From Dendrobates tinctorius (lineage: Eukaryota): a DNA stretch of 64,000 nt. Location of the stretch: positions 9,052,001 to 9,116,000 of the forward strand of contig NW_027361810.1 in the NCBI RefSeq assembly GCF_039654945.1, given 5' to 3'. Made by a program: the position numbers and the translations under genes. The notes under the pieces are model-generated. The model did not search any database, was not told where the DNA came from, and saw nothing but the letters and a program-made list of their open reading frames with translations. Shown piece by piece: positions 1 to 64,000 of this stretch (the stretch's first letter is position 1; the number at the start of each line of letters is the position of its first letter).

Positions 1-1210
1 AGGGCAGATGCAGCTTACCCACGGTCCTGTGCCGTGTCCCCCGGGAGGAAAAAACGGTGGACCTGTGGTGTAACCCAGTATCTGGCTGTCCAAAGCAGGC
101 ACAGCGCTCTTGAAAGGGTTAGGCCTGTTTCACGCATCCGTATTTTACCATCAGTCAAAATCCACCGCTTTGCAAAAAAACAAACAAAAAAAAAAACGGA
201 TCCACCATTTTGCTTGGCGGATCCGTTTTTTTCCCCATTGAGTTGCATTACCGGCTGGGGCTGTGCTGAATTTCCATCCTTATGTTACGGTTTGTGCCAG
301 TTTGTGTTAGTCCCTTATTAGATTGGTCTCTTTTTGCTCTGCTTTCAGAATATAGCAGAGTGCTGATATAGTGGGCGAAGTCTAGTGACTTCAGTATTTT
401 TTCTATCAGACTTGTTGGGCATTTTTTGCAGGGTTTTTTGCGTGATTACAAAGTCTTTCCTTTCCTGTCCAGTTAGTGTGGGCCCCATCATTTGCTCAGT
501 CTATTTTCCTGCCTGCGTTTGTGTTTTCATCGTGTCTCACCGACAATATATGTTTGGGGGCTATCTATTCCTTTGGGGTCTGCTCTGGGGCAGTTTATAT
601 TTCCCCTTTCTTGCTGTAGGCTTATTTAGTTCTCCGGCTGTGCCGAGGTGTCTAGGATCATCGTAGGTACGCTCCACGGCTACTGCTAGTTGTGTGGATA
701 TGATCAAGGGTCTGCAATCCGCTTAGTTACCAACCTCTCTGGTTTTCTGTGGCTTAGCTTGGTCTTGCTTTCCTCCTCGGTGACCCAATCATAACACCAT
801 GGGTATCTGTGTGCCCCAATGAGGCGTAGGAGAAAGAGCTGATTTTTTTTTCCTAAGTTGTAAATCTCAGTGTTTGGTCCACAGAAGCTATCATGGTTTC
901 CTGTGTCGCCACCCCCCCAGTGAAAGGTTTGAGAAAGGAGGATTTTTCGACTTGCCCTAAAATCCTACTACCTCCCAATTCTACCCTAGTGCATTAGTGA
1001 GAGATATTGACCCCTCCACTTCTCCAGAGAAGTTTTAATTTGTAGTATATATGGTGCATCCTGTAGTAAGGTGTGTCTCATAGTCCGAAAAATACGGCAA
1101 TTAAACTTTTTCTAAAAAAAAAACCAAACAATAAAAAACACTTTGCAGAATCAACTTTTCACACATATGGAAAAAAAGGTCAGCAAAAATCTGCTGCATG
1201 TGACAGCGCA

Positions 1211-1477
1211 AGAGATGGAGAATAGATTCCTTGGAATTTGGTCAATCGGCCAAGTTCAATAATCTGTGACCACTAGACGGGAATCTTCCTTACCGCCCAA
1301 CATTCCAGGCTCCTTTTTATTAGCTGGGCTGGCGCATCATCATCATAGTAGGAAACACACACTTCGCCAGCCTAGCTAATCAGAGGATCCAGGAATGCCG
1401 GGGGTTCTCCAAGTCCAGTTGTCACAGATTACTGACTTTAGCCAATGAATCAGAGTCCTGGGTATTCTCCCATCTCT
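1211..1477. mobile_element. Degenerate palindromic MITE-like element
   Basis: Inverted arms agagatggagaata / attctcccatctct, aatctgtgac / gtcacagatt, attagctgggctggcg / cgccagcctagctaat. Confidence 0.55.
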
Positions 1478-1579
1478 AGAAAGTACTTTAAGAGGAATAA
1501 AAAAAAAAATCAAACAAAAAAACGAAAAAAAAAAAACTTCAAAATGATGAAATATACTTTATTAGAAAGTAAGAAATAC

Positions 1580-1664
1580 CTCTCTGGACATGAATTTCCT
1601 GCAGAATAATCCTTTGAGGTCAACCGGCTGCTGTAAAAGGATGAAGACTGCAGCGATATTAAAC
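1580..1664 (-). CDS. USP37: USP37 coding exon 7 (GLISLQSSSFYSSRLTSKDYSAGNSCPER); gene continues left of window
   Basis: AG/GT boundaries, phase 1 in and phase 2 out; resembles the USP37 linker region. Confidence 0.85.
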
Positions 1665-1927
1665 CTTTAGGAAAAGAAAAAAATAAAATTACATTAAGAA
1701 TCAACATCCAGAGAGATCATTACACTCGTCAATTTATTATCAAGAGTGAAAACTTTCTGCACTGAACTTTAGTAAAGACCAACGTCAAAAACGAAGCAAT
1801 GTTGCATTAAGTGTTGAGTAACGTTTTCCTAGTTTACTTACTGCAAGCCTATGCATCTCTAAGGTAGCACACAGCAAACAATGTAGTTGCACTAATGAAG
1901 AAAAAAAAAAGAAATGAAGACATTCAC

Positions 1928-2022
1928 CTGGCCGATTTTCTTCTGCTTGCTTCACATTTAGCTGTTTCTCACGGCTGCTGTTGAGAAATTTGCGGCTGGG
2001 ATCATTTAATGTTTTGTTGGTG
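1928..2022 (-). CDS. USP37: USP37 coding exon 6 (TNKTLNDPSRKFLNSSREKQLNVKQAEENRP)
   Basis: tgcag| acceptor, |gtgaat donor; matches the USP37 DPSRK..SSREKQL motif. Confidence 0.9.
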
Positions 2023-3267
2023 CTGCAAGAGAGACAGATACAAAAATGCAATACGTACATTAGCGGATTAAAGTCTAAATATAGAGGGGGAAAAAAGATA
2101 AAGAAGGGCAAGCTTGCAAACTTTATGAGGACAGATGACCGTGCAAACAACCTCTGAGATACTTTTTTGTGGTGTGTAGAATTTGTGCAGTGGCATCAGC
2201 CGAGCTGAAGGAGAATGGAGCTGTTCACGAATGTCCAAAAAAGATGGTGAAAAGCCAAAATGTCCATGATAGAACCCATCCGCACATGACATTACATTGA
2301 CTTTTTGGGCGAGTCCGCTACCAGCCTGTTCTGACTATTTTACTCTCAAGGGCTACCAGTATTTGTGGTTTATCTTTGCCCTTACTGTAATGGGTCTGAT
2401 ATGGATAGTTCACCATCCATTTATCACTTTCTTAAATGCAAGTAAAGTTTAAAAGGGCCTTTCTCATCCTGCAAACTGTTGAAAACTTATGGTGACATTG
2501 CAGGTGGTACAAAGGATATTTTGAAGATAATATAGCAAAAACAAATGTGGTGCCTACTTCTTTTCGTACATTACCCTTCAAAGCTCAGACAGCAAGGTGG
2601 CAAAAAAAAAAAAAAAAAAAAAAAAAAGGTGGTTAAATTATACTTACCACATAATTGTGGATAACTGGTAGTCCGCTCACTCAGGTCTGAAAACCAGCAC
2701 AAGATGACAGACACCTTGGCAGAACCAAACAGAGCTAATAGGCTACTGGAATCTATCAGGTAACGCTGGTGTCCTTTACACAAGAGAGCAGTCACAGCGT
2801 TGTGACTTCTGAGAGCAGATCCTTAGTCTAACGATTGCAAATTATTATTGTTTTTTTAAGGGTAGTATACATGTCCATCCATGACCCAGGCCTGAGCTCC
2901 CTTATCTGGTGTGCACAATATATGTAATGCTGAAGAGATGCACATGTCCGTGCAGCCATATTAACAAAATCACAAATGTTGTCTATAGAGGAAAGTTAAG
3001 CATCCAGTCCATTTGATTTATGCATATCTGACAATGCCAAATAGACAGTGACCTCACAATAATGGATGACAGCTGGGAATGTCCTGCAATCAATGGAGCT
3101 TGGCAAATGGAACTGACACTTTCCAGCAACATTGTTAGTCGCAATTACACAAATTATATATATAAAAAAAAATAAATAAAAAGCCAATGAATTAGAAGAA
3201 ACAGGCAAACAAATCAAAGCCTAAACGTCCAACAGCCTGGTAACCCAAGTGTGCAACCACAACATAC

Positions 3268-3339
3268 GTAGAAGAATCATTCTCTTTAGGGTAATCTTCA
3301 ATTTCTGGACTTGACAGTAATCGCTTCCTTTTTTCACTC
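3268..3339 (-). CDS. USP37: USP37 coding exon 5 (SEKRKRLLSSPEIEDYPKENDSS)
   Basis: cacag| and |gtatgt; EKRKR basic patch and EDYPKENDSS as in USP37. Confidence 0.9.
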
Positions 3340-3552
3340 CTGTGAGTTTGAAAAATAGTTTAAGTTGACTCGGGATAAACCCAAGTCACCTAACTGCAGC
3401 GATTCCCTCCACCCACACACAAAAAAAATAAAATAAAAAGGTGGATACCATATCACTCATGCAAAATAATTTGCTTTAGATTCAGTAAGAGATACTAACG
3501 ATGTAACATAACATCCCATGTCAGAACCATACAGGACTGGCTCAGTAAGTAC

Positions 3553-3719
3553 CTGGTTTCCATTAAGCCTGTCCTGTGTGGAGTCGAGGTCATGGGCGTA
3601 TTTCGGCTCGGAGTTATGCTCTTTGGTGAGGTTTTTCCTGGGATTCTTCCATTACTGTTGTGCGGCTTTTTTACTGGAGTTTCATCTTTGCCATCAAAGC
3701 TCACTCTCTTGGTTGGAGT
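3553..3719 (-). CDS. USP37: USP37 coding exon 4 (TPTKRVSFDGKDETP...TGLMETR)
   Basis: AG/GT bounded, phases fit the neighbouring exons; part of ORF 3495-3764. Confidence 0.85.
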
Positions 3720-4165
3720 CTTAAAAATGTAACAGTATGAGATTAAGATATGATAACATTTCATTCAACTATTTTTCTATTTTACTTTGGGCACAACACA
3801 CAGATGACAAAAACGGTGATGTTTCCGATACGGACTGACTCAATGGATTGTAGCCCTTTTAATATAGCCGGGATTAAATTTGCATCAAATGTATTTCTAT
3901 CTGCAGAGTCACCACAAATTTTCGCCATAATAAACTGACATTTTTTCTGCTATATGTGAACATGAATCAACATTTGAAGTATTAAAAAAAAAAAACAGTT
4001 TAAGTGCTGTTTGTCCCAGCAAAGATACAGCAGCTCTCTGCTTTTCAAGTTGCTTAAAAAAAATATAACTTGGCACATCAGGGTCAATCCACCCACATTC
4101 AGACAATCTTGTAGTCCTACTACAGATGCAAAAATACACCAGTATTACTCGTGTGAATCTTTTAC

Positions 4166-4263
4166 CTGGCTTCTGTTGTTAGTCAGTGATCTGATGCTCT
4201 CTCTGTGAATACTTCTGTTAACCAGGATGCCCCCGAAGCTTGCAGACCCTTGTGTGGGTTTCA
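4166..4263 (-). CDS. USP37: USP37 coding exon 3 (VKPTQGSASFGGIL...RSQ)
   Basis: atcag| and |gtaaaa; resembles USP37 KPSQGSGSFGAIL. Confidence 0.9.
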
Positions 4264-4449
4264 CTGATAAAACATTGGATTAAAGCAATGGTCAGGGAAG
4301 AGCCAATTGTACCAAAAATCATTAAAGTCTGCCCTAGCAGAAAGTTCTATGGAGCTTCTGTCAGAATAAAACTAGCACTGGCATGCAAATAAAAAAAGCT
4401 GTAGACCTTACGTATCATTCTTAACCTGCAGACTCCATGGGGTTCTCAC

Positions 4450-4621
4450 CAGTTTGTGGCTTTTCATGGTTGATGAACTCCAAGAGATGCTTCAGCTGCT
4501 CGGCCTCTTTGCTTGGGACTTTGTCAATAGTGAGAGAACTGGAATCTTTCATAGTAAGCAGAAGTCGTGACTGTTTTCCCCCCACTGGCCGCAGGACAAT
4601 ATTTTTGATGTTTTGATTAAG
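4450..4621 (-). CDS. USP37: USP37 coding exon 2, PH-like domain (LNQNIKNIVLRP...IDKVPSKEAEQL)
   Basis: ctgcag| and |gtgaga; matches the USP37 N-terminal PH-like domain. Confidence 0.92.
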
Positions 4622-5090
4622 CTGCAGATGAGAAATAAAGGTATCAAAGCTTTATTTCCTCAGCACATATAACATTGGGAGTTCTAGTTAATTTAGTGAC
4701 AAAATGTATAAGTGGTGAAGAAAGGTTGAACTTGATGGATGGTGGTTTTTTTTTCCCCTCAACTTATGTAACTATGTAAACGCAGTCAGCTCACCACACA
4801 AAAAACAAGCCTTCATACGTCTATATGCATAGAAAAAAAAAAAAAAAGAAGTTGTGGTTCTTGGAAGAAGGGAAAAAAAATTACCCACTTCATGGGGAAA
4901 AAAAAATGCCAGGACCTGCGCACAAAGTACAAAAAAATGTGTTTCAAATACCAAATTTTGTATCTTTTTGTTTTAACCAATTACCAGGCATGCAGGTGAT
5001 GATTAGATGATTAAGAGGAAAAAAAATATATACATACAGAAGAATTAAAGGATCTGCTTGCTGTCAGTGAATAGGTACCATAAGACGAAC

Positions 5091-5249
5091 CTGAAATTTG
5101 GATGGCACCCCACCGGCATTGAAATTTATGACAAGGGTGAACTTGTTGTCCTTTTCGATGACCTCACATTTGCCTTCCTTCCATTTTGATGTTCCCATAT
5201 TCAGGCAGTGTATGCGGATTGAGCCGTGCAAAGACAGTGCAGCAGCCAT
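5091..5249 (-). CDS. USP37: USP37 first coding exon (MAAALSLHGSIRI...KWKEG...PSKFQ), ubiquitin-specific protease 37
   Basis: ATG at 5247-5249 just inside an AG acceptor; HGxIRI..GxxKWKEG motif; head-to-head with CNOT9 as in other vertebrates. Confidence 0.92.
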
Positions 5250-5422
5250 TTCTGATTAATGTAGGTGTCCCCTCCAGAAAAAAAATGATGATTAAAAAAA
5301 AAAAAAATACGGCCTGATGGGAAAAGTCGAAAAGTAAGATGATTAAAGGAAACAGAGCAGAGAAAAAAAAATACAAGCTGATAATAAAATATATATCTGG
5401 GTAAAAAAAATCTGATTTTACT

Positions 5423-5889
5423 TTAAAGAGATTGTCCACTACTAGGATAACCCCTTCTTAAACTAAATGTTCGCCCCCTATAGAATAATAACCTATTCTC
5501 ACCTCCCGTGCCGGCGACGCTCCCACGGTGTTGGCACTCGCTCTACCCGGGGCTGTGATGCGGTGTTGTGACACATGACACCAGCACCCAATCAGTGATG
5601 AAATCACTGTCTCTGCCTTTGGACAAACTGTACATGAAGAGAAGTCCGACTGCAGCTGATCCCCGACTTCCTCTTCATGTTCAGTTTGACGAAAGGCGGA
5701 GAACATCAACGCTAGTGTTGACTGGGCACCAGGCATCACTTGTCATTCCACCACATCAAAGCCCCAGGACCCAGAGTGCTGACACCGCTGGAACGACGCC
5801 AGCACGGGAGAAGAGTATAGGCTTTATTATTTTATCAGGGTCAATCTAGTTGACGAATGGGATGCCCTAGTAGTGGAAAACCCCTTTAA
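5423..5889. mobile_element. TTAA-flanked palindromic MITE (T2/Kolobok-like)
   Basis: ttaaagagattgtccactactagg ... cctagtagtggaaaacccctttaa with long inverted arms. Confidence 0.75.
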
Positions 5890-7701
5890 AAGGGGATGTG
5901 AAGACACCAAAATAATAGTTAAAAAAAAAATAAATAAAGGCATTGATGGTTTTAAAACAACACAAGGAGGAAGACTCTAGTTCCAGCAGCAATGCAAATA
6001 CTTAACAGGCCGCTCTGGAGGTCTGCTCCGATAGACCATCACAAGACCACTGCAGCAGGCAAGTGACTAGGTTGCGTCTCTGATGACGAGTTCTCTCTCC
6101 TAGCTAATGCAGCCAATCGCTGGTTGCAGAGATCCTGTGATTTGCAGACATTATCTCTGAATATCTGACTAAAGGCAGTAAATGACATGGCAGGTCAGAT
6201 GCTGTATTCCTGTACTGACGGCGGGTCTGGACCTGCCAATTAATGATGGAAGCTGTGACTGACTAACCCAGGCCTGCAAAACATGAGGCCTTTGGAGATT
6301 TTCCTATATTCAAATGTATTCAAGCCTTATAGATGCAAACAATTAAACGCCAGGTCAGGTACAGAGCAGCAATCATCAGCTCCCCGCACTGACGTGCAGA
6401 GGTCATCACATTGCTGCTGTAAACACCGTGCAGCAGAGGGAGCGGGAACTTCAATGGCAAGCACTACATGGAAGAGACGAAGATTAAATGTCTTGGCTAT
6501 TGTTGTAGGTGGGGTTAGGGTTGTTACTCTGAAGGCACATCACTGTAAAATTGGAAGAAAACTGTGAAAGGAGGCAGTATACCCCATGGGAGCGCACCGT
6601 ATGGAAAGGTAGCAACATGGGGAGACACTGAAGATAGGGACGGCAGGAAGGAGGACAGCTTGTAAGGATCAGTATAACGATACTTTTACTTTAAAGGGCA
6701 GTATGTCAGGAAGCGTGACAAAAGACTGGAGAAGGGGGAAGTCTGCAGAGACAGCTGTGCGTGTGAAATCCCATCATGACGTCTTTACTACTCTTGAGAC
6801 AAAAGGGATGAGAACAACTTCAGACAAGATATAACCTATACCTGGATGTAAATGTTTCTGTGATCCCACCTGTGTAGCCAGTAAAGTGGACCTGTATGAC
6901 CCGCAGCCTGATAACAGAAACTACCAGTATGTCTTTCCCCTAGAACAAAGTTCACTGTAATCAATAGATCTTGGAATAATAACATCCACAATTGGATGTG
7001 ATTCCTGCGATAATCTCAGATGTCCCCTGCTGTGTGCTGTGTAATGGTCGGGTCTAATGTGCAGGGTCATGGTGTGATCGTACCACAGCTCCCGGGAGGG
7101 GGGGGGGGGGGCGGACACGGACATCACAGCCGGGGATCGCATCTGCTGGTTTCTGTAAGGAAAATACATTTCCTCACATTATTTATTTTTTACCTCACAG
7201 AAAGAATCGTGACCCCGGGTCTGAGCAGACACTTGTCACCTTCGGGCACGATCACACGCTGCACATTTACTGCATGAAATACTCGGCGTTTTACAGACGC
7301 AGCACATCGAGCTCATTCACACGCTGCTGCGTTGCCTGCGCGGTCTCTCAGCCCTTCTGCATCTGTCTGGTCAGAGGCCGCCCGTCCAGGCAGAGGGTTT
7401 TGCACTTCCTAGTAAATACACATGTAGGCTCCAATTCCACAGTGTGAACAGAGCCCCGCTGCGGTTTTCGTGCGGTGTTTCACTACATTAAGGGTAAAAT
7501 GAACGGCGTCATTGAAAACCACAACTCGGCCTCCACAGACGGCTGCGGGGCCGGGAAAGAGCAAGAATGCTCCACAGCCTGAAGGGGACAACCCGCAGGC
7601 CTGCTGCGACCTGTAGTGCCCCCAGTAACACGGGAGGGGATGGGGACAGGACACCGCGGACAAGGCCTCCGCCCCATAGACGCCCTCCGCCGGCCACTCA
7701 C

Positions 7702-7830
7702 CGACCGCGGGCTCCCTCCGCCCGGACACTTCTGCTCCTCGCACAGACTACACACACACGATTTGGCGGGAACCTCCTAGCGCAGAGCCCAGCAACAGGA
7801 ACGAGGCGACGCAATCTGCGTGTGACGTCA
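7702..7830 (-). other. USP37: Putative non-coding first exon of USP37 (5' end approximate)
   Basis: Strong minus-strand donor CG|GTGAGT at 7701, inside the CpG-rich promoter region. Confidence 0.55.
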
Positions 7831-8220
7831 CCGCGCCGCTCACGCTGATGACGTATATACAGGATTTCCTCCCTCTGCGCTGTCCTGACCACAGGCGCTT
7901 TATGATGACGTCACATCCGGTTGCCGTGGCAGTTGGTCACGTGCGCGTGTTACGTTAAAGGAGGGCGGGGTTCCGGGTTGTTGTGGAGGGGACGGAGCGG
8001 GAGAAGACGGCGGAGAGCCTGAAGGCGGCTCCCAGACATGCACAGCCTGGCCACGGCGGCGGTGAGTGCGGGAGGGGGAGAAGGGCCGGGGGGAGCCGTC
8101 AAGACTGCCACTCTCACCTGCAGGCAGTCAGGGCATGCTGGGAGTTGTAGTGATCGCACAGGCGGTACTGCTATATACTGGTCTCCTGTGTTGCCAGGCA
8201 ACCGTAAAAATGGCGGATAC
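7800..8220. promoter_or_regulatory. Bidirectional CpG-rich promoter shared by USP37 and CNOT9
   Basis: Two full CRE palindromes TGACGTCA (7823, 7906), ETS site ACATCCGG (7913), E-box GTCACGTG (~7936), GC box (~7963), ZNF143 motif GCATGCTGGGAGTTGTAGT (8133), YY1-like AAAATGGCGG (~8207). Confidence 0.8.
8038..8061 (+). CDS. CNOT9: CNOT9 (RQCD1/CAF40) exon 1, MHSLATAA
   Basis: ATG plus GTGAGT donor; typical vertebrate CNOT9 N-terminus. Confidence 0.95.
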
Positions 8221-9708
8221 TGGCTAAAGAATTCCAAGCGATGGCGGTTCAGCCTCCGTCAGCGACAATCTCGTCTGAACCGGCCGAGACGCGCAGGGAA
8301 GAAGTGAAAAGGGCAAAGATTACTGTAATAAGTCATATTTTACTTTTTTTCTTAAACTGGGAAATGTGGAGTTCTTTTTCTGATGGCGGAAACAAAAGTG
8401 ACATCCGGATTAACCCTTAAGAGGCTGGGGTGTAATGACTCCTCACGGCCAGGAGGGGGCGACACTCGGGGACCGGACTGTGAGAGGTCGTCACGTTATG
8501 TCCAAGCCAAAATCTAGAAGATCGTCCATCATTGGCATCAGATTATTAGACAATCCCTCTACAGGGGCGATTCTACTACAGCGGAGCTCGTACTAGCAGA
8601 GCTGAGTTGTGTTTGTTACCGGCTGCCGATTAATCACTGATGTGAAGCTGTAAATGTATCGAAGCATATGGCAAGTGATTATCTTCTGCCATATGTATCG
8701 ATACTAGAGCAGCGTTTGCTGTATCAAATCATTGATCTGTCACTAGTCCATAACAAAAAACACAGCTCAGCTCTGCTTAGTGATTACAAGCTTGTTCTGG
8801 AGGAGTGCAGGAGCACTGAGGGAAGCCAGCTGATAGTGTAGGTGCAGTGTGGTTGTACACCGACTGAAGATGGAATCGGCCAGACAGGAGCAGAGAGCGC
8901 GCAGGCGCATTAGTTTTGCATTTAGATCAATTAGATGATAACTAAGAAAGGTGAGGCTTCTCAGGAGCACCAGCGAGCGTGTTCTGCAGCACCGTGGAGA
9001 ACCTGGTGCTGCAGGGAAAGCAAGTAGGAGCACATAAGAATAGGATCGCACATTCAGCTATGTGTTGCTGGATCCATCCAGGGGCCGAAAAATGATAAAG
9101 ACTCAAAGGGGTACAAGAGAAAATCTTTATAATTGGATTAGTCTTCATATGAACAGTTTTTATGTAAATAGAACAAGTAATTCGGCTCATTACTCCTGTG
9201 TTAGAGACAAGTATCCCAGGAGACTTCAGGTATTTCTGCCTGAAACATGTAACCAGTATCAAGTATGTTCACATTTTGCCAATATTTTTTTTTTTTATCC
9301 TATACGATTAAAGGCTACGTTTTAACTACTTTCTGTGATGCTGAGTCACTACTGATGGACAGGCTGTGAGACAGGATAGTCAAAAGGTCCGGGGTCAGAT
9401 ACCAATAGAGCTCGTCATAAACAGGAGTAAGACAAAGGTGCGGTCAGGTCACAGTCCGGGGTCACAATTCTGGGAAGGTAGCGGATCAAGACAAAGGGGC
9501 TAGACAAACAGATGGTCAAAGGCAAATCCAAGGTCGGGCAGCAAAATATCAGAAACGGAGCACTGGAAAACAAGGAACACACTCAGACCACCGAGCTGAA
9601 GCTACAACTCGCAATAGTCAGACTCTGACAGTCAGGTAACTGCCTACAATGGGAGACACCTGGAAGAAATCCAGCAAGCTTCAGCCCTGATTGGCAGCTG
9701 GACTGTCA

Positions 9709-10062
9709 GGCTGTGTGCACACGCTGCGGATTAGGTGCGGATTCAGTAAAATCCGCAGGTCAAAATACCTGCGGTTTTACCTGCGGATTGCTCAGCGGTT
9801 TTGCCCTGCGGTTTTTCATCTCCTCAATGGAGGAGATGGCAAACCGCAGGGGAATCCGCAGAAAGATTTGACATGTCAATTCTTTCTGCGGATTGAAAAC
9901 CGCAGATAATCCGCGCTGGAAAATTCCGCACCGTCTGTATTGCGGTTTTTGATTCCCACAGGGAATCATTGTACTGTACGCCGCAGCAAAAACTGCTGCG
10001 GATCCGCAGCGGCCAAAACCGCTGCGGAACCGCAGCAAAATCCGCAGCGTGTGCACACAGCC
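9709..10062. mobile_element. PIF/Harbinger-type MITE, family A copy 1
   Basis: TIR GGCTGTGTGCACACGCTGCGG; flanks TCA/TTA; nearly identical to 22061-22440. Confidence 0.85.
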
Positions 10063-10591
10063 TTACTCACAATACTGAAAGCACAGGTTGAACCTGATTC
10101 GATAGGGTGGCTGAACTGTTACTGTATCCAGGACGCAGTGAGTATTGGAATAGTGACACTTTCCCTTGGTGCTGGCTAACTTCCCCTTTTGGACCAGTGT
10201 TTACTGTGCTTTGTGGAAAACAATGTGATTCTGGGAGTAACCCTTAAAGTGGATATATCCAGGACCAGGGCTGTGGAGTTAGTAAGCCAAACTTCTGACT
10301 CCTCAATTTCCCTGACTCCACAGCACTGGTCGCTAAAGAGCTTGTACAAAAAGTGCAGCACAGATTCATCTCAACTAAAACCCAAGATCCTAGGATCAAG
10401 AATAGAACAGATATTTATAGGACATTTCATAACTTTCCCAAATTATTCTGAAAAAAATTACAGCACATCCTGCATTGTACTACTGCACCCAATATATAAT
10501 ATATTTTAGCAGTCGGTCTATTTTATACCAGCTCCACAAAATTGAACACTGACTCCATGACTTTGACTCCGCATCCCTGTCCAGAACTTGG

Positions 10592-10930
10592 TTAAAAAAA
10601 AAAGTTCCTAAATGCTAACAGGCAAGTAGTTGCTCCTGACCTGACTGTTGTGCGTGGCGCCGTTCTTCCCTGGCACAATGTGGTCACAGACCGGCAGCTG
10701 CCTCTGCTGACGCCATTCTGAATGACAGCCAGATCCCTGCTGCCTAATTGGTGGAGCCGGCTGTCAATCAGAATAATGTTGGTGGTCATATAGCGTCGAC
10801 AGAGCAGGATGGAAAAGAAGCCGCCGCTCTGTAGAAATATCTTTTGTGACTGCTCTGTGCCGAGGAAGAATGGCGCCGGTCACAATAGGTAGGTAGTTGG
10901 CAACCTGCCTGTTTGTGTTTAGGCACTTAA
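10592..10930. mobile_element. Degenerate TTAA-bounded palindromic MITE
   Basis: ttaa..cctaaatgctaacaggc ... gcctgtttgtgtttaggcacttaa inverted arms. Confidence 0.5.
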
Positions 10931-11235
10931 TACATTTTTTTTTTTTTTTTTTTTTTTACGAAGTCAAAGATATCCCCTTTAATGCTGCAGAATACACTTT
11001 TTTTCATTCTGGATGTGATTTGTTTCAGTTCAGGTATAGAATCTTTGAAGTAAGGATGCGGCAGTGGACACCTGAACGAGTCTGGCCATACACCTAAGAC
11101 TGATAAATGCTGTGCATGCATGCTCAGCTCAGTGAGCATATCGTAGTGGAGGCTCATCTCTTGGCAGGACAAAACTTGTGTACTCCTCAGAATGTGGAAT
11201 AACCTTGTGTTTCTGTTTGTCCTCTCCTCCTGTAG

Positions 11236-11415
11236 CCTGTTCCGGCAGCACTAGCACAAGTCGACAGAGAGAAGATATATCAGTGGATCAATGAGTTATC
11301 GAGCCCGGAAACACGTGAGAACGCTCTGCTGGAGCTGAGCAAGAAGCGCGAGTCTGTCCCAGATCTCGCCCCAATGCTGTGGCATTCATTCGGCACTATT
11401 GCAGCACTGTTACAG
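11236..11415 (+). CDS. CNOT9: CNOT9 exon 2
   Basis: [60 protein letters not shown]; 180 nt, AG/GT. Confidence 0.97.
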
Positions 11416-11514
11416 GTTCGCCTGTTTTTTGTTTTTTTTTCGTAAATGTGCATTCATTTATTATTTGTGCAATGACCATGAAATATTCCTCTAATTCTCT
11501 TCTACTTCTCCCAG

Positions 11515-11630
11515 GAAATTGTAAATATCTACCCATCCATCAATCCTCCGACCTTGACAGCGCATCAGTCTAACAGAGTGTGTAATGCGCTGGCCCTGCT
11601 GCAATGTGTGGCTTCTCACCCGGAGACCAG
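11515..11630 (+). CDS. CNOT9: CNOT9 exon 3
   Basis: [38 protein letters not shown]; AG/GT. Confidence 0.97.
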
Positions 11631-12420
11631 GTAACCGAGGCGGAAAGTGACAGCTATCACAGACTAGGGCATTAGGCACACAGCAGGGTTACAGGGAGTC
11701 TCAGAGACCTTTAGAACTTTTTATATATGAAACCGCAAATATTATTCACCTGTTGAATCTCCTGTCACTCCAGCATTGATGCTCCTGTGTTTCCCTTCGC
11801 TTCTTATTTTCCTTGCGTGCTGACGTGTTGTATACTGTTGAACGTGGCAGCATCACTGTGGAGATCAGTGATTGACTGCAGCAGTATTCACCTGCATGTA
11901 ATGCACATCATCACTCAATGAAGGTAAGTGGTACCGACCACCGGACCACCAGGGAATTTACCAGCTGGCTGTTGTATTTTATTTTATAACCTATTCTCTA
12001 GTCCATTTAATTTCAGACAACCCATTAAGACTGTGTTTTGCAATAGATGGCACTCACAGGTCCCCATGACTATGTTAGTGGCCACAGAGGATTTGCTACA
12101 GTCTCCTGAACGTTGCCCTGCCATGTATATGGTGCCTGCAGCTCAAAAATACTAATATTAATGTACCCATAGACTTATATTGAGCAGGCGTGTGTTCTGC
12201 TATCGCTTAATTTATTGGAAAAATGCCTTTAGGGTGGAAGTTGTGTTCACTTTGCAATCAGACGCTCCCAAAGGAAATGCCTATATGGAACTGAAGTTAT
12301 ACTACAAGTCAAGTGATGTCTTACGGTTTCCATAGTATGGTCATACATGGCAGAGCAGCCGGTTACATGATGCCGTTCATCTTATTAATATCAGATTTTT
12401 TTTTTCTCTCGCTGATCCAG

Positions 12421-12530
12421 GTCTGCTTTTCTTGCTGCACACATCCCTTTGTTTCTCTATCCCTTCCTTCACACCGTCAGCAAAACGCGGCCTTTTGAAT
12501 ATCTCCGTCTGACCAGCCTAGGAGTCATTG
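12421..12530 (+). CDS. CNOT9: CNOT9 exon 4
   Basis: [36 protein letters not shown]; AG/GT. Confidence 0.97.
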
Positions 12531-12850
12531 GTAAGACATAGCGTTCCTACAGAGTTTTATTTTATCTTGTCTTAAGCAGCATGTTTCTAGACGGGATAAC
12601 TTGTTTTCTCCCTTTTTAAGTGTGATCTGGGGGCAGCACTTATACATCCTGATTTTGTTTTATTACAACAACATTTATAGCCATCAGCAGGCACAGTATA
12701 CAGACCATCCCGCAATCTATCTGATCATTCTGTAGCGCCATAAAGAGGTGTATTGATGGTCCCTAATTTTGTATCTATAAGAAATCCCTGGCATAATGCT
12801 TAATCACCAGAGCACACACCGTTCTTAGTAACTCAGTTGTTTCCTTCCAG

Positions 12851-12960
12851 GCGCTCTGGTGAAGACGGATGAACAAGAAGTCATCAACTTCCTACTCACA
12901 ACAGAAATCATACCCCTGTGTCTGCGGATTATGGAGTCTGGAAGTGAACTCTCCAAAACG
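12851..12960 (+). CDS. CNOT9: CNOT9 exon 5
   Basis: [36 protein letters not shown]; AG/GT. Confidence 0.97.
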
Positions 12961-13117
12961 GTACAGCGGCCTTTCCCCTCCTTTCATGGCGGCAGCTTTT
13001 ATTGATCCTCGCTCTCTAGGGTCTCCTCCAGTCTGGAGCAGGCAGCAGCCATCTCTGCTCGCGCACACACAGCCTAGAGCAGATCATTTCTCTATAATAA
13101 GTTTTTCTTTCTTTAAG

Positions 13118-13216
13118 GTCGCCACGTTCATTCTCCAGAAGATCCTGCTGGACGACACAGGCCTGGCATACATCTGTCAGACATACGAGCGCTTTTCTCA
13201 CGTCGCGATGATTTTG
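13118..13216 (+). CDS. CNOT9: CNOT9 exon 6
   Basis: [33 protein letters not shown]; AG/GT. Confidence 0.97.
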
Positions 13217-13426
13217 GTAAGATTTGAGAAGGAGCTTGGCCTTGTGCAGATAATGGAGGACTCCAATTGAAAAAAAACAATTGCACGTTTTATATAGTTC
13301 ATTATGAAATCTCTCAAACCTCAGATTTTCACTGTGTATTCCAGTATCTTGTGCAATAGAGATGTCATGCATTCATTCAGATTGTTTGCATTAAATTCTC
13401 TTTTTTGATTTTATTTGCCTTTTTAG

Positions 13427-13518
13427 GGTAAAATGGTGCTGCAGCTCTCCAAGGAGCCATCTGCCAGGCTACTGAAACACGTTGTGCGCTGTTATCTGCG
13501 CCTGTCGGACAACCCCAG
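13427..13518 (+). CDS. CNOT9: CNOT9 exon 7
   Basis: [30 protein letters not shown]; AG/GT. Confidence 0.97.
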
Positions 13519-14367
13519 GTATACTTTAATTGTCCCATTTTTTTTTTTCCATTATTACATAGAGGTGTGTTTTTTTTTTTTTGTTTTTTTTTGTTTTTTT
13601 TTTTTTTGTATAGAGAGAGATAGATAGATAGAGAGAGATATATATATATATAATTTTCCATAAACTGACTCCACAGCTTTTATGAAATTACAAGATGTCA
13701 GGATTGTGTTAGGAGTTGTAGTTTCACGATGACAGGAGAGCCGGCTTATAATTTTTTGCTACTGCTGAACTATTTCAATTAACTGCATTGATTGATGCAA
13801 AAAATAAATAAAAACAAAATCCCTTGGAGTCGCGCACAGTTTGGACCATAAGGGTACGGATTAGACCTGGCCGTTTACATTGGTCACAATGGAAATCTAC
13901 AGATACTGGGCAATTGTCTTGTAAGGGGTTGGGGTGAGAGGGTTTCCTCTTTTTCTAGGTAACCATTTAGATGCCATGGGCACTATTGAGGAATATAATG
14001 GCTGAGTTATCCAATTTCCATCATTGCAGTAATATATAGCGGACTAGCGTCATACGTTTATGGCACTATGGGTTGCCTGGTAATGTAGGTTACACTTTGC
14101 TTAGGGGTTAAATGCAATATTTATTTTTTATTTTTTTTTTTTGCATACTGAGCTTCTAATCCCCTTCATAGACCTAAAGCTACATGACAATTCTGCCATC
14201 ACCATGGGGAGTGATTTTGGTCCTAAAAACAAACAACCTTGAGAGTCTTGTGTAAAGGGAAACGATTTGCTTTCTCCCATGAAAAGTGGGAGGTAGATTT
14301 AATAGATCAAATCACTTTGACTGTAAATAAGGGGTTTAGTCTTGCATTCCTCCATTTTGTCTTACAG

Positions 14368-14536
14368 GGCACGTGAGGCGCTGAGACAATGTCTTCCTGA
14401 CCAGCTGAAGGACACCACGTTCGCCCAGGTACTGAAGGATGACACCACAACCAAACGCTGGCTGGCTCAGCTGGTTAAGAACCTACAAGAAGGTCAAGTC
14501 ACGGACCCGCGGGGGATACCACTCCCTCCTCAGTGA
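14368..14536 (+). CDS. CNOT9: CNOT9 exon 8 (terminal); total CDS 900 nt = 299 aa + stop
   Basis: [18 protein letters not shown]...[10 protein letters not shown]; the eight exon lengths sum to 900. Confidence 0.97.
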
Positions 14537-14942
14537 CCTTGAAATGCAATGCAGCGGTGCTGATGAGCGCAGCTTCTGGGATGGCAGCGGTGCTGATGAG
14601 CGCAGTTTCTGGTATGGCAGCAGTGCGGGATTCTGTCTTCATCTGATCAGTCGGCTTCTTTTTTTTACTGAAGGCCTCTTCTGGCCCAGATATTTCATTC
14701 GCCCATTCTCAGACCGGACAGGTATTTTGTAACCAGGGACTTGGCATTCTTGTTGATCAAGAAGTGGCCACTCTAGAAACTCCTCCTGGATCTTTCAGGT
14801 CTCTGGGCCGCAGTGATCTAGTGTCATGTTTACAAACTGCTACCATATAATGGAGTCACCGGACCCACTGCAGAACCGGGACACACTCCTCGTCTGCTGC
14901 CTGACAAGCTCATAGCTGTATCCCAACTTTACAAGAAAAAGA

Positions 14943-15066
14943 AATAAAAGTTATATATTTTTCACAATGGAGATGTTAAAGTTTGCAAAATGTTTTGCAG
15001 AAAAGTACACAAGGTGTCCTAAAATAAAAAGTCATGGTTTCTTCATTTGTTGCAGGATTTAATAAA
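14943..15066 (+). terminator. Cluster of candidate CNOT9 polyadenylation signals
   Basis: AATAAA at 14943, ~15023 and 15061; more at ~15951 and ~16349. Confidence 0.4.
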
Positions 15067-16504
15067 TACTGGCTGCAGACATGGACATTCCCCCCCCCCC
15101 CTCCTTTTTCTTTTCTTAAAGGCAATTTCCTTTGCTGAAAAGAAGAGTCTTCAGTCTGTTAAATTCTGACTGCAATGCATGTTTACACAGCGCAGAACTC
15201 GAATGCATATATGAAATTTACATACTTGTCGTCAACCAGATTCTTGTTCGGCTTCTCACAATGTTCTATGGTGAAGAGTCTTGTTGGCGCATGATCACAT
15301 AGTTGCTGTCACATAACTGCCCACGTGTGCTGGGAATTCAGGGGAATTGTAACTGTGCGTGCACTGAACACTGTCATGGACCAGTAATCTGTAGACACAG
15401 AGGGACTTATTGCATCCTCTTCAGCCTGGAAATTCCTGAAAAATTGCACCTGGCAGCATTGCTGAGTTTAAAGTTTGAACCTTCCCCTTCACCTCTGTGG
15501 TTCCCTGTTCTCAAGAGGGACATGCAGTCTCTGGTCTGCCAAGGTGAAGTCATTTAGACCTGCAAGTTTTTGTTGATATGATCTAGAAATCTCATCTAGA
15601 TAGGATATTTAGGCTGCTCCAATGGTCGGCCGGAAGCTGTCTTGCAGGTCCACCGGTCGTCTGGGAGCTGCCATGTCTCGGTGCCCTCCTGTTGGATTAT
15701 TGTTCTCCTAGTTGTTGCTGAGGCTGGAGGGAGGATGACTTGAGGCTTCACGATCGGTCACCTCTGGGTTTTTAAGCATGTTTGGATGTGGGGTGGTGAC
15801 ACAAGCTTGGTTTTCTGTAAGACCGAGTCTCCTCACAGATTCCATGTCCGGTTAGATGTCAGCAGTGAGCGGATCTGTTGGATCCAAAGATGGATTTGGT
15901 AGTATCCGAGACATCTAGAAAATGAACCTTTCCATTTATGGTCTCTTAAAAATAAAATCAAGTTGAAGACCGTACATACCACGGTAAGGCTCATTCTCCC
16001 TTTCTATTTTATGACGATAATGGATCCGGTCAGACGATTATTATATCCCTATCCATCTTATCAAGAATAGGTCAGATTGGTGGTAAACATTTAGGGAGAG
16101 CCACATCATTGCCAGTACTACTGCCTTCTTTTTTTGGCAGCGAGCGTTCGCAAAAATGTCCCTTTATGTGCAAGAAAAAGATAAGTAAATCACAAATTGA
16201 GAAGATTTCCTTGTGGGCACTTCAGCAGTGCCATGTGCTGACGCAGATTCCCCGATTTCTGATTTAGGTTGAATCGTTCATGAATAGAAATCAAGACTAA
16301 ATCCAGTCCATAGTCAAATCTTTCTAGACATTTCTGCAAGTTTGACTGAATAAAAGCTCATCCTTGGTTTTGCAGGGAAGAGTTAAGGACTCAGTAGTTT
16401 TGTCGGATGATAAGGCAGCTGTCTAATATCTCCATCACCAGGAGTTATCGGGGTGCTTTATCCTGGTGACCGAATTGGAGAGCATGACATTTTGCAGAGT
16501 CTAA

Positions 16505-16842
16505 AGCCCCCGTTACACATAATGATATCGCTAGCAATATCGCTGTAATGTCACCGATTTTGTGACGTAGCAGTGATATTGCTATCGCTATGTGTGATAC
16601 CTCCGACTGGCTCCCCCGCTGCTCATCGCTGGTCGCGCGAGAACATCCTGGATCACTTCTCGTCGGGCGCTTCCTGTGGCGCTGACGAGCGACGCGGGCG
16701 GGAGGACGTCAGGATCACCGCATCTGACAGGTAAGTAGCGACCCCTGCTCTGTCGCTGGTGAGATCTGCCTGTGTGGCAGCTCACTAGCGACCACTTAGC
16801 GATGCACCAGCGATCCCGACACTGCTAAGTGTAACGGTACCC
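16505..16842. mobile_element. PIF/Harbinger-type MITE, family B copy 1
   Basis: TAA TSD; TIR ..ccgttacac / gtgtaacgg..; inverted homolog of 17249-17610. Confidence 0.8.
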
Positions 16843-17035
16843 TAAGTTTCTCGCCCAGCCTTGGGAGGAGAAGGTCAGTGAAGGCTTCCTTTTAGATCTA
16901 GGACTATTTCTGGCCTTAAGGAAACTCTCTAGGATTTTTCTCTACCTTTTACCTTTTCTAAGCACCATAGTCTAAATTTGGGGTATTTGGACATGTTCTT
17001 TAGTAGAAAGGTCCTTCAAGCAGTGTTTGCCTGCT

Positions 17036-18332
17036 GTTGTATACAGAGCTACATAAGATCCTGTCTGCAGCCACCACTAGGGGGATCTCCCTGTATACAG
17101 AGATACATGATAAGATCCTGTCTGTAGCCACCACTAGGGGGAGCTCCTTGTATACAGAGATACATGATAAGATCCTGCCTGCAGTCACCACTAGGGGGAG
17201 CACCCTGTATACAGTGATACATAAGATCTTGTCTGCAGCCACCACTAAGGGCACCGTTACACTTAGCGATGCACCAGCGATCCCGACAACGATATGGATT
17301 GCTGGTGCATCGCAGCCACACAAGCAGATCTCACCAGAGACATAGGGGTCGGGGGTCGCTACTTACCTCTCAGATGCGGCGATCCTGACGTCCTCCCGCC
17401 CGCGTCCACGCGTCGCTACTCGGCGCCGCAGGAAGTGCCCGACGAGAAATGGTCCAGGACGTTCTCGCGCGACCAGCGATAATCAGCGGGGAAGCCAGTC
17501 GGAGGTAAGTATCAGACATAGCGATATCGCTAGCAATATCGCTGCTACGTCACAAAATCGGTGACGTTACAGCGATATTGCTAGCGATATCGCTATATGT
17601 AACGGGGGCTTAAGGGGAGCTCCCTGTATACAGAGATACATAAGATCCTGTCTGCAGCCACCACTAGGGGGAGCTCCCTATATACAGAGATACATAAGAT
17701 TCTGGCTGCAGCCACCACTAGGGGGAGCTCCCTGTATACAGAGATACATGATAAGATTCTGGCTGCAGCCACCACTAGGGGGAGCTCCCTGTATGCAGAG
17801 ATACATGATAAGATCCTGTATGCAGCCAGCACTAGGGGGAGCTCCCTGTATACAGAAATCCATGATAAGATCTTGTCTGCAGCCACCACTAGGGGGAGCT
17901 CCCTGTATACAGAGATACATGATAAGATCCTGACTGCAACCACCACTAGGGGGAGCTCCCTGTATACACAGAGATACATGATACCATCCTGTCTGCAGTC
18001 ACCACTAGGGGGAGCTCCCTGTATACAGAGATACATGATAAGATCCTGACTGCAGCCACCACTAGGGGGAGATCCATGTATACAGAGATACATGATAAGA
18101 TCCTGTATGCAGCCACCACTAGGGGGAGCTCCCTGTATACAGAAATCCATGATAAGATCTTGTCTGCAGCCACCACTATAGGGAGCTCCCTGAATACAGA
18201 GATACATGATAAGATCCTGTCTGCAGCCACCACTAGGGGGAGCTCCCTGTATACAGAGATACATGATAAGATCCTGTCTGCAGTCACCACTAGGGGGAGC
18301 TCCCTGTATACACAGAGATATATGATAAGATC
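17036..18332. repeat. 57-bp minisatellite (~16 units) containing CCACTAGGGGGAGC
   Basis: Unit ctgtatacagagatacatgataagatcctgtctgcagccaccactagggggagctcc. Confidence 0.95.
17249..17610. mobile_element. PIF/Harbinger-type MITE, family B copy 2, inserted in the 57-bp minisatellite
   Basis: TAA TSD splits one satellite unit (cactaa|...|taaggggagc). Confidence 0.85.
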
Positions 18333-18358
18333 TAGTGATGAGCGAGCTTGCTCGTGTG

Positions 18359-18820
18359 TTGAAGGGAATCTGTCACCCCTTTTTTGAGATATCATATGAT
18401 ATCATTCAATTGTGTGTCACATGAGGATTCTCTTAGTACTTTTGCTTCCCCCTGACCCCGCACCTTTCATGCATAAATACCTTTTTTAAATATCGGTTCA
18501 GATGTATGTAAACCGCTGCTGTCCGGTCTGATGGGTGGGGCTTATTCACCTGCTCCCCCCCCCTCCGCCTCCCTGTCTTGCTCTATACAAGAAGAAATGC
18601 CTAGAGCAAGACAAGGAGGGGGGAGCAGGTGAATAAGCCCCGCCCATCGGACGACTGCGGCAGTTTACATACATCTGAACCGATATTTAAAAAAGGTATT
18701 TATGCATGAAAGGTGCGGGGTCAGGGGGAAGCAAAAGTACTAAGAGAATCCTTATGTGACACACAATTGAATGATATCATTATATGATATCTCAAAAAAG
18801 GGGTGACAGATTCCCTTTAA
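18359..18820. mobile_element. Near-perfect palindromic T2/Kolobok-like MITE
   Basis: agggaatctgtcacccc ... ggggtgacagattccctttaa; same termini as 46355-46884. Confidence 0.85.
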
Positions 18821-19238
18821 GGCCTGTTTCACACCAGTTTGACGTCAGTTGCAAACCGCCAAAGTGTGAAAAAACGGAAAAGTCGGATCCGCTGCAGCCG
18901 CTAAGTACTTGAAATTTAAAGGAACCGATCTCTGGAAAAGGGGAGAGAGAGAACGGCGTTTAGGGTTAAACTGCATGAAAGGGAAAATCTGCCGGGCATG
19001 CACAGTTTAAAATAGCGGTCCGCCGCTGGAAAAACGTTCCATTGTCCATCTACTCAGGACGCTAAAATTCAAACGGATCTGTCAAAAAACGGATGTGACG
19101 GACGACCATCGGTCAAAATCCGCCGCTAATGCAAGTCTATGGGGGAAAAAAACGGATCCGCCAAAAAATGGTGGATCCTTTTTTTATACAAACGGCGGAC
19201 TTTCACTGACGTCAAATAACTAAAGTGTGAAACAGGCC
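18821..19238. mobile_element. PIF/Harbinger-type MITE, family C
   Basis: TIR GGCCTGTTTCACAC, TAA TSD; related copy at 25882-26360 and a fragment at 122-250. Confidence 0.85.
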
Positions 19239-19679
19239 TAACCGAGTAACTTCGGTGTGGTCGAAAAATATGTTCGAGTCCCCACGGCTGCATGTGACGC
19301 GGCTGTTAGCTTCAAAACACGCAGGGATTACCTAACCAACGACCCTCATCTGAGCACTAAGGATAACTAGGACCAGGATGAATTTCTTTGTGACAACCTC
19401 TGTAATTTCTAATCACTAATTTGTTAATCTAATTAGATTAGAAAGGAAGGAATCGCTTTACTCAGGACGTGTTTGCCTATCAGGAGCGTGGGAAAGCAGG
19501 GTGACAGTGTCACTTGGATCTGTATTGGCATTTGCCCAGCAATAGAAATAATGCAGCTGAATGTAATTTTTCTAGAGAGGATTTTCCTTTTCTTCCTTTC
19601 CGTCCCCTGTGGAGCGTCTTGTCCTCGTAGCAGCAGCTGCTGTCATCTGAGAGTGCCTCTTTAGAATGGATGGGGAGTG

Positions 19680-19834
19680 CGGTCTGGGCAGGGCTGTGAC
19701 GCGGAGGCTTATAACACACGGAGTCCTTGACTTCCACTCACACTGCTCAGGAGACCGCGCCTGAGGCTGCAGGGAAGGACCTCATCCCAGAGGCTGCACT
19801 AAGCGGGGCTGCTGCTGACATGTGCCCGGCACAG
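19680..19834 (+). promoter_or_regulatory. PLCD4: Putative PLCD4 promoter and non-coding exon 1
   Basis: GC-rich patch with GGGCAGGGC, TGACGC, TATAA (19710), then strong donor CAG|GTAAGA at 19834; the PLCD4 ATG exon has an upstream acceptor. Confidence 0.45.
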
Positions 19835-19949
19835 GTAAGATACCGGGGCACTGCCCCTATTAGTGGCTCACTCCATCAGTATACAGAGGCAAGACACTCA
19901 AACTAGAACAGATGTGAAGTGCTGTGCTCCAGTATTCTCGGCATTGCCA

Positions 19950-20735
19950 GCTCAGGGTCTGGGCAGAAGTCGGGCTCAGTGTCAGGGCAGAGCTCGATGT
20001 TGGGTCAGATGCTGGACTTGGTGTCAGGGCAGATGCTAGGTTGGGTCTGTGGTCAGGGGTCGGGCTCACTGTTGGGGCAGATGCCAGGCTCGGTGTCAGG
20101 TCGGGTGCTGGGCTTTTGTGTTGGGGATGGTGTCAGGCTGGATGTTGGGGCAGATGCCGGGCTCAGTGTCAGGGCAGGTGCTAGGCTTTGTTTTGGGGAT
20201 GGTGCCAGGCTCAGGGCCAGGGTTCCAGCTCGATGTTGGGGCAGATGCCGGGCTCAATGTCAGGGTAGGTGCTAGGCTTTGTGTTGGGGATGGTGCCAGG
20301 CTCGATGTTGGGGCAGAGGCTGAGCTCGATGTTGGGGCAGATGCCGGGCTCAGTGTCAGGGCAGGTGCTAGGCTTTGTTTTGGGGATGGTTTCAGGCTCA
20401 GGGCCAGGGTTCCAGCTCGATGTTGGGGCAGATGCCGGGCTCAATGTCAGGGTAGGTGCTAGGCTTTGTGTTGGGGATGGTGCCAGACTTGAAATATTGG
20501 GGCAGAGGCTGAGCTCGATGTTGGGGCAGATGCCGGGCTCAGTGTCAGGGCAGGTGCTAGGCTTTGTGTTGGGGATGGTGCCAGGCTCAGGGCCAGGGTC
20601 CCAGCTCGATGTTGGGGCAGATGCCGGGCTCAATGTCAGGGTAGGTGCTAGGCTTTGTGTTGGGGATGGTGCCAGACTTGAAATATTGGGGCAGAGGCTG
20701 AGCTCGATGTTGGGGCAGATGCCGCGCTTGATGTC
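19950..20735. repeat. G-rich complex tandem repeat (~18-bp subunits in higher-order blocks)
   Basis: Recurrent gctcgatgttggggcagatgccgggctcagtgtcagggcaggtgctaggctttgt. Confidence 0.85.
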
Positions 20736-21339
20736 GGGATTTACATCATGCTCACAGGAGCTGGAAGAGCAGAATTCTGTGCAGCAGGTTCAGGATTAGT
20801 TCAGGTCTCATGGCCGCCAGTATCTGGGTTATGGGAAGATAAGAAGTTTATCCAATGACACGGTCTCTAAAGCCGATGAGAACTGATGCCAACCGCCCCC
20901 AATCTACTGGGTGTACAGAGGGCATCCTGGAAAAGTGCCCTGTAATTACACCGAAGTGCACGGGGGACCGTGAAATGGATCAGACAGAATTAGATGCACC
21001 GCTCAGCAGACAGTATCACACATGATGGATTAGATATTGCATGGATTTGGATACATGAAAGGCGTATTCTATGCGGGTTTTTTCCGCAATGAAAAACAGA
21101 AATGCTGAAAAACCCAAAATCCTGTGTAATAAAAAAAAATGCACCACACACAGGTCTAAACAAATCAAATCCATTTTGTGTTTCTTGTACGATGCTGAGC
21201 TTTGTTCATCCCTAAAAAAAACAGATAAACAGCAAAAATGCTACATGTGAACAAATTGCTCTTTCAAGTCGTTGAGATTCTGTCCTCTCATTATCCCGGA
21301 TTCCTGACATGTTATAAAATGTCCTTTCCTTACAATCTC

Positions 21340-21800
21340 CCTGAAGGAAGGGTCGACTCAGGTCAAGGAAAAAGAAAAAGGGTCCAGCTTTGCAAATTCA
21401 AGTCCAATTTATTGTTAAAAACAAGTCCAAAACAGAGCAAAAAATAGTGTGTTCACATGAGTAACAAGTAGTAGATGACGCGTTTCGAACAATAGCTTGT
21501 TCTTTCTCAGAAAACCAGGTCACCCTGTGTAAAGAATGGCTGCGGGAAATTAAGCGGTTAATAGGCGGATGACAACAGAAGAGTGATACAGTCATAATAC
21601 GGACATGATCCATAGTTGCCAAAAGTGTCTGTAACACCGAAATCAATACATAAAAATGATACATTGCAACGAGCTCTGCAGCTGTGGAAATAGCGCGTGA
21701 TCAAGAAAGGGTTAAAGGTTGCTATTCACTGAAAGCAAGCAGAGATAATGATTACAATGACGGAATGAAACGCAAAAGGGGAACCGTATTGATAGCTGTA
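21340..21800 (-). mobile_element. Penelope-like element terminal fragment (extent approximate)
   Basis: gtccagc..tttattg..gacgcgtttcg..ttctcag architecture with a hammerhead-like motif. Confidence 0.45.
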
Positions 21801-22060
21801 TGCAAAAAGTTACAAAAGACGCCACGTTTCTGTAATATTTTGCGATTTATTTTTTTTTTTGCTCATTTTCCGATGCTGCTGGAAATGACGGACGGATTTA
21901 CGATGATTTATGGCAGAAGTTCTCCTGTATACCAGCATGCAGTCCACTGTATGGGATCATTATGGGATCATCCTCCGTACAGTATTTTTACCCCAGGTTT
22001 CACCCTATTCATCTATGATGGCGGTCGCTTGGTAGGAGTGCGGTATACGGCAGTGATTTA

Positions 22061-22440
22061 GGCTGTGTGCACACGCTGCGGATTAGGTGCGGATTCATCC
22101 GCGCGGATTTTGTAAAATCCGCAGGTGAAACCGCAGGTCAAAAGACCTGCGGTTTTACCTGCGGATTGCTCTGCGGTTTTGCCCTGCGGTTTTTCATCTC
22201 CTCAAATGGAGGAGATGGCAAACCGCAGGAGAATCCGCAGAAAGAATTGACATGTCAATTCTTTCTGCGGATTGAAAACCGCAGATAATCCGCGCGGAAA
22301 ATTCCGCACCGTCTGCACTGCGGTTTTTGATTCCCATAGGGAATCATGGTACTGTACACCGCAGCAAAATCCGCTGCGGGTCCGCAGCGGCCAAAACCGC
22401 TGCGGAACCGCAGCAAAATCTGCAGCGTGTGCACACAGCC
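22061..22440. mobile_element. PIF/Harbinger-type MITE, family A copy 2
   Basis: TIR GGCTGTGTGCACACGCTGC, perfect TTA TSD. Confidence 0.9.
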
Positions 22441-23329
22441 TTATATGGCGGCGTTTTATGCAGGTCTTTACTGGCGTCCTGAGTAATCAGTATTATTGTT
22501 GGTGCAGCTGGTCCGGGCGCCGGCTGACAGATCCCATACATCTCCGCGCTTCCCGGAATCGTTACTAATCAGATTCCCTTATTTGGAGCAAGGAGCGGTT
22601 CGCTTATTGTGCTGCAATCTGGTTACTTATAATCTAATGCAATGGTCTCCAACCTGCGGCACTCCATCTATTGCAGAACTACAACTCCCAGCGTTTCCTG
22701 AGAGCCACAGCCTGCCAGAGCTTGCTGGGATTTGTAGTTTTGCAATAGTAGAAAAGTCTCAAGTTGGAGATTACTGATCTAAAGTGATTGTGATAGTGCA
22801 CTATATGCCATTCAGGGACCATGGAAAGCTGGGTGTTGCAATTACTTTAGGCATTATTTAGCACCAGTTACCTGGCATCTGTAGTTTATGGAGGAAACCA
22901 TGGTCAGCAAAAATGAAGACAAAGTCCTAATGGATTCCATTGGGTTTATGCCTTTAATTGTTCTGGGCGACGTCTGCGGCTGAAATTAAATGGAAATGTA
23001 ATAAAAGAAAATTAAGAGATTGAGCAAAATCCAGCGTGTGCCACCTGCGGCCAAAATAATTAGCTAATAAATCCTTCTATGTCAGCTCTTCTGTATGAGC
23101 TCATGGTGCAGCACTTCAGGGTGAGATTGGGGATAATATGCAAACTAATGCACAAAATGCAGCATTATTCACCGCCAGACAGTCCACAAATAGTAGTACT
23201 ATACAGTGTAAAAACAATCCCAAAAGAAGGATGACAAAATAATAGTGCTAAACTAATGACTCCATCAAGTGTCCTAATATTGCTGATTCAAGTAATGCCA
23301 TTACTACTGCCATTCAGTATGTAAATAAT

Positions 23330-25290
23330 AGTCATACAGAGTGCACTAATGCTGTCTATGTACTGGCCAATATGCACCATACAGTATGTAAATAATACCG
23401 CTATACAGTGCACTAATGCTGTTTATGTACTATACAATATGCACCATACAGTATGTAAATAATACCGCTATACAGTGCACTAATACTGTCTATGTACTGT
23501 ACAATAAGCACCATACAGTATCTAAATAATACTGCTATACAGTGCACTAATGCTGTCTATGTACTGGCCAATATGCACCATACAGTATCTAAACAATACC
23601 GCTATACAGTGCACTAATGCTGTTTATGTACTGTACAATATGCACCATACAGTATGTAAATAATACCACTATACAGTGCACTAATACTGTATATGTACTG
23701 GCCAATATGCACCATACAGTATCTAAATAATACCGCTATACAGTGCACTAATGCTGTTTATGTACTATACAATATGCACCATACAGTATGTAAATAATAC
23801 CGCTATACAGTGCACTAATACTGTCTATGTACTGTACAATAAGCACCATACAGTATCTAAATAATACTGCTATACAGTGCACTAATGCTGTCTATGTACT
23901 GGCCAATATGCACCATACAGTATCTAAACAATACTGCTATACAGTGCACTAATGCTGTTTATGTACTGTACAATATGCACCATACATTATGTAAATAATA
24001 CCGCTATACAGTGCACTAATACTGTCTATGTACTGGCCAATATGCACCATACATTATGTAAATAATACCGCTATACAATGCACTAATGCTGTCTATGTAC
24101 TGGCCAATATGCACCATACAGTATGTAAATAATACCGCTATACAATGCACTAATGCTGTCTATGTACTGGCCAATATGCACCATACAGTATGCAAATAAT
24201 ACCGCTATACAGTGCACTAATACTGTCTATGCACTGGCCAATATGCACCATACATTATGTAAATAATACCGCTATACAATGCACTAATGCTGTCTATGTA
24301 CTGGCCAATATGCACCATACAGTATGTAAATAATACCGCTATACAATGCACTAATGCTGTCTATGTACTGGCCAATATGCACCATACATTATGTAAATAA
24401 TACCGCTATACAATGCACTAATGCTGTCTATGTACTGGCCAATATGCACCATACAGTATGTAAATAATACCGCTATACAATGCACTAATGCTGTCTATGT
24501 TCTGGCCAATATGCACCATACAGTATGTAAATAATACCGCTATACAATGCACTAATGCTGTCTATGTACTGGCCAATATGCACCATACAGTATGTAAATA
24601 ATACCGCTATACAGTGCACTAATGCTGTTTATGTACTGTACAATATGCACCATACATTATGTAAATAATACCGCTATACAGTGCACTAATACTGTCTATG
24701 TACTGGCCAATATGCACCATACAGTATCTAAATAATACCGCTATACAGTTCACTAATGCTGCTTATGTACTATACAATATGCACCATACAGTATGTAAAT
24801 AATACCGCTATACAGTGCACTAATACTGTCTATGTACTGTACAATAAGCACCATACAGTATCTAAATAATACTGCTATACAGTGCACTAATGCTGTCTAT
24901 GTACTGGCCAATATGCACCTTATAGTATCTAAACAATACCGCTATACAGTGCACTAATGCTGTTTATGTACTGTACAATATGCACCATACATTATGTAAA
25001 TAATACCGCTATACAGTGCACTAATACTGTCTATGTACTGGCCAATATGCACCATACATTATGTAAATAATACCGCTATACAATGCACTAATGCTGTCTA
25101 TGTACTGGGCAATATGCACCATACAGTATGTAAATAATACCGCTATACAATGCACTAATGCTGTCTATGTACTGGCCAATATGCACCATACAGTATGCAA
25201 ATAATACCGCTATACAGTGCACTAATGCTGTTTTTGTACTGTACAATATGCACCATACAGTATGTAAATAATACCGCCATACAGTGCCTA
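23330..25290. repeat. 67-bp satellite (~29 units)
   Basis: cagtgcactaatgctgtctatgtactggccaatatgcaccatacagtatgtaaataataccgctata. Confidence 0.95.
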
Positions 25291-25881
25291 AATATAATGT
25301 ACATATTAACACTGTATTGCAAACCAAATTAGAAAACCATTAGTCCCAGATACTAGTTCTCGGAGATGAGGTCCGGTGTTCTCCATTCCTGGTGGAGTCT
25401 CTGCAGCCTGTGCCCATACTGTGAGCGGAGTCTGAGGCGAGCGGCCCTATAGCAGTTAATGGCAGCATTACAGGACAGGTCACTAAGAGTGAGGTTCTGC
25501 TTCCCGTAGAACCTTCCGTTCTTTCCTTCTCCCGGAGACGTCACTATTTATTTTTTTTACCCTATAAATGCGGCGCCTTACATTATGCAAATGTCCCAGA
25601 ATGATCCTGAGTATTGATCTCCTGAGCGATGATCGATAGCACTCAGGTCAGATCCTGGAAAGTGACGTGACGTTCACATCTGCCATACTACTCCCCCCAT
25701 CATCCTGCCGACACATCAGAGGAGGAGGATGAGAGCACTTCCCTAGCAGCTGCTATACAAGGTACTGACTGTATGTCACCACTGACTTGTCTGGCAGTAG
25801 TTCTGTGTTCTGTGAAGACAGTATCACACAGGAAAGCTTAGATACACTGGGAAGAAGGCAGTGTCACAAATGATCTGCTTA

Positions 25882-26360
25882 GGCCTCTTTCACACTTCAG
25901 TCTTTTGACGTCAGTCGAAATCCGCCCTTTTTTTTAAAGAAAAAAAAAGGATCTGTCGTTCTTTTGGCGGAATCCGTTTTTTCCCATAGACTTGCATTAG
26001 TGGCGGTGGTCATCCGTTAATTGATGGATCCGTTGGAATTTCAGCGTCCGCCGTCTTGAGTAGACGGACATAGCAACGTTTCTTGTCTGAGTTGAAAAGA
26101 CGGACTGCAACGGATCCGTCGCAGTCCGCCGTTAGCTACTATGGAAGCCTATGGGCGTCGGATTCCGCTTTTTTTAAACTGAGCATGCCCGGAAGATGTT
26201 CCTTTCATTTTATTTAACCCCAAAACCCGTTCTGGCAAAGAAAAAAATCTCTCTCTCGACTGCTATTCCTTTGAATTTCAGACACTGCTGCAACACATCC
26301 GTTTTTTCACTCTTTGACAGTTTACAACTGACGTCAAAAGGCTGAAGTGTGAAAGAGGCC
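25882..26360. mobile_element. PIF/Harbinger-type MITE, family C-related
   Basis: TIR GGCCTCTTTCACACTTCAG; flanks TTA/TAA. Confidence 0.8.
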
Positions 26361-26389
26361 TAAGATACACTATGTCACATATAACACAT

Positions 26390-29300
26390 ATAGATACACA
26401 GCTCAGCAGTCAGCATCACACAGGAGAGGATTAGATACACGGCTCAGCAGTCAGCATCACACAGGAGAGGATTAGATACACGGCTCAGCAGTCAGCATCA
26501 CACAGGAGAGGATTAGATACACGGCTCAGCAGTCAGCATCACACAGGAGAGGATTAGATACACAGCTCAGCAGTCAGCATCACACAGGAGAGGATTAGAT
26601 ACACGGCTCAGCAGTCAGCATCACACAGGAGAGGATTAGATACACGGCTCAGCAGTCAGCATCACACAGGAGAGGATTAGATACACGGCTCAGCAGTCAG
26701 CATCACACAGGAGAGGATTAGATACACGGCTCAGCAGTCAGCATCACACAGGAGAGGATTAGATACACGGCTCAGCAGTCAGTATCACACAGGAGAGGAT
26801 TAGATACACGGCTCAGAAGTCAGTATCACACAGGAGAGGATTAGATACACGGCTCAGCAGTCAGTATCACACAGGAGAGGATTAGATACACGGCTCAGCA
26901 TTCAGTATCACACAGGATAGGATTAGATACACGGCTCAGCAGTCAGCATCACACAGGAGAGGATTAGATACACGGCTCAGCAGTCAGTATCACACAGGAG
27001 AGGATTAGATACACGGCTCAGCAGTCAGTATCACACAGGATAGGATTAGATACACGGCTCAGCAGTCAGCATCACACAGGAGAGGATTAGATACACGGCT
27101 CAGCAGTCAGTATCACACAGGAGATGATTAGATACACGGCTCAGCAGTCAGTATCACACAGGAGAGGATTAGATACACGGCTCAGCAGTCAGTATCACAC
27201 AGGAGAGGATTAGATACACGACTCAGCAGTCAGTATCACACAGGAGAGGATTAGATACACGGCTCAGCAGTCAGCATCACACAGGAGAGGATTAGATACA
27301 CGGCTCAGCAGTCAGTATCACACAGGAGAGGATTAGATACACGGCTCAGCAGTCAGCATCACACAGGAGAGGATTAGATACACGGCTCAGCAGTCAGCAT
27401 CACACAGGAGAGGATTAGATACACGGCTCAGCAGTCAGCATCACACAGGAGAGGATTAGATACACGGCTCAGCAGTCAGTATCACACAGGAGAGGATTAG
27501 ATACACGGCTCAGCAGTCAGTATCACACAGGATAGGATTAGATACACGGCTCAGCAGTCAGCATCACACAGGAGAGGATTAGATACACGAGTCAGCAGTC
27601 AGTATCACACAGGAGAGGATTAGATACACGGCTCAGCAGTCAGTATCACACAGGATAGGATTAGATACACGGCTCAGCAGTCAGTATCACACAGGAGAGG
27701 ATTAGATACACGGCTCAGCAGTCAGTATCACACAGGATAGGATTAGATACACGGCTCAGCAGTCAGCATCACACAGGAGAGGATTAGATACACAGCTCAG
27801 CAGTCAGCATCACACAGGAGAGGATTAGATACACGGCTCAGCAGTCAGTATCACACAGGAGAGGATTAGATACACGGCTCAGCAGTCAGTATCACACAGG
27901 ATAGGATTAGATACACAGCTCAGCAGTCAGTATCACACAGGAGAGGATTAGATACACGGCTCAGCAGTCAGTATCACACAGGATAGGATTAGATACACAG
28001 CTCAGCAGTCAGTATCACACAGGATAGGATTAGATACACGGCTCAGCAGTCAGCATCACACAGGAGAGGATTAGATACACGGCTCAACAGTCAGCATCAC
28101 ACAGGATAGGATTAGATACACAGCTCAACAGTCAGCATCACACAGGATAGGATTAGATACACAGCTCAGCAGTCAGGATCACGTGTATCTAATCCTCTCC
28201 TGTGTGATACTGACTGCTGAGCCGTGTATCTAATCCTCTCCTGTGTGATACTGACTGCTGAGCCATGTATCTAATCCTATCCTGTGTGATACTGACTGCT
28301 GAGCTGTGTATCTATATGTGTGTGGGGAATAAGGTGCAATCTAGTGGCCTCAATTGATGTTTTGGCTGTTTGTTTTGTTGCCTGTTAATCCTGGGTGATG
28401 AACCTACCAAATGAAATGTTTTATATTGTGTGAGGATCTATTCCTTTCATTTCTTTTCTTTGCTATATTTTTTTCCCCCCTATATTGATAGGGTGATATT
28501 GTGGGAGAGAGGGATAGTCCACGTTGAGTGGGGGCGCCAAAAAAACGTCTTTTAGGGTGCCAACCTCCACGGCAAGGAAGGAGTCAGTGAGGTATATTGC
28601 AGGGTTACTGCAGGCAAATTTATTAACACACAGGATAGGATTAGATACACGGCTCAGCAGTCAGTATCACACAGGATAGGATTAGATACACAGCTCAGCA
28701 GTCAGTATCACACATGATAGGATTAGATACACGGCTCAGCAGTCAGTATCACACAGGATAGGATTAGATACACAGCTCAGCAGTCAGTATCACACAGGAG
28801 AGGATTAGATACACAGCTCAGCAGTCAGTATCACACATGATAGGATTAGATACACGGCTCAGCAGTCAGTATCACACAGGATAGGATTAGATACACAGCT
28901 CAGCAGTCAGTATCACACATGATAGGATTAGATACACGGCTCAGCAGTCAGTATCACACAGGATAGGATTAGATACACAGCTCAGCAGTCAGTATCACAC
29001 AGGAGAGGATTAGATACACGGCTCAGCAGTCAGCATCACACAGGAGAGGATTAGATACACGGCTCAGCAGTCAGTATCACACAGGATAGGATTAGATACA
29101 CAGCTCAGCAGTCAGTATCACACAGGAGAGGATTAGATACACGGCTCAGCAGTCAGTATCACACAGGATAGGATTAGATACACAGCTCAGCAGTCAGTAT
29201 CACACAGGATAGGATTAGATACACGGCTCAGCAGTCAGTATCACACAGGAGAGGATTAGATACACAGCTCAGCAGTCAGTATCACACAGGAGAGGATTAG

Positions 29301-29634
29301 ATACACGGCTCAGCAGTCAGTATCACACAGGATAGGATTAGATACACAGCTCAGCAGTCAGTATCACACAGGATAGGATTAGATACACAGCTCAGCAGTC
29401 AGTATCACACAGGAGAGGATTAGATACACGGCTCAGCAGTCAGTATCACACAGGATAGGATTAGATACACAGCTCAGCAGTCAGTATCACACAGGAGAGG
29501 ATTAGATACACGGCTCAGCAGTCAGTATCACACAGGATAGGATTAGATACACAGCTCAGCAGACAGTATCACACAGGAGAGGATTAGATACACAGCTCAG
29601 CAGTCAGTATCACACAGGATAGGATTAGATACAC
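26390..29634. repeat. 41-bp satellite, interrupted by an inverted insert at 28183-28624
   Basis: gctcagcagtcagtatcacacaggagaggattagatacacg units. Confidence 0.95.
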
Positions 29635-29853
29635 TTACTTAAACAAAATTAGTCTAGGAAAAAATAATCATGTAGTGAACATATATTTCCCTTAAAAACA
29701 ATATTTTAATTCCTCATTTTGTTAAAAAAGCACGTAACCCAGTGTATAGAGCAATACAAAAACCCTATATAATCCACAATAATAAATTTGCCTGCAATAA
29801 CCCTGCAATATACCTCACTGACTCCTTCCTTGCCGTGGAGGTTGGCACCCTAA

Positions 29854-30485
29854 GGCCGGAGTCACACTGGCGAGGAATACGGGAGAGTGAGAGGCGCAAA
29901 AAGCACGCATTAGACACGGACCAATGATTCTCTATGGGGTCCCTCGCACCAGCCGTATATTTCTCCTCAGTATCCTACGCTCCGTGCCACTCGCAGCATG
30001 CTGAGACTGTCAGCGTACTACGCCCGTAGTATGCCAATGCAAGTCTATGGGTGCGCAAAAAATACAGATTACACACTGAACACACGTGTGACCTGCGAGA
30101 AATACGCACCCGGTGTCTTTTAGCAAAGCCGGCAATTCAGTGCGCGATACAGTAAACTCACACTGACAGGTTTAATAAAGAAATGAAAGAATAGATGTAG
30201 ACACACAGAATATATATATATATATATATATATATGCATTCTATGTGTCTATATCTATTCTTTCATTTCTTTATTAAAACTGTCATAGGGCTCCATTATA
30301 TGTCCATTTTGCAAGCCTGCGAGAAAATCTCTCCATACGGATTACATACGGATGCTTACATGCGCAAAATACGCGACCACACCTTCATTACGGATGACAT
30401 ACGGAGCACTGTTTAGGGGTCTGTCATCCGTATTACGCATGTAAAATACTGACCGTATTTTGCGCAGGTTAGTGTGACTCCAGCC
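29854..30485. mobile_element. PIF/Harbinger-type MITE, family D
   Basis: TIR GGC(C/T)GGAGTCACACT, TAA TSD; empty-site copy at ~28550. Confidence 0.9.
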
Positions 30486-30700
30486 TAAGAGACGATTTTT
30501 TGGCACCCCCACTCAACGTGGACTATCCCTCTCTCCCCTAATATCACCCTATCAATATAGGGGGGGGGAAATATAGCAAAGAAAAGAAATGAAAGGAATA
30601 TATCCTCACACAATATAAAACATTTCATTTTGTAGGTTCATCACCCAGGATTAACAGGCAACAAAACAAACAGCCAAAACATCAATTGAGGCCACTAGAT

Positions 30701-31385
30701 TGCCCCTTATTCCCCAGACTCCTGCCCCTTATTCCCCACACTCCTGCCCCTTATTCCCCACACTCCTGCCCCTTATCCTCCACACTCCTGCCCCTTATTC
30801 TACAGACTTCTGCCCCTTATTCTCCACACTCCTGCCCCTTATTCTCCACACTCCTGCCCCTTCTTCTCCACGCTCCTGCCCCTTCTTCTCCACGCTCCTG
30901 CCCCTTCTTCTCCACGCTCCTGCCCCTTCTTCTCCACGCTCCTGCCCCTTCTTCTCCACGCTCCTGCCCCTTCTTCTCCACGCTCCTGCCCCTTATTCTC
31001 CACACTCCTGCCCCTTATTCTCCACGCTCCTGCCCCTTATTCTCCAGACTCCTGCCCCTTATTCTCCACGCCCCTGCCCCTTATTCTCCACGCTCCTGCC
31101 CCTTATTCTCCACGCCCCTGCCCCTTATTCTCCACGCTCCTGCCCCTTATTCTCCACGCCCCTGCCCCTTATTCTCCACGCCCCTGCCCCTTATTCTCCA
31201 CGCTCCTGCCCCTTATTCTCCACGCTCCTGCCCCTTATTCTCCACACCCCTGCCCCTTATTCTCCACGCTCCTGCCCCTTCTTCTCCACGCTCCTCCCCC
31301 TTATTCTCCAGACTGCTTCCCCTTATTCTCCGCACTCCTGCCCCTTATTCTCCAGACTCCTGCCCCTTATTCTCCACGCCCCTAT
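30701..31385. repeat. 22-bp C-rich minisatellite
   Basis: tgccccttattctccacgctcc units. Confidence 0.95.
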
Positions 31386-32258
31386 GTTGCTTTTTAAGGA
31401 CTGCCTGCATTTTGAGGTTCTGCAGCCGCTGAGGTGTATTATGAGGTTCTACAGCAGTTGAGGTGTATTATGAGGTTCTGCAGCAGCTGAGCTGCTGAAG
31501 AATATCTATCAAGCAGTACATATCACCTCATGTCAGTCCGTCAGTGGCTTGCACACCAGAAGTAACTCTGTGCAGGAGCAGCCTTTCGTGCATGAGAGAT
31601 AAGCGGTGCCTGTGTGACGCTGATCATCTCTGTATAACTACCCAGTTCTGACATCAGGATGTGATGATTATTCAGATTTTACTTACAGACTTGTTAATGG
31701 AAAATTGCTAATATGTATAACAGATCGGTGTTCCCTGCAGTTACAGGTAGATCTTTGGGGGTCCCCGGCACTCAGGGAGTAGGGGGAGGCTCCCCACTCA
31801 TGTTGTGTAGAATTGTGCATGTGCTTTCTCGTCCTGGGAGGCTGAAATTGGAGCCGTGTTTCCACTGGACCTACTATGTTACTGTGTAACCCTATAAGTG
31901 CAGATCCGCGCCGTCACTCACCGGCTCGGGGTATTCCCTGCGCTGCACAGCTCCCGGCTGAATGTCAGTTTTCCATGTTGCTCCTTCTCCCCTTCCTCAG
32001 GAAGAAATGCAAGACCCGTCCTAATGAAGCAGCAGACAATGGCGGACACCATGCAGAAAACTCATTAAGCCTCTGCTTACTGGATACATGATCCAGACGG
32101 AGTCCTGAACCCTGGGAGGACGCCAGCTCCGCGTATCAGGTCAGTGTGCACCCCAGAGAAACCGAGGCCGAGAGGAGCACGGGCCAGCGGTGTATAATAG
32201 TGCGGAAGCGTTATACGAGGAGCGGCCGATGTCAGGACATCATATTACAGTACAGCAG

Positions 32259-32827
32259 TGATATACTGTGCTTCGAAAAAAGTATTTATACCCAGGGTCG
32301 CTGTCCTGGTGGAAGGTGAACCTACACCCAAGTCTCAAGTCTTTTGCAGCCTCTATCAGGTTTTCCTCCAGGATTGCCCCATATTTAGCTCCATCCATCT
32401 TCCCATCAACTCTGACAATTTTCTCTGCTCCTGCTAAAGAAAAGTCTCCACACAGCATGATTGCTCCCTCCACCATGTGTGACGGTAGGGATGGTGTTTT
32501 CAAGGTGAAGTGGAGTGTTAGTTTTCCGCCACACATAGCATTTTGCATTTAGTCCAAAAAGTTCTCCTTTGGCCTTATTTGACCATAGACCCTTCTTCCA
32601 CATGCTCGCTGCGTCCCCTATGTGGCTTTTTGAAAACTGAAAATGGGACGTCTTATGGCTTTCAAAAATGATTTGTGAAGTACACTACTAATAGTCATCC
32701 TGTACAGATTCCCCCCCCCCTGAGCTGTGGATCTCTGCAGCTCCTCCAGTACTAAAGTACTTAAGTTTGTGGGTGTAATATGAAAAAAATGTTGAACAGT
32801 TCGCAAGGTAAGAATACTTTTCACAAA
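32259..32827 (-). mobile_element. Internally deleted Tc1/mariner element
   Basis: Transposase remnants PTVTHGGG, VDGKMDGAKY..ILEENL..AAKDLRLG.RFTF.QD.DP; TIR-like ends. Confidence 0.8.
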
Positions 32828-32829
32828 AA

Positions 32830-33480
32830 ACAGAATAGTGCCAGCTCACTGTAGAAGTTTATAGGAGTCCGTTGTGCACGGAACCTCGAGCCAACCACTC
32901 ATGTATAGCAACTGCAGGAAAAAGAAGAAATGTTCCAGCTTCTGGTAAAATTTTCAGAGTAGTCTTTATTCCATCAAAAAAACAATTAAAATAGGATTGC
33001 GAAACGCGCGTCGGGGCAGCAGGGATGCCAAGGCTTCCACGTGCACTATTAGGTATGGTTAATCCAGCAGCTGTTTTAATATATACAGCACCGTATTTTC
33101 ATATTGGGGATATATGGGACACATTGTCCTTAATAATAGCACAGCACTTTTTATTGGGCAAGGTGTAAATGTCCATCCTTTATATATTGTTTACAAGGAG
33201 TACATAGCACTTTATATATTTTTGGTATGCTTTTATTCAGCCTTCTATTTTTTGAAGTGTTAACTCTCGTGTTTACCCCATTTACTGTCCTTTTTGATAT
33301 GAAATTTAGATTTGCGGTTATATTATCAATTTTTTATGGTGTGTTTTTACACTTTGTGCGTTGAGGGTGTTTTATGGCACTATGTCCCTGATTTTTGTAT
33401 TTTCAAGACTCCTTTTTAATTTTTGTTTTTAAATGAATTTTCAATAAAAATATCATTTTACTTAGTTTGTCTCTTGTTAC
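32830..33480. mobile_element. Penelope-like terminal fragments with internal inversion
   Basis: gtccagc..tctttattcc followed by gcgaaacgcgcgtcgg and a T-rich tail with caataaaa. Confidence 0.4.
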
Positions 33481-33700
33481 CAAATTACTTCATTGGATAA
33501 CGGTTTTTGTGATAAATTAATACATCTAATACTATATATTGAAGTACACAGTCTGGTACTGTATGTGTGGGTTCTTGCTTGCATTGTAGGGTAGCCTGAC
33601 ACTACACACATACACTAATATTATTGTTCGTTCTGTCTGATCACAGTTTCCTGTTCTTTGGTGTCCAGGTCCAGAGAGCTGAGGGTGCAGCGGGGACACG

Positions 33701-33722
33701 ATGACCTCTCCGTGCTTCGCCC
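33701..33722 (+). CDS. PLCD4: PLCD4 first coding exon (MTSPCFA)
   Basis: ATG followed by 22 coding nt and a GTGAGT donor; phase fits the next exon. Confidence 0.75.
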
Positions 33723-33791
33723 GTGAGTATCAGGACTGTGCGGGGCCCGGGGCCAGGTCTGCCTCCTCCGCTCACTGTGTTCTGCCTGCAG

Positions 33792-33950
33792 GTCTGCAGC
33801 TGGATGAGAACTTGCAGCTGATGCAGGCCGGATCCGTGATGAGGAAAGTGAAATCCCGAAATTGGAAAAAACAAAGATACTTCAAACTCCAAGAGGATTG
33901 TATGACCATCTGGTACAAGTCCAAGAAGACGGGCAACACCAAGTCCACCT
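33792..33950 (+). CDS. PLCD4: PLCD4 exon, PH domain
   Basis: LQLDENLQLMQAGSVMRKVKSRNWKKQRYFKLQEDCMTIWY; AG/GT. Confidence 0.95.
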
Positions 33951-34844
33951 GTGAGTGCCAAAAGGGCCGACATCACTGCAAACAAGAACTGCTGCAACCT
34001 TCTGATGCACTTTCTTTCAATTATTTATTATTACCTTTGTCAGATTCAAGTTATTTCTGTCACCATTGTGGGTTTTTCTGTAATTAAACAAGGGGTGCCA
34101 ACAATTTTGACCGCGTGTGTACATTGCAGCAAAGCCTCAGCGCAGGAGAGAGCTATGTGCAGCTGATTTATGGTTTACCTAAACTGGATACAATTGTAGC
34201 AAACACTCAGCTGTCAGCAGTATTAGTTCTGTGCAGGTTTTTATCCTTTAGGTGTAAACAAGAATTTTCCTTTTCCTGCACAAAAAGAAAAAGAAAAGAA
34301 TTGAAATACAAAGTATAAAAGAAAGTTGCAGAACTTCAAGCTTCACTCTCAGGGGTAGAAGCTTCTGATAATATTTGCCACTTGATAATTATTTCTCAGA
34401 CCTTCGATTTCTGGATGGATATGGTACAGGCTGCGAGGCATTATGTGGCGGTGCAGTGCGTCTGCGCGTCCATTACTGATTCCCCCCAGGCATTGAGTCT
34501 TGAGCAGGGAGTTCTGCATAGGTAAAGTTTTGCCAGAGCTGCTGCTGTGAGAATAGATTTCCAGTAATCAGTCTGCGGGAATAGCGAGGGGTGATATCCT
34601 GCCAGTTCAGGGGCCAAGAACAGTGAGGTTAATGCAATGGAGCAGACGGGTCGCCCAGCACCGTGCATTACTCATGGTTTGGATTCCAAGAGAGCTGAGC
34701 TGTGGTTTTCCGTAATGAAAGCCGTGTCTGCATCATTATGAATTACAATTCCTGCAAACAGCAAAAACATATATTTTTACATAAAGTAAACTCAGAGGGT
34801 AAATCCACCTCTCAGCAACATATTAGAGTATAATATCTATATCA

Positions 34845-35695
34845 GCAGTACAATCACTGTGTACATACATTACATTACTGATCCTGAGTTACATCCTGTA
34901 TTATACTCCAGAGCTGCACTCACTATTCTGCTGGTGCAGTCACTGTGTACATACATTACTGATCCTGAGTTACATCCTGTATTATACTCCAGAGCTGCAC
35001 TCACTATTCTGCTGGTGCAGTCACTGTGTACATACATTACTGATCCTGAGTTACATCCTGTATTATCCTCCAGAGCTGCACTCACTATTCTGCTGGAGCA
35101 GTCACTGTATACATACATTACATTACTGATCCTGAGTTACATCCTGTATTATACTCCAGTGCTGCACTCACTATTCTGCTGGTGCAGTCACTGTGTACAT
35201 ACATTACTGATCCTGAGTTACATCCTGTATTATACTCCAGAGCTGCACTCACTATTCTGCTGGTGCAGTCACTGTGTACATACATTACATTACTGATCCT
35301 GAGTTACATCCTGTATTATACTCCAGAGCTGCACTCACTATTCTGCTGGTGCAGTCACTGTGTACATACATTACATTACTGATCCTGAGTTACATCCTGT
35401 ATTATACTCCAGAGCTGCACTCACTATTCTGCTGGTGCAGTCACTGTGTACATACATTACATTACTGATCCTGAGTTACATCCTGTATTATACCCCAGAG
35501 CTGCACTCACTATTCTGCTGGTGCAGTCACTGTGTACATACATTACATTACTGATCCTGAGTTACATCCTGTATTATACTCCAGAGCTGCACTCACTATT
35601 CTGCTGGTGCAGTCACTGTGTACATACATTACATTACTGATCCTGAGTTACATCCTGTATTATACTCCAGAGCTGCACTCACTCTCCTGCTGGTG
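34845..35695. repeat. 81/86-bp satellite (~10 units) directly upstream of a PLCD4 exon
   Basis: cagtcactgtgtacatacattac(attac)tgatcctgagttacatcctgtattatactccagagctgcactcactattctgctggtg. Confidence 0.95.
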
Positions 35696-35745
35696 TAAAG
35701 ATTTGATCTTCCACATTGAATAAACAGTTATTTTTTTCATTCTAG

Positions 35746-35974
35746 TTTCCATCAGTGACATTGAGACGGTGCGGGAAGGTCATCAGTCTGAGATTCTGCA
35801 GAGTATCGCTGATGAGTTTGAGTCAGAGCTGTGTTTTACCATCGTCTTCTTCGGGCGTCGGGCTAACCTTGACCTTGTGGCTAACACGGCGGAGGACGCT
35901 CAGTGCTGGATCCACGGCCTAGAGAAACTCATGGAGACAGTGAGGAATATGGACCAGAAGGAAATCCTCGATCA
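35746..35974 (+). CDS. PLCD4: PLCD4 exon, PH domain C-half; ends at U12 donor
   Basis: [16 protein letters not shown]...[17 protein letters not shown]...; followed by GTATCCTT. Confidence 0.95.
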
Positions 35975-36159
35975 GTATCCTTCAAATCATTTTACAATCA
36001 GGAAGTTCAAATTCTTCCCCATTTTCTAGATCTGCGCTTGCTGTCAGTGGATGGAATATTCTTGTTGATATCCAGAGACTAAAAACCCAAATCATATTGA
36101 TGTTGATGCAGCTGCAATTTGATACAATGTATCCAATGTGGCGCAGCGCCTACTATGTG

Positions 36160-36993
36160 TGTTGGGGATCACTCGCTTGGCAGCGGATTAGTCAGGAACA
36201 GGTTTTTCACACAAAACAGTCCATATGGTTTATTTAAATGTCATAAACCGCACCATATGCCAGGTTTCACATCACCGGCTTACACACAGTCCATTACTTC
36301 ATCACGTGTGGCTTTATACAGCATTCACTAGTCACGCCGGACTCTCTCCAGTCACCGGGTTCAGTAACTGACCTTTGTCAGTGCACATAGTTCTTTCCCC
36401 ATTCCTGGGGCTACCTCTCAGGAGCTCCTGCTCCACAGGCTGACTCCTCATCAGTCCAAGGTCCTCAACAGGACAGCATCTTTCTCCGTGTGGGGCCGTC
36501 CCAGGCTCTGCATACACATGTGGCCTGTCCGGGTGCTATTCAGGACACTTGTCCAACACCCAGGCCACCAGGTCCAAGGTCTCACCACGTGCTTCAGGAA
36601 TCCGATCCTACTCCCAGGTTCTTCCAACACAGACCTTTCAGAAGCTTGCACCCTGAACCATTCAGGTACACACACTCTGTCCATGTGACCAGACCTCAGT
36701 CACATTATATGGTTGTAACCACCCCCACGGATGGGCGGTACATGTGTGGTTAGTCAATTCCCGCCCAGCTCTCTGACTAACCCTATAAGCCACCCTGACA
36801 AGTAATACTTGTGGAACTATAAGTCCCAGCATAACCATATCATTTTGGCTTACAGCGCAGAGAACCTCTGTGACACATACTGGACATTTACAATAATGCC
36901 AGTCCCTAATTTACCATTATAATTATGCCTCCAAGCGCATCATGAAGCGCATACACAGCGCCCCCTAGCTGTAGCAGAGGTTACTGCATCACA
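36160..36993 (-). mobile_element. Old solo-LTR-like element related to the FXR1-bearing element
   Basis: Starts TG..ggggatcactcgct and ends acacagcgccccctagc..catcaca like the 675-bp LTR; middle resembles 52480-52700; no clean TSD. Confidence 0.6.
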
Positions 36994-37680
36994 CCGTGTA
37001 GGTAAAGGCTTGAAGTCCAGTGTGAATTGTGTTCAGTGTGGATTTCTTGAACTGATACATTGTGACACACCATCAGCTGTGCCAGCAAAACTAGATGTTC
37101 TCACTGTAAACAAGAATGTTTCAATACAATAAAAGCAAGCAGAGAGGAGGAAATCAGCGAGATCCTGGAGCAGAAATGAGAAATTTTGAAATTCCTTCAT
37201 TTTACTGATTTTATCTTGGCTTTGCGTTACATTGTCCTCTCTGTTCACAAACAAAACTGAAATAAAAATTAGAGGGCAGTGCATTATGGGAACTCCTGAT
37301 CACTGACACATCGCAAGCTGCAAACAATAGAATTTTTTTGTTTTCAGCTTCAGCAGTGACTGGAGCATCAAACTTCACATAACAATATCAACAGCATAAA
37401 GTTCAATAAAATAAGTAAAGTAAAATATTTGCAACGTAACTCAGCGCTATGTGCCGGGAACTCCTGGGCGAAAACGGTGGGACTTATGTAAATCCACCCA
37501 AAAGTGGGCACTATGGGGCAAATTGGGGATGGAGACTTAAAGGGGTTTTCCACCTTTGGGGACAATTTGTTTTGTACTTATATAGATGTATTTGGGGCTA
37601 AAAATCATTTTGGAATCATTCAAAATTTTGCTCCGTGTGGTTTTAACAAGCTCTTTGTTTCTCCGCACATTCAAGTTTAA

Positions 37681-38039
37681 GGCTATGTGCACACGCTGCG
37701 GATTCTGCTGCGGATCCGCTGTGGTTTTGGCCGCTGCGGATCTGCAGCAGTTCCGCAGACAGTGTACAGTACAATGTAAGTATATGGGATTTACAATCCG
37801 CAGTGCACATGCTGCGGTTTTTCAACTGCGGAAAAGCTGCGGTTTTGAATCCGCAGAAGGAGTTAACATGTCAATTCTTTCTGCGGATTCCGCAGCGGTT
37901 TGCCACCTTTTCCATTGTCCAGGTGTCAAACCACAGGGGAAAAAACCGCTGGCCAATCCGCAGGAAAACCGCAGGTCATTTTACCTGCTGATCCGCAGAT
38001 AAAAATCCGCAGACCAATCCGCAGCGTGTGCACATAGCC
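37681..38039. mobile_element. PIF/Harbinger-type MITE, family A copy 3 (opposite orientation)
   Basis: TIR GGCTATGTGCACACGCTGCGG, TAA TSD. Confidence 0.88.
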
Positions 38040-38211
38040 TAAAGTGGTCTTTGATCATAAATCAGCCAAGAGGAGGTCAGAAAATGAAAGACAGAAGAGT
38101 AATAAACTCTGAGCATGCATGTACATAAAAAAGTCCCAAAAAAGTGGCCAACCCCTTGATAAACCGCAGTTGACCAGTGAATGTTGCTTTTCCCTTGACC
38201 GGGCCACTCAG

Positions 38212-38341
38212 ATGGATCTGTGACTGGTTCCAAAAGGCCGACAAGAATCGAGACGGGAGGATGAATTTTAAGGAGGTCCAGGATCTTCTGAAAATGATGA
38301 ATGTGGACATGAACGAGCAGCACGCGTATCGTTTGTTTCAG
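38212..38341 (+). CDS. PLCD4: PLCD4 exon, EF-hand 1
   Basis: [33 protein letters not shown]. Confidence 0.95.
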
Positions 38342-39267
38342 GTAATGGGTGTGAATACTTATACAAACCAAAGGTGGGCTAATTCAAGGCAGTTATCATT
38401 AGTAATGTGTAGAGGTGGGCTAAGAGTGATCGTTTTTGGAACAGCTGCAGAGCCACAGATTAGCGACCACCGATTTTCGATTTTCTTAAAGGAGAGGATT
38501 ATCTCATGAGAATCTCACGATTGTCTGACATCCAATCTTACGATTGGCCGAGTGCAACAAGCTCCCAGCGGATCCTAATCAATAATGCAATTTGGTCCAG
38601 AGTATCAATCTCTCGCGAGTCGTCGTTGGCAGCCCATCCGTGGGCGTCTAAGATGTAAGATAATTACAATATTAATTAGTAAGTAACCCCCGATACAGAA
38701 TGTTCTAAGGCGGGTGATATCTAGAACCTGCATTAAATAACAGATCCTGTGAGAGAGGAAGTGTCGATGGGGGTCAGCACGCGTTTCAGGCCATTAGGGT
38801 CTCAGAAGCTGCAGAATTCTGTCCGGAGAGAAGCGGCTTCATGTAATCTACAATGGCTGGAAACATAAGGAGAAGAAGGAGCAGCGGCTATAGATTTAAT
38901 CACAGAAACTTGAGGAAGAACTGCTCAGCTCTGGTACATCTGCTCAGAGTACAAATAACCCCGCCATACTGTGCATCAGCCAGAAGTCCGGGACACATGA
39001 ACGACTGCGGAATTTTGGCGTTAGCGACAATATTTTTTTATGGATGCAAAATTTAAAGAAAGAAAAAAATAGAAGAAAGTGATACTTTATTTCTTTTTGA
39101 AATTGTATCTGCCTAAGAGTTTTGTGTCCAGAGCATTCACCCCATTTCCCTTGCTTACACTAGCTATGCCACTGGCCAGAATAATAATGCCGTACAATGC
39201 CGTCATACAGTGCTCATATACTAACAGCAAACAGTGAGCAAATAAAAGAATCATACTGAGTGCAACC

Positions 39268-39470
39268 TACTGTTCTGCCCAAAAGTTTACACACCCCAGC
39301 AGAGTTTTTGCTTTCTTGGCCTTTTTTCAGAGAATATGAATGATAACATCCAAGCTTTTTCTCCCTTCATGGTTAGTGGTTGGTGAAGCCATTTATTGTC
39401 AGACTATTGTGTTTTCTCTTTTTAAATCATAATGACAACACAAAACATCCAAATGACCCTGATCAAAAGT
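39268..39470. mobile_element. Tc1-like terminal repeat fragment
   Basis: caaaagtttacacaccc..gatcaaaagttta internal direct repeats typical of IR/DR Tc1 ends. Confidence 0.5.
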
Positions 39471-40479
39471 TTAAGATTTATCTCTAATTTTCAAAACTTT
39501 TGAGTCTCCTCAAACAAAGCGGGTGGGCTGTTTGTAATCTTTGTCGCAAAGTGGACTGAGGGCCTAACAGGGTCCCACATACCATAAATGATGGTAACTA
39601 TATAAGACCAGTCTGCAATTATTCCGGCCTCCAGGTATACCGTATGTAACTGCTAAGCTTCTCTTTACGGGAAGACAGGTTTACATATAGCATAAATCTT
39701 TTTTATTTTTAATAAATAAAACAGGAGGTTTACCTTTTGTATATTGTATTTCAAAAATCACAATGTGACGTATAACAAAAAAAAAAGTTATTAAAACCAA
39801 TATTGGTATTTCCTCAATCCCCCCTCCCCCCAAAAAAAAAGAATAAAGGTTAGTTATTAATTCATATGTCATCAACCCATAAAGGAAAAATTCCACGTCT
39901 AGCTACATCAATACTATCAAATGTATCAGCATCATTAGAAGCTTTTTTTCCCATTCTCTACAAGAAAGAGTTAATAACTTACATTCCCAAAATGGCGCCA
40001 GAGAAAACTACTACTGATTGTCTAAAAAAAAAAAAAAAATCAGATTTCATATGTCAAAGACATGAGATTACTGTAAAGCCTGTGCCCCACTTCATGTTCA
40101 ACCCGTATAAGAAGACCAGTCAGAGTGCCCCCCACAAGTACCAGCCAAAACACCAAGTGCACCCTGGTCCCAGAAACATGAATGCTCCCTGCTCACGTGC
40201 CCACCTGCTCATAATACCTCCAGAGGATAATCCCAGCCCCCTGGTGTATGAGCCACTATATATATTCACCGAGAACCATCATATGCTGACGGCTGCAGTT
40301 CATTCTCTGCCCATTTATCTATCAGGGCCAGCAGGAAATCACAACAATAATGTAATTATCCACCATCTCCCCAAATATATTCTGTGCTGCAGGAGTACGA
40401 CAAATGCTGAAGAGGAAACTACTGCCGCTCTAATGCACAGAGAAGCACCGCACTTAAATAAAAATGGATGGATGTGTCA

Positions 40480-40980
40480 TGTTACATTTGTGAATGGCCT
40501 TTTCTTAACAATCCTTTCCAGGCTGCGGTTATCCCGGCTGCTTGTGCACCTTTTTCTACCACAATTTTTCCTTCCACTTTCCATTAATCTGCTTGGATCC
40601 AGCACTCTGTGAACAGCCGGCTTCTGTAGCAATGACCTTTTGTGGCTTCCCCTCCTTGTGGAGTGTGTCAGTGACTGCCTTCTGGACATCTGTCAGGTCA
40701 GCAGTCTTCCCCATGATTGTGGAGCTACTGAAAACAGACTAAGGGACCTTTATAAACACTTAGGAGCCTTTACAGGGGTTTATTGTTAATGATTCTAATT
40801 TACTGAGATAATGACTTTTGGGTTTTCATTGGCTGTAAGCCATAATCATCAACATTACCAGAAATAAACACGTGACATAGAACTCTGAGTGTAATGACTC
40901 TATAGAATAGAGGAGAGTCACTTTTTGCATTGAAGAATTGAAATAAATTAACTTTCTAATTTTGTGAGAAGCTCCTGCAT
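40480..40980 (-). mobile_element. Tc1 transposon 5' fragment (transposase N-terminus plus TIR)
   Basis: GRKNCGRKRCTSSRDNRSLERIVKKRPF. Confidence 0.75.
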
Positions 40981-41076
40981 ATTCCTGTACATAGGGAGCA
41001 GGGTTATAGTCACAGTGAGCATTTACCAGCACATATCAGATGATTTGTCGCTTTATAACAGCTTTTCTGCTCTCAG

Positions 41077-41308
41077 ATGGCTGATAAATCGGAGTCTGGG
41101 ACCCTGGAAGGTGATGAGTTTGTGATGTTTTACAAAGCCCTGACACAACGAGATGAAGTGCTGAAGATATTCCAGGACTTCTCAAAGGATGGCAAGAAGC
41201 TAACTCTGTTGGAGTTTGTGGATTTCTTGCGTCAGGAGCAGCTTGAGGTGGAGAACACTGAAGAGTTTGCAATGGATCTTATTGCTAGACATGAACCTTC
41301 AGAGACGG
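41077..41308 (+). CDS. PLCD4: PLCD4 exon, EF-hands
   Basis: [23 protein letters not shown]...[11 protein letters not shown]...HEPSET. Confidence 0.95.
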
Positions 41309-42830
41309 GTAAGATGATAGAATACTGTGGTAAACTATAGCAGGAGACAAGCCGTCATTCGGAATGTTCCGTTTTTTTTCAGTTTGTTGCAAAGTTCTGC
41401 CCTCTGGTCCAATATAAAATCAATGTGTGATCTCATGTGAGGGGTTGAAAGACCTTCATCAGCTCCTGAAAATCATTTCACTTGTGACTTCCATGAATCT
41501 GACTTTTCTGCATTTATGTAAATAAAGCTTAATCATTTTAATAAATACGAATTTCACAAGTTTGTAACATCAGACAGTTTTTGTTTTTTACCTCCTAACC
41601 TATTCAGGATCTCTGACTGCACTGCGTGCGTGGAAGAAAAATGATTGTTTCAAATTTGTGGAATTTTCGTTTTTACACTGATTAAGATTTATTTACATAG
41701 AACAGAAATTCCTTCTCGTGTCTGGTCTGCCATTAACGCACACGTGTGGCGGTGGCGTAGCGTGGTTACCAGCTCCCAACGCGATTCGCTATTGAACCTT
41801 TTATCTCTCAACTACAATTATTATATTACTGTATTTTAACAGATTTAACTGTAATTATAGTTTGTCGTTTTGCTTCTACCTGACATATATTGTAAAAATA
41901 TAAAGTGATACATATTTCTATTTACTTCATTTTTTTTTAAATGTAGCTCATTATTACCCTTGGCTAAACCTAACCCTGGTCCTGACACTATCCCTAAACC
42001 TAGCCCTAACAACTTTCCCTAGCCTTAAATCTTAGCTCTATCACCAGCCTAGTAGCTGCTCAGCCTCAGCCATCTCTCTTGCTGCCTATACAGAGCATTC
42101 AAATGGTCAAGACGATGTTATCATCAGCTGCTGCCCTCTGCAGAGGCAGCAACCAAGATGGCAATGCTCATTTCATTACACTGAGAGATTTGTCATCTTG
42201 GTTGCTGCCTATAGCTGCTGTGTTGGACTCATTGCACCCATGCGGTTCTCAAAGGAGCGACGTTTGCTAGTGTTGCTCATTGCACTGGACAGTCAGTTGG
42301 GTTGGAGGGACCAATATTTTCCACCCACCATAGAATTTTGCACCCATGGAATCATCTCCCTCTGTCTATGCGGCTCTTAGAAAACTACAACTCTCAGCAT
42401 GCCCTGTAAGCCATAAGGGAACAGCTGGAGAGACACGGTTTGGAGACCACTGCTATAGATCAGTGGTGGCTTAGAAGTTCTTAAATCCAGCAGCATCATG
42501 AATGAAGATCTGCTGGTCTCGTTTCCCTTTTTAGACACCTTTCACCTTGTTTTATTGAAGGATCAGGTTGTCGTCCTCTTGGCTTTTGCCCCACAGCTTG
42601 TGTTCTCCTATCTCTGCTTGTTGGTAATAGCTGATCACAGCGATCGGCTCTAATCTGTGGCTAATCCTGGCAGTATGTGTTCAATTTCCCTATAGCGCCA
42701 CCACAGGCAAACTGAAGCATTACAAATTGCTTATTCAAATCAATGGGTTGTCTATGTACAGGTCCTCCGGGGCACATAAAAGTGAGATTTTCTAAACTAA
42801 TCAACCCCTTTCATTGTTACTAAATTGTAG

Positions 42831-43032
42831 CAAAAAAGCTTCACGCCCTCAGTATCGATGGCTTCCTGATCTACCTGTGCTCTGCGGCGGGATCCATCTT
42901 CAACGTGCGCCATGAACCTCTCTACCAGGATATGACGCAGACGCTGGGCCACTATTTCATCTCCTCCTCGCACAACACTTACCTGATGGAGGACCAACTA
43001 CGGGGGCAGAGCAGTGTGGAGGGCTACATCCG
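42831..43032 (+). CDS. PLCD4: PLCD4 exon, start of catalytic X box
   Basis: [10 protein letters not shown]...[36 protein letters not shown] (first catalytic His). Confidence 0.96.
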
Positions 43033-43137
43033 GTGAGAAGCGGCAGCAATGCATGTCATGTCCACCACTGATGGTTACCTGGTGGGGTGGGCTATGGTCA
43101 ATGGTCTGCCGACTAATTCTAGAATTATTTCATTCAG

Positions 43138-43282
43138 GGCATTAAAAAGGGGCTGTCGCTGTGTGGAGGTGGACACTTGGGATGGCCCCAATGGAGAACC
43201 CATTGTGTATCATGGTCACACCTTCACCTCCAAGATCTTCTTCAAAGATGTTATATCGGCCATCAACAAGTATGCATTCAGG
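43138..43282 (+). CDS. PLCD4: PLCD4 exon, X box
   Basis: [38 protein letters not shown] (second catalytic His). Confidence 0.96.
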
Positions 43283-43389
43283 GTAAGTACATCACAAAAA
43301 GAGCTATTCATAGAGGACCTAGGGCAGGGGTAAGCAATCAGTTCTCTGAATTGTTTCTGGTGCCACTTTGTAAAGTTCTGTCCTAACGT

Positions 43390-43490
43390 CTGATTTGCCC
43401 GCGCTGTGCCGATCCACTGGAATGCTCTACCCCAAGGAATTAGGACTATCCATAACTTGCACAGTTTTAGGCGCTCCCTCAAAACACAGG
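43390..43490 (+). mobile_element. Short L2-like RT fragment
   Basis: cgcgctgtgccgatccactggaatgctctacccc..ttttaggcgctccctcaaaacaca (WNALP..F...LKT). Confidence 0.5.
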
Positions 43491-43639
43491 GGGAAGATAT
43501 TCTTTACAAAGTGTTTTACAGTGATATGACTTGGGTATGACGTCACTTGGTGATCGGTGGGGTCTGATCTTCTAAGGTTTGGTTGTCTTTCTAAATTTGG
43601 GCTATTAGTTCAGCAGGTGGCAGAGGTACAGGGGAAAGA

Positions 43640-44270
43640 GTGGAGCGGGGTCATCATTCTCAGGATCCCAGGGAGCGGGGTCGTCATTCTCAGGATCCCA
43701 TGGAGCGGGGTCATCATTCTCAGGATCCCATGGAGTGGGGTCATCATTCTCTGGATCCCAGGGAGCGAGTTCGTCATTCTCAGGATCCCAGGGAGCGGGG
43801 TCGTCATTCTCAGGATCCCATGGAGCGGGTTCGTCATTCTCAGGATCCCATGGAGTGGGGTCGTCATTCTCAGGATCCCATGGAGCGGGGTCATCATTAT
43901 CAGGATCCCATGGAGCGGGGTCGTCATTCTCAGGATCTCATGGAGCGGGGTCGTCATTATCAGGATCCCATGGAGAGGGGTCGTCATTCTCAGGATCCCA
44001 TGTAGCGAGGTAGTCATTCTCAGGATCCCATGGAGCGGGGTTGTCATTCTCAGGATCCCATGGAGCGGGGTCGTCATTATCAGAATCCCATGGAGCGGGG
44101 TCGTCATTCTCAGGATCCCATGGAGCGGGGTCGTCATTCTCAGGATCCCATGGAGCGGGGTCGTCATTCTCAGGATCCCATGGAGCGGGGTCGTCATTCT
44201 CAGGATCCCATGGAGCGGGGTCGTCATTCTCAGGATCCCATGGAGCGGGGTCGTCATTCTCTGGATCCCA
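43640..44270. repeat. 30-bp minisatellite (21 units)
   Basis: tggagcggggtcgtcattctcaggatccca. Confidence 0.97.
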
Positions 44271-45528
44271 GTAATCAGACCCCTTATAAATGGCTTGCCT
44301 AGTAAAGATAGAGAAAGGCATTGCAAGTTTCATATATTCTTTTTGTTTCTGTTCTTCATCATTATCAAGATCTCTTCTTATTGTCATGAATTGGAAACAT
44401 TAATAGGAGAAGAATTAGGAAAGCTGGTGCAAACTGAAAGCGTAGCTCAGCAATCAGAATCCAAAAATGAAACAAGTAACCTACCGTATTATTTTATTTA
44501 AAGGGTTAAACCCTTGGTCTCACACCTGAGGGTTTGTTACAATGTATCAGCAGGGAGCATTGTGCTGTTGATAGATTTAGCTCATGGGCGATTGTCTACA
44601 CTGGATACAATTGTAGCAAATCTCCAGCTGTTAGATTTCTACATGACACAAGGGCAGCATGCACTAGGGGAAAGCTGCAGACTTTGCCTTATGCAAAACT
44701 AAACAACTCTTACATCTAAACCAATTGGTTTGAGGAAAGAAATTATTTTTTTCCAGCTTAATTAAAATTCCTATTCCTATATTCTTTGCATCAATTTCTC
44801 ACTGATTTCAGATCTCAGCTTGCTGTTTTTAAGATCTCCGCTTTCTTGATTTACTTAAAAAGTCAAAGCAAAATAACTCAGGTCTGAACATATCCTTAGA
44901 GTTAATATTGCATCCAAAAGCATGCTGAAAATAAATGCTGCAAAAACTGCATAAAAAAAGCGTAAAAAAGTGTCTTTTAGACACCGATCAACAAGAAAAA
45001 TCCACATAAAAAACATGATGTGAACATACCCCTATCGTTTTCTCCCGATGGGATAAAGATCTGTCGTGATCCGCCTGTGTGTCAGTCACTAAACCAGGAT
45101 GGATCGCTATCCACGGGAACAGAGCAATAAAGCATACTATTCAATGACAGCAAGCAGAAATCTGGAAAAATGTGAAGATGATCACACAGCTTTCCCAGAG
45201 ACCTGAATGGCAGTCTGTAGAGTCTGTGTGTCCCGCTGGATGACTGCTAATTTATCTGCTATATGTGACATCAGGACCCAGGTGTCCCTACCCCAGACAC
45301 CCTGCGTCCGTCCGCCAGTGTCATCACTGCTGATCTTCACCGCAGCTCAGACAGAGGAAAGCTAATATGTCGTCTTAATAAATATTTAATCGGTTCCTTA
45401 AAAGTGAGATACCGTAAATGAGCAGGTGGTGAAAAACAATCTCAGGGAACAGGACTCGTCCTGCAGCGGGCACACCGCTGGAAAGAGACGTGGCATGTGA
45501 CACTCAGATCTTTTGGCGTTGCCCACAG

Positions 45529-45681
45529 GTATCAGACTACCCCGTCATTCTGTCTCTGGAGAACCACTGCGGCGTTGATCAGCAGGACACTATGGCGCAA
45601 CATCTGAAAACCATCCTGGGTGATAAGCTTGTGACCGGGACCCTAGACGGACGGATACCGGTGCAATTACCATCTCCAGAG
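45529..45681 (+). CDS. PLCD4: PLCD4 exon, X box end
   Basis: [14 protein letters not shown]...LPSPE. Confidence 0.96.
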
Positions 45682-46354
45682 GTAAAAAGTAAGAAAAATC
45701 CATCTACATGTCTATGGCCTCACTCATACGGGGGGTCGACTTTGGCAATTACTCTTTTTGCCTTATTCCAATGCCTCTAAAATAAAAAATTATGCAAATT
45801 TGTAAATAGTTTTGATTTTAAAAAAATCTGCTTTTCTGTGTATGCAGCTCCTGCGCAGATTTATATGTGTCCATGGTCCGTGTGTGGCCTGATCCTGCCG
45901 TCATGTGTTTCTATGCCCCATCTTCTATTGTCTGGAGAAGAGTCAGCAGAGAGAATAACTCATAGCTGTATGGTCTGACTACGCAGGATATGTTTGTAGT
46001 CTGTAACCATAGTGACATATAGGTCCGCATAGGACCTGTATACAAAAAAAGGACATTTTTTTTTGCATAAAAACTATTTGCAAATCTGCTTTATGTTTTA
46101 TTTTAGATGCTCCCGTGCCAGTAAAGATAGGGTTTATGAGAAAATGAAAGGGACATTCTGCAAATAATGCTCATGATGAAAACTTATGCCATTTTCAAAG
46201 CCTATGTCTGTGCTCATTCAAGATCTTTGCTTGCAGTCGTTGAATGAAAAGCTATTTTGCTTACTGCTAGCAGGTGAATATATGACTTGGTGATACGACG
46301 CTCACTCTTGCGTGAACTAATATTATATGTATGGGGCAAATGTCCAAGATGCAT

Positions 46355-46884
46355 TTAAAGGGAATCTGTCACAGGAAATTTGCGGGCTATGTAAATGTCC
46401 TGTGTCCGGTCCGATGGGCGGTGTTTCGTCTTTTTTCTCCACCCCATCCGTGGTCGACGGCCGCGAAATTTTCAGGGATTAGAGTAGTTCTCCTCCATAT
46501 TTTGCGCGTGCGCAAAGCAATCTTGCTTTGCGCATGCGCAATATGTTTTGCCCATCTACCGGCAAAGCCGAAAATCAATACTGCACCTGCGCCAGTACAC
46601 TATGGCACGGAACACAGCGAAATACTTCCGGGACATAGTATACCGGCACATGCGCAGTATTGATTTTCGGCTTTGCCCGCAGTTGGGCAAAGCATACTGC
46701 GTGTCCAAGAGGCAATATTGCTTTGCGCACGCGCAAAATATGGAGGAGGCCTACTCTAATTCCTGAAAATATCGCGGACGTCGGCCACGGATGGGGTGGA
46801 GAAAAGAAGAAGAAACACCGCCCATCGGACCGGACACAGGGCATTTACATAGCCTGCAAATTTCCGGTGACAGATTCCCTTTAA
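46355..46884. mobile_element. Palindromic T2/Kolobok-like MITE
   Basis: TTAA AGGGAATCTGTCAC ... GTGACAGATTCCCT TTAA, ~250-bp arms. Confidence 0.9.
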
Positions 46885-47025
46885 AGCCCCAAAGGTCCCA
46901 ATTGGGCCCAGTATACGATGGCTGGAGGGGCGTATATTCAGACTTTGTGTTGGGACTCAATAATCATAAGCCTCTCCTCTGCACTAATCCACAATGTGCT
47001 CTTCTCCTAAACTCTCCAATTTCAG

Positions 47026-47190
47026 AAATTAAAAGGGAAGATCCTTCTAAAAGGCAAGAAGATTGGGAGGTTGAAGGACTCTTTGGGTGAACAGGTTGAA
47101 GACTCTTACATGGGAGAGATATCCGAGGAGGAAGATGGTGGTGAGATGGATGAGGAGAACGTCCGCAATGAGGATAAGAAGAGATCCAAG
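47026..47190 (+). CDS. PLCD4: PLCD4 exon, acidic X-Y linker (probable GC donor)
   Basis: KLKGKILLKGKKIG...EEEDGGEMDEE...KKRSK; phase-0 end at AAG|GCAGGT. Confidence 0.85.
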
Positions 47191-47370
47191 GCAGGTTCCA
47201 GGTTATTCATCTGCTGAGACTTGTATGACGAGGTCTTCTAAATATACATCTGTGGAGCTTCATGCAGGTTTGGGTGGGATTTCAGCTACTCTACAGATGG
47301 GAGGCCAAAAATCAACTTTTGTTCACAGTTTAAGATGGAAGCTGCTATCCTTATATTTGATCTTTCTTAG

Positions 47371-47527
47371 AAATCTAAGGATCGCCTCTCACAGGAATTA
47401 TCGGACTGCATTATCTACTGTAAGAGCGTGCCCTTCGAGAGCTTCAAGCACTCCAGGACCAACTACAAGCCGTATGAGATGTCGTCCTTCACAGAGTATA
47501 AGGCTCGGAAGCTCATCAGAGAACCAG
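47371..47527 (+). CDS. PLCD4: PLCD4 exon, Y box start
   Basis: KSKDRLSQELSDCIIYCKSVPF...EMSSFTEYKARKLIREP. Confidence 0.95.
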
Positions 47528-47777
47528 GTGACAAATTATGGATGATGGGAGTTCTAGTACCGAAGTTCACTCAGTCCTGAGAACTTGCTTTGGATGATTA
47601 TATCCGCTGATTACTAGACCTGCTGTATACAGTATATCCGCTCTATAAGCAGTGGGAGCTCTCATTGCTATACACTTCAGTCAGTGATGATCTATGTTAT
47701 CCCATGGCCTACAACATCTGTGTATTCACTTGTAGACATTCTAGTCTTTAACTTTTGGGTGTTTTATTTTCTTGTAG

Positions 47778-47894
47778 GTAATGAATTTGTCCGACACAAC
47801 TCCTGTCAACTCACACGAGTTTACCCCACCGGTCTGAGGACCGACTCCTCCAATTACAACCCACAAGACATGTGGAATGTGGGATGTCAAATGG
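47778..47894 (+). CDS. PLCD4: PLCD4 exon, Y box; remaining Y/C2 exons lie beyond the window
   Basis: [38 protein letters not shown]. Confidence 0.96.
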
Positions 47895-47972
47895 GTAAAG
47901 TATTATTCGCGAGTTTCCTCAGTTTAATCAGATTTTGTGCAAATTTACACCATATCCCCAAAAAATACTACA

Positions 47973-48583
47973 GTACTGCCCCCTATGTACAAGAATATAA
48001 CTGCTATAATACTGCCCCTATGTACAAGAATATAACTACTATAATACTGCCCCCTATGTACAAGAATATAACTACTATAATACTGCCCCTATGTACAAGA
48101 ATATAACTACTATAATACTGCCCCTATATACAAGAATATAACTACTATAATACTGCTCCTATGTACAAGAATATAACTACTATAATACTGCTCCTATGTA
48201 CAAGAATATAACTACTATAATACTGCCCCTATGTACAAGAATATAACTACTATAATACTGCCGCTATGTACAAGAATATAACTACTATAATACTGCTCCT
48301 GTGTACAAGAATATAACTACTATAATACTGCCCCTATGTACAAGAATATAACTACTATAATACTGCCCCCTATGTACAAGAATATAACTACTATAATACT
48401 GCCCCTATGTACAAGACTATAGCTACTATAATACTGCTCCTATGTACAAGACTATAGCTACTATAATACTGCTTCTATGTACAAGAATATAACTACTATA
48501 ATACTGCTCCTATGTACAAGAATATAACTACTATAATACTGCCCCTATGTACAAGAATATAGCTACTATAATACTGCTCCTAT
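47973..48583. repeat. 35-bp satellite, left part
   Basis: tactgcccctatgtacaagaatataactactataa. Confidence 0.95.
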
Positions 48584-49258
48584 TGTAGGGATGTGACTCG
48601 CTCAGGTGCAGCGGGAGACAATCATGAGGCAGGTTCTTCCCAAAGTTCATGAGGTTTATTTGCTCCATAAACCATATATCTGCATATCACCAAAATAGCC
48701 TCTAGCTTAGGCACAAAAGAACATAAACGTCCGTGGCTTCAGACTCGGACCGAGAGTCTCAGCACATGCTGGGAGGTGTAGTCCTCCCCATATACAACTA
48801 ATATACACAGGCCAGGGCAATGTCCAGAGCAGCGCTGCATCTGCAGCCGCAGACACAGGAAGGCTTCTCCTTCCTTAGCACACAGGCCACTCTCTGTAGT
48901 GTCCCACCTGGACACATGGAAGTCTGTCCACACTCTGACAGACTCCCTCCACACTCTGACATGTGCCAAACACCTCAATTACATAGCCCTGTAACCACAC
49001 CCAAAGGGGATCACATGGCTATGACATCACCAAAGGTTGTATAGACACACAGGCTTCCCTGACACAGTGTAACAGAAAGATCAGCAGTACCTCTGCTGAT
49101 CAATACACCCTGGAGCCTGCATCCCAAGGCCACCCACCTTGAGACCCACAATGGTCATTTAGGACCCTGCTCCTGTTACCACACTGAATGTGCCTGTACA
49201 CCCGTCCTGGGACAGCCACACAGCGCCCCCTAGCCGACACAGTGGTAACTACACCACA
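48584..49258 (-). repeat. 3' LTR of the FXR1-bearing element
   Basis: Direct repeat of 52932-53606, about 3 mismatches seen; AATAAA on minus strand at 48655-48660. Confidence 0.95.
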
Positions 49259-50188
49259 TACCTCCCCCCTCTGTTCAAACTTGTGGGGTTGAACACATGA
49301 CATCACCCAGGTATCTTGAGACCTGGCACCCATGTCACCTTGCCCTACAAGTCGAGAGGACCATCTCCGTCTGTTTCGGTAGTCAAACTGCCTCATATTC
49401 ACGTTAGGCCTCCCCCGCCCCCAGCGGTCAGTATCTCGGCCTTGGGCTTTGGCCTTCCCGTCAACGTCCGTCAGTGTAATCAGACACTCTTTAGTCTCCA
49501 CCTGTTTGCAGTGCGCTCCGTCACCCGACCTTTCTCTCACCGGCCGGCTCTCCCAGTTCACACTGTCATGAGTCCCACGTCCAGCTGGGCCAACTGGCTG
49601 GTCTGAGTCTGACCCTCTGTCACTATGTCCACCACCGGGTCTCGTGCCTATGTTACTACGATTAGAACGGCCACTTGCGGACTCTCGACGTTCTTGCCTT
49701 CGACTACCTGTCCTTTCATTCCTTGGAGGATCCCTTCGGGTCCTTACACCTTGGGTTGGAGGTGGACGCCACCTGACGTTCTCTATCTGCTCATTCATCT
49801 GCAGTCGATCCTGTCGTAGCTGCTCAATCTCCTTCAGGTACGCTACCCGATATTCCAGGAGCATGCGAAGCTTCCCAATGCTTTCCACCGAACCAACCAC
49901 AATGGCAGGAACCATGTCAACTTCAATAACGGCTTGGATTTCACCAGCAGGTGGGATCCTCACTCTCTTCACACAGGACCGATTCACCATCTCCTGCATC
50001 ACCTTTCCAAGTCTGCCAACGACTTTCCCCACCAGATTTCTGGGTACCGGAATTATGTCTTCCACAAAGCCCAGCCGACTTTGTGCTTCCCTTGCAAGCT
50101 CCAGACGTCGAGCGGCTTTCCTATTACGCTCCACGAGCATCTGTTTCGTGCGGAGACATTGTAGGTGCATCTCCTTCAGGACAGCCAC
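49100..50188 (-). CDS. FXR1-derived KH-domain ORF (end of KH0, KH2, NES, RG-rich tail); in frame with the upstream ORF across one TAA
   Basis: MHLQCLRTKQML..RN; FVEDIIPVPRNLVGKVVGRLGKVMQE; MVP..VG..ESIG..LLEY..YLKEIEQLR..RLQ..EQ, all matching FXR1/FMR1-family motifs; no introns. Confidence 0.85.
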   Translation of the reverse strand: MAVLKEMHLQCLRTKQMLVERNRKAARRLELAREAQSRLGFVEDIIPVPRNLVGKVVGRLGKVMQEMVNRSCVKRVRIPPAGEIQAVIEVDMVPAIVVGSVESIGKLRMLLEYRVAYLKEIEQLRQDRLQMNEQIENVRWRPPPTQGVRTRRDPPRNERTGSRRQERRESASGRSNRSNIGTRPGGGHSDRGSDSDQPVGPAGRGTHDSVNWESRPVRERSGDGAHCKQVETKECLITLTDVDGKAKAQGRDTDRWGRGRPNVNMRQFDYRNRRRWSSRLVGQGDMGARSQDTWVMSCVQPHKFEQRGEVCGVVTTVSARGRCVAVPGRVYRHIQCGNRSRVLNDHCGSQGGWPWDAGSRVY

Positions 50189-50209
50189 CCTTCTCTCTGT
50201 GTCTTCCGT

Positions 50210-52102
50210 TTATGCCAGTATCACCAACTGGTCTGTTTCTGGTGCCCAGCTCACACTATAGGCCTTTACTGCCTTTTTAAAGGTCTCATGCACACCTTCG
50301 CTGGCACACGCTTCTCGCACGTCTTCGGGTACCTCCATCACGCACTTGAAGGTCATGGACTTGCTCTCATCCTGGACAGATGGCTCTGGGTTCCCCACGG
50401 ACACTTCCCTCAAGGTATCTGCCAAGACCGGGTGACTGTCTTGTGCAGCTCTTGGTTCACCATCTTCCTGAGATTTACAGTCTTCAGGACCCTTTTCCAA
50501 GATGGGCTTTGGCAGTTCTGCCTTGCTATCAGTCGGGCACGGCCGCTGTACGTCTTCACCCATCCACTTCTTCTGCAGAAGACCTTTTACTACTCCACTG
50601 AGTTCTTGCAGAACTTTATCTCGCTCCTCTGCCAGGTAGCGACGCTGATCCTCTCTCCTGAGAATCTCCTGTTGATGCTTCTCTTGGGTCTCTCTGAGCA
50701 CCTCCATATCTTCCAACAGGGTCTTGTTCATGGTTTTACATGCTGACAGGTGACCTCTGAGCTCAGAGACTTCCTTCTCCAGCTCATCCACTCTGTGCTC
50801 AGCTGCTTGCCTTAGGACTCTTTCCCGTTCGACATGTTCTGTTACAGTCTCCTTTATCAGCTGTATCTCATGATCTTGTTCTCTTTTGGCCAGCACGTGT
50901 CTCACCACTACCTCTTTAATTATATCATCAAAGGGTACCACTGGGTCAGTCACACCAGTCGAGTGAACCCTCCAGTTACCGTCCAGCACCAATGTGTCTA
51001 GTCCAGTAGTCTCATCTCCCAGCCCACCATCTGTCTTATCACGAGACCTCAGGTCCGTCAGTTGGGCAGATGTACTTCTTCCTCTGGTCAGTTCTACCTC
51101 TGACCTGTCCATGTCAGGAGCCGTCACTGTCTCAGTGTCTGCTTGTCCCACAGTCAAAGCATCTCCATCGTCAGACCAAACGTCATCAAACAAAAGAAAG
51201 TCCCGGCCCCTCTCCCAGGCATAGACTAAGTCCCGTGGTATTCCTCTACCTTGGCACTCACCACCTTTGGTCCCCTCAAACACTACTGTGTCTACTGCGT
51301 AGTTCACCGTGACCCCGTGTTTACAGCGAACCCTGATGTTTTTCTCTGTCAGAGAGAAAACGAGAGGCGTTCCTGTCAGAGTCACCTGACTCTCTGAGTC
51401 CAGCCGACCAAAGGCTCCTTCCCGGTGCAGCATCACTGTACACATCTGTGGCCCATCATTACTACCCGGAAAGGATACTCCACATTCTGAAAAAGACCTG
51501 CACATACACTGCGGTACTCCAGACATACCTACTGAGTCACCCAGTGCTGTCACTTCTTCACACTTGGCCCCTTTCTGGACCACCACCCCGCTTTGGGTTG
51601 CCACCCCAATTTTGGTCACCGCCCCCTTTTGGAACTCCACCCCTTTTTGGGTTACCACTCCAATTTGGGTCACCGCCCCCTTTTGGGACTCCACCCCTTT
51701 TTGGGTTACCACTCCAATTTGGGTCACCGCCCCCTTTTGGGTTTCCACCCCTTTTTGGGTTACCACTCCAATTTGGGTCACCGCCCCCTTTTGGGTCACC
51801 GCCCCCTTTTGGGATTTCCCCATGTCCGTCCTGCAGAACCTCTTAGGCCACAGTTCACACAGTACAGTTTGTCTTTTAACGATACCACACAAGTCTTTGC
51901 TGGCACCACCACAGCTCCTGCTGTCACTGATCACCGGCACCTCCGGCTGCTGTTCACACACATACACAGCGGCTGGTGTCACTGCAGCTCCTGCTGCGCC
52001 ATCTTCGTGGACCCGTCGATCCACCGGAAGCCGCTTGTCACCTTCGTAACCCCGCCGGGTTACTAGAAGCCGCTTGTCACCCTCAAAGATAAAAGAAACC
52101 AC
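50210..52102 (-). CDS. Upstream part of the element ORF: tandem-repeat region, coiled coil, then FXR1 KH0 (FKCVMEVPEDVREACA..FKKAV..PET.QL.IL)
   Basis: 630 open codons; last ~48 aa match FXR1; true start uncertain (GACATGG at 51112 is a good Kozak candidate). Confidence 0.7.
   Translation of the reverse strand: MVSFIFEGDKRLLVTRRGYEGDKRLPVDRRVHEDGAAGAAVTPAAVYVCEQQPEVPVISDSRSCGGASKDLCGIVKRQTVLCELWPKRFCRTDMGKSQKGAVTQKGAVTQIGVVTQKGVETQKGAVTQIGVVTQKGVESQKGAVTQIGVVTQKGVEFQKGAVTKIGVATQSGVVVQKGAKCEEVTALGDSVGMSGVPQCMCRSFSECGVSFPGSNDGPQMCTVMLHREGAFGRLDSESQVTLTGTPLVFSLTEKNIRVRCKHGVTVNYAVDTVVFEGTKGGECQGRGIPRDLVYAWERGRDFLLFDDVWSDDGDALTVGQADTETVTAPDMDRSEVELTRGRSTSAQLTDLRSRDKTDGGLGDETTGLDTLVLDGNWRVHSTGVTDPVVPFDDIIKEVVVRHVLAKREQDHEIQLIKETVTEHVERERVLRQAAEHRVDELEKEVSELRGHLSACKTMNKTLLEDMEVLRETQEKHQQEILRREDQRRYLAEERDKVLQELSGVVKGLLQKKWMGEDVQRPCPTDSKAELPKPILEKGPEDCKSQEDGEPRAAQDSHPVLADTLREVSVGNPEPSVQDESKSMTFKCVMEVPEDVREACASEGVHETFKKAVKAYSVSWAPETDQLVILA
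51570..51810. repeat. 18/54-bp tandem repeat inside the LTR element (reads QKGAVTQIGVVTQKGVE)
   Basis: Repeated ccaccccttttgggttaccactccaatttgggtcaccgccccctttgg-type units. Confidence 0.85.
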
Positions 52103-52931
52103 AAAAGCGCGCCCATAGGGCCTTACCAGTGCAGGTATAATGGGTTACGCAGCAATAATACAGGGTACTCACCCTTAATAGTTGTGTAAAGCCACAACTA
52201 CTGTATCCGCTTAGTCACATGCCATAAAGCTGCAGCAGGATGGTGTAGACAGACAGCGTCTGCTACCAATGCTCCCAGGGCAGATCCCTTAAAGAAAACA
52301 CCAGGTCCCTGTGCTGCGAGACCTTCGTGACCCCACTGAGCCACAGCAAGCACCTTCAGGTTTTGCAGAGGAAAAGAAAAAAAAAAACAAAAACACATGC
52401 ACAGTCTCTCACATGTCCTGTCCGTGTGCTGTTCAGGACGTACCGTCTCCACCTGAGACCGTCCAACACACAGGGCACACCGGGTGCTATTCAGGGAGCA
52501 GCCCTCCTCCCAGGGTTTCCCAACACACCGGCCTCACCAGGTCCAGGGGCTCAGCGGGTGCTCTTCAGGACATCCGTCTCCACTTGTTACTGCCCAACAC
52601 ACGCCTCACCAGGTCCAAGGTCATAGCACGTGCTTCAGGGCTCCTCCCAACACTGACCCTCCAGGACCTTGCTCACTGACCCCTCCAGGTACACAGTCTC
52701 TCACTGACCCTGGTCAGTGCAACACAGACTCCTGTCTGTTACCTGTGTCGGCCACACAGGTTCCTGGACGCCTCTTCTCCTCAGAGGTATCCCACAAATA
52801 TTAATACAGTCACTTTCTCTGACCTCGGTCAGTATTACTCACGGTTGTCAGACCGTCTGCTCTCCTGGCTCAGAATCGCCAGCGCTGCCACACGTGCTTC
52901 TGGGAGTCGCTGCCCGCAGTCTGTCACCAAT

Positions 52932-53606
52932 TGTAGGGATGTGACTCGCTCAGGTGCAGCGGGAGACAATCATGAGGCAGGTTCTTCCCAAAGTTCATGA
53001 GGTTTATTTGCTCCATAAACCATATATCTGCATATCACCAAAATAGCCTCTATCTTAGGCACAAAAGAACATAAACGTCCGTGGCTTCAGACTCGGACCG
53101 AGAGTCTCAGCACATGCTGGGAGGTGTAGTCCTCCCCATATACAACTAATATACACAGGCCAGGGCAATGTCCAGAGCAGCGCTGCATCTGCAGCCGCAG
53201 ACACAGGAAGGCTTCTCCTTCCTTAGCACACAGGCCACTCTCTGTAGTGTCCCACCTGGACACATGGAAGTCTGTCCACACTCTGACAGACTCCCTCCAC
53301 ACTCTCACATGTGCCAAACACCTCAATTACATAGCCCTGTAACCACACCCACAGGGGATCACATGGCTATGACATCACCAAAGGTTGTATAGACACACAG
53401 GCTTCCCTGACACAGTGTAACAGAAAGATCAGCAGTACCTCTGCTGATCAATACACCCTGGAGCCTGCATCCCAAGGCCACCCACCTTGAGACCCACAAT
53501 GGTCATTTAGGACCCTGCTCCTGTTACCACACTGAATGTGCCTGTACACCCGTCCTGGGACAGCCACACAGCGCCCCCTAGCCGACACAGTGGTAACTAC
53601 ACCACA
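52932..53606 (-). repeat. 5' LTR of the FXR1-bearing element
   Basis: Direct repeat of 48584-49258; followed on the minus strand by the PBS. Confidence 0.95.
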
Positions 53607-55890
53607 CTATGTACAAGAATATAACTACTATAATACTGCTCCTATGTACAAGAATTTAACTACGATAATACTGCTCCTATGTACAAGAATATAACTACTA
53701 TAATACTGCCCCCTATGTACAAGAATATAACTACTATAATACTGCCCCTATGTACAAGAATATAACTACTATAATACTGCTCCTATGTACAAGAATATAA
53801 CTACTATAATACTGCTCCTATGTACAAGAATATAACTACTATAATACTGCCCCTATGTACAAGAATATAACTACTATAATACTGTCCCTATGTACAAGAA
53901 TATAACTACTATAATACTGCTCCTATGTACAAGAATATAACTACTATAATACTGCTCCTATGTACAAGAATATAACTACTATAATACTGCCCCTATGTAC
54001 AGGAATATAACTACTATAATACTGCTTCTATGTACAAGAATATAACTACTATAATACTGCTCCTATGTACAAGAATATAACTACTATAATACTGCTCCTA
54101 TGTACAAGAATATAACTACTATAATACTGCTCCTATGTACAAGAATATAACTACTATAATACTGCTCCTATGTACAAGAATATAACTACTATAATACTGC
54201 TCCCTATGTACGAGAATATAACTGCTATAATACTGCTTCTATGTACAAGAATATAACTACTATAATACTGCTCCAATATACAAGAATATAACTACTATAA
54301 TACTGCTCCTATGTACAAGAATATAACTACTATAATACTGCTCCCTATGTACGAGAATATAACTACTATAATACTGCTCCTATGTACAAGAATTTAACTA
54401 CTATAATACTGCTCCTATGTACAAGAATATAACTACTATAATACTGCCCCTATGTACAAGAATATAGCTACTATAATACTGCCCCTATGTACAAGAATAT
54501 AACTACTATAATACTGCCCCTATGTACAAGAATATAACTGCTATAATACTGCCCCTATGTACAAGAATATAACTACTATAATACTGCCCCCTATGTACAA
54601 GAATATAACTACTATAATACTGCCCCTATGTACAAGAATATAACTACTATAATACTGCCCCTATGTACAAGAATATAACTACTATAATACTGCCGCTATG
54701 TACAAGAATATAACTACTATAATACTGCTCCTATGTACAAGAATATAACTACTATAATACTGCTCCTATGTACAAGAATATAACTACTATAATACTGCCC
54801 CTATGTACAAGAATATAACTACTATAATACTGCCCCCTATGTACAAGAATATAACTACTATAATACTGCCCCTATGTACAAGACTATAGCTACTATAATA
54901 CTGCTTCTATGTACAAGAATATAACTACTATAATACTGATCCTATGTACAAGAATATAACTACTATAATACTGCCCCTATGTACAAGAATATAACTACTA
55001 TAATACTGCTCCTATGTACAAGAATATAACTACTATAATACTGCCCCTATGTACAAGAATATAACTACTATAATACTGCCCCTATGTACAAGAATATAGC
55101 TACTATAATACTGCTCCTATGTACAAGAATATAACTACTATAATACTTCTCCTATGTACAAGAATTTAACTACTATAATACTGTTCCTATGTACAAGAAT
55201 ATAACTACTATAATTCTGCTCCCTATGTACAAGAATATAACTACTATAATACTGCTCCTATGTACAAGAATATAACTACTATAATACTGCTCCTATGTAC
55301 AAGAATATAACTACTATAATACTGCTCCCTATGTACGAGAATATAACTGCTATAATACTGCTTCTATGTACAAGAATATAACTACTATAATACTGCTCCT
55401 ATGTACAAGAATATAACTACTATAATACTGCTCCTATGTACAAGAATATAACTACTATAATACTGCTCCCTATGTACGAGAATATAACTACTATAATACT
55501 GCTCCTATGTACAAGAATTTAACTACTATAATACTGCTCCTATGTACAAGAATATAACTACTATAATACTGCTCCTATGTACAAGAATATAACTACTATA
55601 ATACTGCTCCCTATGTACGAGAATATAACTGCTATAATACTGCTTCTATGTACAAGAATATAACTACTATAATACTGCTCCTATGTACAAGAATATAACT
55701 ACTATAATACTGCTCCTATGTACAAGAATATAACTACTATAATACTGCTCCCTATGTACGAGAATATAACTGCTATAATACTGCTTCTATGTACAAGAAT
55801 ATAACTACTATAATACTGCTCCAATATACAAGAATATAACTACTATAATACTGCTCCTATGTACAAGAATATAACTGCTATAGTACGGCC
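53607..55890. repeat. 35-bp satellite, right part
   Basis: Same unit; register resumes exactly after the CTAT TSD. Confidence 0.95.
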
Positions 55891-55973
55891 CCCATAATAA
55901 TAATAAATTTTATTTCTATAGCGCCGACATATTCCGCAGCACTTTACATTTCAGAGGGGATTTGTACAGACAA
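55884..55973 (-). mobile_element. L2 LINE 3' end; continues at 63885-64000 on the other side of the Gypsy element
   Basis: (AAT)n tail followed by tttatttctatagcgcc..atattccgcagcactttaca; resumes with gagggccctgctcgcaagcttaca; recognised from recalled amphibian L2 3' ends. Confidence 0.65.
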
Positions 55974-57250
55974 ATCACTAATGCTCTAGGATTATCCCAC
56001 CGCTGCCACCAAATATGTGAGGAACGGCGGACCGCTATCGCCAAATTGTGACGGACAGCAGACCCTGTGCCACCAATATGTCACGATCCCACCACCGACA
56101 CTGGTTTGTCAGCGGACGGAGGGACGTGACGCACTGCCGGAACACGGCTATCACAGGCACAGTGGGGGCTTATCTTAGTTATCCCACCACTGGCACCATG
56201 TGACAAAAATACAGCAAGCTAATCTTGCTCTGACAATTTACCGCAGGGGGGTATTTTGGATGCCCCACCACTGCTAACAACCTTCCAAGAACTGCGGAAA
56301 TTTATGTATATCCCACTTTCTAAGTTCCACTTTGGAACTCGCAGCTCTCCGGCGCCCCCCTTACCCTCAGGTCAGTCAGGGAACTGCACATAGGATAAGT
56401 AGTCACCAGACGGGCTGCTTGTTGTGCACGGGCAACTAGACTACTGCAGTAAGAGAATTATCAATGCCGTGGCCTCAACCACTCCTTCAGCAATATAAGA
56501 CCCTTCTGTACTGCCAGCTAGCCTCGCCAGCCACGCACACCAAGCTGCCACAAGCTCCTGGTTTCTCCACTTAAGTTATAGACTTAATGGAGGGGTTCGA
56601 AGCCAACCTGAACAGTAGCGTAATTATCTAAAACAAGGCGCATAGTTCGTTTCCTAGAGCATGGAGACAGAGTTAATAGATTTTAGAATTTATTCTCACG
56701 AAATGGGCGGTCTGGTGAGGTCCAACCTCCCTTCTCTCTCAGTTATAACTTAACTAAAAAGGTTATGATAACCATATCTTAATGGGGAAGCTCGTATGAA
56801 CTCACCCATGTTTCCCAGTGTAACAAACCCAACAAGAAAACATCAAGAATGCACTAGATAGGACACTCCATTTGGGAGCAATCCATATCTCAATTTCTGG
56901 AAGTCCGAGAATCGTGAAACTCAGGGGTTTAGAAAGCTGGCTTTGTGCCCTTTGCAGGAATGTGAGTTTCATATCTCTGTCACAAGCGAAGTGCGCGCTA
57001 GGCTTCTTTTAATATTTCCTATACCTGTATTCAAGCTTCATGGTTTCAGAACAAAGCAATGCTTTCTCTTGCAGGGGGGAAGGCTGCGAGAGGAAATGGA
57101 CGGTTTCATGTTACCAGCAAGCAAAGAGCTGATAAGGAGGGGGGGTTGCAGCTACATCACAGGCTTGTCTCCTCAGTGTATAGCAATGGGAGATTCTAGA
57201 AAGTTCTGCAAAATCATATCTTACATTACACCTCCCCCCTTTAGAGGGCG

Positions 57251-59158
57251 CTACGGAGGCATTACCTGTCGGTAATCGGCCATGCACACCTCAGCGGGTT
57301 CGCCCCGGCAGGACAACCCATCGGCATTGCCATGTTCACTGCCCTTTTTGTGTTGTACAGTAAAGTCGTACTGTTGAAGGGCAAGGCTCCAGCGGAGCAA
57401 CCATCCATTGGTTACGGATACTGTGTGCAACCAGCTCAGAGGGTTGTGGTCGGTTACCACCGTGAAGGTGCGCCCGTACAGGTAGGGCTGCAAACGTTGC
57501 AATGCCCACACCATGGCCAGACACTCCTTCTCGATGGTCGAGTATGCCACTTCTCTCTGCAAAAGTTTCCGGCTCAGGTACAACACGGGGTGCTCCTGGT
57601 TCCCCGAGTCGACCTGGCTGAGCACAGCACCGAGGCCAAACTCGCTGGTGTCGGTCTGTACCAGAAACAGGCGACTGCTGTTGACTACTCTCAACACTGG
57701 AGAGCTGCACAGGGCTGCTTTCAAAGCTTGGAAAGCCGCCTCAAAGTCATCTGTCCAGTTGACTGTTTGGGGTAGCCTCTGCTTGGTGAGGTCCGTCAAG
57801 GGTTTTGCAAGGGCGCTATAGTCCTGCACGAACCGCCTATAGAACCCTGCAGTGCCCAAGAAGGACTTCACCTGTTTCTTGGTCCTGGGGGTGGGCCAGG
57901 ACGCAATTGCGTCCACCTTTTCTGGCTCTGACCTCATGCAACCCCCGCCAACCCGGTGCCCCAGGTACTGGACCTCGCTCATGCCCATCTGGCACTTTCC
58001 TGGCTTGATAGTCAGGCCTGCCTGGTGAAGACGCTTGAGCACCTCCTGGAGATGCTGAAGGTGTTCCTCCCAGGTGGAACTGAAGATGGCGATGTCGTCC
58101 AAGTACGCCACCGCGTACTCCTCCAGTCCCCGAAGCAGGTGGTTGACCATCTGCTGGAAAGTGGCAGGGGCATTTTTCATGCCGAAGGGCATGACCGTGG
58201 ACTTGTACAGTCCAAAGGGGGTGATAAAGGCGGATTTCTCCTGCGCCTCAGGGCTCAGGGGAATCTGCCAGTATCCACGACTCAGATCCATGATGGATAT
58301 GTACCTTGCTTTTGCCAACCGCTCAAGCAGATCCTCGATGCGCGGCATCTGGTAGGCATCAGAGGTTGTGATGGCGTTGAGACCCCTGTAGTCCACGCAG
58401 AACCGGGTGGTTCGATCCTTTTTAGGCACAAGGACTACAGGTGAGGCCCACTCGCTTTTTGACCATCGAATCACCCCCAGCCTTAACATCTCATTAATCT
58501 CTTGGCGCATGACTTGTTGCACCTCCTCAGAGATCCAATAAGGTGTTCGCTGTAGTGGGGTGTGATTCCCGGTGTCCACCTCATGAACCGCTAACTCCGT
58601 CCTCCCAGGTCGGTTGGTGAACACGGCCCGGACGGGTTCCAGGGCTTCCACCAACTGCGACCGCTGGGATACGGTTAGCAAACCACTTATCTCCATGTCC
58701 TCAATGGACCCATTGGCCTTGGCTTGGGCCAGCATGTCCAGGAGGGGATCTTCCTCCCCATCCTCGGGCAGGTTGCAGACCGGTAGGACGCAAGCTTCAC
58801 GTTCGTGGGGCGCCTTCAGCATATTGACGTGAAAGGCCTTGCGCCTACCCCGAGCATGGTCAAGCGTGACCACGTAGGTGAACCGGTTGAGCTGTTGGTG
58901 GACGACGTATGGGCCTTCCCAGGCTGCCTGAAGCTTATCCGTTGGTACGGGGACCAGCACCGATACCTTTTGACCCACCTGGTAGGTCCGCTCCCGGGCG
59001 TTCTGGTCGTACCAGTGCTTCTGGTCAGCCTGAGCCTGCGTCATGTTGTCATGCACCAATTGCGTCAAGGTCTGCATCTTGTCACGGAAGCGCATGACAT
59101 AATCCACGATGGACACTTCTGTGGGGTTTGGCTCATCTTCCCAGGATTCTCTTATCAA
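57251..59158 (-). pseudogene. Gypsy pol fragment: integrase C-terminus (GPY), reverse transcriptase, RNase H
   Basis: WEGPY, RFCVDYR, MPFGMKNAPATFQ, YLDD, TDTSEFGLGAVL, EKECLA, TDHNPL, NADGLS. Confidence 0.93.
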
Positions 59159-60003
59159 CCCAAGGGGTCCCCGGACTCGCCTGCCATACAGGAGCTCGAA
59201 GGGGGAGAACCGGTCGAGGCCTGCGGAACTTCTCTGTAAGCGAACAGCAGGTGTGGGAGGTACCGCTCCCAGTCGCGACGTTGGGTCTCAACCAGCATGC
59301 GGAGCATCTGTTTGAGGGTACCGTTGAAGCGTTCACACAAACCATTAGTCTGTGGGTGATACGCACTCGATACCAGGTGCTTCACCTGAATTTTCTCACA
59401 GAGAGCCTCCATTAGGCGAGACATGAATTGGGTCCCTTGATCAGTAAGCATCTCCCTGGGAAATCCTACGCTTAAAATGATGGTCACCAGTGAGTCAGCC
59501 ACCTTATCTGCCCTGGTTGAAGACAGAGCTACTGCCTCTGGGTACCGGGTAGCGTAGTCTACCACGGTGAGAATGTATTGCTTTCCAGAGCTGCTGGGGA
59601 TGGCCAGCGGGCCTACAATGTCCACCGTGATTCTCTGGAAAGGCTCCTCTATCACCGGCAAAGGGATAAGGGGAGCCTTAAGAGCAGGCCCCGCCTTACC
59701 CACTTTTTGAAAGGTGTTACAGGAGCGGCAGTATTGTGTTACATCTGTCCCCATCTTGGGCCAATAGAAGTGTTGAGACAGCCGTGCCTTTGTTTTGCTG
59801 ATCCCCAAGTGTCCAGCGAGTGGAATCTCATGGGCAATCCGCAACAACTCAGTTCTGAACTGTAGGGGGACGACTAGCTGTCTTTCCCTCAACCACTCCT
59901 TTTGGGGATCTCCGGGTACTGTCTCCCGGTACAACCTTCCTCGTTCCCAGAACACCCTCTCCTTATCAGGCTCGGAGGTGGGCGTCTCGGCGAGGTGTCT
60001 CAA
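59155..60003 (-). pseudogene. Gypsy integrase (HHCC zinc finger + DDE core), frameshifted from RT
   Basis: AHEIPLAGHLG..FYWP..C; VDIVGPL; TDQGTQF; YHPQTNGLCERFNGTLK. Confidence 0.92.
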
Positions 60004-60779
60004 TTTCTCCAGGCTTGCATCTGAGTGCAGAGCAGCCTGGAACTACTTGCTGGAGGCTGCCAGAAGTGACGTCAGGGACCCTTCCTTACTGGGACCCTCT
60101 AGAACCGGCTCTGGGTTCACCTCTGGTTCAGTCTCTCCTGTAGCAGAAGAGGGTCCAGAAGACAGTGCGCTACCTGCGATCTGGGCACTCTGACTGCGTG
60201 TGACAGCTGCTATGTATGCTGTCTCCCTGGGGATTTCTACAGACCCACCAGTCGGTGCTGCTATGGGCTCTTCCTCCCCATCCACCCCCAACACTTCAGG
60301 AGCAGTGCTACTTATGGGCCAGTTACCTTCCTCGGTGGCACTGGTCAGTTGCATGGCATTACCTTCCTCATGGTCCCCATGCACCTCCCCATTTCCTTGA
60401 GCACCGTTGCTTGCTCCTGCCAGGGATTCCTCAGCCGTCTCACTCCGTAGAGTGACAGAGCTGAGCACTTCGGTACCTGTGGACACATCTACCGTTTCAA
60501 AGAAATGGTTAACAGGTTCCGTCGGCACAGATACATCATCATCATCATCATTCCTAGGAAAAGAATGGTTATCAGATTGCTTTGGTAAAGTTACATCACC
60601 ATCATTCCTGGGGAGAGAATGGTTGTTAGTGGCATCATTACTCATCAAGGCATTTGCAGGTAACACATTCAGTTTCCTGTCATCATCATCATCATCATCA
60701 TCAGGGTTAACATTGCCCTTATTATCAAATTGGGGAGGGGTGTCAGGGACATAGTATGCAACCATCCTCCCCAAGTCAG

Positions 60780-62183
60780 TTCCCAATAAAACATCAGTGG
60801 GCAGGTTTTCGGACACTCACACTTCCCTCACCCCGCTCCCAGCACGCCAATCAAGGAATACCCGGGCCACTGGCAAGAGACAGCGGGTACCCCCAATCCC
60901 GGTGACAGTCAGGGTTTTCCCCTCAACAAACTCTTCAGGGGCCGCCAGTCCAGGACGGATGAGGGTTCGTTCAGCCCCGGTGTCCTTGAGGCCTGAAGCA
61001 AGACGGGCCCCCACCTGGACAGGTTGAACGTTGTCGTCAATCCTCCCAACCACACCTCCCACCAAAAGAACAGAGGCGTTGGGCCCAGAAGCCTTGGCTG
61101 TGGGTTTCTTCGGCTTTTCCGGACAGGTGGAACGGAGGTGACCAGTCCGATCGCAGTTGTAACACTTGCGACTGTCAGTAATAGGCCTGGCGTTGGTATC
61201 TGGGCCAGGGCCTCCGGAGTGACGGCTAGCTGGGGCACTGGGGTTGGTTGCAGGCTTTCCAGCTGGTGGTGAATGGCCTCCGCGTCTCTGGCTTCCGGTT
61301 GGCCTCGTAGTTGTCGGCGATCTGAGCCGCTTTGTCAGCTTTCGTTGGTTCGCGGTCCAGGATGAACTGTCGGACCTCAGCTGGGCAGAGATGCAGGAAC
61401 TGGTCTTTGATCATCAGGTCCCGTAGCTGCTTAAAGGAATCAGTCCTTGCACCACATCACTATAGCTATCGTGTGGGCCACGTTGGAGGTTCCGGAACTT
61501 CTTTCAGTATACCTCAGGTGTCAGTCGGTATTTGGCGATCAGAGCCTGCTTGATGGCATCATAGTCGTCGTCTTCTGACGGCAGAGAAGCAAACGCCTCC
61601 AGAGCTTTGCCTTTTAGCCCTGGAGTCAAGTACCTGGCCCATTGGACCTTATCCAGCCGGTACTGTCGGCAGGCTTTCTCAAAGGCTCGCAGAAACGTGT
61701 CCAAGTCCCCATCCTTTTCCATCATGGGAAAATGCTCTGGCCGGGGTTTAGGAGTCTGGACGCTGCTGGGCTCACTGCTTCGGGTTGTGGGGGTGGAGCA
61801 CCTCCAGTTCATGGGCCCTCTGCGCCTCGCGCTCAGCTCGCTGCTCTGCTCTCTCCGCCTCTGCTCGGCTTGCTGCTCCTCTCTTTCCCGAGCTTGCTGG
61901 ATCAGTGTCATACGGCCCTCGCGGTCTTCGGCAGGGAGAGTGTCCAAGGCCGCTTGCAGGTAGGGGTCCAGCGTGCTCTGGTTGAATGTGGGGCCAGTGC
62001 TCAGGAGTGGAGCCTCTGCTGCAGCCCCATTGTCACTTGGGCCAACTTCTGCACCCGCTGGACTCTGGGTGTTGTCCAGCTGCACCAGAGCCACGATCAA
62101 TTGATCTCTGGTTTTGCTTGTGGCGTCAATGCATACTGCAGCAAGGTTTTCCTTTTTCTGCTGTCTGTACCAGGGTTCTCCTT
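60780..62183 (-). pseudogene. Fragmented gag (SCAN-like domain, zinc knuckle region) and aspartic protease
   Basis: DLDTFLRAFEK..W..L..G.A..A..YD.IK.AL..Y.LT.E.Y; DQFL..P.EVR.FI..REP..A..AD.Y; DTGAERTLI; several frameshifts. Confidence 0.85.
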
Positions 62184-63884
62184 TTGCCGCCATGGTTGCC
62201 AAATAAAAGATAGAAAAGAAAAACGAAGAAAAGGGAGGGAATACTTGTACGTACACAAAAATGTTTCAGGACTAGTAACCACTGAGTCTGTTCTCCAAAA
62301 CCTATGATTCAGGATTCCCGCAGGAACCTTGCAGGATTTTAGTGAGAGGAATGATTGCTCAAACCAAATCACTAATGCTCTAGGATTATCCCACCGCTGC
62401 CACCAAATATGTGAGGAACGGCGGACCGCTGTCGCCAAATTGTGACGGACAGCGGACCCTGTGCCACCAATATGTCACGATCCCACCACCGACACTGGTT
62501 TGTCAGCGGATGGAGGGACGCGACGCACTGCTGGCACACGGCTATCACAGGCACGGTGGGGGCTTATTTTAGTTATCCCATCACTAGCACCATGTGACAA
62601 AAATACAGCAAGCTAATCTTGCTCTGACAATTTACCGCAGGGGGGTATTTTGGATGCCCCACCACTGCTAACAACCTTCCAAGAACTGCGGGGATTTATG
62701 TATATCCCACTTTCTCAGTTCCACTTTGGAACTCGCAGCTCTCCGGCGCCCCCCCTTACCCTCAGGTCAGTCAGGGAACTGCCCCTAGGATAATTAGTCG
62801 CCGGACGGGCTGCTTGCTGTGCACGGGCAACTAGACTATTGCAGTAAGGGAATTATCAATGCCGTGGCCTCAACCACTCCTTCAGCAATATAAGACCCTT
62901 CTGTACTGCCAGCTAGCCTCGCCAGCCGTGCACACCACGCTGCCACAAGCTCCTGGTTTCTTCACTTAAGTTATAGACTTAATGGAGGGGTTCGAAGCCA
63001 ACCCGAACAGTAGCGTAATTATCTAAAAAAAAGGCGCATAGTTCGTTTCCTAGAGCATGGAGACAGAGCTAATAGATTTTATCATTTATTCCCAAAAGAA
63101 TGCGGGCAGTGATTACACAGATAAAAGTTGCTATAAAGTTGAGACGTTACATATGTACAAATACAAATATAAAACAAAGTAAATGAAAGAACAGAAAGTA
63201 ACACTCACATGTGCGTAGGCAGACCATGTGGCTGGGGGAGGGGCGCTTAACCAAACGTCCCCACTCATCGGCATGTCTCTCTGGCAGGAGGACTCCAGCT
63301 GAACTGACTGGAATTTGGTAGGGAATACCTATAGCCTAGGGTCGGTGACTTCACGAAATGGGTGGTCTGGTGAGGTCCAACCCCCCTTCTCTCTCAGTTA
63401 TAACTTAACTAAAAAGGTTATGATAACCATATCTTAATGGGGAAGCTCGTATGAACTCACCCATGTTTCCCAGTGTAACAAACCCAACAAGAAAACATCA
63501 AGAATGCACTAGATAGGACACTCCATTTGGGAGCAATCCATATCTCAATTTCTGGAAGTCCGAGAATCGTGAACCTTAGGGGTTTAGAAAGCTGGCTTCG
63601 TGCCCTTTACAGGAATGTGAGTATCATATCTCTGTCACAAGCGAAGTGCGCGCTAGGCTTCTTTTAATATTTCCTATACCTGTATTCAAGCTTCATGGTT
63701 TCAGAACAAAGCAATGCTTTCCCTTGCAGGGGGGAAGGCTGCGAGAGGAAATGGACGGTTTCATGTTACCGGCAAGCACAGAGCTGATAAGGAGGGGGGT
63801 TGCAGCTACATGACAGGCTTGTCTCCTCAGTGTATAGCAATGGGAGATTCTAGAAAGTTCTACAAAATCATATCTTACATTACA

Positions 63885-64000
63885 ATAAAAATAATCACAT
63901 AGATTATAACAAATACCAAGAGGAATGAGGGCCCTGCTCGCAAGCTTACAGTCTATAAGGAAAGAGGTAGACACGAAAGGTGGGTGGTAACAGTTGCCCT
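63885..64000 (-). mobile_element. L2 LINE fragment (continuation)
   Basis: ccaagaggaatgagggccctgctcgcaagcttacagtcta motif. Confidence 0.6.

What the first reader, a model, noticed from the sequence alone, without database searches (positions are those of the whole stretch)
48584..53606. Young pol-less LTR retroelement whose cargo is a captured, remodelled FXR1 (fragile-X family) RNA-binding gene
Seen: 675-bp LTRs differing at only ~3 positions, a 4-bp CTAT TSD, PBS and PPT, so this is a recent integrase-mediated insertion. There are no RT, INT, PR or recognisable gag/env motifs. A single reading frame (52102-49100, one internal stop) fills the interior. From ~50356 to ~49760 it aligns without introns to FXR1: VPEDVREACA, FKKAV, MHL..RTK, FVED..VPRNLVGKV.G..GKV, LLEY..YLKE.EQLR. 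Diagnostic residues fit FXR1 better than FMR1/FXR2. Established: FXR1 is highly conserved across vertebrates, and FMR1-family proteins control translation and RNA granules (Drosophila Fmr1 is linked to small-RNA/piRNA silencing). Inference: about half identity by eye, with the frame kept open in a still-mobile element, suggests the retrocopy has long evolved as cargo of a replicating family. It could act as an RNA chaperone or as a decoy against host FXR-dependent silencing.
Basis: partly seen in the sequence, partly recalled or inferred. Interest (0 to 1): 0.95.

Follow-up and report, generated by a model that had tools for sequence, protein, structure and literature searches.

The report
FXR1-carrying pol-less LTR retroelement family
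A young, pol-less LTR retroelement in a poison-frog genome carries, fused into its only reading frame, a spliced fragment of the host RNA-binding gene FXR1; the same cargo-bearing family is multi-copy, recently active and under purifying selection across at least four dendrobatoid frog species, which is unusual for a captured host gene in a vertebrate retroelement.

Summary
Two 675-bp LTRs (3 differences), a CTAT target-site duplication, a PBS and a PPT bound a 5,023-bp minus-strand element inserted in a 35-bp satellite. No RT, RNase H, integrase or env is present. One long frame (one stop, no frameshift) fills the interior. Its C-terminal third is an intron-less FXR-family module: KH0, KH2 and the start of the C-terminal core. 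The Agenet domains and KH1 are missing.

Eleven LTR-bounded relatives were examined in Dendrobates tinctorius, Ranitomeya imitator, R. variabilis and Anomaloglossus baeobatrachus. Their LTR pairs are 96-100% identical. The FXR modules form one clade (100% bootstrap). The least-derived copies nest in FXR1 next to anuran FXR1 (82%). Between subfamilies dN/dS of the module is 0.18-0.36; between near-identical copies it is about 1. So the cargo was captured once, has long been selected in a replicating lineage, and single insertions decay neutrally.

A sister lineage on the same backbone carries a myosin-tail segment instead.

The function is inferred: an element-encoded RNA-binding, oligomerising protein that favours its own RNA. 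The autonomous helper and the fold of the N-terminal domain remain unresolved. I rate it a new variant of a known kind (retroelement gene transduction), interest about 0.78.

The parts
48580..48583 (.). Target-site duplication, left copy (CTAT on the + strand)
   Evidence: Together with 53607-53610 it restores one satellite unit.
48584..49258 (-). 3' LTR in element orientation, 675 bp, TG...CA; AATAAA at 48655-48660
   Evidence: It differs from the other LTR at 3 of 675 positions.
49259..49272 (-). Polypurine tract abutting the 3' LTR; the long frame reads through it into the LTR
   Evidence: The tract is conserved in all subfamilies.
49100..51823 (-). Single long coding frame from the probable ATG (MGKSQKG...) to the stop inside the 3' LTR; the frame is open upstream to 52102. 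Broken once (1 in-frame stop, 0 frameshifts).
   Evidence: Intact counterparts are P0006 (895 aa) and P0012 (900 aa) in L001 and L003.
51563..51823 (-). Lys/Gly-rich hexapeptide repeats (18-bp and 54-bp coding tandem repeat)
   Evidence: Present in all genera, including Anomaloglossus. The number of units varies between copies.
51167..51508 (-). Conserved N-domain of unresolved fold. It is possibly a degenerate retropepsin; the window has D-S-E where Ranitomeya copies have D-S-G.
   Evidence: Alignments. Pfam is weak only (Asp_protease_2 E=0.051, RVP 0.18, on the L006 copy). The PDB profile search was negative. AF2 confidence was low. dN/dS is 0.2-0.7.
50567..50872 (-). Long helix / coiled-coil segment
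   Evidence: The AF2 model of relative P0010 has a continuous helix 308-419 at pLDDT 72-93. dN/dS is 0.3-0.6. No donor was identified.
50099..50350 (-). FXR1-derived KH0 domain
   Evidence: Pfam KH_9 (2.4e-20 in intact P0006). PDB 4ova and 4qvz. Foldseek rmsd 1.1-1.5 A to FMRP KH0.
49829..50071 (-). FXR1-derived KH2 domain with the GxxG loop kept (GRLG); KH1 is missing between KH0 and KH2
   Evidence: PDB 2qnd at 2.4e-18, matching the KH2 part only. The FXR1-profile map shows the same KH1-sized gap in all dendrobatid copies. GxxG. Foldseek 2qnd at 7e-12.
49646..49861 (-). Start of the FXR C-terminal core (helix) and an Arg-rich stretch
   Evidence: Pfam FXMRP1_C_core 9.4e-5, below the gathering score in the window and above it in P0010. 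21 Arg in 123 residues.
49265..49612 (-). C-terminal tail up to the PPT. The first half is weakly FXR1/2-like; the last ~50 residues are backbone-specific and shared with the myosin-cargo variants.
   Evidence: per-sequence P about 2e-5, always collinear.
51824..52911 (-). Leader between the PBS and the probable start codon (no recognisable domain)
52912..52929 (-). Primer-binding site (starts TGG, 2 nt after the 5' LTR); the priming tRNA is not assigned
   Evidence: No tRNA gene in the window or loci was available for comparison.
52932..53606 (-). 5' LTR in element orientation, 675 bp; AATAAA at 53003-53008
53607..53610 (.). Target-site duplication, right copy (CTAT)

Best explanation
SHOWN. 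The feature is one member of a non-autonomous LTR retroelement family of dendrobatoid frogs. An ancestral element lost its polymerase region. It gained, in frame with what remained of its upstream ORF, a spliced cDNA of host FXR1 starting just before KH0 and running towards the C-terminus. This was one capture event. Later the dendrobatid lineage lost KH1 in frame. The element keeps LTRs, PBS, PPT and a poly(A) signal, makes 4-bp target duplications (mostly ATAN sites or TA microsatellites), and has inserted very recently. The window copy is about 0.9 My old and others about 0-0.3 My.

INFERRED, mechanism of spread. Having no RT or integrase, it must be copied by enzymes of an autonomous LTR element supplied in trans. 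That partner is not identified.

INFERRED, function of the ORF. The chimeric protein has an N-terminal MG start, Lys/Gly repeats, a conserved N-domain, a ~100-residue helix, then KH0-KH2 and an Arg-rich region. It is kept by selection because it helps the element's own transcript. Most likely it acts as a self-encoded RNA-binding, oligomerising RNP or 'Gag-substitute' protein that binds, protects and delivers the element RNA to the helper's particles. Individual insertions, including this one with its single stop, then decay neutrally.

My confidence is about 0.95 in the anatomy and history and about 0.35-0.4 in the functional mechanism.
For: Anatomy.

Absence of pol and env.

FXR module.

Spliced-cDNA nature and extent: the Anomaloglossus copy P0145 is collinear with FXR1 residues 126-556 of 637, and the profile map agrees.

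Single capture: the element modules are monophyletic at 100%, and Anomaloglossus is basal at 100%.

FXR1 donor: 82% bootstrap and nearest to anuran FXR1, including the R. imitator host protein; supporting results.

Replicating family:
- Eleven further LTR-bounded copies in four species.
- At least 17 annotated FXR-bearing gene models in D. tinctorius, including 11 at 98-99% identity.
- LTR-pair ages of 0-7.7 My, using the rate given in PMC11152451.

Selection: FXR module dN/dS is 0.18-0.36 between subfamilies and genera, with upper bootstrap bounds of 0.54 or less. It is 0.6-1.4 between near-identical copies. The coiled coil is 0.3-0.6 and the N-domain 0.2-0.7.

RNA-binding competence: the GxxG loop is invariant, and the KH0 and KH2 models are confident.

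Background: KH domains mediate RNA binding and FXR dimerisation (PMC6091053).
Against: There is no expression, translation or RNA-binding evidence.

The helper element is unidentified. The neighbouring gypsy-type pol at 57-60 kb is unrelated.

L002 has identical LTRs although its ORF ends prematurely inside KH0. A complete cis-encoded protein is therefore not required for each insertion, although supply in trans from sibling copies is possible.

The N-domain fold is unresolved, and no gag family is recognisable, so 'Gag-substitute' is an analogy and not a demonstrated homology.

The dN/dS values are pairwise Nei-Gojobori estimates, and some dS values are near saturation. The copies came from annotated gene models, which are biased towards open frames.

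Selection at the host level on some copies is not excluded.
Confidence: 0.55

Rival explanations
1. Decoy or dominant-negative. The element-encoded protein keeps the KH-mediated dimerisation and RNA-binding parts of FXR1 but lacks the Agenet domains. It pairs with host FXR1, FMR1 or FXR2, or competes for their RNA targets, and so blunts a host pathway that would otherwise restrain the element (translation control, RNA granules or small-RNA silencing).
For: The retained region is the one reported to mediate FXR homo- and hetero-dimerisation and RNA binding, and the lost N-terminal domain mediates other partners and 60S association (PMC6091053). There is purifying selection on the module, and the KH0 and KH2 folds are intact.
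Against: The module is only 46-48% identical to FXR1 and evolves far faster than host FXR1, which could erode pairing with host proteins. There is no evidence that FXR proteins restrain retroelements in frogs. This rival does not explain the selection on the coiled coil and the N-domain.
Confidence: 0.2
2. Host-level domestication. Some copies are maintained because the frog uses the chimeric protein, and the LTR context is incidental.
For: NCBI annotates many copies as protein-coding genes. Several ORFs are intact.
Against: Every copy examined is LTR-bounded and at a different locus, with young LTR pairs and target-site duplications. Close copies show dN/dS near 1. No LTR-less copy or orthologous shared locus was seen.
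Confidence: 0.1
3. Passive hitch-hiker. The FXR1 fragment is a functionless passenger, and the open frame is fortuitous or recent.
For: The window copy itself carries a stop. L002 and L006 have broken ORFs. Mobilisation does not need cis coding capacity.
Against: dN/dS is 0.18-0.36 with tight bounds over dS of 0.6-1.5. The frame is kept open across subfamilies and genera. The GxxG loop and KH cores are invariant. The junctions are the same in all copies.
Confidence: 0.05
4. Assembly or annotation artefact: a chimeric contig joining an LTR element and an FXR1 retrocopy.
For: None specific.
Against: The same architecture and junctions occur in independent assemblies of four species and at more than 10 loci with their own target-site duplications.
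Confidence: 0.01

Closest known systems
Acutely transforming (replication-defective) retroviruses with gag-host gene fusions (from my own knowledge)
   Same: A spliced host cDNA replaces the polymerase region and is fused in frame to the remaining upstream element ORF. LTRs, PBS and PPT are kept, and spread depends on a helper.
   Different: Here the element is endogenous, germ-line and multi-copy. It has persisted across genera under purifying selection. The cargo is an RNA-binding protein fragment, not a growth-control gene. Nothing suggests infectivity or disease.
Gene transduction by plant LTR retrotransposons (maize Bs1; sorghum and rice captured genes), as summarised in PMC7264820
   Same: A pol-less LTR element carries host gene fragments in the sense orientation.
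   Different: Such transductions are reported as present in one or a few copies. Here all copies in four species share one capture, and the cargo is constrained. The host is a vertebrate.
Non-autonomous LTR elements without coding capacity (mouse VL30, see PMC9450689; plant LARD and TRIM, from my own knowledge)
   Same: No RT or integrase, mobilised in trans, LTR/PBS/PPT retained.
   Different: Those lack a conserved protein. This family maintains an ORF of about 900 codons under selection.
Bdelloid rotifer LTR retrotransposons with captured additional ORFs (PMC5408684)
   Same: Extra, non-canonical coding sequence is retained family-wide.
   Different: Those elements remain autonomous, with gag and pol; here pol is gone. 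I read only the title and abstract.
Host FXR1 (e.g. P0025, P0035, P0141)
   Same: KH0, KH2 with the GxxG loop, and the start of the C-terminal core. The Anomaloglossus copies are collinear with FXR1 residues 126-556.
   Different: No Agenet/Tudor domains. No KH1 in dendrobatid copies. Only 46-58% identity. N-terminal fusion to element-derived sequence. Located between LTRs.

Membership tests
LTR retrotransposon / endogenous retrovirus-like element (structural definition) | Two direct long terminal repeats with TG...CA ends | tested here: met
   675-bp LTRs, 3 differences. The same was found in 11 related loci.
LTR retrotransposon / endogenous retrovirus-like element (structural definition) | Short target-site duplication | tested here: met
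   CTAT, 4 bp. The 4-bp duplication is perfect in 5 of the 6 copies checked.
LTR retrotransposon / endogenous retrovirus-like element (structural definition) | PBS complementary to a tRNA 3' end next to the 5' LTR | tested here: inconclusive
   A TGG-initiated site lies 2 nt after the LTR and is conserved within subfamilies. No tRNA gene was available to match it against.
LTR retrotransposon / endogenous retrovirus-like element (structural definition) | Polypurine tract next to the 3' LTR | tested here: met
Autonomous LTR retrotransposon | Encodes reverse transcriptase, RNase H and integrase | tested here: not met
   No such Pfam hit in any frame. The positive control in the same window is the unrelated pol at 57-60 kb, detected at 1e-17 to 1e-39.
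Autonomous LTR retrotransposon | Recognisable Gag (capsid / nucleocapsid) | tested here: not met
   No gag family found even at E up to 1.
Retropepsin (peptidase A2) for the N-domain | D-[ST]-G catalytic motif, a downstream G-R-D type motif, and the family fold | tested here: inconclusive
   Motif state by copy: window D-S-E, Ranitomeya D-S-G, other copies D-P-G. Pfam gives only Asp_protease_2 E=0.051 and RVP 0.18, on one copy. The PDB profile search was negative. AF2 pLDDT was 25-40. No retropepsin appears among the Foldseek hits.
FMR1/FXR1/FXR2 protein family | Tandem Agenet/Tudor domains at the N-terminus | tested here: not met
   Homology starts at FXR1 profile position about 114-125 in every copy. 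There is no Agenet or Tudor Pfam hit.
FMR1/FXR1/FXR2 protein family | KH0 domain | tested here: met
FMR1/FXR1/FXR2 protein family | KH1 domain | tested here: not met
   Absent in the window and all dendrobatid copies, with the same gap at profile positions about 214-270. Present in the Anomaloglossus copies.
FMR1/FXR1/FXR2 protein family | KH2 domain with GxxG loop | tested here: met
FMR1/FXR1/FXR2 protein family | C-terminal core (FXMRP1_C_core) | tested here: inconclusive
   The window scores 23.6 bits, below the gathering score of 29.6. P0010 scores 31.7 bits, above it. Only the first part of the profile is matched.
FXR1 orthology group (versus FMR1 and FXR2) | Groups with FXR1 in a phylogeny of the three paralogues | tested here: met
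   82% bootstrap with the KH1-retaining copies, nearest to anuran FXR1. The result is unstable when all long-branch copies are included (38-44%). Searches support FXR1. The assignment is moderate, not decisive.
Retroviral-type gene transduction | Intron-less host sequence, sense orientation, inside the LTR-PBS...PPT-LTR frame, replacing element genes | tested here: met

The most novel reading that the evidence does not exclude
A vertebrate retroelement lineage replaced its own nucleic-acid-binding and assembly function with a captured host FXR1 KH module plus a coiled coil (a 'neo-Gag'). It has kept this under selection since before the Dendrobatidae/Aromobatidae split while parasitising another element's enzymes. 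The same backbone can also swap cargo, as in the myosin-tail sister lineage. That would make it a modular, long-lived gene-transducing retroelement in animals.
Probability: 0.3. Interest if true: 0.9.

Novelty: new variant of a known kind. Interest (0 to 1): 0.78.

Why it matters
Captured host genes in retroelements are usually short-lived, low-copy accidents such as oncogene transduction or maize Bs1. Here one capture of an RNA-binding gene has been carried, remodelled and selected inside a still-active, helper-dependent family across several frog genera.

This gives a natural system for asking what a non-autonomous retroelement gains from encoding its own RNA-binding protein, and how host domains are recruited into element proteins.

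It also has a practical side. Dozens of 'FXR1-like', 'FMR1 homolog', 'restin homolog' and 'myosin-9-like' gene models in poison-frog annotations are element-encoded and should not be read as host paralogues.

Tried and rejected
1. Fold of the N-domain. Three routes failed:
- Pfam at permissive thresholds gave only two sub-threshold protease hits, on one copy.
- A PDB profile search was negative.
- Two AlphaFold runs gave pLDDT 25-40 for that region, so the Foldseek result for it is uninformative.
Retropepsin ancestry therefore remains a lead, not a finding.

2. The single exhaustive HMMER job. It was meant to target the non-FXR backbone, to find an autonomous parent. My three-sequence alignment still yielded a 725-position profile that included the FXR columns, so true FXR proteins filled the list. 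It gave only a few new family members and a host comparator.

3. The neighbouring gypsy-type pol (57-60 kb) as helper. There is no similarity to the element's LTR, leader or N-domain.

4. Priming tRNA. No tRNA gene occurs in the window or loci, so the PBS is unassigned.

5. Donor of the coiled coil. There is no significant Pfam or PDB match.

6. Species of origin from the flanks. Only one 83% repeat match was found, so the species is not proven. Copies 95-97% identical point to Dendrobates tinctorius or a close relative.

7. Rfam scan of the window: nothing.

8. A repeat finder on the satellite-rich left part of the window gave no useful output.

9. Dating lineage splits from dS with the host rate. 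I rejected this, because dS between Dendrobates and Ranitomeya modules (0.6-0.8) would imply ages far above the host divergence. Either reverse-transcription error inflates the rate or the lineages predate the species.
Full report
**Declarations first**

(a) After I wrote, in my private reasoning, a stretch of FXR1-like protein from memory. After I listed from memory some short tRNA primer-site strings. All comparators used came from tool output.

This discloses where its single stop lies.

(c) Once, in my reasoning, I glanced at a consensus line printed by the alignment tool.

(d) P0005 is an NCBI 'LOW QUALITY PROTEIN' model, that is, one adjusted by the annotators. I used it only as returned.

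(e) A human FMR1 protein (P0130) appeared in a hit list and was not used. No human contig and no living animal virus was returned by any search.

**Observation**

The window holds two 675-bp direct repeats at 48584-49258 and 52932-53606. They start TG and end CA, and they differ at 3 positions with no indels. CTAT flanks both ends. Joining the flanks restores one unit of a 35-bp satellite that runs over 47966-48583 and 53607-55886. This is a clean 4-bp target-site duplication in a satellite array.

The coding strand is minus. In that orientation a TGG-initiated primer-binding site starts 2 nt after the 5' LTR, and a G-rich polypurine tract abuts the 3' LTR. A single AATAAA lies about 75 nt before the LTR end, and the same holds in every subfamily and genus examined. 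No canonical TATA box is present.

With the rate used for this genus (2.5e-9 per site per year, PMC11152451), 3 differences in 675 bp give an insertion age of about 0.9 My.

**Coding content**

One frame runs from 52102 to 49100. Its probable start is an ATG at 51823. It reads through the PPT and ends inside the 3' LTR. In the window copy it carries one in-frame stop and no frameshift relative to intact relatives.

No other frame has any Pfam hit. No RT, RNase H, integrase, env or gag family is detectable even at permissive thresholds. An unrelated gypsy-type pol 4 kb away in the same window is detected at 1e-17 to 1e-39 and serves as a positive control.

From the N-terminus, the ORF contains:
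- Lys/Gly-rich hexapeptide repeats, encoded by an 18-bp and 54-bp tandem repeat.
- A conserved N-domain of about 115 residues.
- An acidic linker.
- A helix of about 100 residues.
- The FXR-like module.
- An Arg-rich stretch and a tail.

**The cargo**

The two ORF pieces were searched separately. They hit Pfam KH_9 (the FMRP KH0 domain), KH_1 and FXMRP1_C_core. In the PDB they hit the FMRP N-terminal domain structures (KH0 part, about 4e-9) and the FMR1 KH1-KH2 structure (KH2 part only, 2.4e-18).

P0006 is an intact D. tinctorius relative that is 92-97% identical to the window ORF at the protein level. Its FXR-like region finds true FXR1 proteins at about 1e-58, FMR1 at about 6e-51 and FXR2 at about 2e-50.

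An AlphaFold model of the Ranitomeya relative P0010 is confident for the long helix (pLDDT 72-93) and for KH0 and KH2 (82-93). Foldseek returns FMRP KH1-KH2 (7e-12) and the FMRP KH0 structures (rmsd 1.1-1.5 A, 47-51% identity) as its best matches.

The KH2 GxxG loop is invariant across all element copies and all true FXR proteins aligned.

An FXR1 profile maps every dendrobatid copy to positions about 114-213 and about 271-440. So the 5' junction is the same in all of them, and so is a KH1-sized gap. The two Anomaloglossus copies are contiguous over positions 125-380 and continue to about 547. One of these, P0145, is collinear with a salamander FXR1 from residue 126 to 556 of 637.

The cargo is therefore a spliced FXR1 cDNA that lacks the Agenet domains. 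KH1 was lost later, once, in the dendrobatid lineage.

**Which paralogue**

All element modules form one clade (100% bootstrap), with Anomaloglossus basal (100%).

With all long-branch copies included, NJ cannot decide between FXR1 (38-44%) and FMR1 (52-59%). FXR2 gets 0%. With only the least-derived, KH1-retaining copies, the clade joins FXR1 at 82% and sits beside anuran FXR1. Identity is 57-58% to Leptobrachium FXR1 and the R. imitator host protein P0141, against 46-50% to FMR1.

At columns that separate FXR1 from FMR1, the copies carry the FXR1 state 5-9 times and the FMR1 state twice. I conclude that FXR1 is the donor, with moderate support.

**A replicating family**

Protein searches found relatives only in Dendrobatoidea: D. 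tinctorius, R. imitator, R. variabilis and Anomaloglossus baeobatrachus. D. tinctorius alone has at least 17 FXR-bearing gene models. Eleven of these are 98-99% identical to each other and lie on different scaffolds.

I fetched twelve loci. Ten hold FXR-bearing copies, and every one is bounded by LTRs. LTR-pair differences and estimated ages are:

| Locus | LTR differences | Age |
|---|---|---|
| L002 | 0 of 575 | about 0 My |
| L007 | 1 of 575 | about 0.3 My |
| L005 | 4 of 830 | about 1.0 My |
| L001 | 6 of 673 | about 1.8 My |
| L003 | 15 of 676 | about 4.5 My |
| L006 | 20 of 718 | about 5.7 My |

L008 and L009 have pairs 98.7-99.7% identical. For L010 and L011 the LTRs were seen only indirectly or not examined in full.

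In the six copies where I read both flanks, the termini are TG...CA and the PBS starts TGG 2 nt after the LTR. The target-site duplications are 4 bp (perfect in five, 3 of 4 in the sixth) and are mostly ATAN, often in TA microsatellites.

- Window copy: 1 stop.
- L001, L003 and L005: open to the LTR.
- L007, L009 and L010: open through the FXR module.
- L002: ends prematurely within KH0.
- L006 (Anomaloglossus): split over several frames.

**Selection**

Pairwise Nei-Gojobori estimates for the FXR module between subfamilies and genera give dN/dS of 0.18-0.36. All bootstrap upper bounds are 0.54 or less, at dS of 0.6-1.5. Between near-identical copies the ratio is 0.6-1.4 (the window-versus-L001 comparison has too few changes to be informative).

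The helix gives 0.3-0.6 and the N-domain 0.2-0.7. This is the pattern expected when selection acts on the transmitting lineage and each inserted copy then decays neutrally.

It rejects the 'passive pseudogene' reading. It also explains why the window copy, at about 0.9 My, already has a stop.

Subfamilies A (the window's) and B of D. tinctorius differ by dS of about 0.09 in the N-domain, 0.19 in the helix and 0.85 in the FXR module. They are therefore mosaics, as expected from recombination between co-replicating retroelement RNAs. That explanation is an inference.

**A second cargo**

P0004 and P0142 (D. tinctorius, annotated 'myosin-9-like' and 'uncharacterized') share the backbone: the end of the N-domain, the linker, the start of the helix, and the tail before the PPT. 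In place of KH0-to-core they carry a Myosin_tail_1 segment (9e-75 and 9e-29).

L012 is LTR-bounded (27 differences in 720 bp, about 7.7 My). L004 is a truncated copy. The two share about 80% identity over 2.2 kb.

The first half of the shared tail matches, weakly but always collinearly, the region after the C-core of true FXR1 and FXR2 (per-sequence P about 2e-5). The myosin lineage therefore probably descends from an FXR1-bearing ancestor by internal replacement. This is tentative.

**The N-domain**

Its alignment across subfamilies shows conserved motifs: a D-S-G type motif in Ranitomeya, D-P-G in others and D-S-E in the window, followed downstream by a G-R-D type motif. The pattern is reminiscent of retropepsins.

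The evidence is only two sub-threshold, full-length Pfam matches on one copy. The PDB profile search was negative, and both structure models were unusable for this region. I therefore list it as inconclusive.

**How it most likely works**

Shown: the family is pol-less yet has inserted recently and repeatedly, so its RNA must be reverse-transcribed and integrated by enzymes supplied in trans. The partner is unknown. The adjacent gypsy-type element is unrelated.

Shown: the ORF is under purifying selection in the transmitting lineage.

Inferred: the protein benefits the element. According to PMC6091053, KH domains mediate RNA binding and FXR dimerisation, while the Agenet N-terminal domain mediates other partners and 60S association. 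Given also the long helix and the Arg-rich region, the most economical reading is a self-encoded, oligomerising RNA-binding protein. It would bind and protect the element's own transcript and promote its uptake by the helper's particles. This is a functional substitute for Gag/nucleocapsid, and I put it at about 0.35-0.4.

Host domestication (about 0.1) and a neutral passenger (about 0.05) fit the data worse.

One caution applies. L002 has identical LTRs but a truncated ORF, so a complete protein need not be encoded in cis for each insertion event.

**Comparison and novelty**

The architecture works like retroviral gene transduction: spliced host cDNA in place of pol, an in-frame fusion, and helper dependence. 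It also resembles plant Bs1-type LTR-retrotransposon transduction.

It differs in that such captures are reported in one or a few copies (PMC7264820). It also differs from VL30, LARD or TRIM-type non-autonomous elements, which lack a conserved ORF.

Literature searches combining FXR1 with LTR retrotransposon, frog, Ranitomeya or retrogene terms found nothing relevant. The D. tinctorius genome paper does not mention it.

I rate it a new variant of a known kind.

Noticed in passing
L004:5713-9449 and L012:5688-12906 (D. tinctorius); proteins P0004, P0142: A sister lineage on the same element backbone carries a myosin-tail (Myosin_tail_1) segment where the FXR1 module would be. L012 is LTR-bounded and old (about 7.7 My), and L004 is truncated.
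   Followed up: partly
window 57251-60003 (minus strand), possibly extending to about 62256: An unrelated Ty3/gypsy-type pol whose integrase (H2C2 zinc finger plus core) lies upstream of RT and RNase H. I recall this domain order from Gmr1-like elements. The upstream ORFs (60043-60816, 61504-62256) have no clear Pfam hit. It has no similarity to the FXR1-bearing element.
   Followed up: partly
window 36300-37300: A degraded relic with 75-80% identity to leader and LTR segments of several family members (L001, L003, L004, L005, L008, L012), in the same orientation as the main element. It is probably an old fragment of a related element.
   Followed up: partly
window 47966-48583 and 53607-55886: A 35-bp satellite array (about 82 units in all, about 95% matches) that was split by the insertion.
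   Followed up: yes
window 17614-18332, 19992-20738, 23310-25291, 26391-29634, 30701-31383, 34854-35695, 43641-44270: The window is unusually rich in distinct tandem arrays, with periods of 57, 24/189, 67, 41, 22, 86 and 30 bp. The 41-bp array contains a short inverted segment at 28182-28314.
   Followed up: no
L001/L003 versus L007/L010 (D. tinctorius subfamilies A and B): Synonymous divergence is strongly discordant along the ORF: about 0.09 in the N-domain, 0.19 in the helix and 0.85 in the FXR module. The subfamilies are therefore recombinant mosaics.
   Followed up: partly
TSDs of the window copy, L002, L003, L005, L006, L007, L009: Insertions favour ATAN tetranucleotides, and four of nine lie in TA/AT microsatellites. 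This suggests a target-site preference of the unknown helper integrase.
   Followed up: no
L002:11033-11410 and P0007-cluster proteins: Subfamily B carries a second, more canonical-looking copy of the N-domain (D-P-G ... G-R-D) downstream of the degenerate one, that is, an internal duplication of that domain.
   Followed up: partly
window 51563-51823 versus L001: The number of coding hexapeptide repeat units differs between copies. The window has about two more units than L001.
   Followed up: no
NCBI annotations of P0004, P0009, P0013, P0022, P0002, P0140, P0145: Element-encoded ORFs are annotated as host genes ('myosin-9-like', 'restin homolog', 'fragile X messenger ribonucleoprotein 1 homolog', 'fxr1-like'). 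These names are misleading for gene-family counts in poison frogs.
   Followed up: yes

Follow-up and report, generated by a model that had tools for sequence, protein, structure and literature searches.

The genome of the poison frog Dendrobates tinctorius contains a family of non-autonomous LTR retrotransposons whose single open reading frame (ORF) carries a captured, trimmed and selectively constrained part of the host gene FXR1. The LTR anatomy, the lack of reverse transcriptase and integrase, the intron-free FXR1 part from residue 114, a single element clade sister to host FXR1, the loss of the KH1 domain after the capture, and selection on the KH0, CC1, KH2 and CC2 modules are, taken alone, established with near certainty. 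Capture of genes by LTR elements is already known; in this family the captured gene has become the sole conserved product of the element, and selection has acted on the protein during several rounds of its spread. The chance that this selfish family has made an FXR1 mimic as its accessory protein, one that plugs into host FXR1 and either hijacks or blunts it, falls in our estimate only a little short of even.

The window, that is, the whole analyzed stretch of 64,000 nucleotides of contig NW_027361810.1, contains one element of 5,023 bp on the minus strand (48584-53606), and the FXR1-like stretch is the 3' part of its single ORF. The features of this copy are as follows.

53607..53610 (partner 48580-48583), no strand: 4-bp target-site duplication, within a 41-bp satellite
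52932..53606, minus: 5' LTR, TG...CA, 675 bp, 3 mismatches to the 3' LTR
52912..52929, minus: primer-binding site, variant form
49100..51823, minus: the one ORF, 907 codons long if counted from the first Met common to other copies, interrupted by one stop
51590..51815, minus: N-terminal peptide repeat of the QKGAVT type, variable in length, also in KH1-retaining copies
51170..51442, minus: retrotransposon aspartyl protease relic, DSE in this copy, likely inactive
50558..50890, minus: coiled-coil-like segment, codon-constrained
50108..50353, minus: KH0 domain and CC1 helix, FXR1 exons 5-7 (4qvz, rmsd 1.0 A over 76 columns)
50210..50212, minus: in-frame stop within KH0, private to this copy (absent in 20/20 fetched subfamily copies)
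50089..50098, minus: junction of the KH1 deletion: the 9 remaining nt of exon 8 (50090-50098), then exon 9 starting at its nt 19 (from 50089)
49889..50068, minus: KH2 domain with its GxxG loop (50006-50017) and with Met at host position 304
49775..49888, minus: CC2 helix, host 341-378, L351 kept, NES pattern changed
49259..49774, minus: Arg/Ser-rich tail from FXR1 exons 12-14, in frame
49259..49272, minus: polypurine tract
48584..49258, minus: 3' LTR, 675 bp; the last 159 nt of the ORF extend inside

The stop at 50210-50212 was missing from the preliminary description of this DNA.

Paired LTRs with TG...CA ends and 4-bp target-site duplications were observed in all 19 copies with both ends located (the ends of 2 of the 21 copies were not located), with 0-4 LTR-LTR mismatches per copy. 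In 4/19 young copies the primer-binding site is the complement of the tRNA-Ala(AGC) 3' end, and the other 15/19 have the variant form; the tRNA-Ala(AGC)-matching form also stands at the head of a second subfamily. A search with the Gypsy ORFs of the window as queries found no reverse transcriptase or integrase inside the elements in 40 loci (the three matches lie before the 5' LTR in L154, in the flank in L034, and antisense upstream of the ORF parts in L157), and none was found in five extended neighborhoods of element copies. Pfam scans of six ORF products revealed none of the gag, pol and env genes of an endogenous retrovirus, and the 3.7-kb internal region has one ORF. The family is a non-autonomous LTR retrotransposon. 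The two exact patterns searched genome-wide gave 378 matches (the junction pattern of one subfamily) and 678 matches; a count of "thousands" was rejected, as the 5,900 first-look candidates are not copies. Related proteins are annotated in both Dendrobates and Ranitomeya, and no earlier description of an FXR1-carrying LTR family was found in the literature.

The intron-free FXR1 part of the ORF, which begins at residue 114, is preceded by the relic of a Gypsy protease and then by a coiled coil. The protease motif is DSG in older subfamilies and in Ranitomeya, versus DSE in the window copy. The Pfam match of the relic (RVP) reaches only E 0.13-0.17, and this in relatives only; Atlas assigns it to RVP with a score of 0.95, the nearest structures being chordate SCAN/integrase polyproteins. 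A protein search with the relic returned family members only, the best genome matches checked were family copies or unassignable, yielding no named parent, and the window's own Gypsy has no match to it. No autonomous partner was found among 30 fetched primer-binding-site matches, 28 of which are family members and two unrelated. Non-autonomous derivatives of Gmr1-like Gypsy elements (LARD/TRIM type) share the TG...CA LTRs, the 4-bp duplication, the tRNA primer-binding site, the polypurine tract and the lack of reverse transcriptase and integrase; unlike them, the frog element retains one long constrained ORF with a host-gene core.

The data support a spliced FXR1 mRNA as the source of the captured part. 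Six exon junctions (5/6, 6/7, 7/8, 9/10, 10/11 and 11/12) are spanned without introns, as is junction 13/14, judged by the protein match. In most copies the DNA identity is 58-71% to FXR1, versus 48-58% to FMR1 and 45-52% to FXR2. The observation in the preliminary description that KH0 runs in frame into KH2 was borne out on the minus strand by matches of KH0 to Pfam PF17904 (E 2.8e-20) and of KH2 to FMRP 2qnd (phmmer, E 5e-19). The same description held that the N-terminal Agenet pair had been lost. It is indeed absent, with no remnant at E 1 in 95 element loci and five extended neighborhoods; since the FXR1 part of the ORF starts at residue 114, the pair was never captured.

With the FXR1 gene of the same genome as the reference for missing residues and exon borders, the KH1 gap, earlier put at about 60 residues, is exactly 60 (FXR1 214-273). 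The deletion is in frame and covers 180 nt; it starts at nt 10 of exon 8 and ends with nt 18 of exon 9, so that three exon 8 codons remain and six exon 9 codons are removed. It is not a private event of the window copy, being common to hundreds of copies and present in annotated Ranitomeya proteins; five old copies keep KH1 with an altered loop, and in these five the GxxG motif is changed in both KH1 and KH2. In a tree of 35 of the 92 extracted copies, hand-picked to cover the groups and built with KH1 columns removed, all elements form a single clade (100/99) sister to host FXR1, in which the KH1-retaining copies branch first and the KH1-less copies form a clade (100/99). Upstream of the capture point, the DNA likeness between KH1-retaining and KH1-less copies does not exceed that of shuffles (z 0.4-1.8, 5 pairs), so the case for a single capture is based on the tree and on parts shared elsewhere, namely the N-terminal repeat, the protease relic and part of the LTR.

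KH1 was lost within the element, after the capture. It had been suggested instead that an exon-skipped FXR1 mRNA may have been captured; with exon 8 skipped, this capture would have to be independent of the KH1-retaining copies. The ends of the deletion do lie close to the two borders of exon 8 (9 and 18 nt away), and fast-evolving rows can be wrongly grouped in a tree. However, the 9 nt past exon 7 match the exon 8 start of KH1-retaining copies at 7 or more positions in 17/24 mixed-group rows (counts that include 6 duplicate loci and 3 misaligned rows dropped from the residue counts below), and the window subfamily matches the exon 8 start at 7/9 positions versus 2/9 for the exon 9 alternative. 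The six exon 9 codons are missing too, and the KH1-retaining copies have the same repeat, relic and LTR part. A precise exon 7-exon 9 join was not seen, and the junction as read refutes the skipped isoform. Because five old KH1-keeping copies branch first and the deletion borders lie off the exon borders, we consider this origin very remote.

Compared with the FXR1, FMR1 and FXR2 proteins, the element protein likewise has KH0, CC1, KH2 with its GxxG loop, and CC2; it differs in the absence of the Agenet pair, KH1 and the RGG box, in the added N-terminal retrotransposon parts, and in the altered nuclear export signal (NES) of its young subfamilies. After removal of 6 duplicate loci and 3 misaligned rows, which preceded all counts of GxxG, residue 304, NES and interface residues, 21/21 copies of the window subfamily have GRLG in the loop and Met as residue 304, in agreement with what had been read from the window copy; the KH2 GxxG is retained in 68/78 KH1-less copies. 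The NES had been described as intact, a claim that did not hold. The FMRP signal is given as 423-YLKEVDQLRLERLQI-437 in the available part of PMC5358978, and Gln replaces the second Leu of this signal (host L366) in 21/21 copies of the window subfamily and in 16/16 of the next one; in the young subfamilies the CC2 helix is preserved but the NES pattern is lost. Echoes of the FXR1 C-terminus in the tail were only partly upheld: the SDSDQ echo is real, older subfamilies matching host 485-552 with E down to 2e-12, whereas the host arginine run after ESDQTV aligns elsewhere than to NRRRWSSR, and the supposedly RG-rich tail has 5 RG and 0 RGG in protein P0002 versus 11 RG and 2 RGG in the host, so the RGG box has been lost. 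Under the mimic reading, the paring would have been staged, without Agenet domains at capture, with KH1 cut later and the NES lost last. Other KH1-less proteins, from sturgeon (P0108), sea cucumber (P0136) and sea urchin (P0062), were found in a search of representative proteins; they have Agenet domains and seem to be incomplete gene models, and were set aside.

The dN/dS ratio between groups is 0.20-0.42 (0.30 for one pair across two subfamilies, 95% interval 0.20-0.47), and values of 0.2-0.4 between subfamilies indicate that the protein has been under purifying selection. The third-position excess persists without CpG and is flat in the 5' leader. All four modules, KH0, CC1, KH2 and CC2, are constrained (uncorrected pN/pS 0.35-0.52), KH2 the least, and 54/182 sites are kept in all four KH1-less groups, including G298, G301, N202 and L351. 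Codon bias also extends to the upstream coiled coil and, more weakly, to the protease relic. A passenger or host-serving retrocopy could give such a signal through the need for an open frame or through selection on a few frog-serving copies. In line with this, the ORF is broken or ends early in 10/20 fetched young copies, the tail stays in frame yet has no codon-position bias, and some copies carry NCBI gene annotations. An open frame alone, however, does not explain a dN/dS of 0.2-0.4 limited to folded parts, and the constraint lies on branches between subfamilies, each of which multiplied as LTR insertions with their own target-site duplications. This reading is already weakened, and we find it improbable.

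A stable KH0-KH2 fold, as anticipated earlier, was predicted by AlphaFold for the FXR1-derived part (pLDDT 92; KH0, one long helix, KH2). The anticipated contact with host FXR1 was also predicted: a complex of the element protein with host FXR1 112-382 scored 0.67, the best of three controls 0.00, with element CC1 lying on host CC2, at least 88% of contacts agreeing between runs, and partner pLDDT of at least 78. The mark of this test is reached by 39/65 solved eukaryotic pairs (with no like older structure) and by 2/126 unrelated pairs; in an older run, 10/12 close relatives of a true partner passed by likeness, so the score shows likeness and not that the element protein still binds. CC1-CC2 pairing is reported to be needed for FXR1 dimers (available text of PMC10635158), and the model places the element protein on host FXR1 through these helices. 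At the predicted interface, the residues do not resemble the host significantly more than the other residues of these helices do (p 0.09 for CC1, 0.37 for CC2, 0.11 together).

Docking of an element-encoded FXR1 mimic on host FXR1, as in the predicted complex, would likely help the element to spread. In the mechanism we propose, a spliced FXR1 mRNA would have been captured once through template switching in reverse transcription, and the in-frame KH1 deletion would have arisen later by the same process. Some autonomous Gypsy would copy the element with tRNA-Ala priming, and the ORF would be translated in the germ line. The protein would then join host FXR1 by the predicted CC1-CC2 pairing, and KH2 and the Arg-rich tail would bind the element's own RNA in cis; tethering to FXR1 assemblies may then bring a gain in stability, translation or packaging and make copying of the element RNA likelier. 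Action in cis is preferred because an element that borrows its enzymes keeps a selected ORF most easily if the protein favors its own RNA. FXR1 condensates reportedly recruit the translation machinery for coronavirus RNA in an L351-dependent manner (PMC11001562, in part), and the KH2 loop kept in most KH1-less copies is no less compatible with an RNA-binding adaptor than with a dominant-negative protein. Against such an adaptor stand the passing of relatives by likeness in the complex test, the lack of a significant host likeness of the interface beyond that of its helices, the weakest constraint falling on KH2, the loss of the RGG box and the failure to find an autonomous partner. As a whole, the mechanism, in which the protein would tether the RNA of its own element to germ-cell FXR1 assemblies, is the likeliest of the readings but tentative, its chances being somewhat below even.

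Its main rival is a dominant-negative decoy, in which mixed CC1-CC2 dimers lacking Agenet and KH1 domains fail in RNA binding or in Argonaute/PIWI contact, easing retrotransposon silencing in the cell for element and helper. The same fold and complex predictions agree with it. According to the available text of PMC10635158, KH1 and KH2 mutations disrupt the FXR1 network, and in human cells the KH1 point mutation G266E alone lowers mRNA binding and breaks the network; a protein without KH1 may thus be a poor RNA binder, in favor of the decoy. Loss of Drosophila dFmr1, which binds Aubergine and Piwi, is reported to raise transposon transcripts (PMC5454977, in part), FXR1, FXR2 and FMR1 to co-purify with LINE-1 ORF1p from mouse testis (PMC10289378, in part), and both GxxG loops are altered in KH1-retaining copies, as if RNA binding had been disfavored early in that branch. 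However, that branch amounts to 5 copies, set against the 68/78 with an intact KH2 loop; a benefit in trans would also reach ORF-less copies and thus weaken selection on the ORF; and the literature, as far as accessible, yielded no report of FXR1 silencing LTR elements in the vertebrate germ line. We view the decoy as somewhat unlikely. Still less probable is a self-assembling scaffold, with CC1-CC2 pairing between element proteins and no part for host FXR1, the proteins coating element RNA or entering helper particles via the protease relic. Both helices occur in one chain and are constrained, codon bias is seen in the upstream coiled coil and to a lesser degree in the relic, and the divergence of the interface residues from the host is about that of their neighbors, as expected if the two helices co-adapt to each other; nevertheless, element CC1 still scores with host CC2 in the model. 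Four sequence runs of unrecorded type, whose contigs cover 30/30 bins without a clear splice joint, are uninformative on transcription.

Transposons reportedly carry tools against silencing-linked host pathways in other systems as well: Drosophila TART-A is said to have captured a fragment of the host gene nxf2 and to act through piRNAs, which needs near identity, and Arabidopsis VANC proteins are said to serve in counter-defence. The DNA identity of the frog element to its host is only about 63%, leading us to reject an RNA-level (piRNA) mechanism; unlike in TART-A, selection acts on the protein.

Animal LTR-mediated retroduplication, as described in the available part of PMC8277862 (Drosophila CG17604_r), also places a spliced host mRNA between LTRs and amplifies it by transposition; the frog capture differs in being fused in frame to a pol relic, with a domain deleted, under purifying selection, and in hundreds of copies of several subfamilies in two genera. 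Similarly, coronavirus Nsp3 engages FXR1 and its condensates by binding between KH2 and the disordered tail, a part retained by the element (PMC11001562, in part), but the viruses recruit FXR1 with motifs of their own, whereas the frog element encodes a piece of FXR1 itself.

The fly counterpart of the captured gene has a role in transposon silencing, and viruses recruit FXR1. The family constitutes a natural deletion series, in which a parasite keeps KH0, CC1, the KH2 loop and CC2 and drops other parts of FXR1, and makes it testable in frogs whether vertebrate FXR proteins restrain or assist retrotransposons. If the mimic reading is true, a transposon would here encode the mimic of a fragile X protein, the family would be evidence for control of retrotransposons by FXR1 in the germ line of a vertebrate, and it would count among the candidate causes of the LTR load in poison-frog genomes. 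Finally, a gene model annotated as "fxr1-like" in a dendrobatid genome can be a copy of a transposon.

Captured FXR1 lies in the single ORF of an LTR retrotransposon of 5,023 bp (48584-53606, minus strand). The minus-strand frame from 52144 to 49100 is open but for one stop at 50210-50212, which is missing from all 20 young copies fetched (L031-L050). The host sequence at the insertion is a 41-bp satellite; the element lies ~700 bp past a phospholipase C gene exon, and the insertion site is probably an intron of this gene.

Features of the element and its surroundings in the window
48584-49258 and 52932-53606: direct repeats (LTRs) of 675 bp each, starting with TG and finishing with CA, with 3 mismatches between them
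both flanks of the LTR pair: target-site duplication of 4 bp
52912-52929: primer-binding site (PBS), after the first LTR
just ahead of the second LTR: polypurine tract
47970-48583 and 53607-55890, also 26250-29500: 41-bp satellite arrays, the element being inserted into one
47380-47900, plus strand: phospholipase C gene exons (PI-PLC-Y, E 1.4e-14)
55900-63900, minus strand: separate Gypsy element with integrase before reverse transcriptase (RT), zinc knuckle and protease; young-looking, with stops and frameshifts

One phospholipase C intron seems to hold both LTR elements, in antisense orientation. The integrase-before-RT order of the separate Gypsy element is Gmr1-like, and its PBS, which looks like the tRNA-Leu type, indicates that it is probably not the helper of the FXR1-bearing element. 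With the window's Gypsy ORFs as queries, no RT or integrase match fell inside the elements in 40 loci or in 5 extended neighbourhoods, and no helper for the borrowed enzymes emerged among 30 genome matches fetched for the element PBS. The satellite array near 26-29 kb has an inverted block, along with 68 copies of 300 nt that overlap one another.

The exact 26-nt KH0-KH2 junction pattern has 378 matches in the genome searched, and a degenerate version has 678 (reversed controls, 0 each). The second subfamily comprises at least 150 rows, every scored row at >=87%, and a third, with dozens of copies, lacks three further residues. Both ends were located in 18 of the 20 young copies, every one of which is flanked by a separate 4-bp duplication and has LTRs that differ at 0-4 positions; among all 20, the ORF is uninterrupted in 10 (900-943 codons, common end), ends early in 2 and is broken upstream in 8, in a sample taken from top similarity matches and thus biased to good ones. 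Among named proteins, the closest belong to Dendrobates tinctorius, at 98% across the FXR part, and to Ranitomeya, at 61-66%; the NCBI annotations read uncharacterized, restin homolog or fxr1-like. Among 1.84 billion representatives, full-length KH1-less matches are dendrobatid only, a distribution that depends on annotation elsewhere.

The young copies fall into LTR length classes of ~580 and ~675 bp, though their ORFs are near-identical, and many of them have inserted into AT-rich sequence or simple repeats. Their PBS has two forms, a variant (15/19 copies) and a perfect tRNA-Ala(AGC) match (4/19), which is what one would expect if reverse transcription rewrites the PBS from the primer tRNA. 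The tRNA-Ala 3' pattern has 623 matches genome-wide, and most of those listed are in a long tandem array with ~2.3-kb spacing (C250:10383170-10682650). Four element ORF copies stand in tandem at ~4.2-kb spacing in C225:7471005-7484044.

The N-terminal ORF region consists of a peptide repeat, a protease-like relic and a coiled-coil-like stretch. The relic has a DSG motif in older copies and scores 0.95 with RVP in Atlas, where its structure neighbours include chordate SCAN/integrase polyproteins; Pfam matches are weak (E 0.13-0.17 only).

The host FXR1 gene was located on contig C60, with exons 5-14 all bordered by AG/GT, and the element crosses its exon junctions without introns. In a tree of 35 copies (528 shared columns), all element copies group in a single clade (100/99) next to host FXR1 and apart from FMR1 and FXR2, the most diverged paralogue being host FXR2 (C2:836900-840700; L170-L171), GC-rich with very short introns. 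In the KH1-retaining copies the exon 5 DNA match reaches ~45 nt upstream of F127 (20-23/39, p <=0.001) and drops to chance beyond; the capture point is therefore near residue 114, within an exon and directly after the second Agenet domain. A search of 95 element loci and 5 extended neighbourhoods gave no trace of an Agenet domain, in agreement with the reported absence of the pair. The FXR1 tail in older copies was matched to about residue 550, and more weakly to ~607. At host residue 243, Dendrobates and Ranitomeya have Leu and the remaining 17 listed proteins have Gln; Gln in all five KH1-retaining copies suggests, from this single site, that capture predates the split of the two genera.

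The preliminary description correctly noted ~60 missing residues and an in-frame join of KH0 to KH2: host residues 214-273 are deleted, with ends that may slide by one codon, a Lys codon preceding both in the host. A host exon 8 query matched FXR1, FMR1, FXR2 and five decayed, intron-free copies that keep KH1; a search with one of these five found no further ones. The N-terminal repeat and protease relic are still visible in two of them and an LTR piece in three. Thus KH1 is indeed retained elsewhere, but the deletion is not private to the window's copy: the KH1-retaining copies branch first, those without KH1 all group together in one clade (100/99), and Ranitomeya proteins have the identical join. 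After the end of exon 7, KH1-less copies have 9 nt resembling the exon 8 start of KH1-retaining copies, followed by exon 9 from nt 19. Of 24 mixed-group rows, 17 match at 7/9 or better and 4 of these are identical; in the window's subfamily it is 7/9 for exon 8 versus 2/9 for the exon 9 alternative. Capture of an exon-skipped FXR1 mRNA, as previously suggested, is refuted by this exon 8 remnant, the resumption within exon 9 and the branching order, the mapped breakpoints missing the exon 8 borders. The deletion would likely have arisen by template switch during reverse transcription. In the five KH1-retaining copies (L146-L150) both KH loops are altered (KH1 GTHG lost, KH2 G301 replaced, I304 to Thr), a path opposite to that of the successful branch. 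At L147 (C308:773500-783499) a KH1-less copy ~1.2 kb from a KH1-retaining one is apparently nested inside it.

Between groups, dN/dS of natural copies is 0.20-0.42 at dS 0.65-2.1 (Nei-Gojobori), the bias from choosing copies by protein similarity being larger within groups than between them; one pair spanning two young subfamilies gives 0.30 (95% 0.20-0.47). In comparisons with five second-subfamily copies, differences in the FXR part affect 0.19-0.21 of the second codon positions and 0.41-0.46 of the third ones (0.16-0.17 and 0.38-0.41 with CpG sites removed). This pattern is flat in the 5' leader and tail, and ORF gaps are all multiples of three in 3/5 pairs. Uncorrected pN/pS is 0.35 for KH0, 0.39 for CC1 (the helix after KH0), 0.52 for KH2 and 0.40 for CC2 (the helix after KH2), every interval being below 0.7. 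GxxG is retained in 68/78 KH1-less copies versus 0/5 KH1-retaining ones, and N202 and L351 are kept in most copies. The NES had been described as intact, but its leucine 366 is replaced in 37/37 copies of the two young subfamilies.

For 215 residues taken from an unbroken natural copy, AlphaFold2 predicted (pLDDT 92, pTM 0.66) KH0, followed by a 44-residue single helix that spans the junction and then by KH2 and helix CC2; KH0 superposes on FMRP (4qvz) at 1.0 A. The complex with host FXR1 112-382 scored 0.67, versus 0.00 for the best of three controls, by a test whose mark is met by 39/65 solved eukaryotic pairs and 2/126 unrelated pairs and which close relatives of a partner pass through likeness. 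Contacts agree at >=88%, with partner pLDDT >=78. The modelled interface places element CC1 on host CC2, and host-likeness is not significantly higher at interface sites than at neighbouring ones. Heteromeric CC1-CC2 pairing is reported to be necessary for FXR1 dimers and the FXR1 network (PMC10635158). The KH2 fold and FXR contact are both predicted, and the modelling supports putative binding of the element protein to host FXR1, though likeness to the native pair may account for the score.

Since the element borrows its enzymes, its protein would most easily be kept under selection if it helped the RNA that made it, and the parts retained are the dimerisation pair, one KH loop and the Arg-rich tail. 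For these reasons we tentatively put first a possible role as a cis adaptor, which would tie element RNA to FXR1 assemblies; FXR1 condensates are reported to require L351 and, in the case of coronavirus RNA, to bring in the translation machinery (PMC11001562). The dominant-negative action proposed earlier, with the protein as a decoy, is placed second as rather doubtful, and several reports speak for it: transposon silencing in fly requires dFmr1, which binds Aubergine and Piwi (PMC5454977), LINE-1 ORF1p co-purifies with FXR proteins (PMC10289378), and a single KH1 mutation suffices to break the FXR1 network (PMC10635158). A self-assembling scaffold, placed third, seems improbable.

We consider the evolutionary case strong; the mechanism is one that we infer. 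Capture of mRNA through LTR elements is already known in animals, as stated in PMC8277862 with reference to earlier work. No description of an FXR1-bearing LTR family was found in the best-ranked, largely non-subscription literature on FXR1, LTR capture and dendrobatids, and FXR1 is absent from the main text of the Dendrobates tinctorius genome preprint (10.1101/2023.11.06.565769). In an aphid protein annotated as FXR1-like (P0013), the KH0-KH1-KH2 block is tandemly duplicated.
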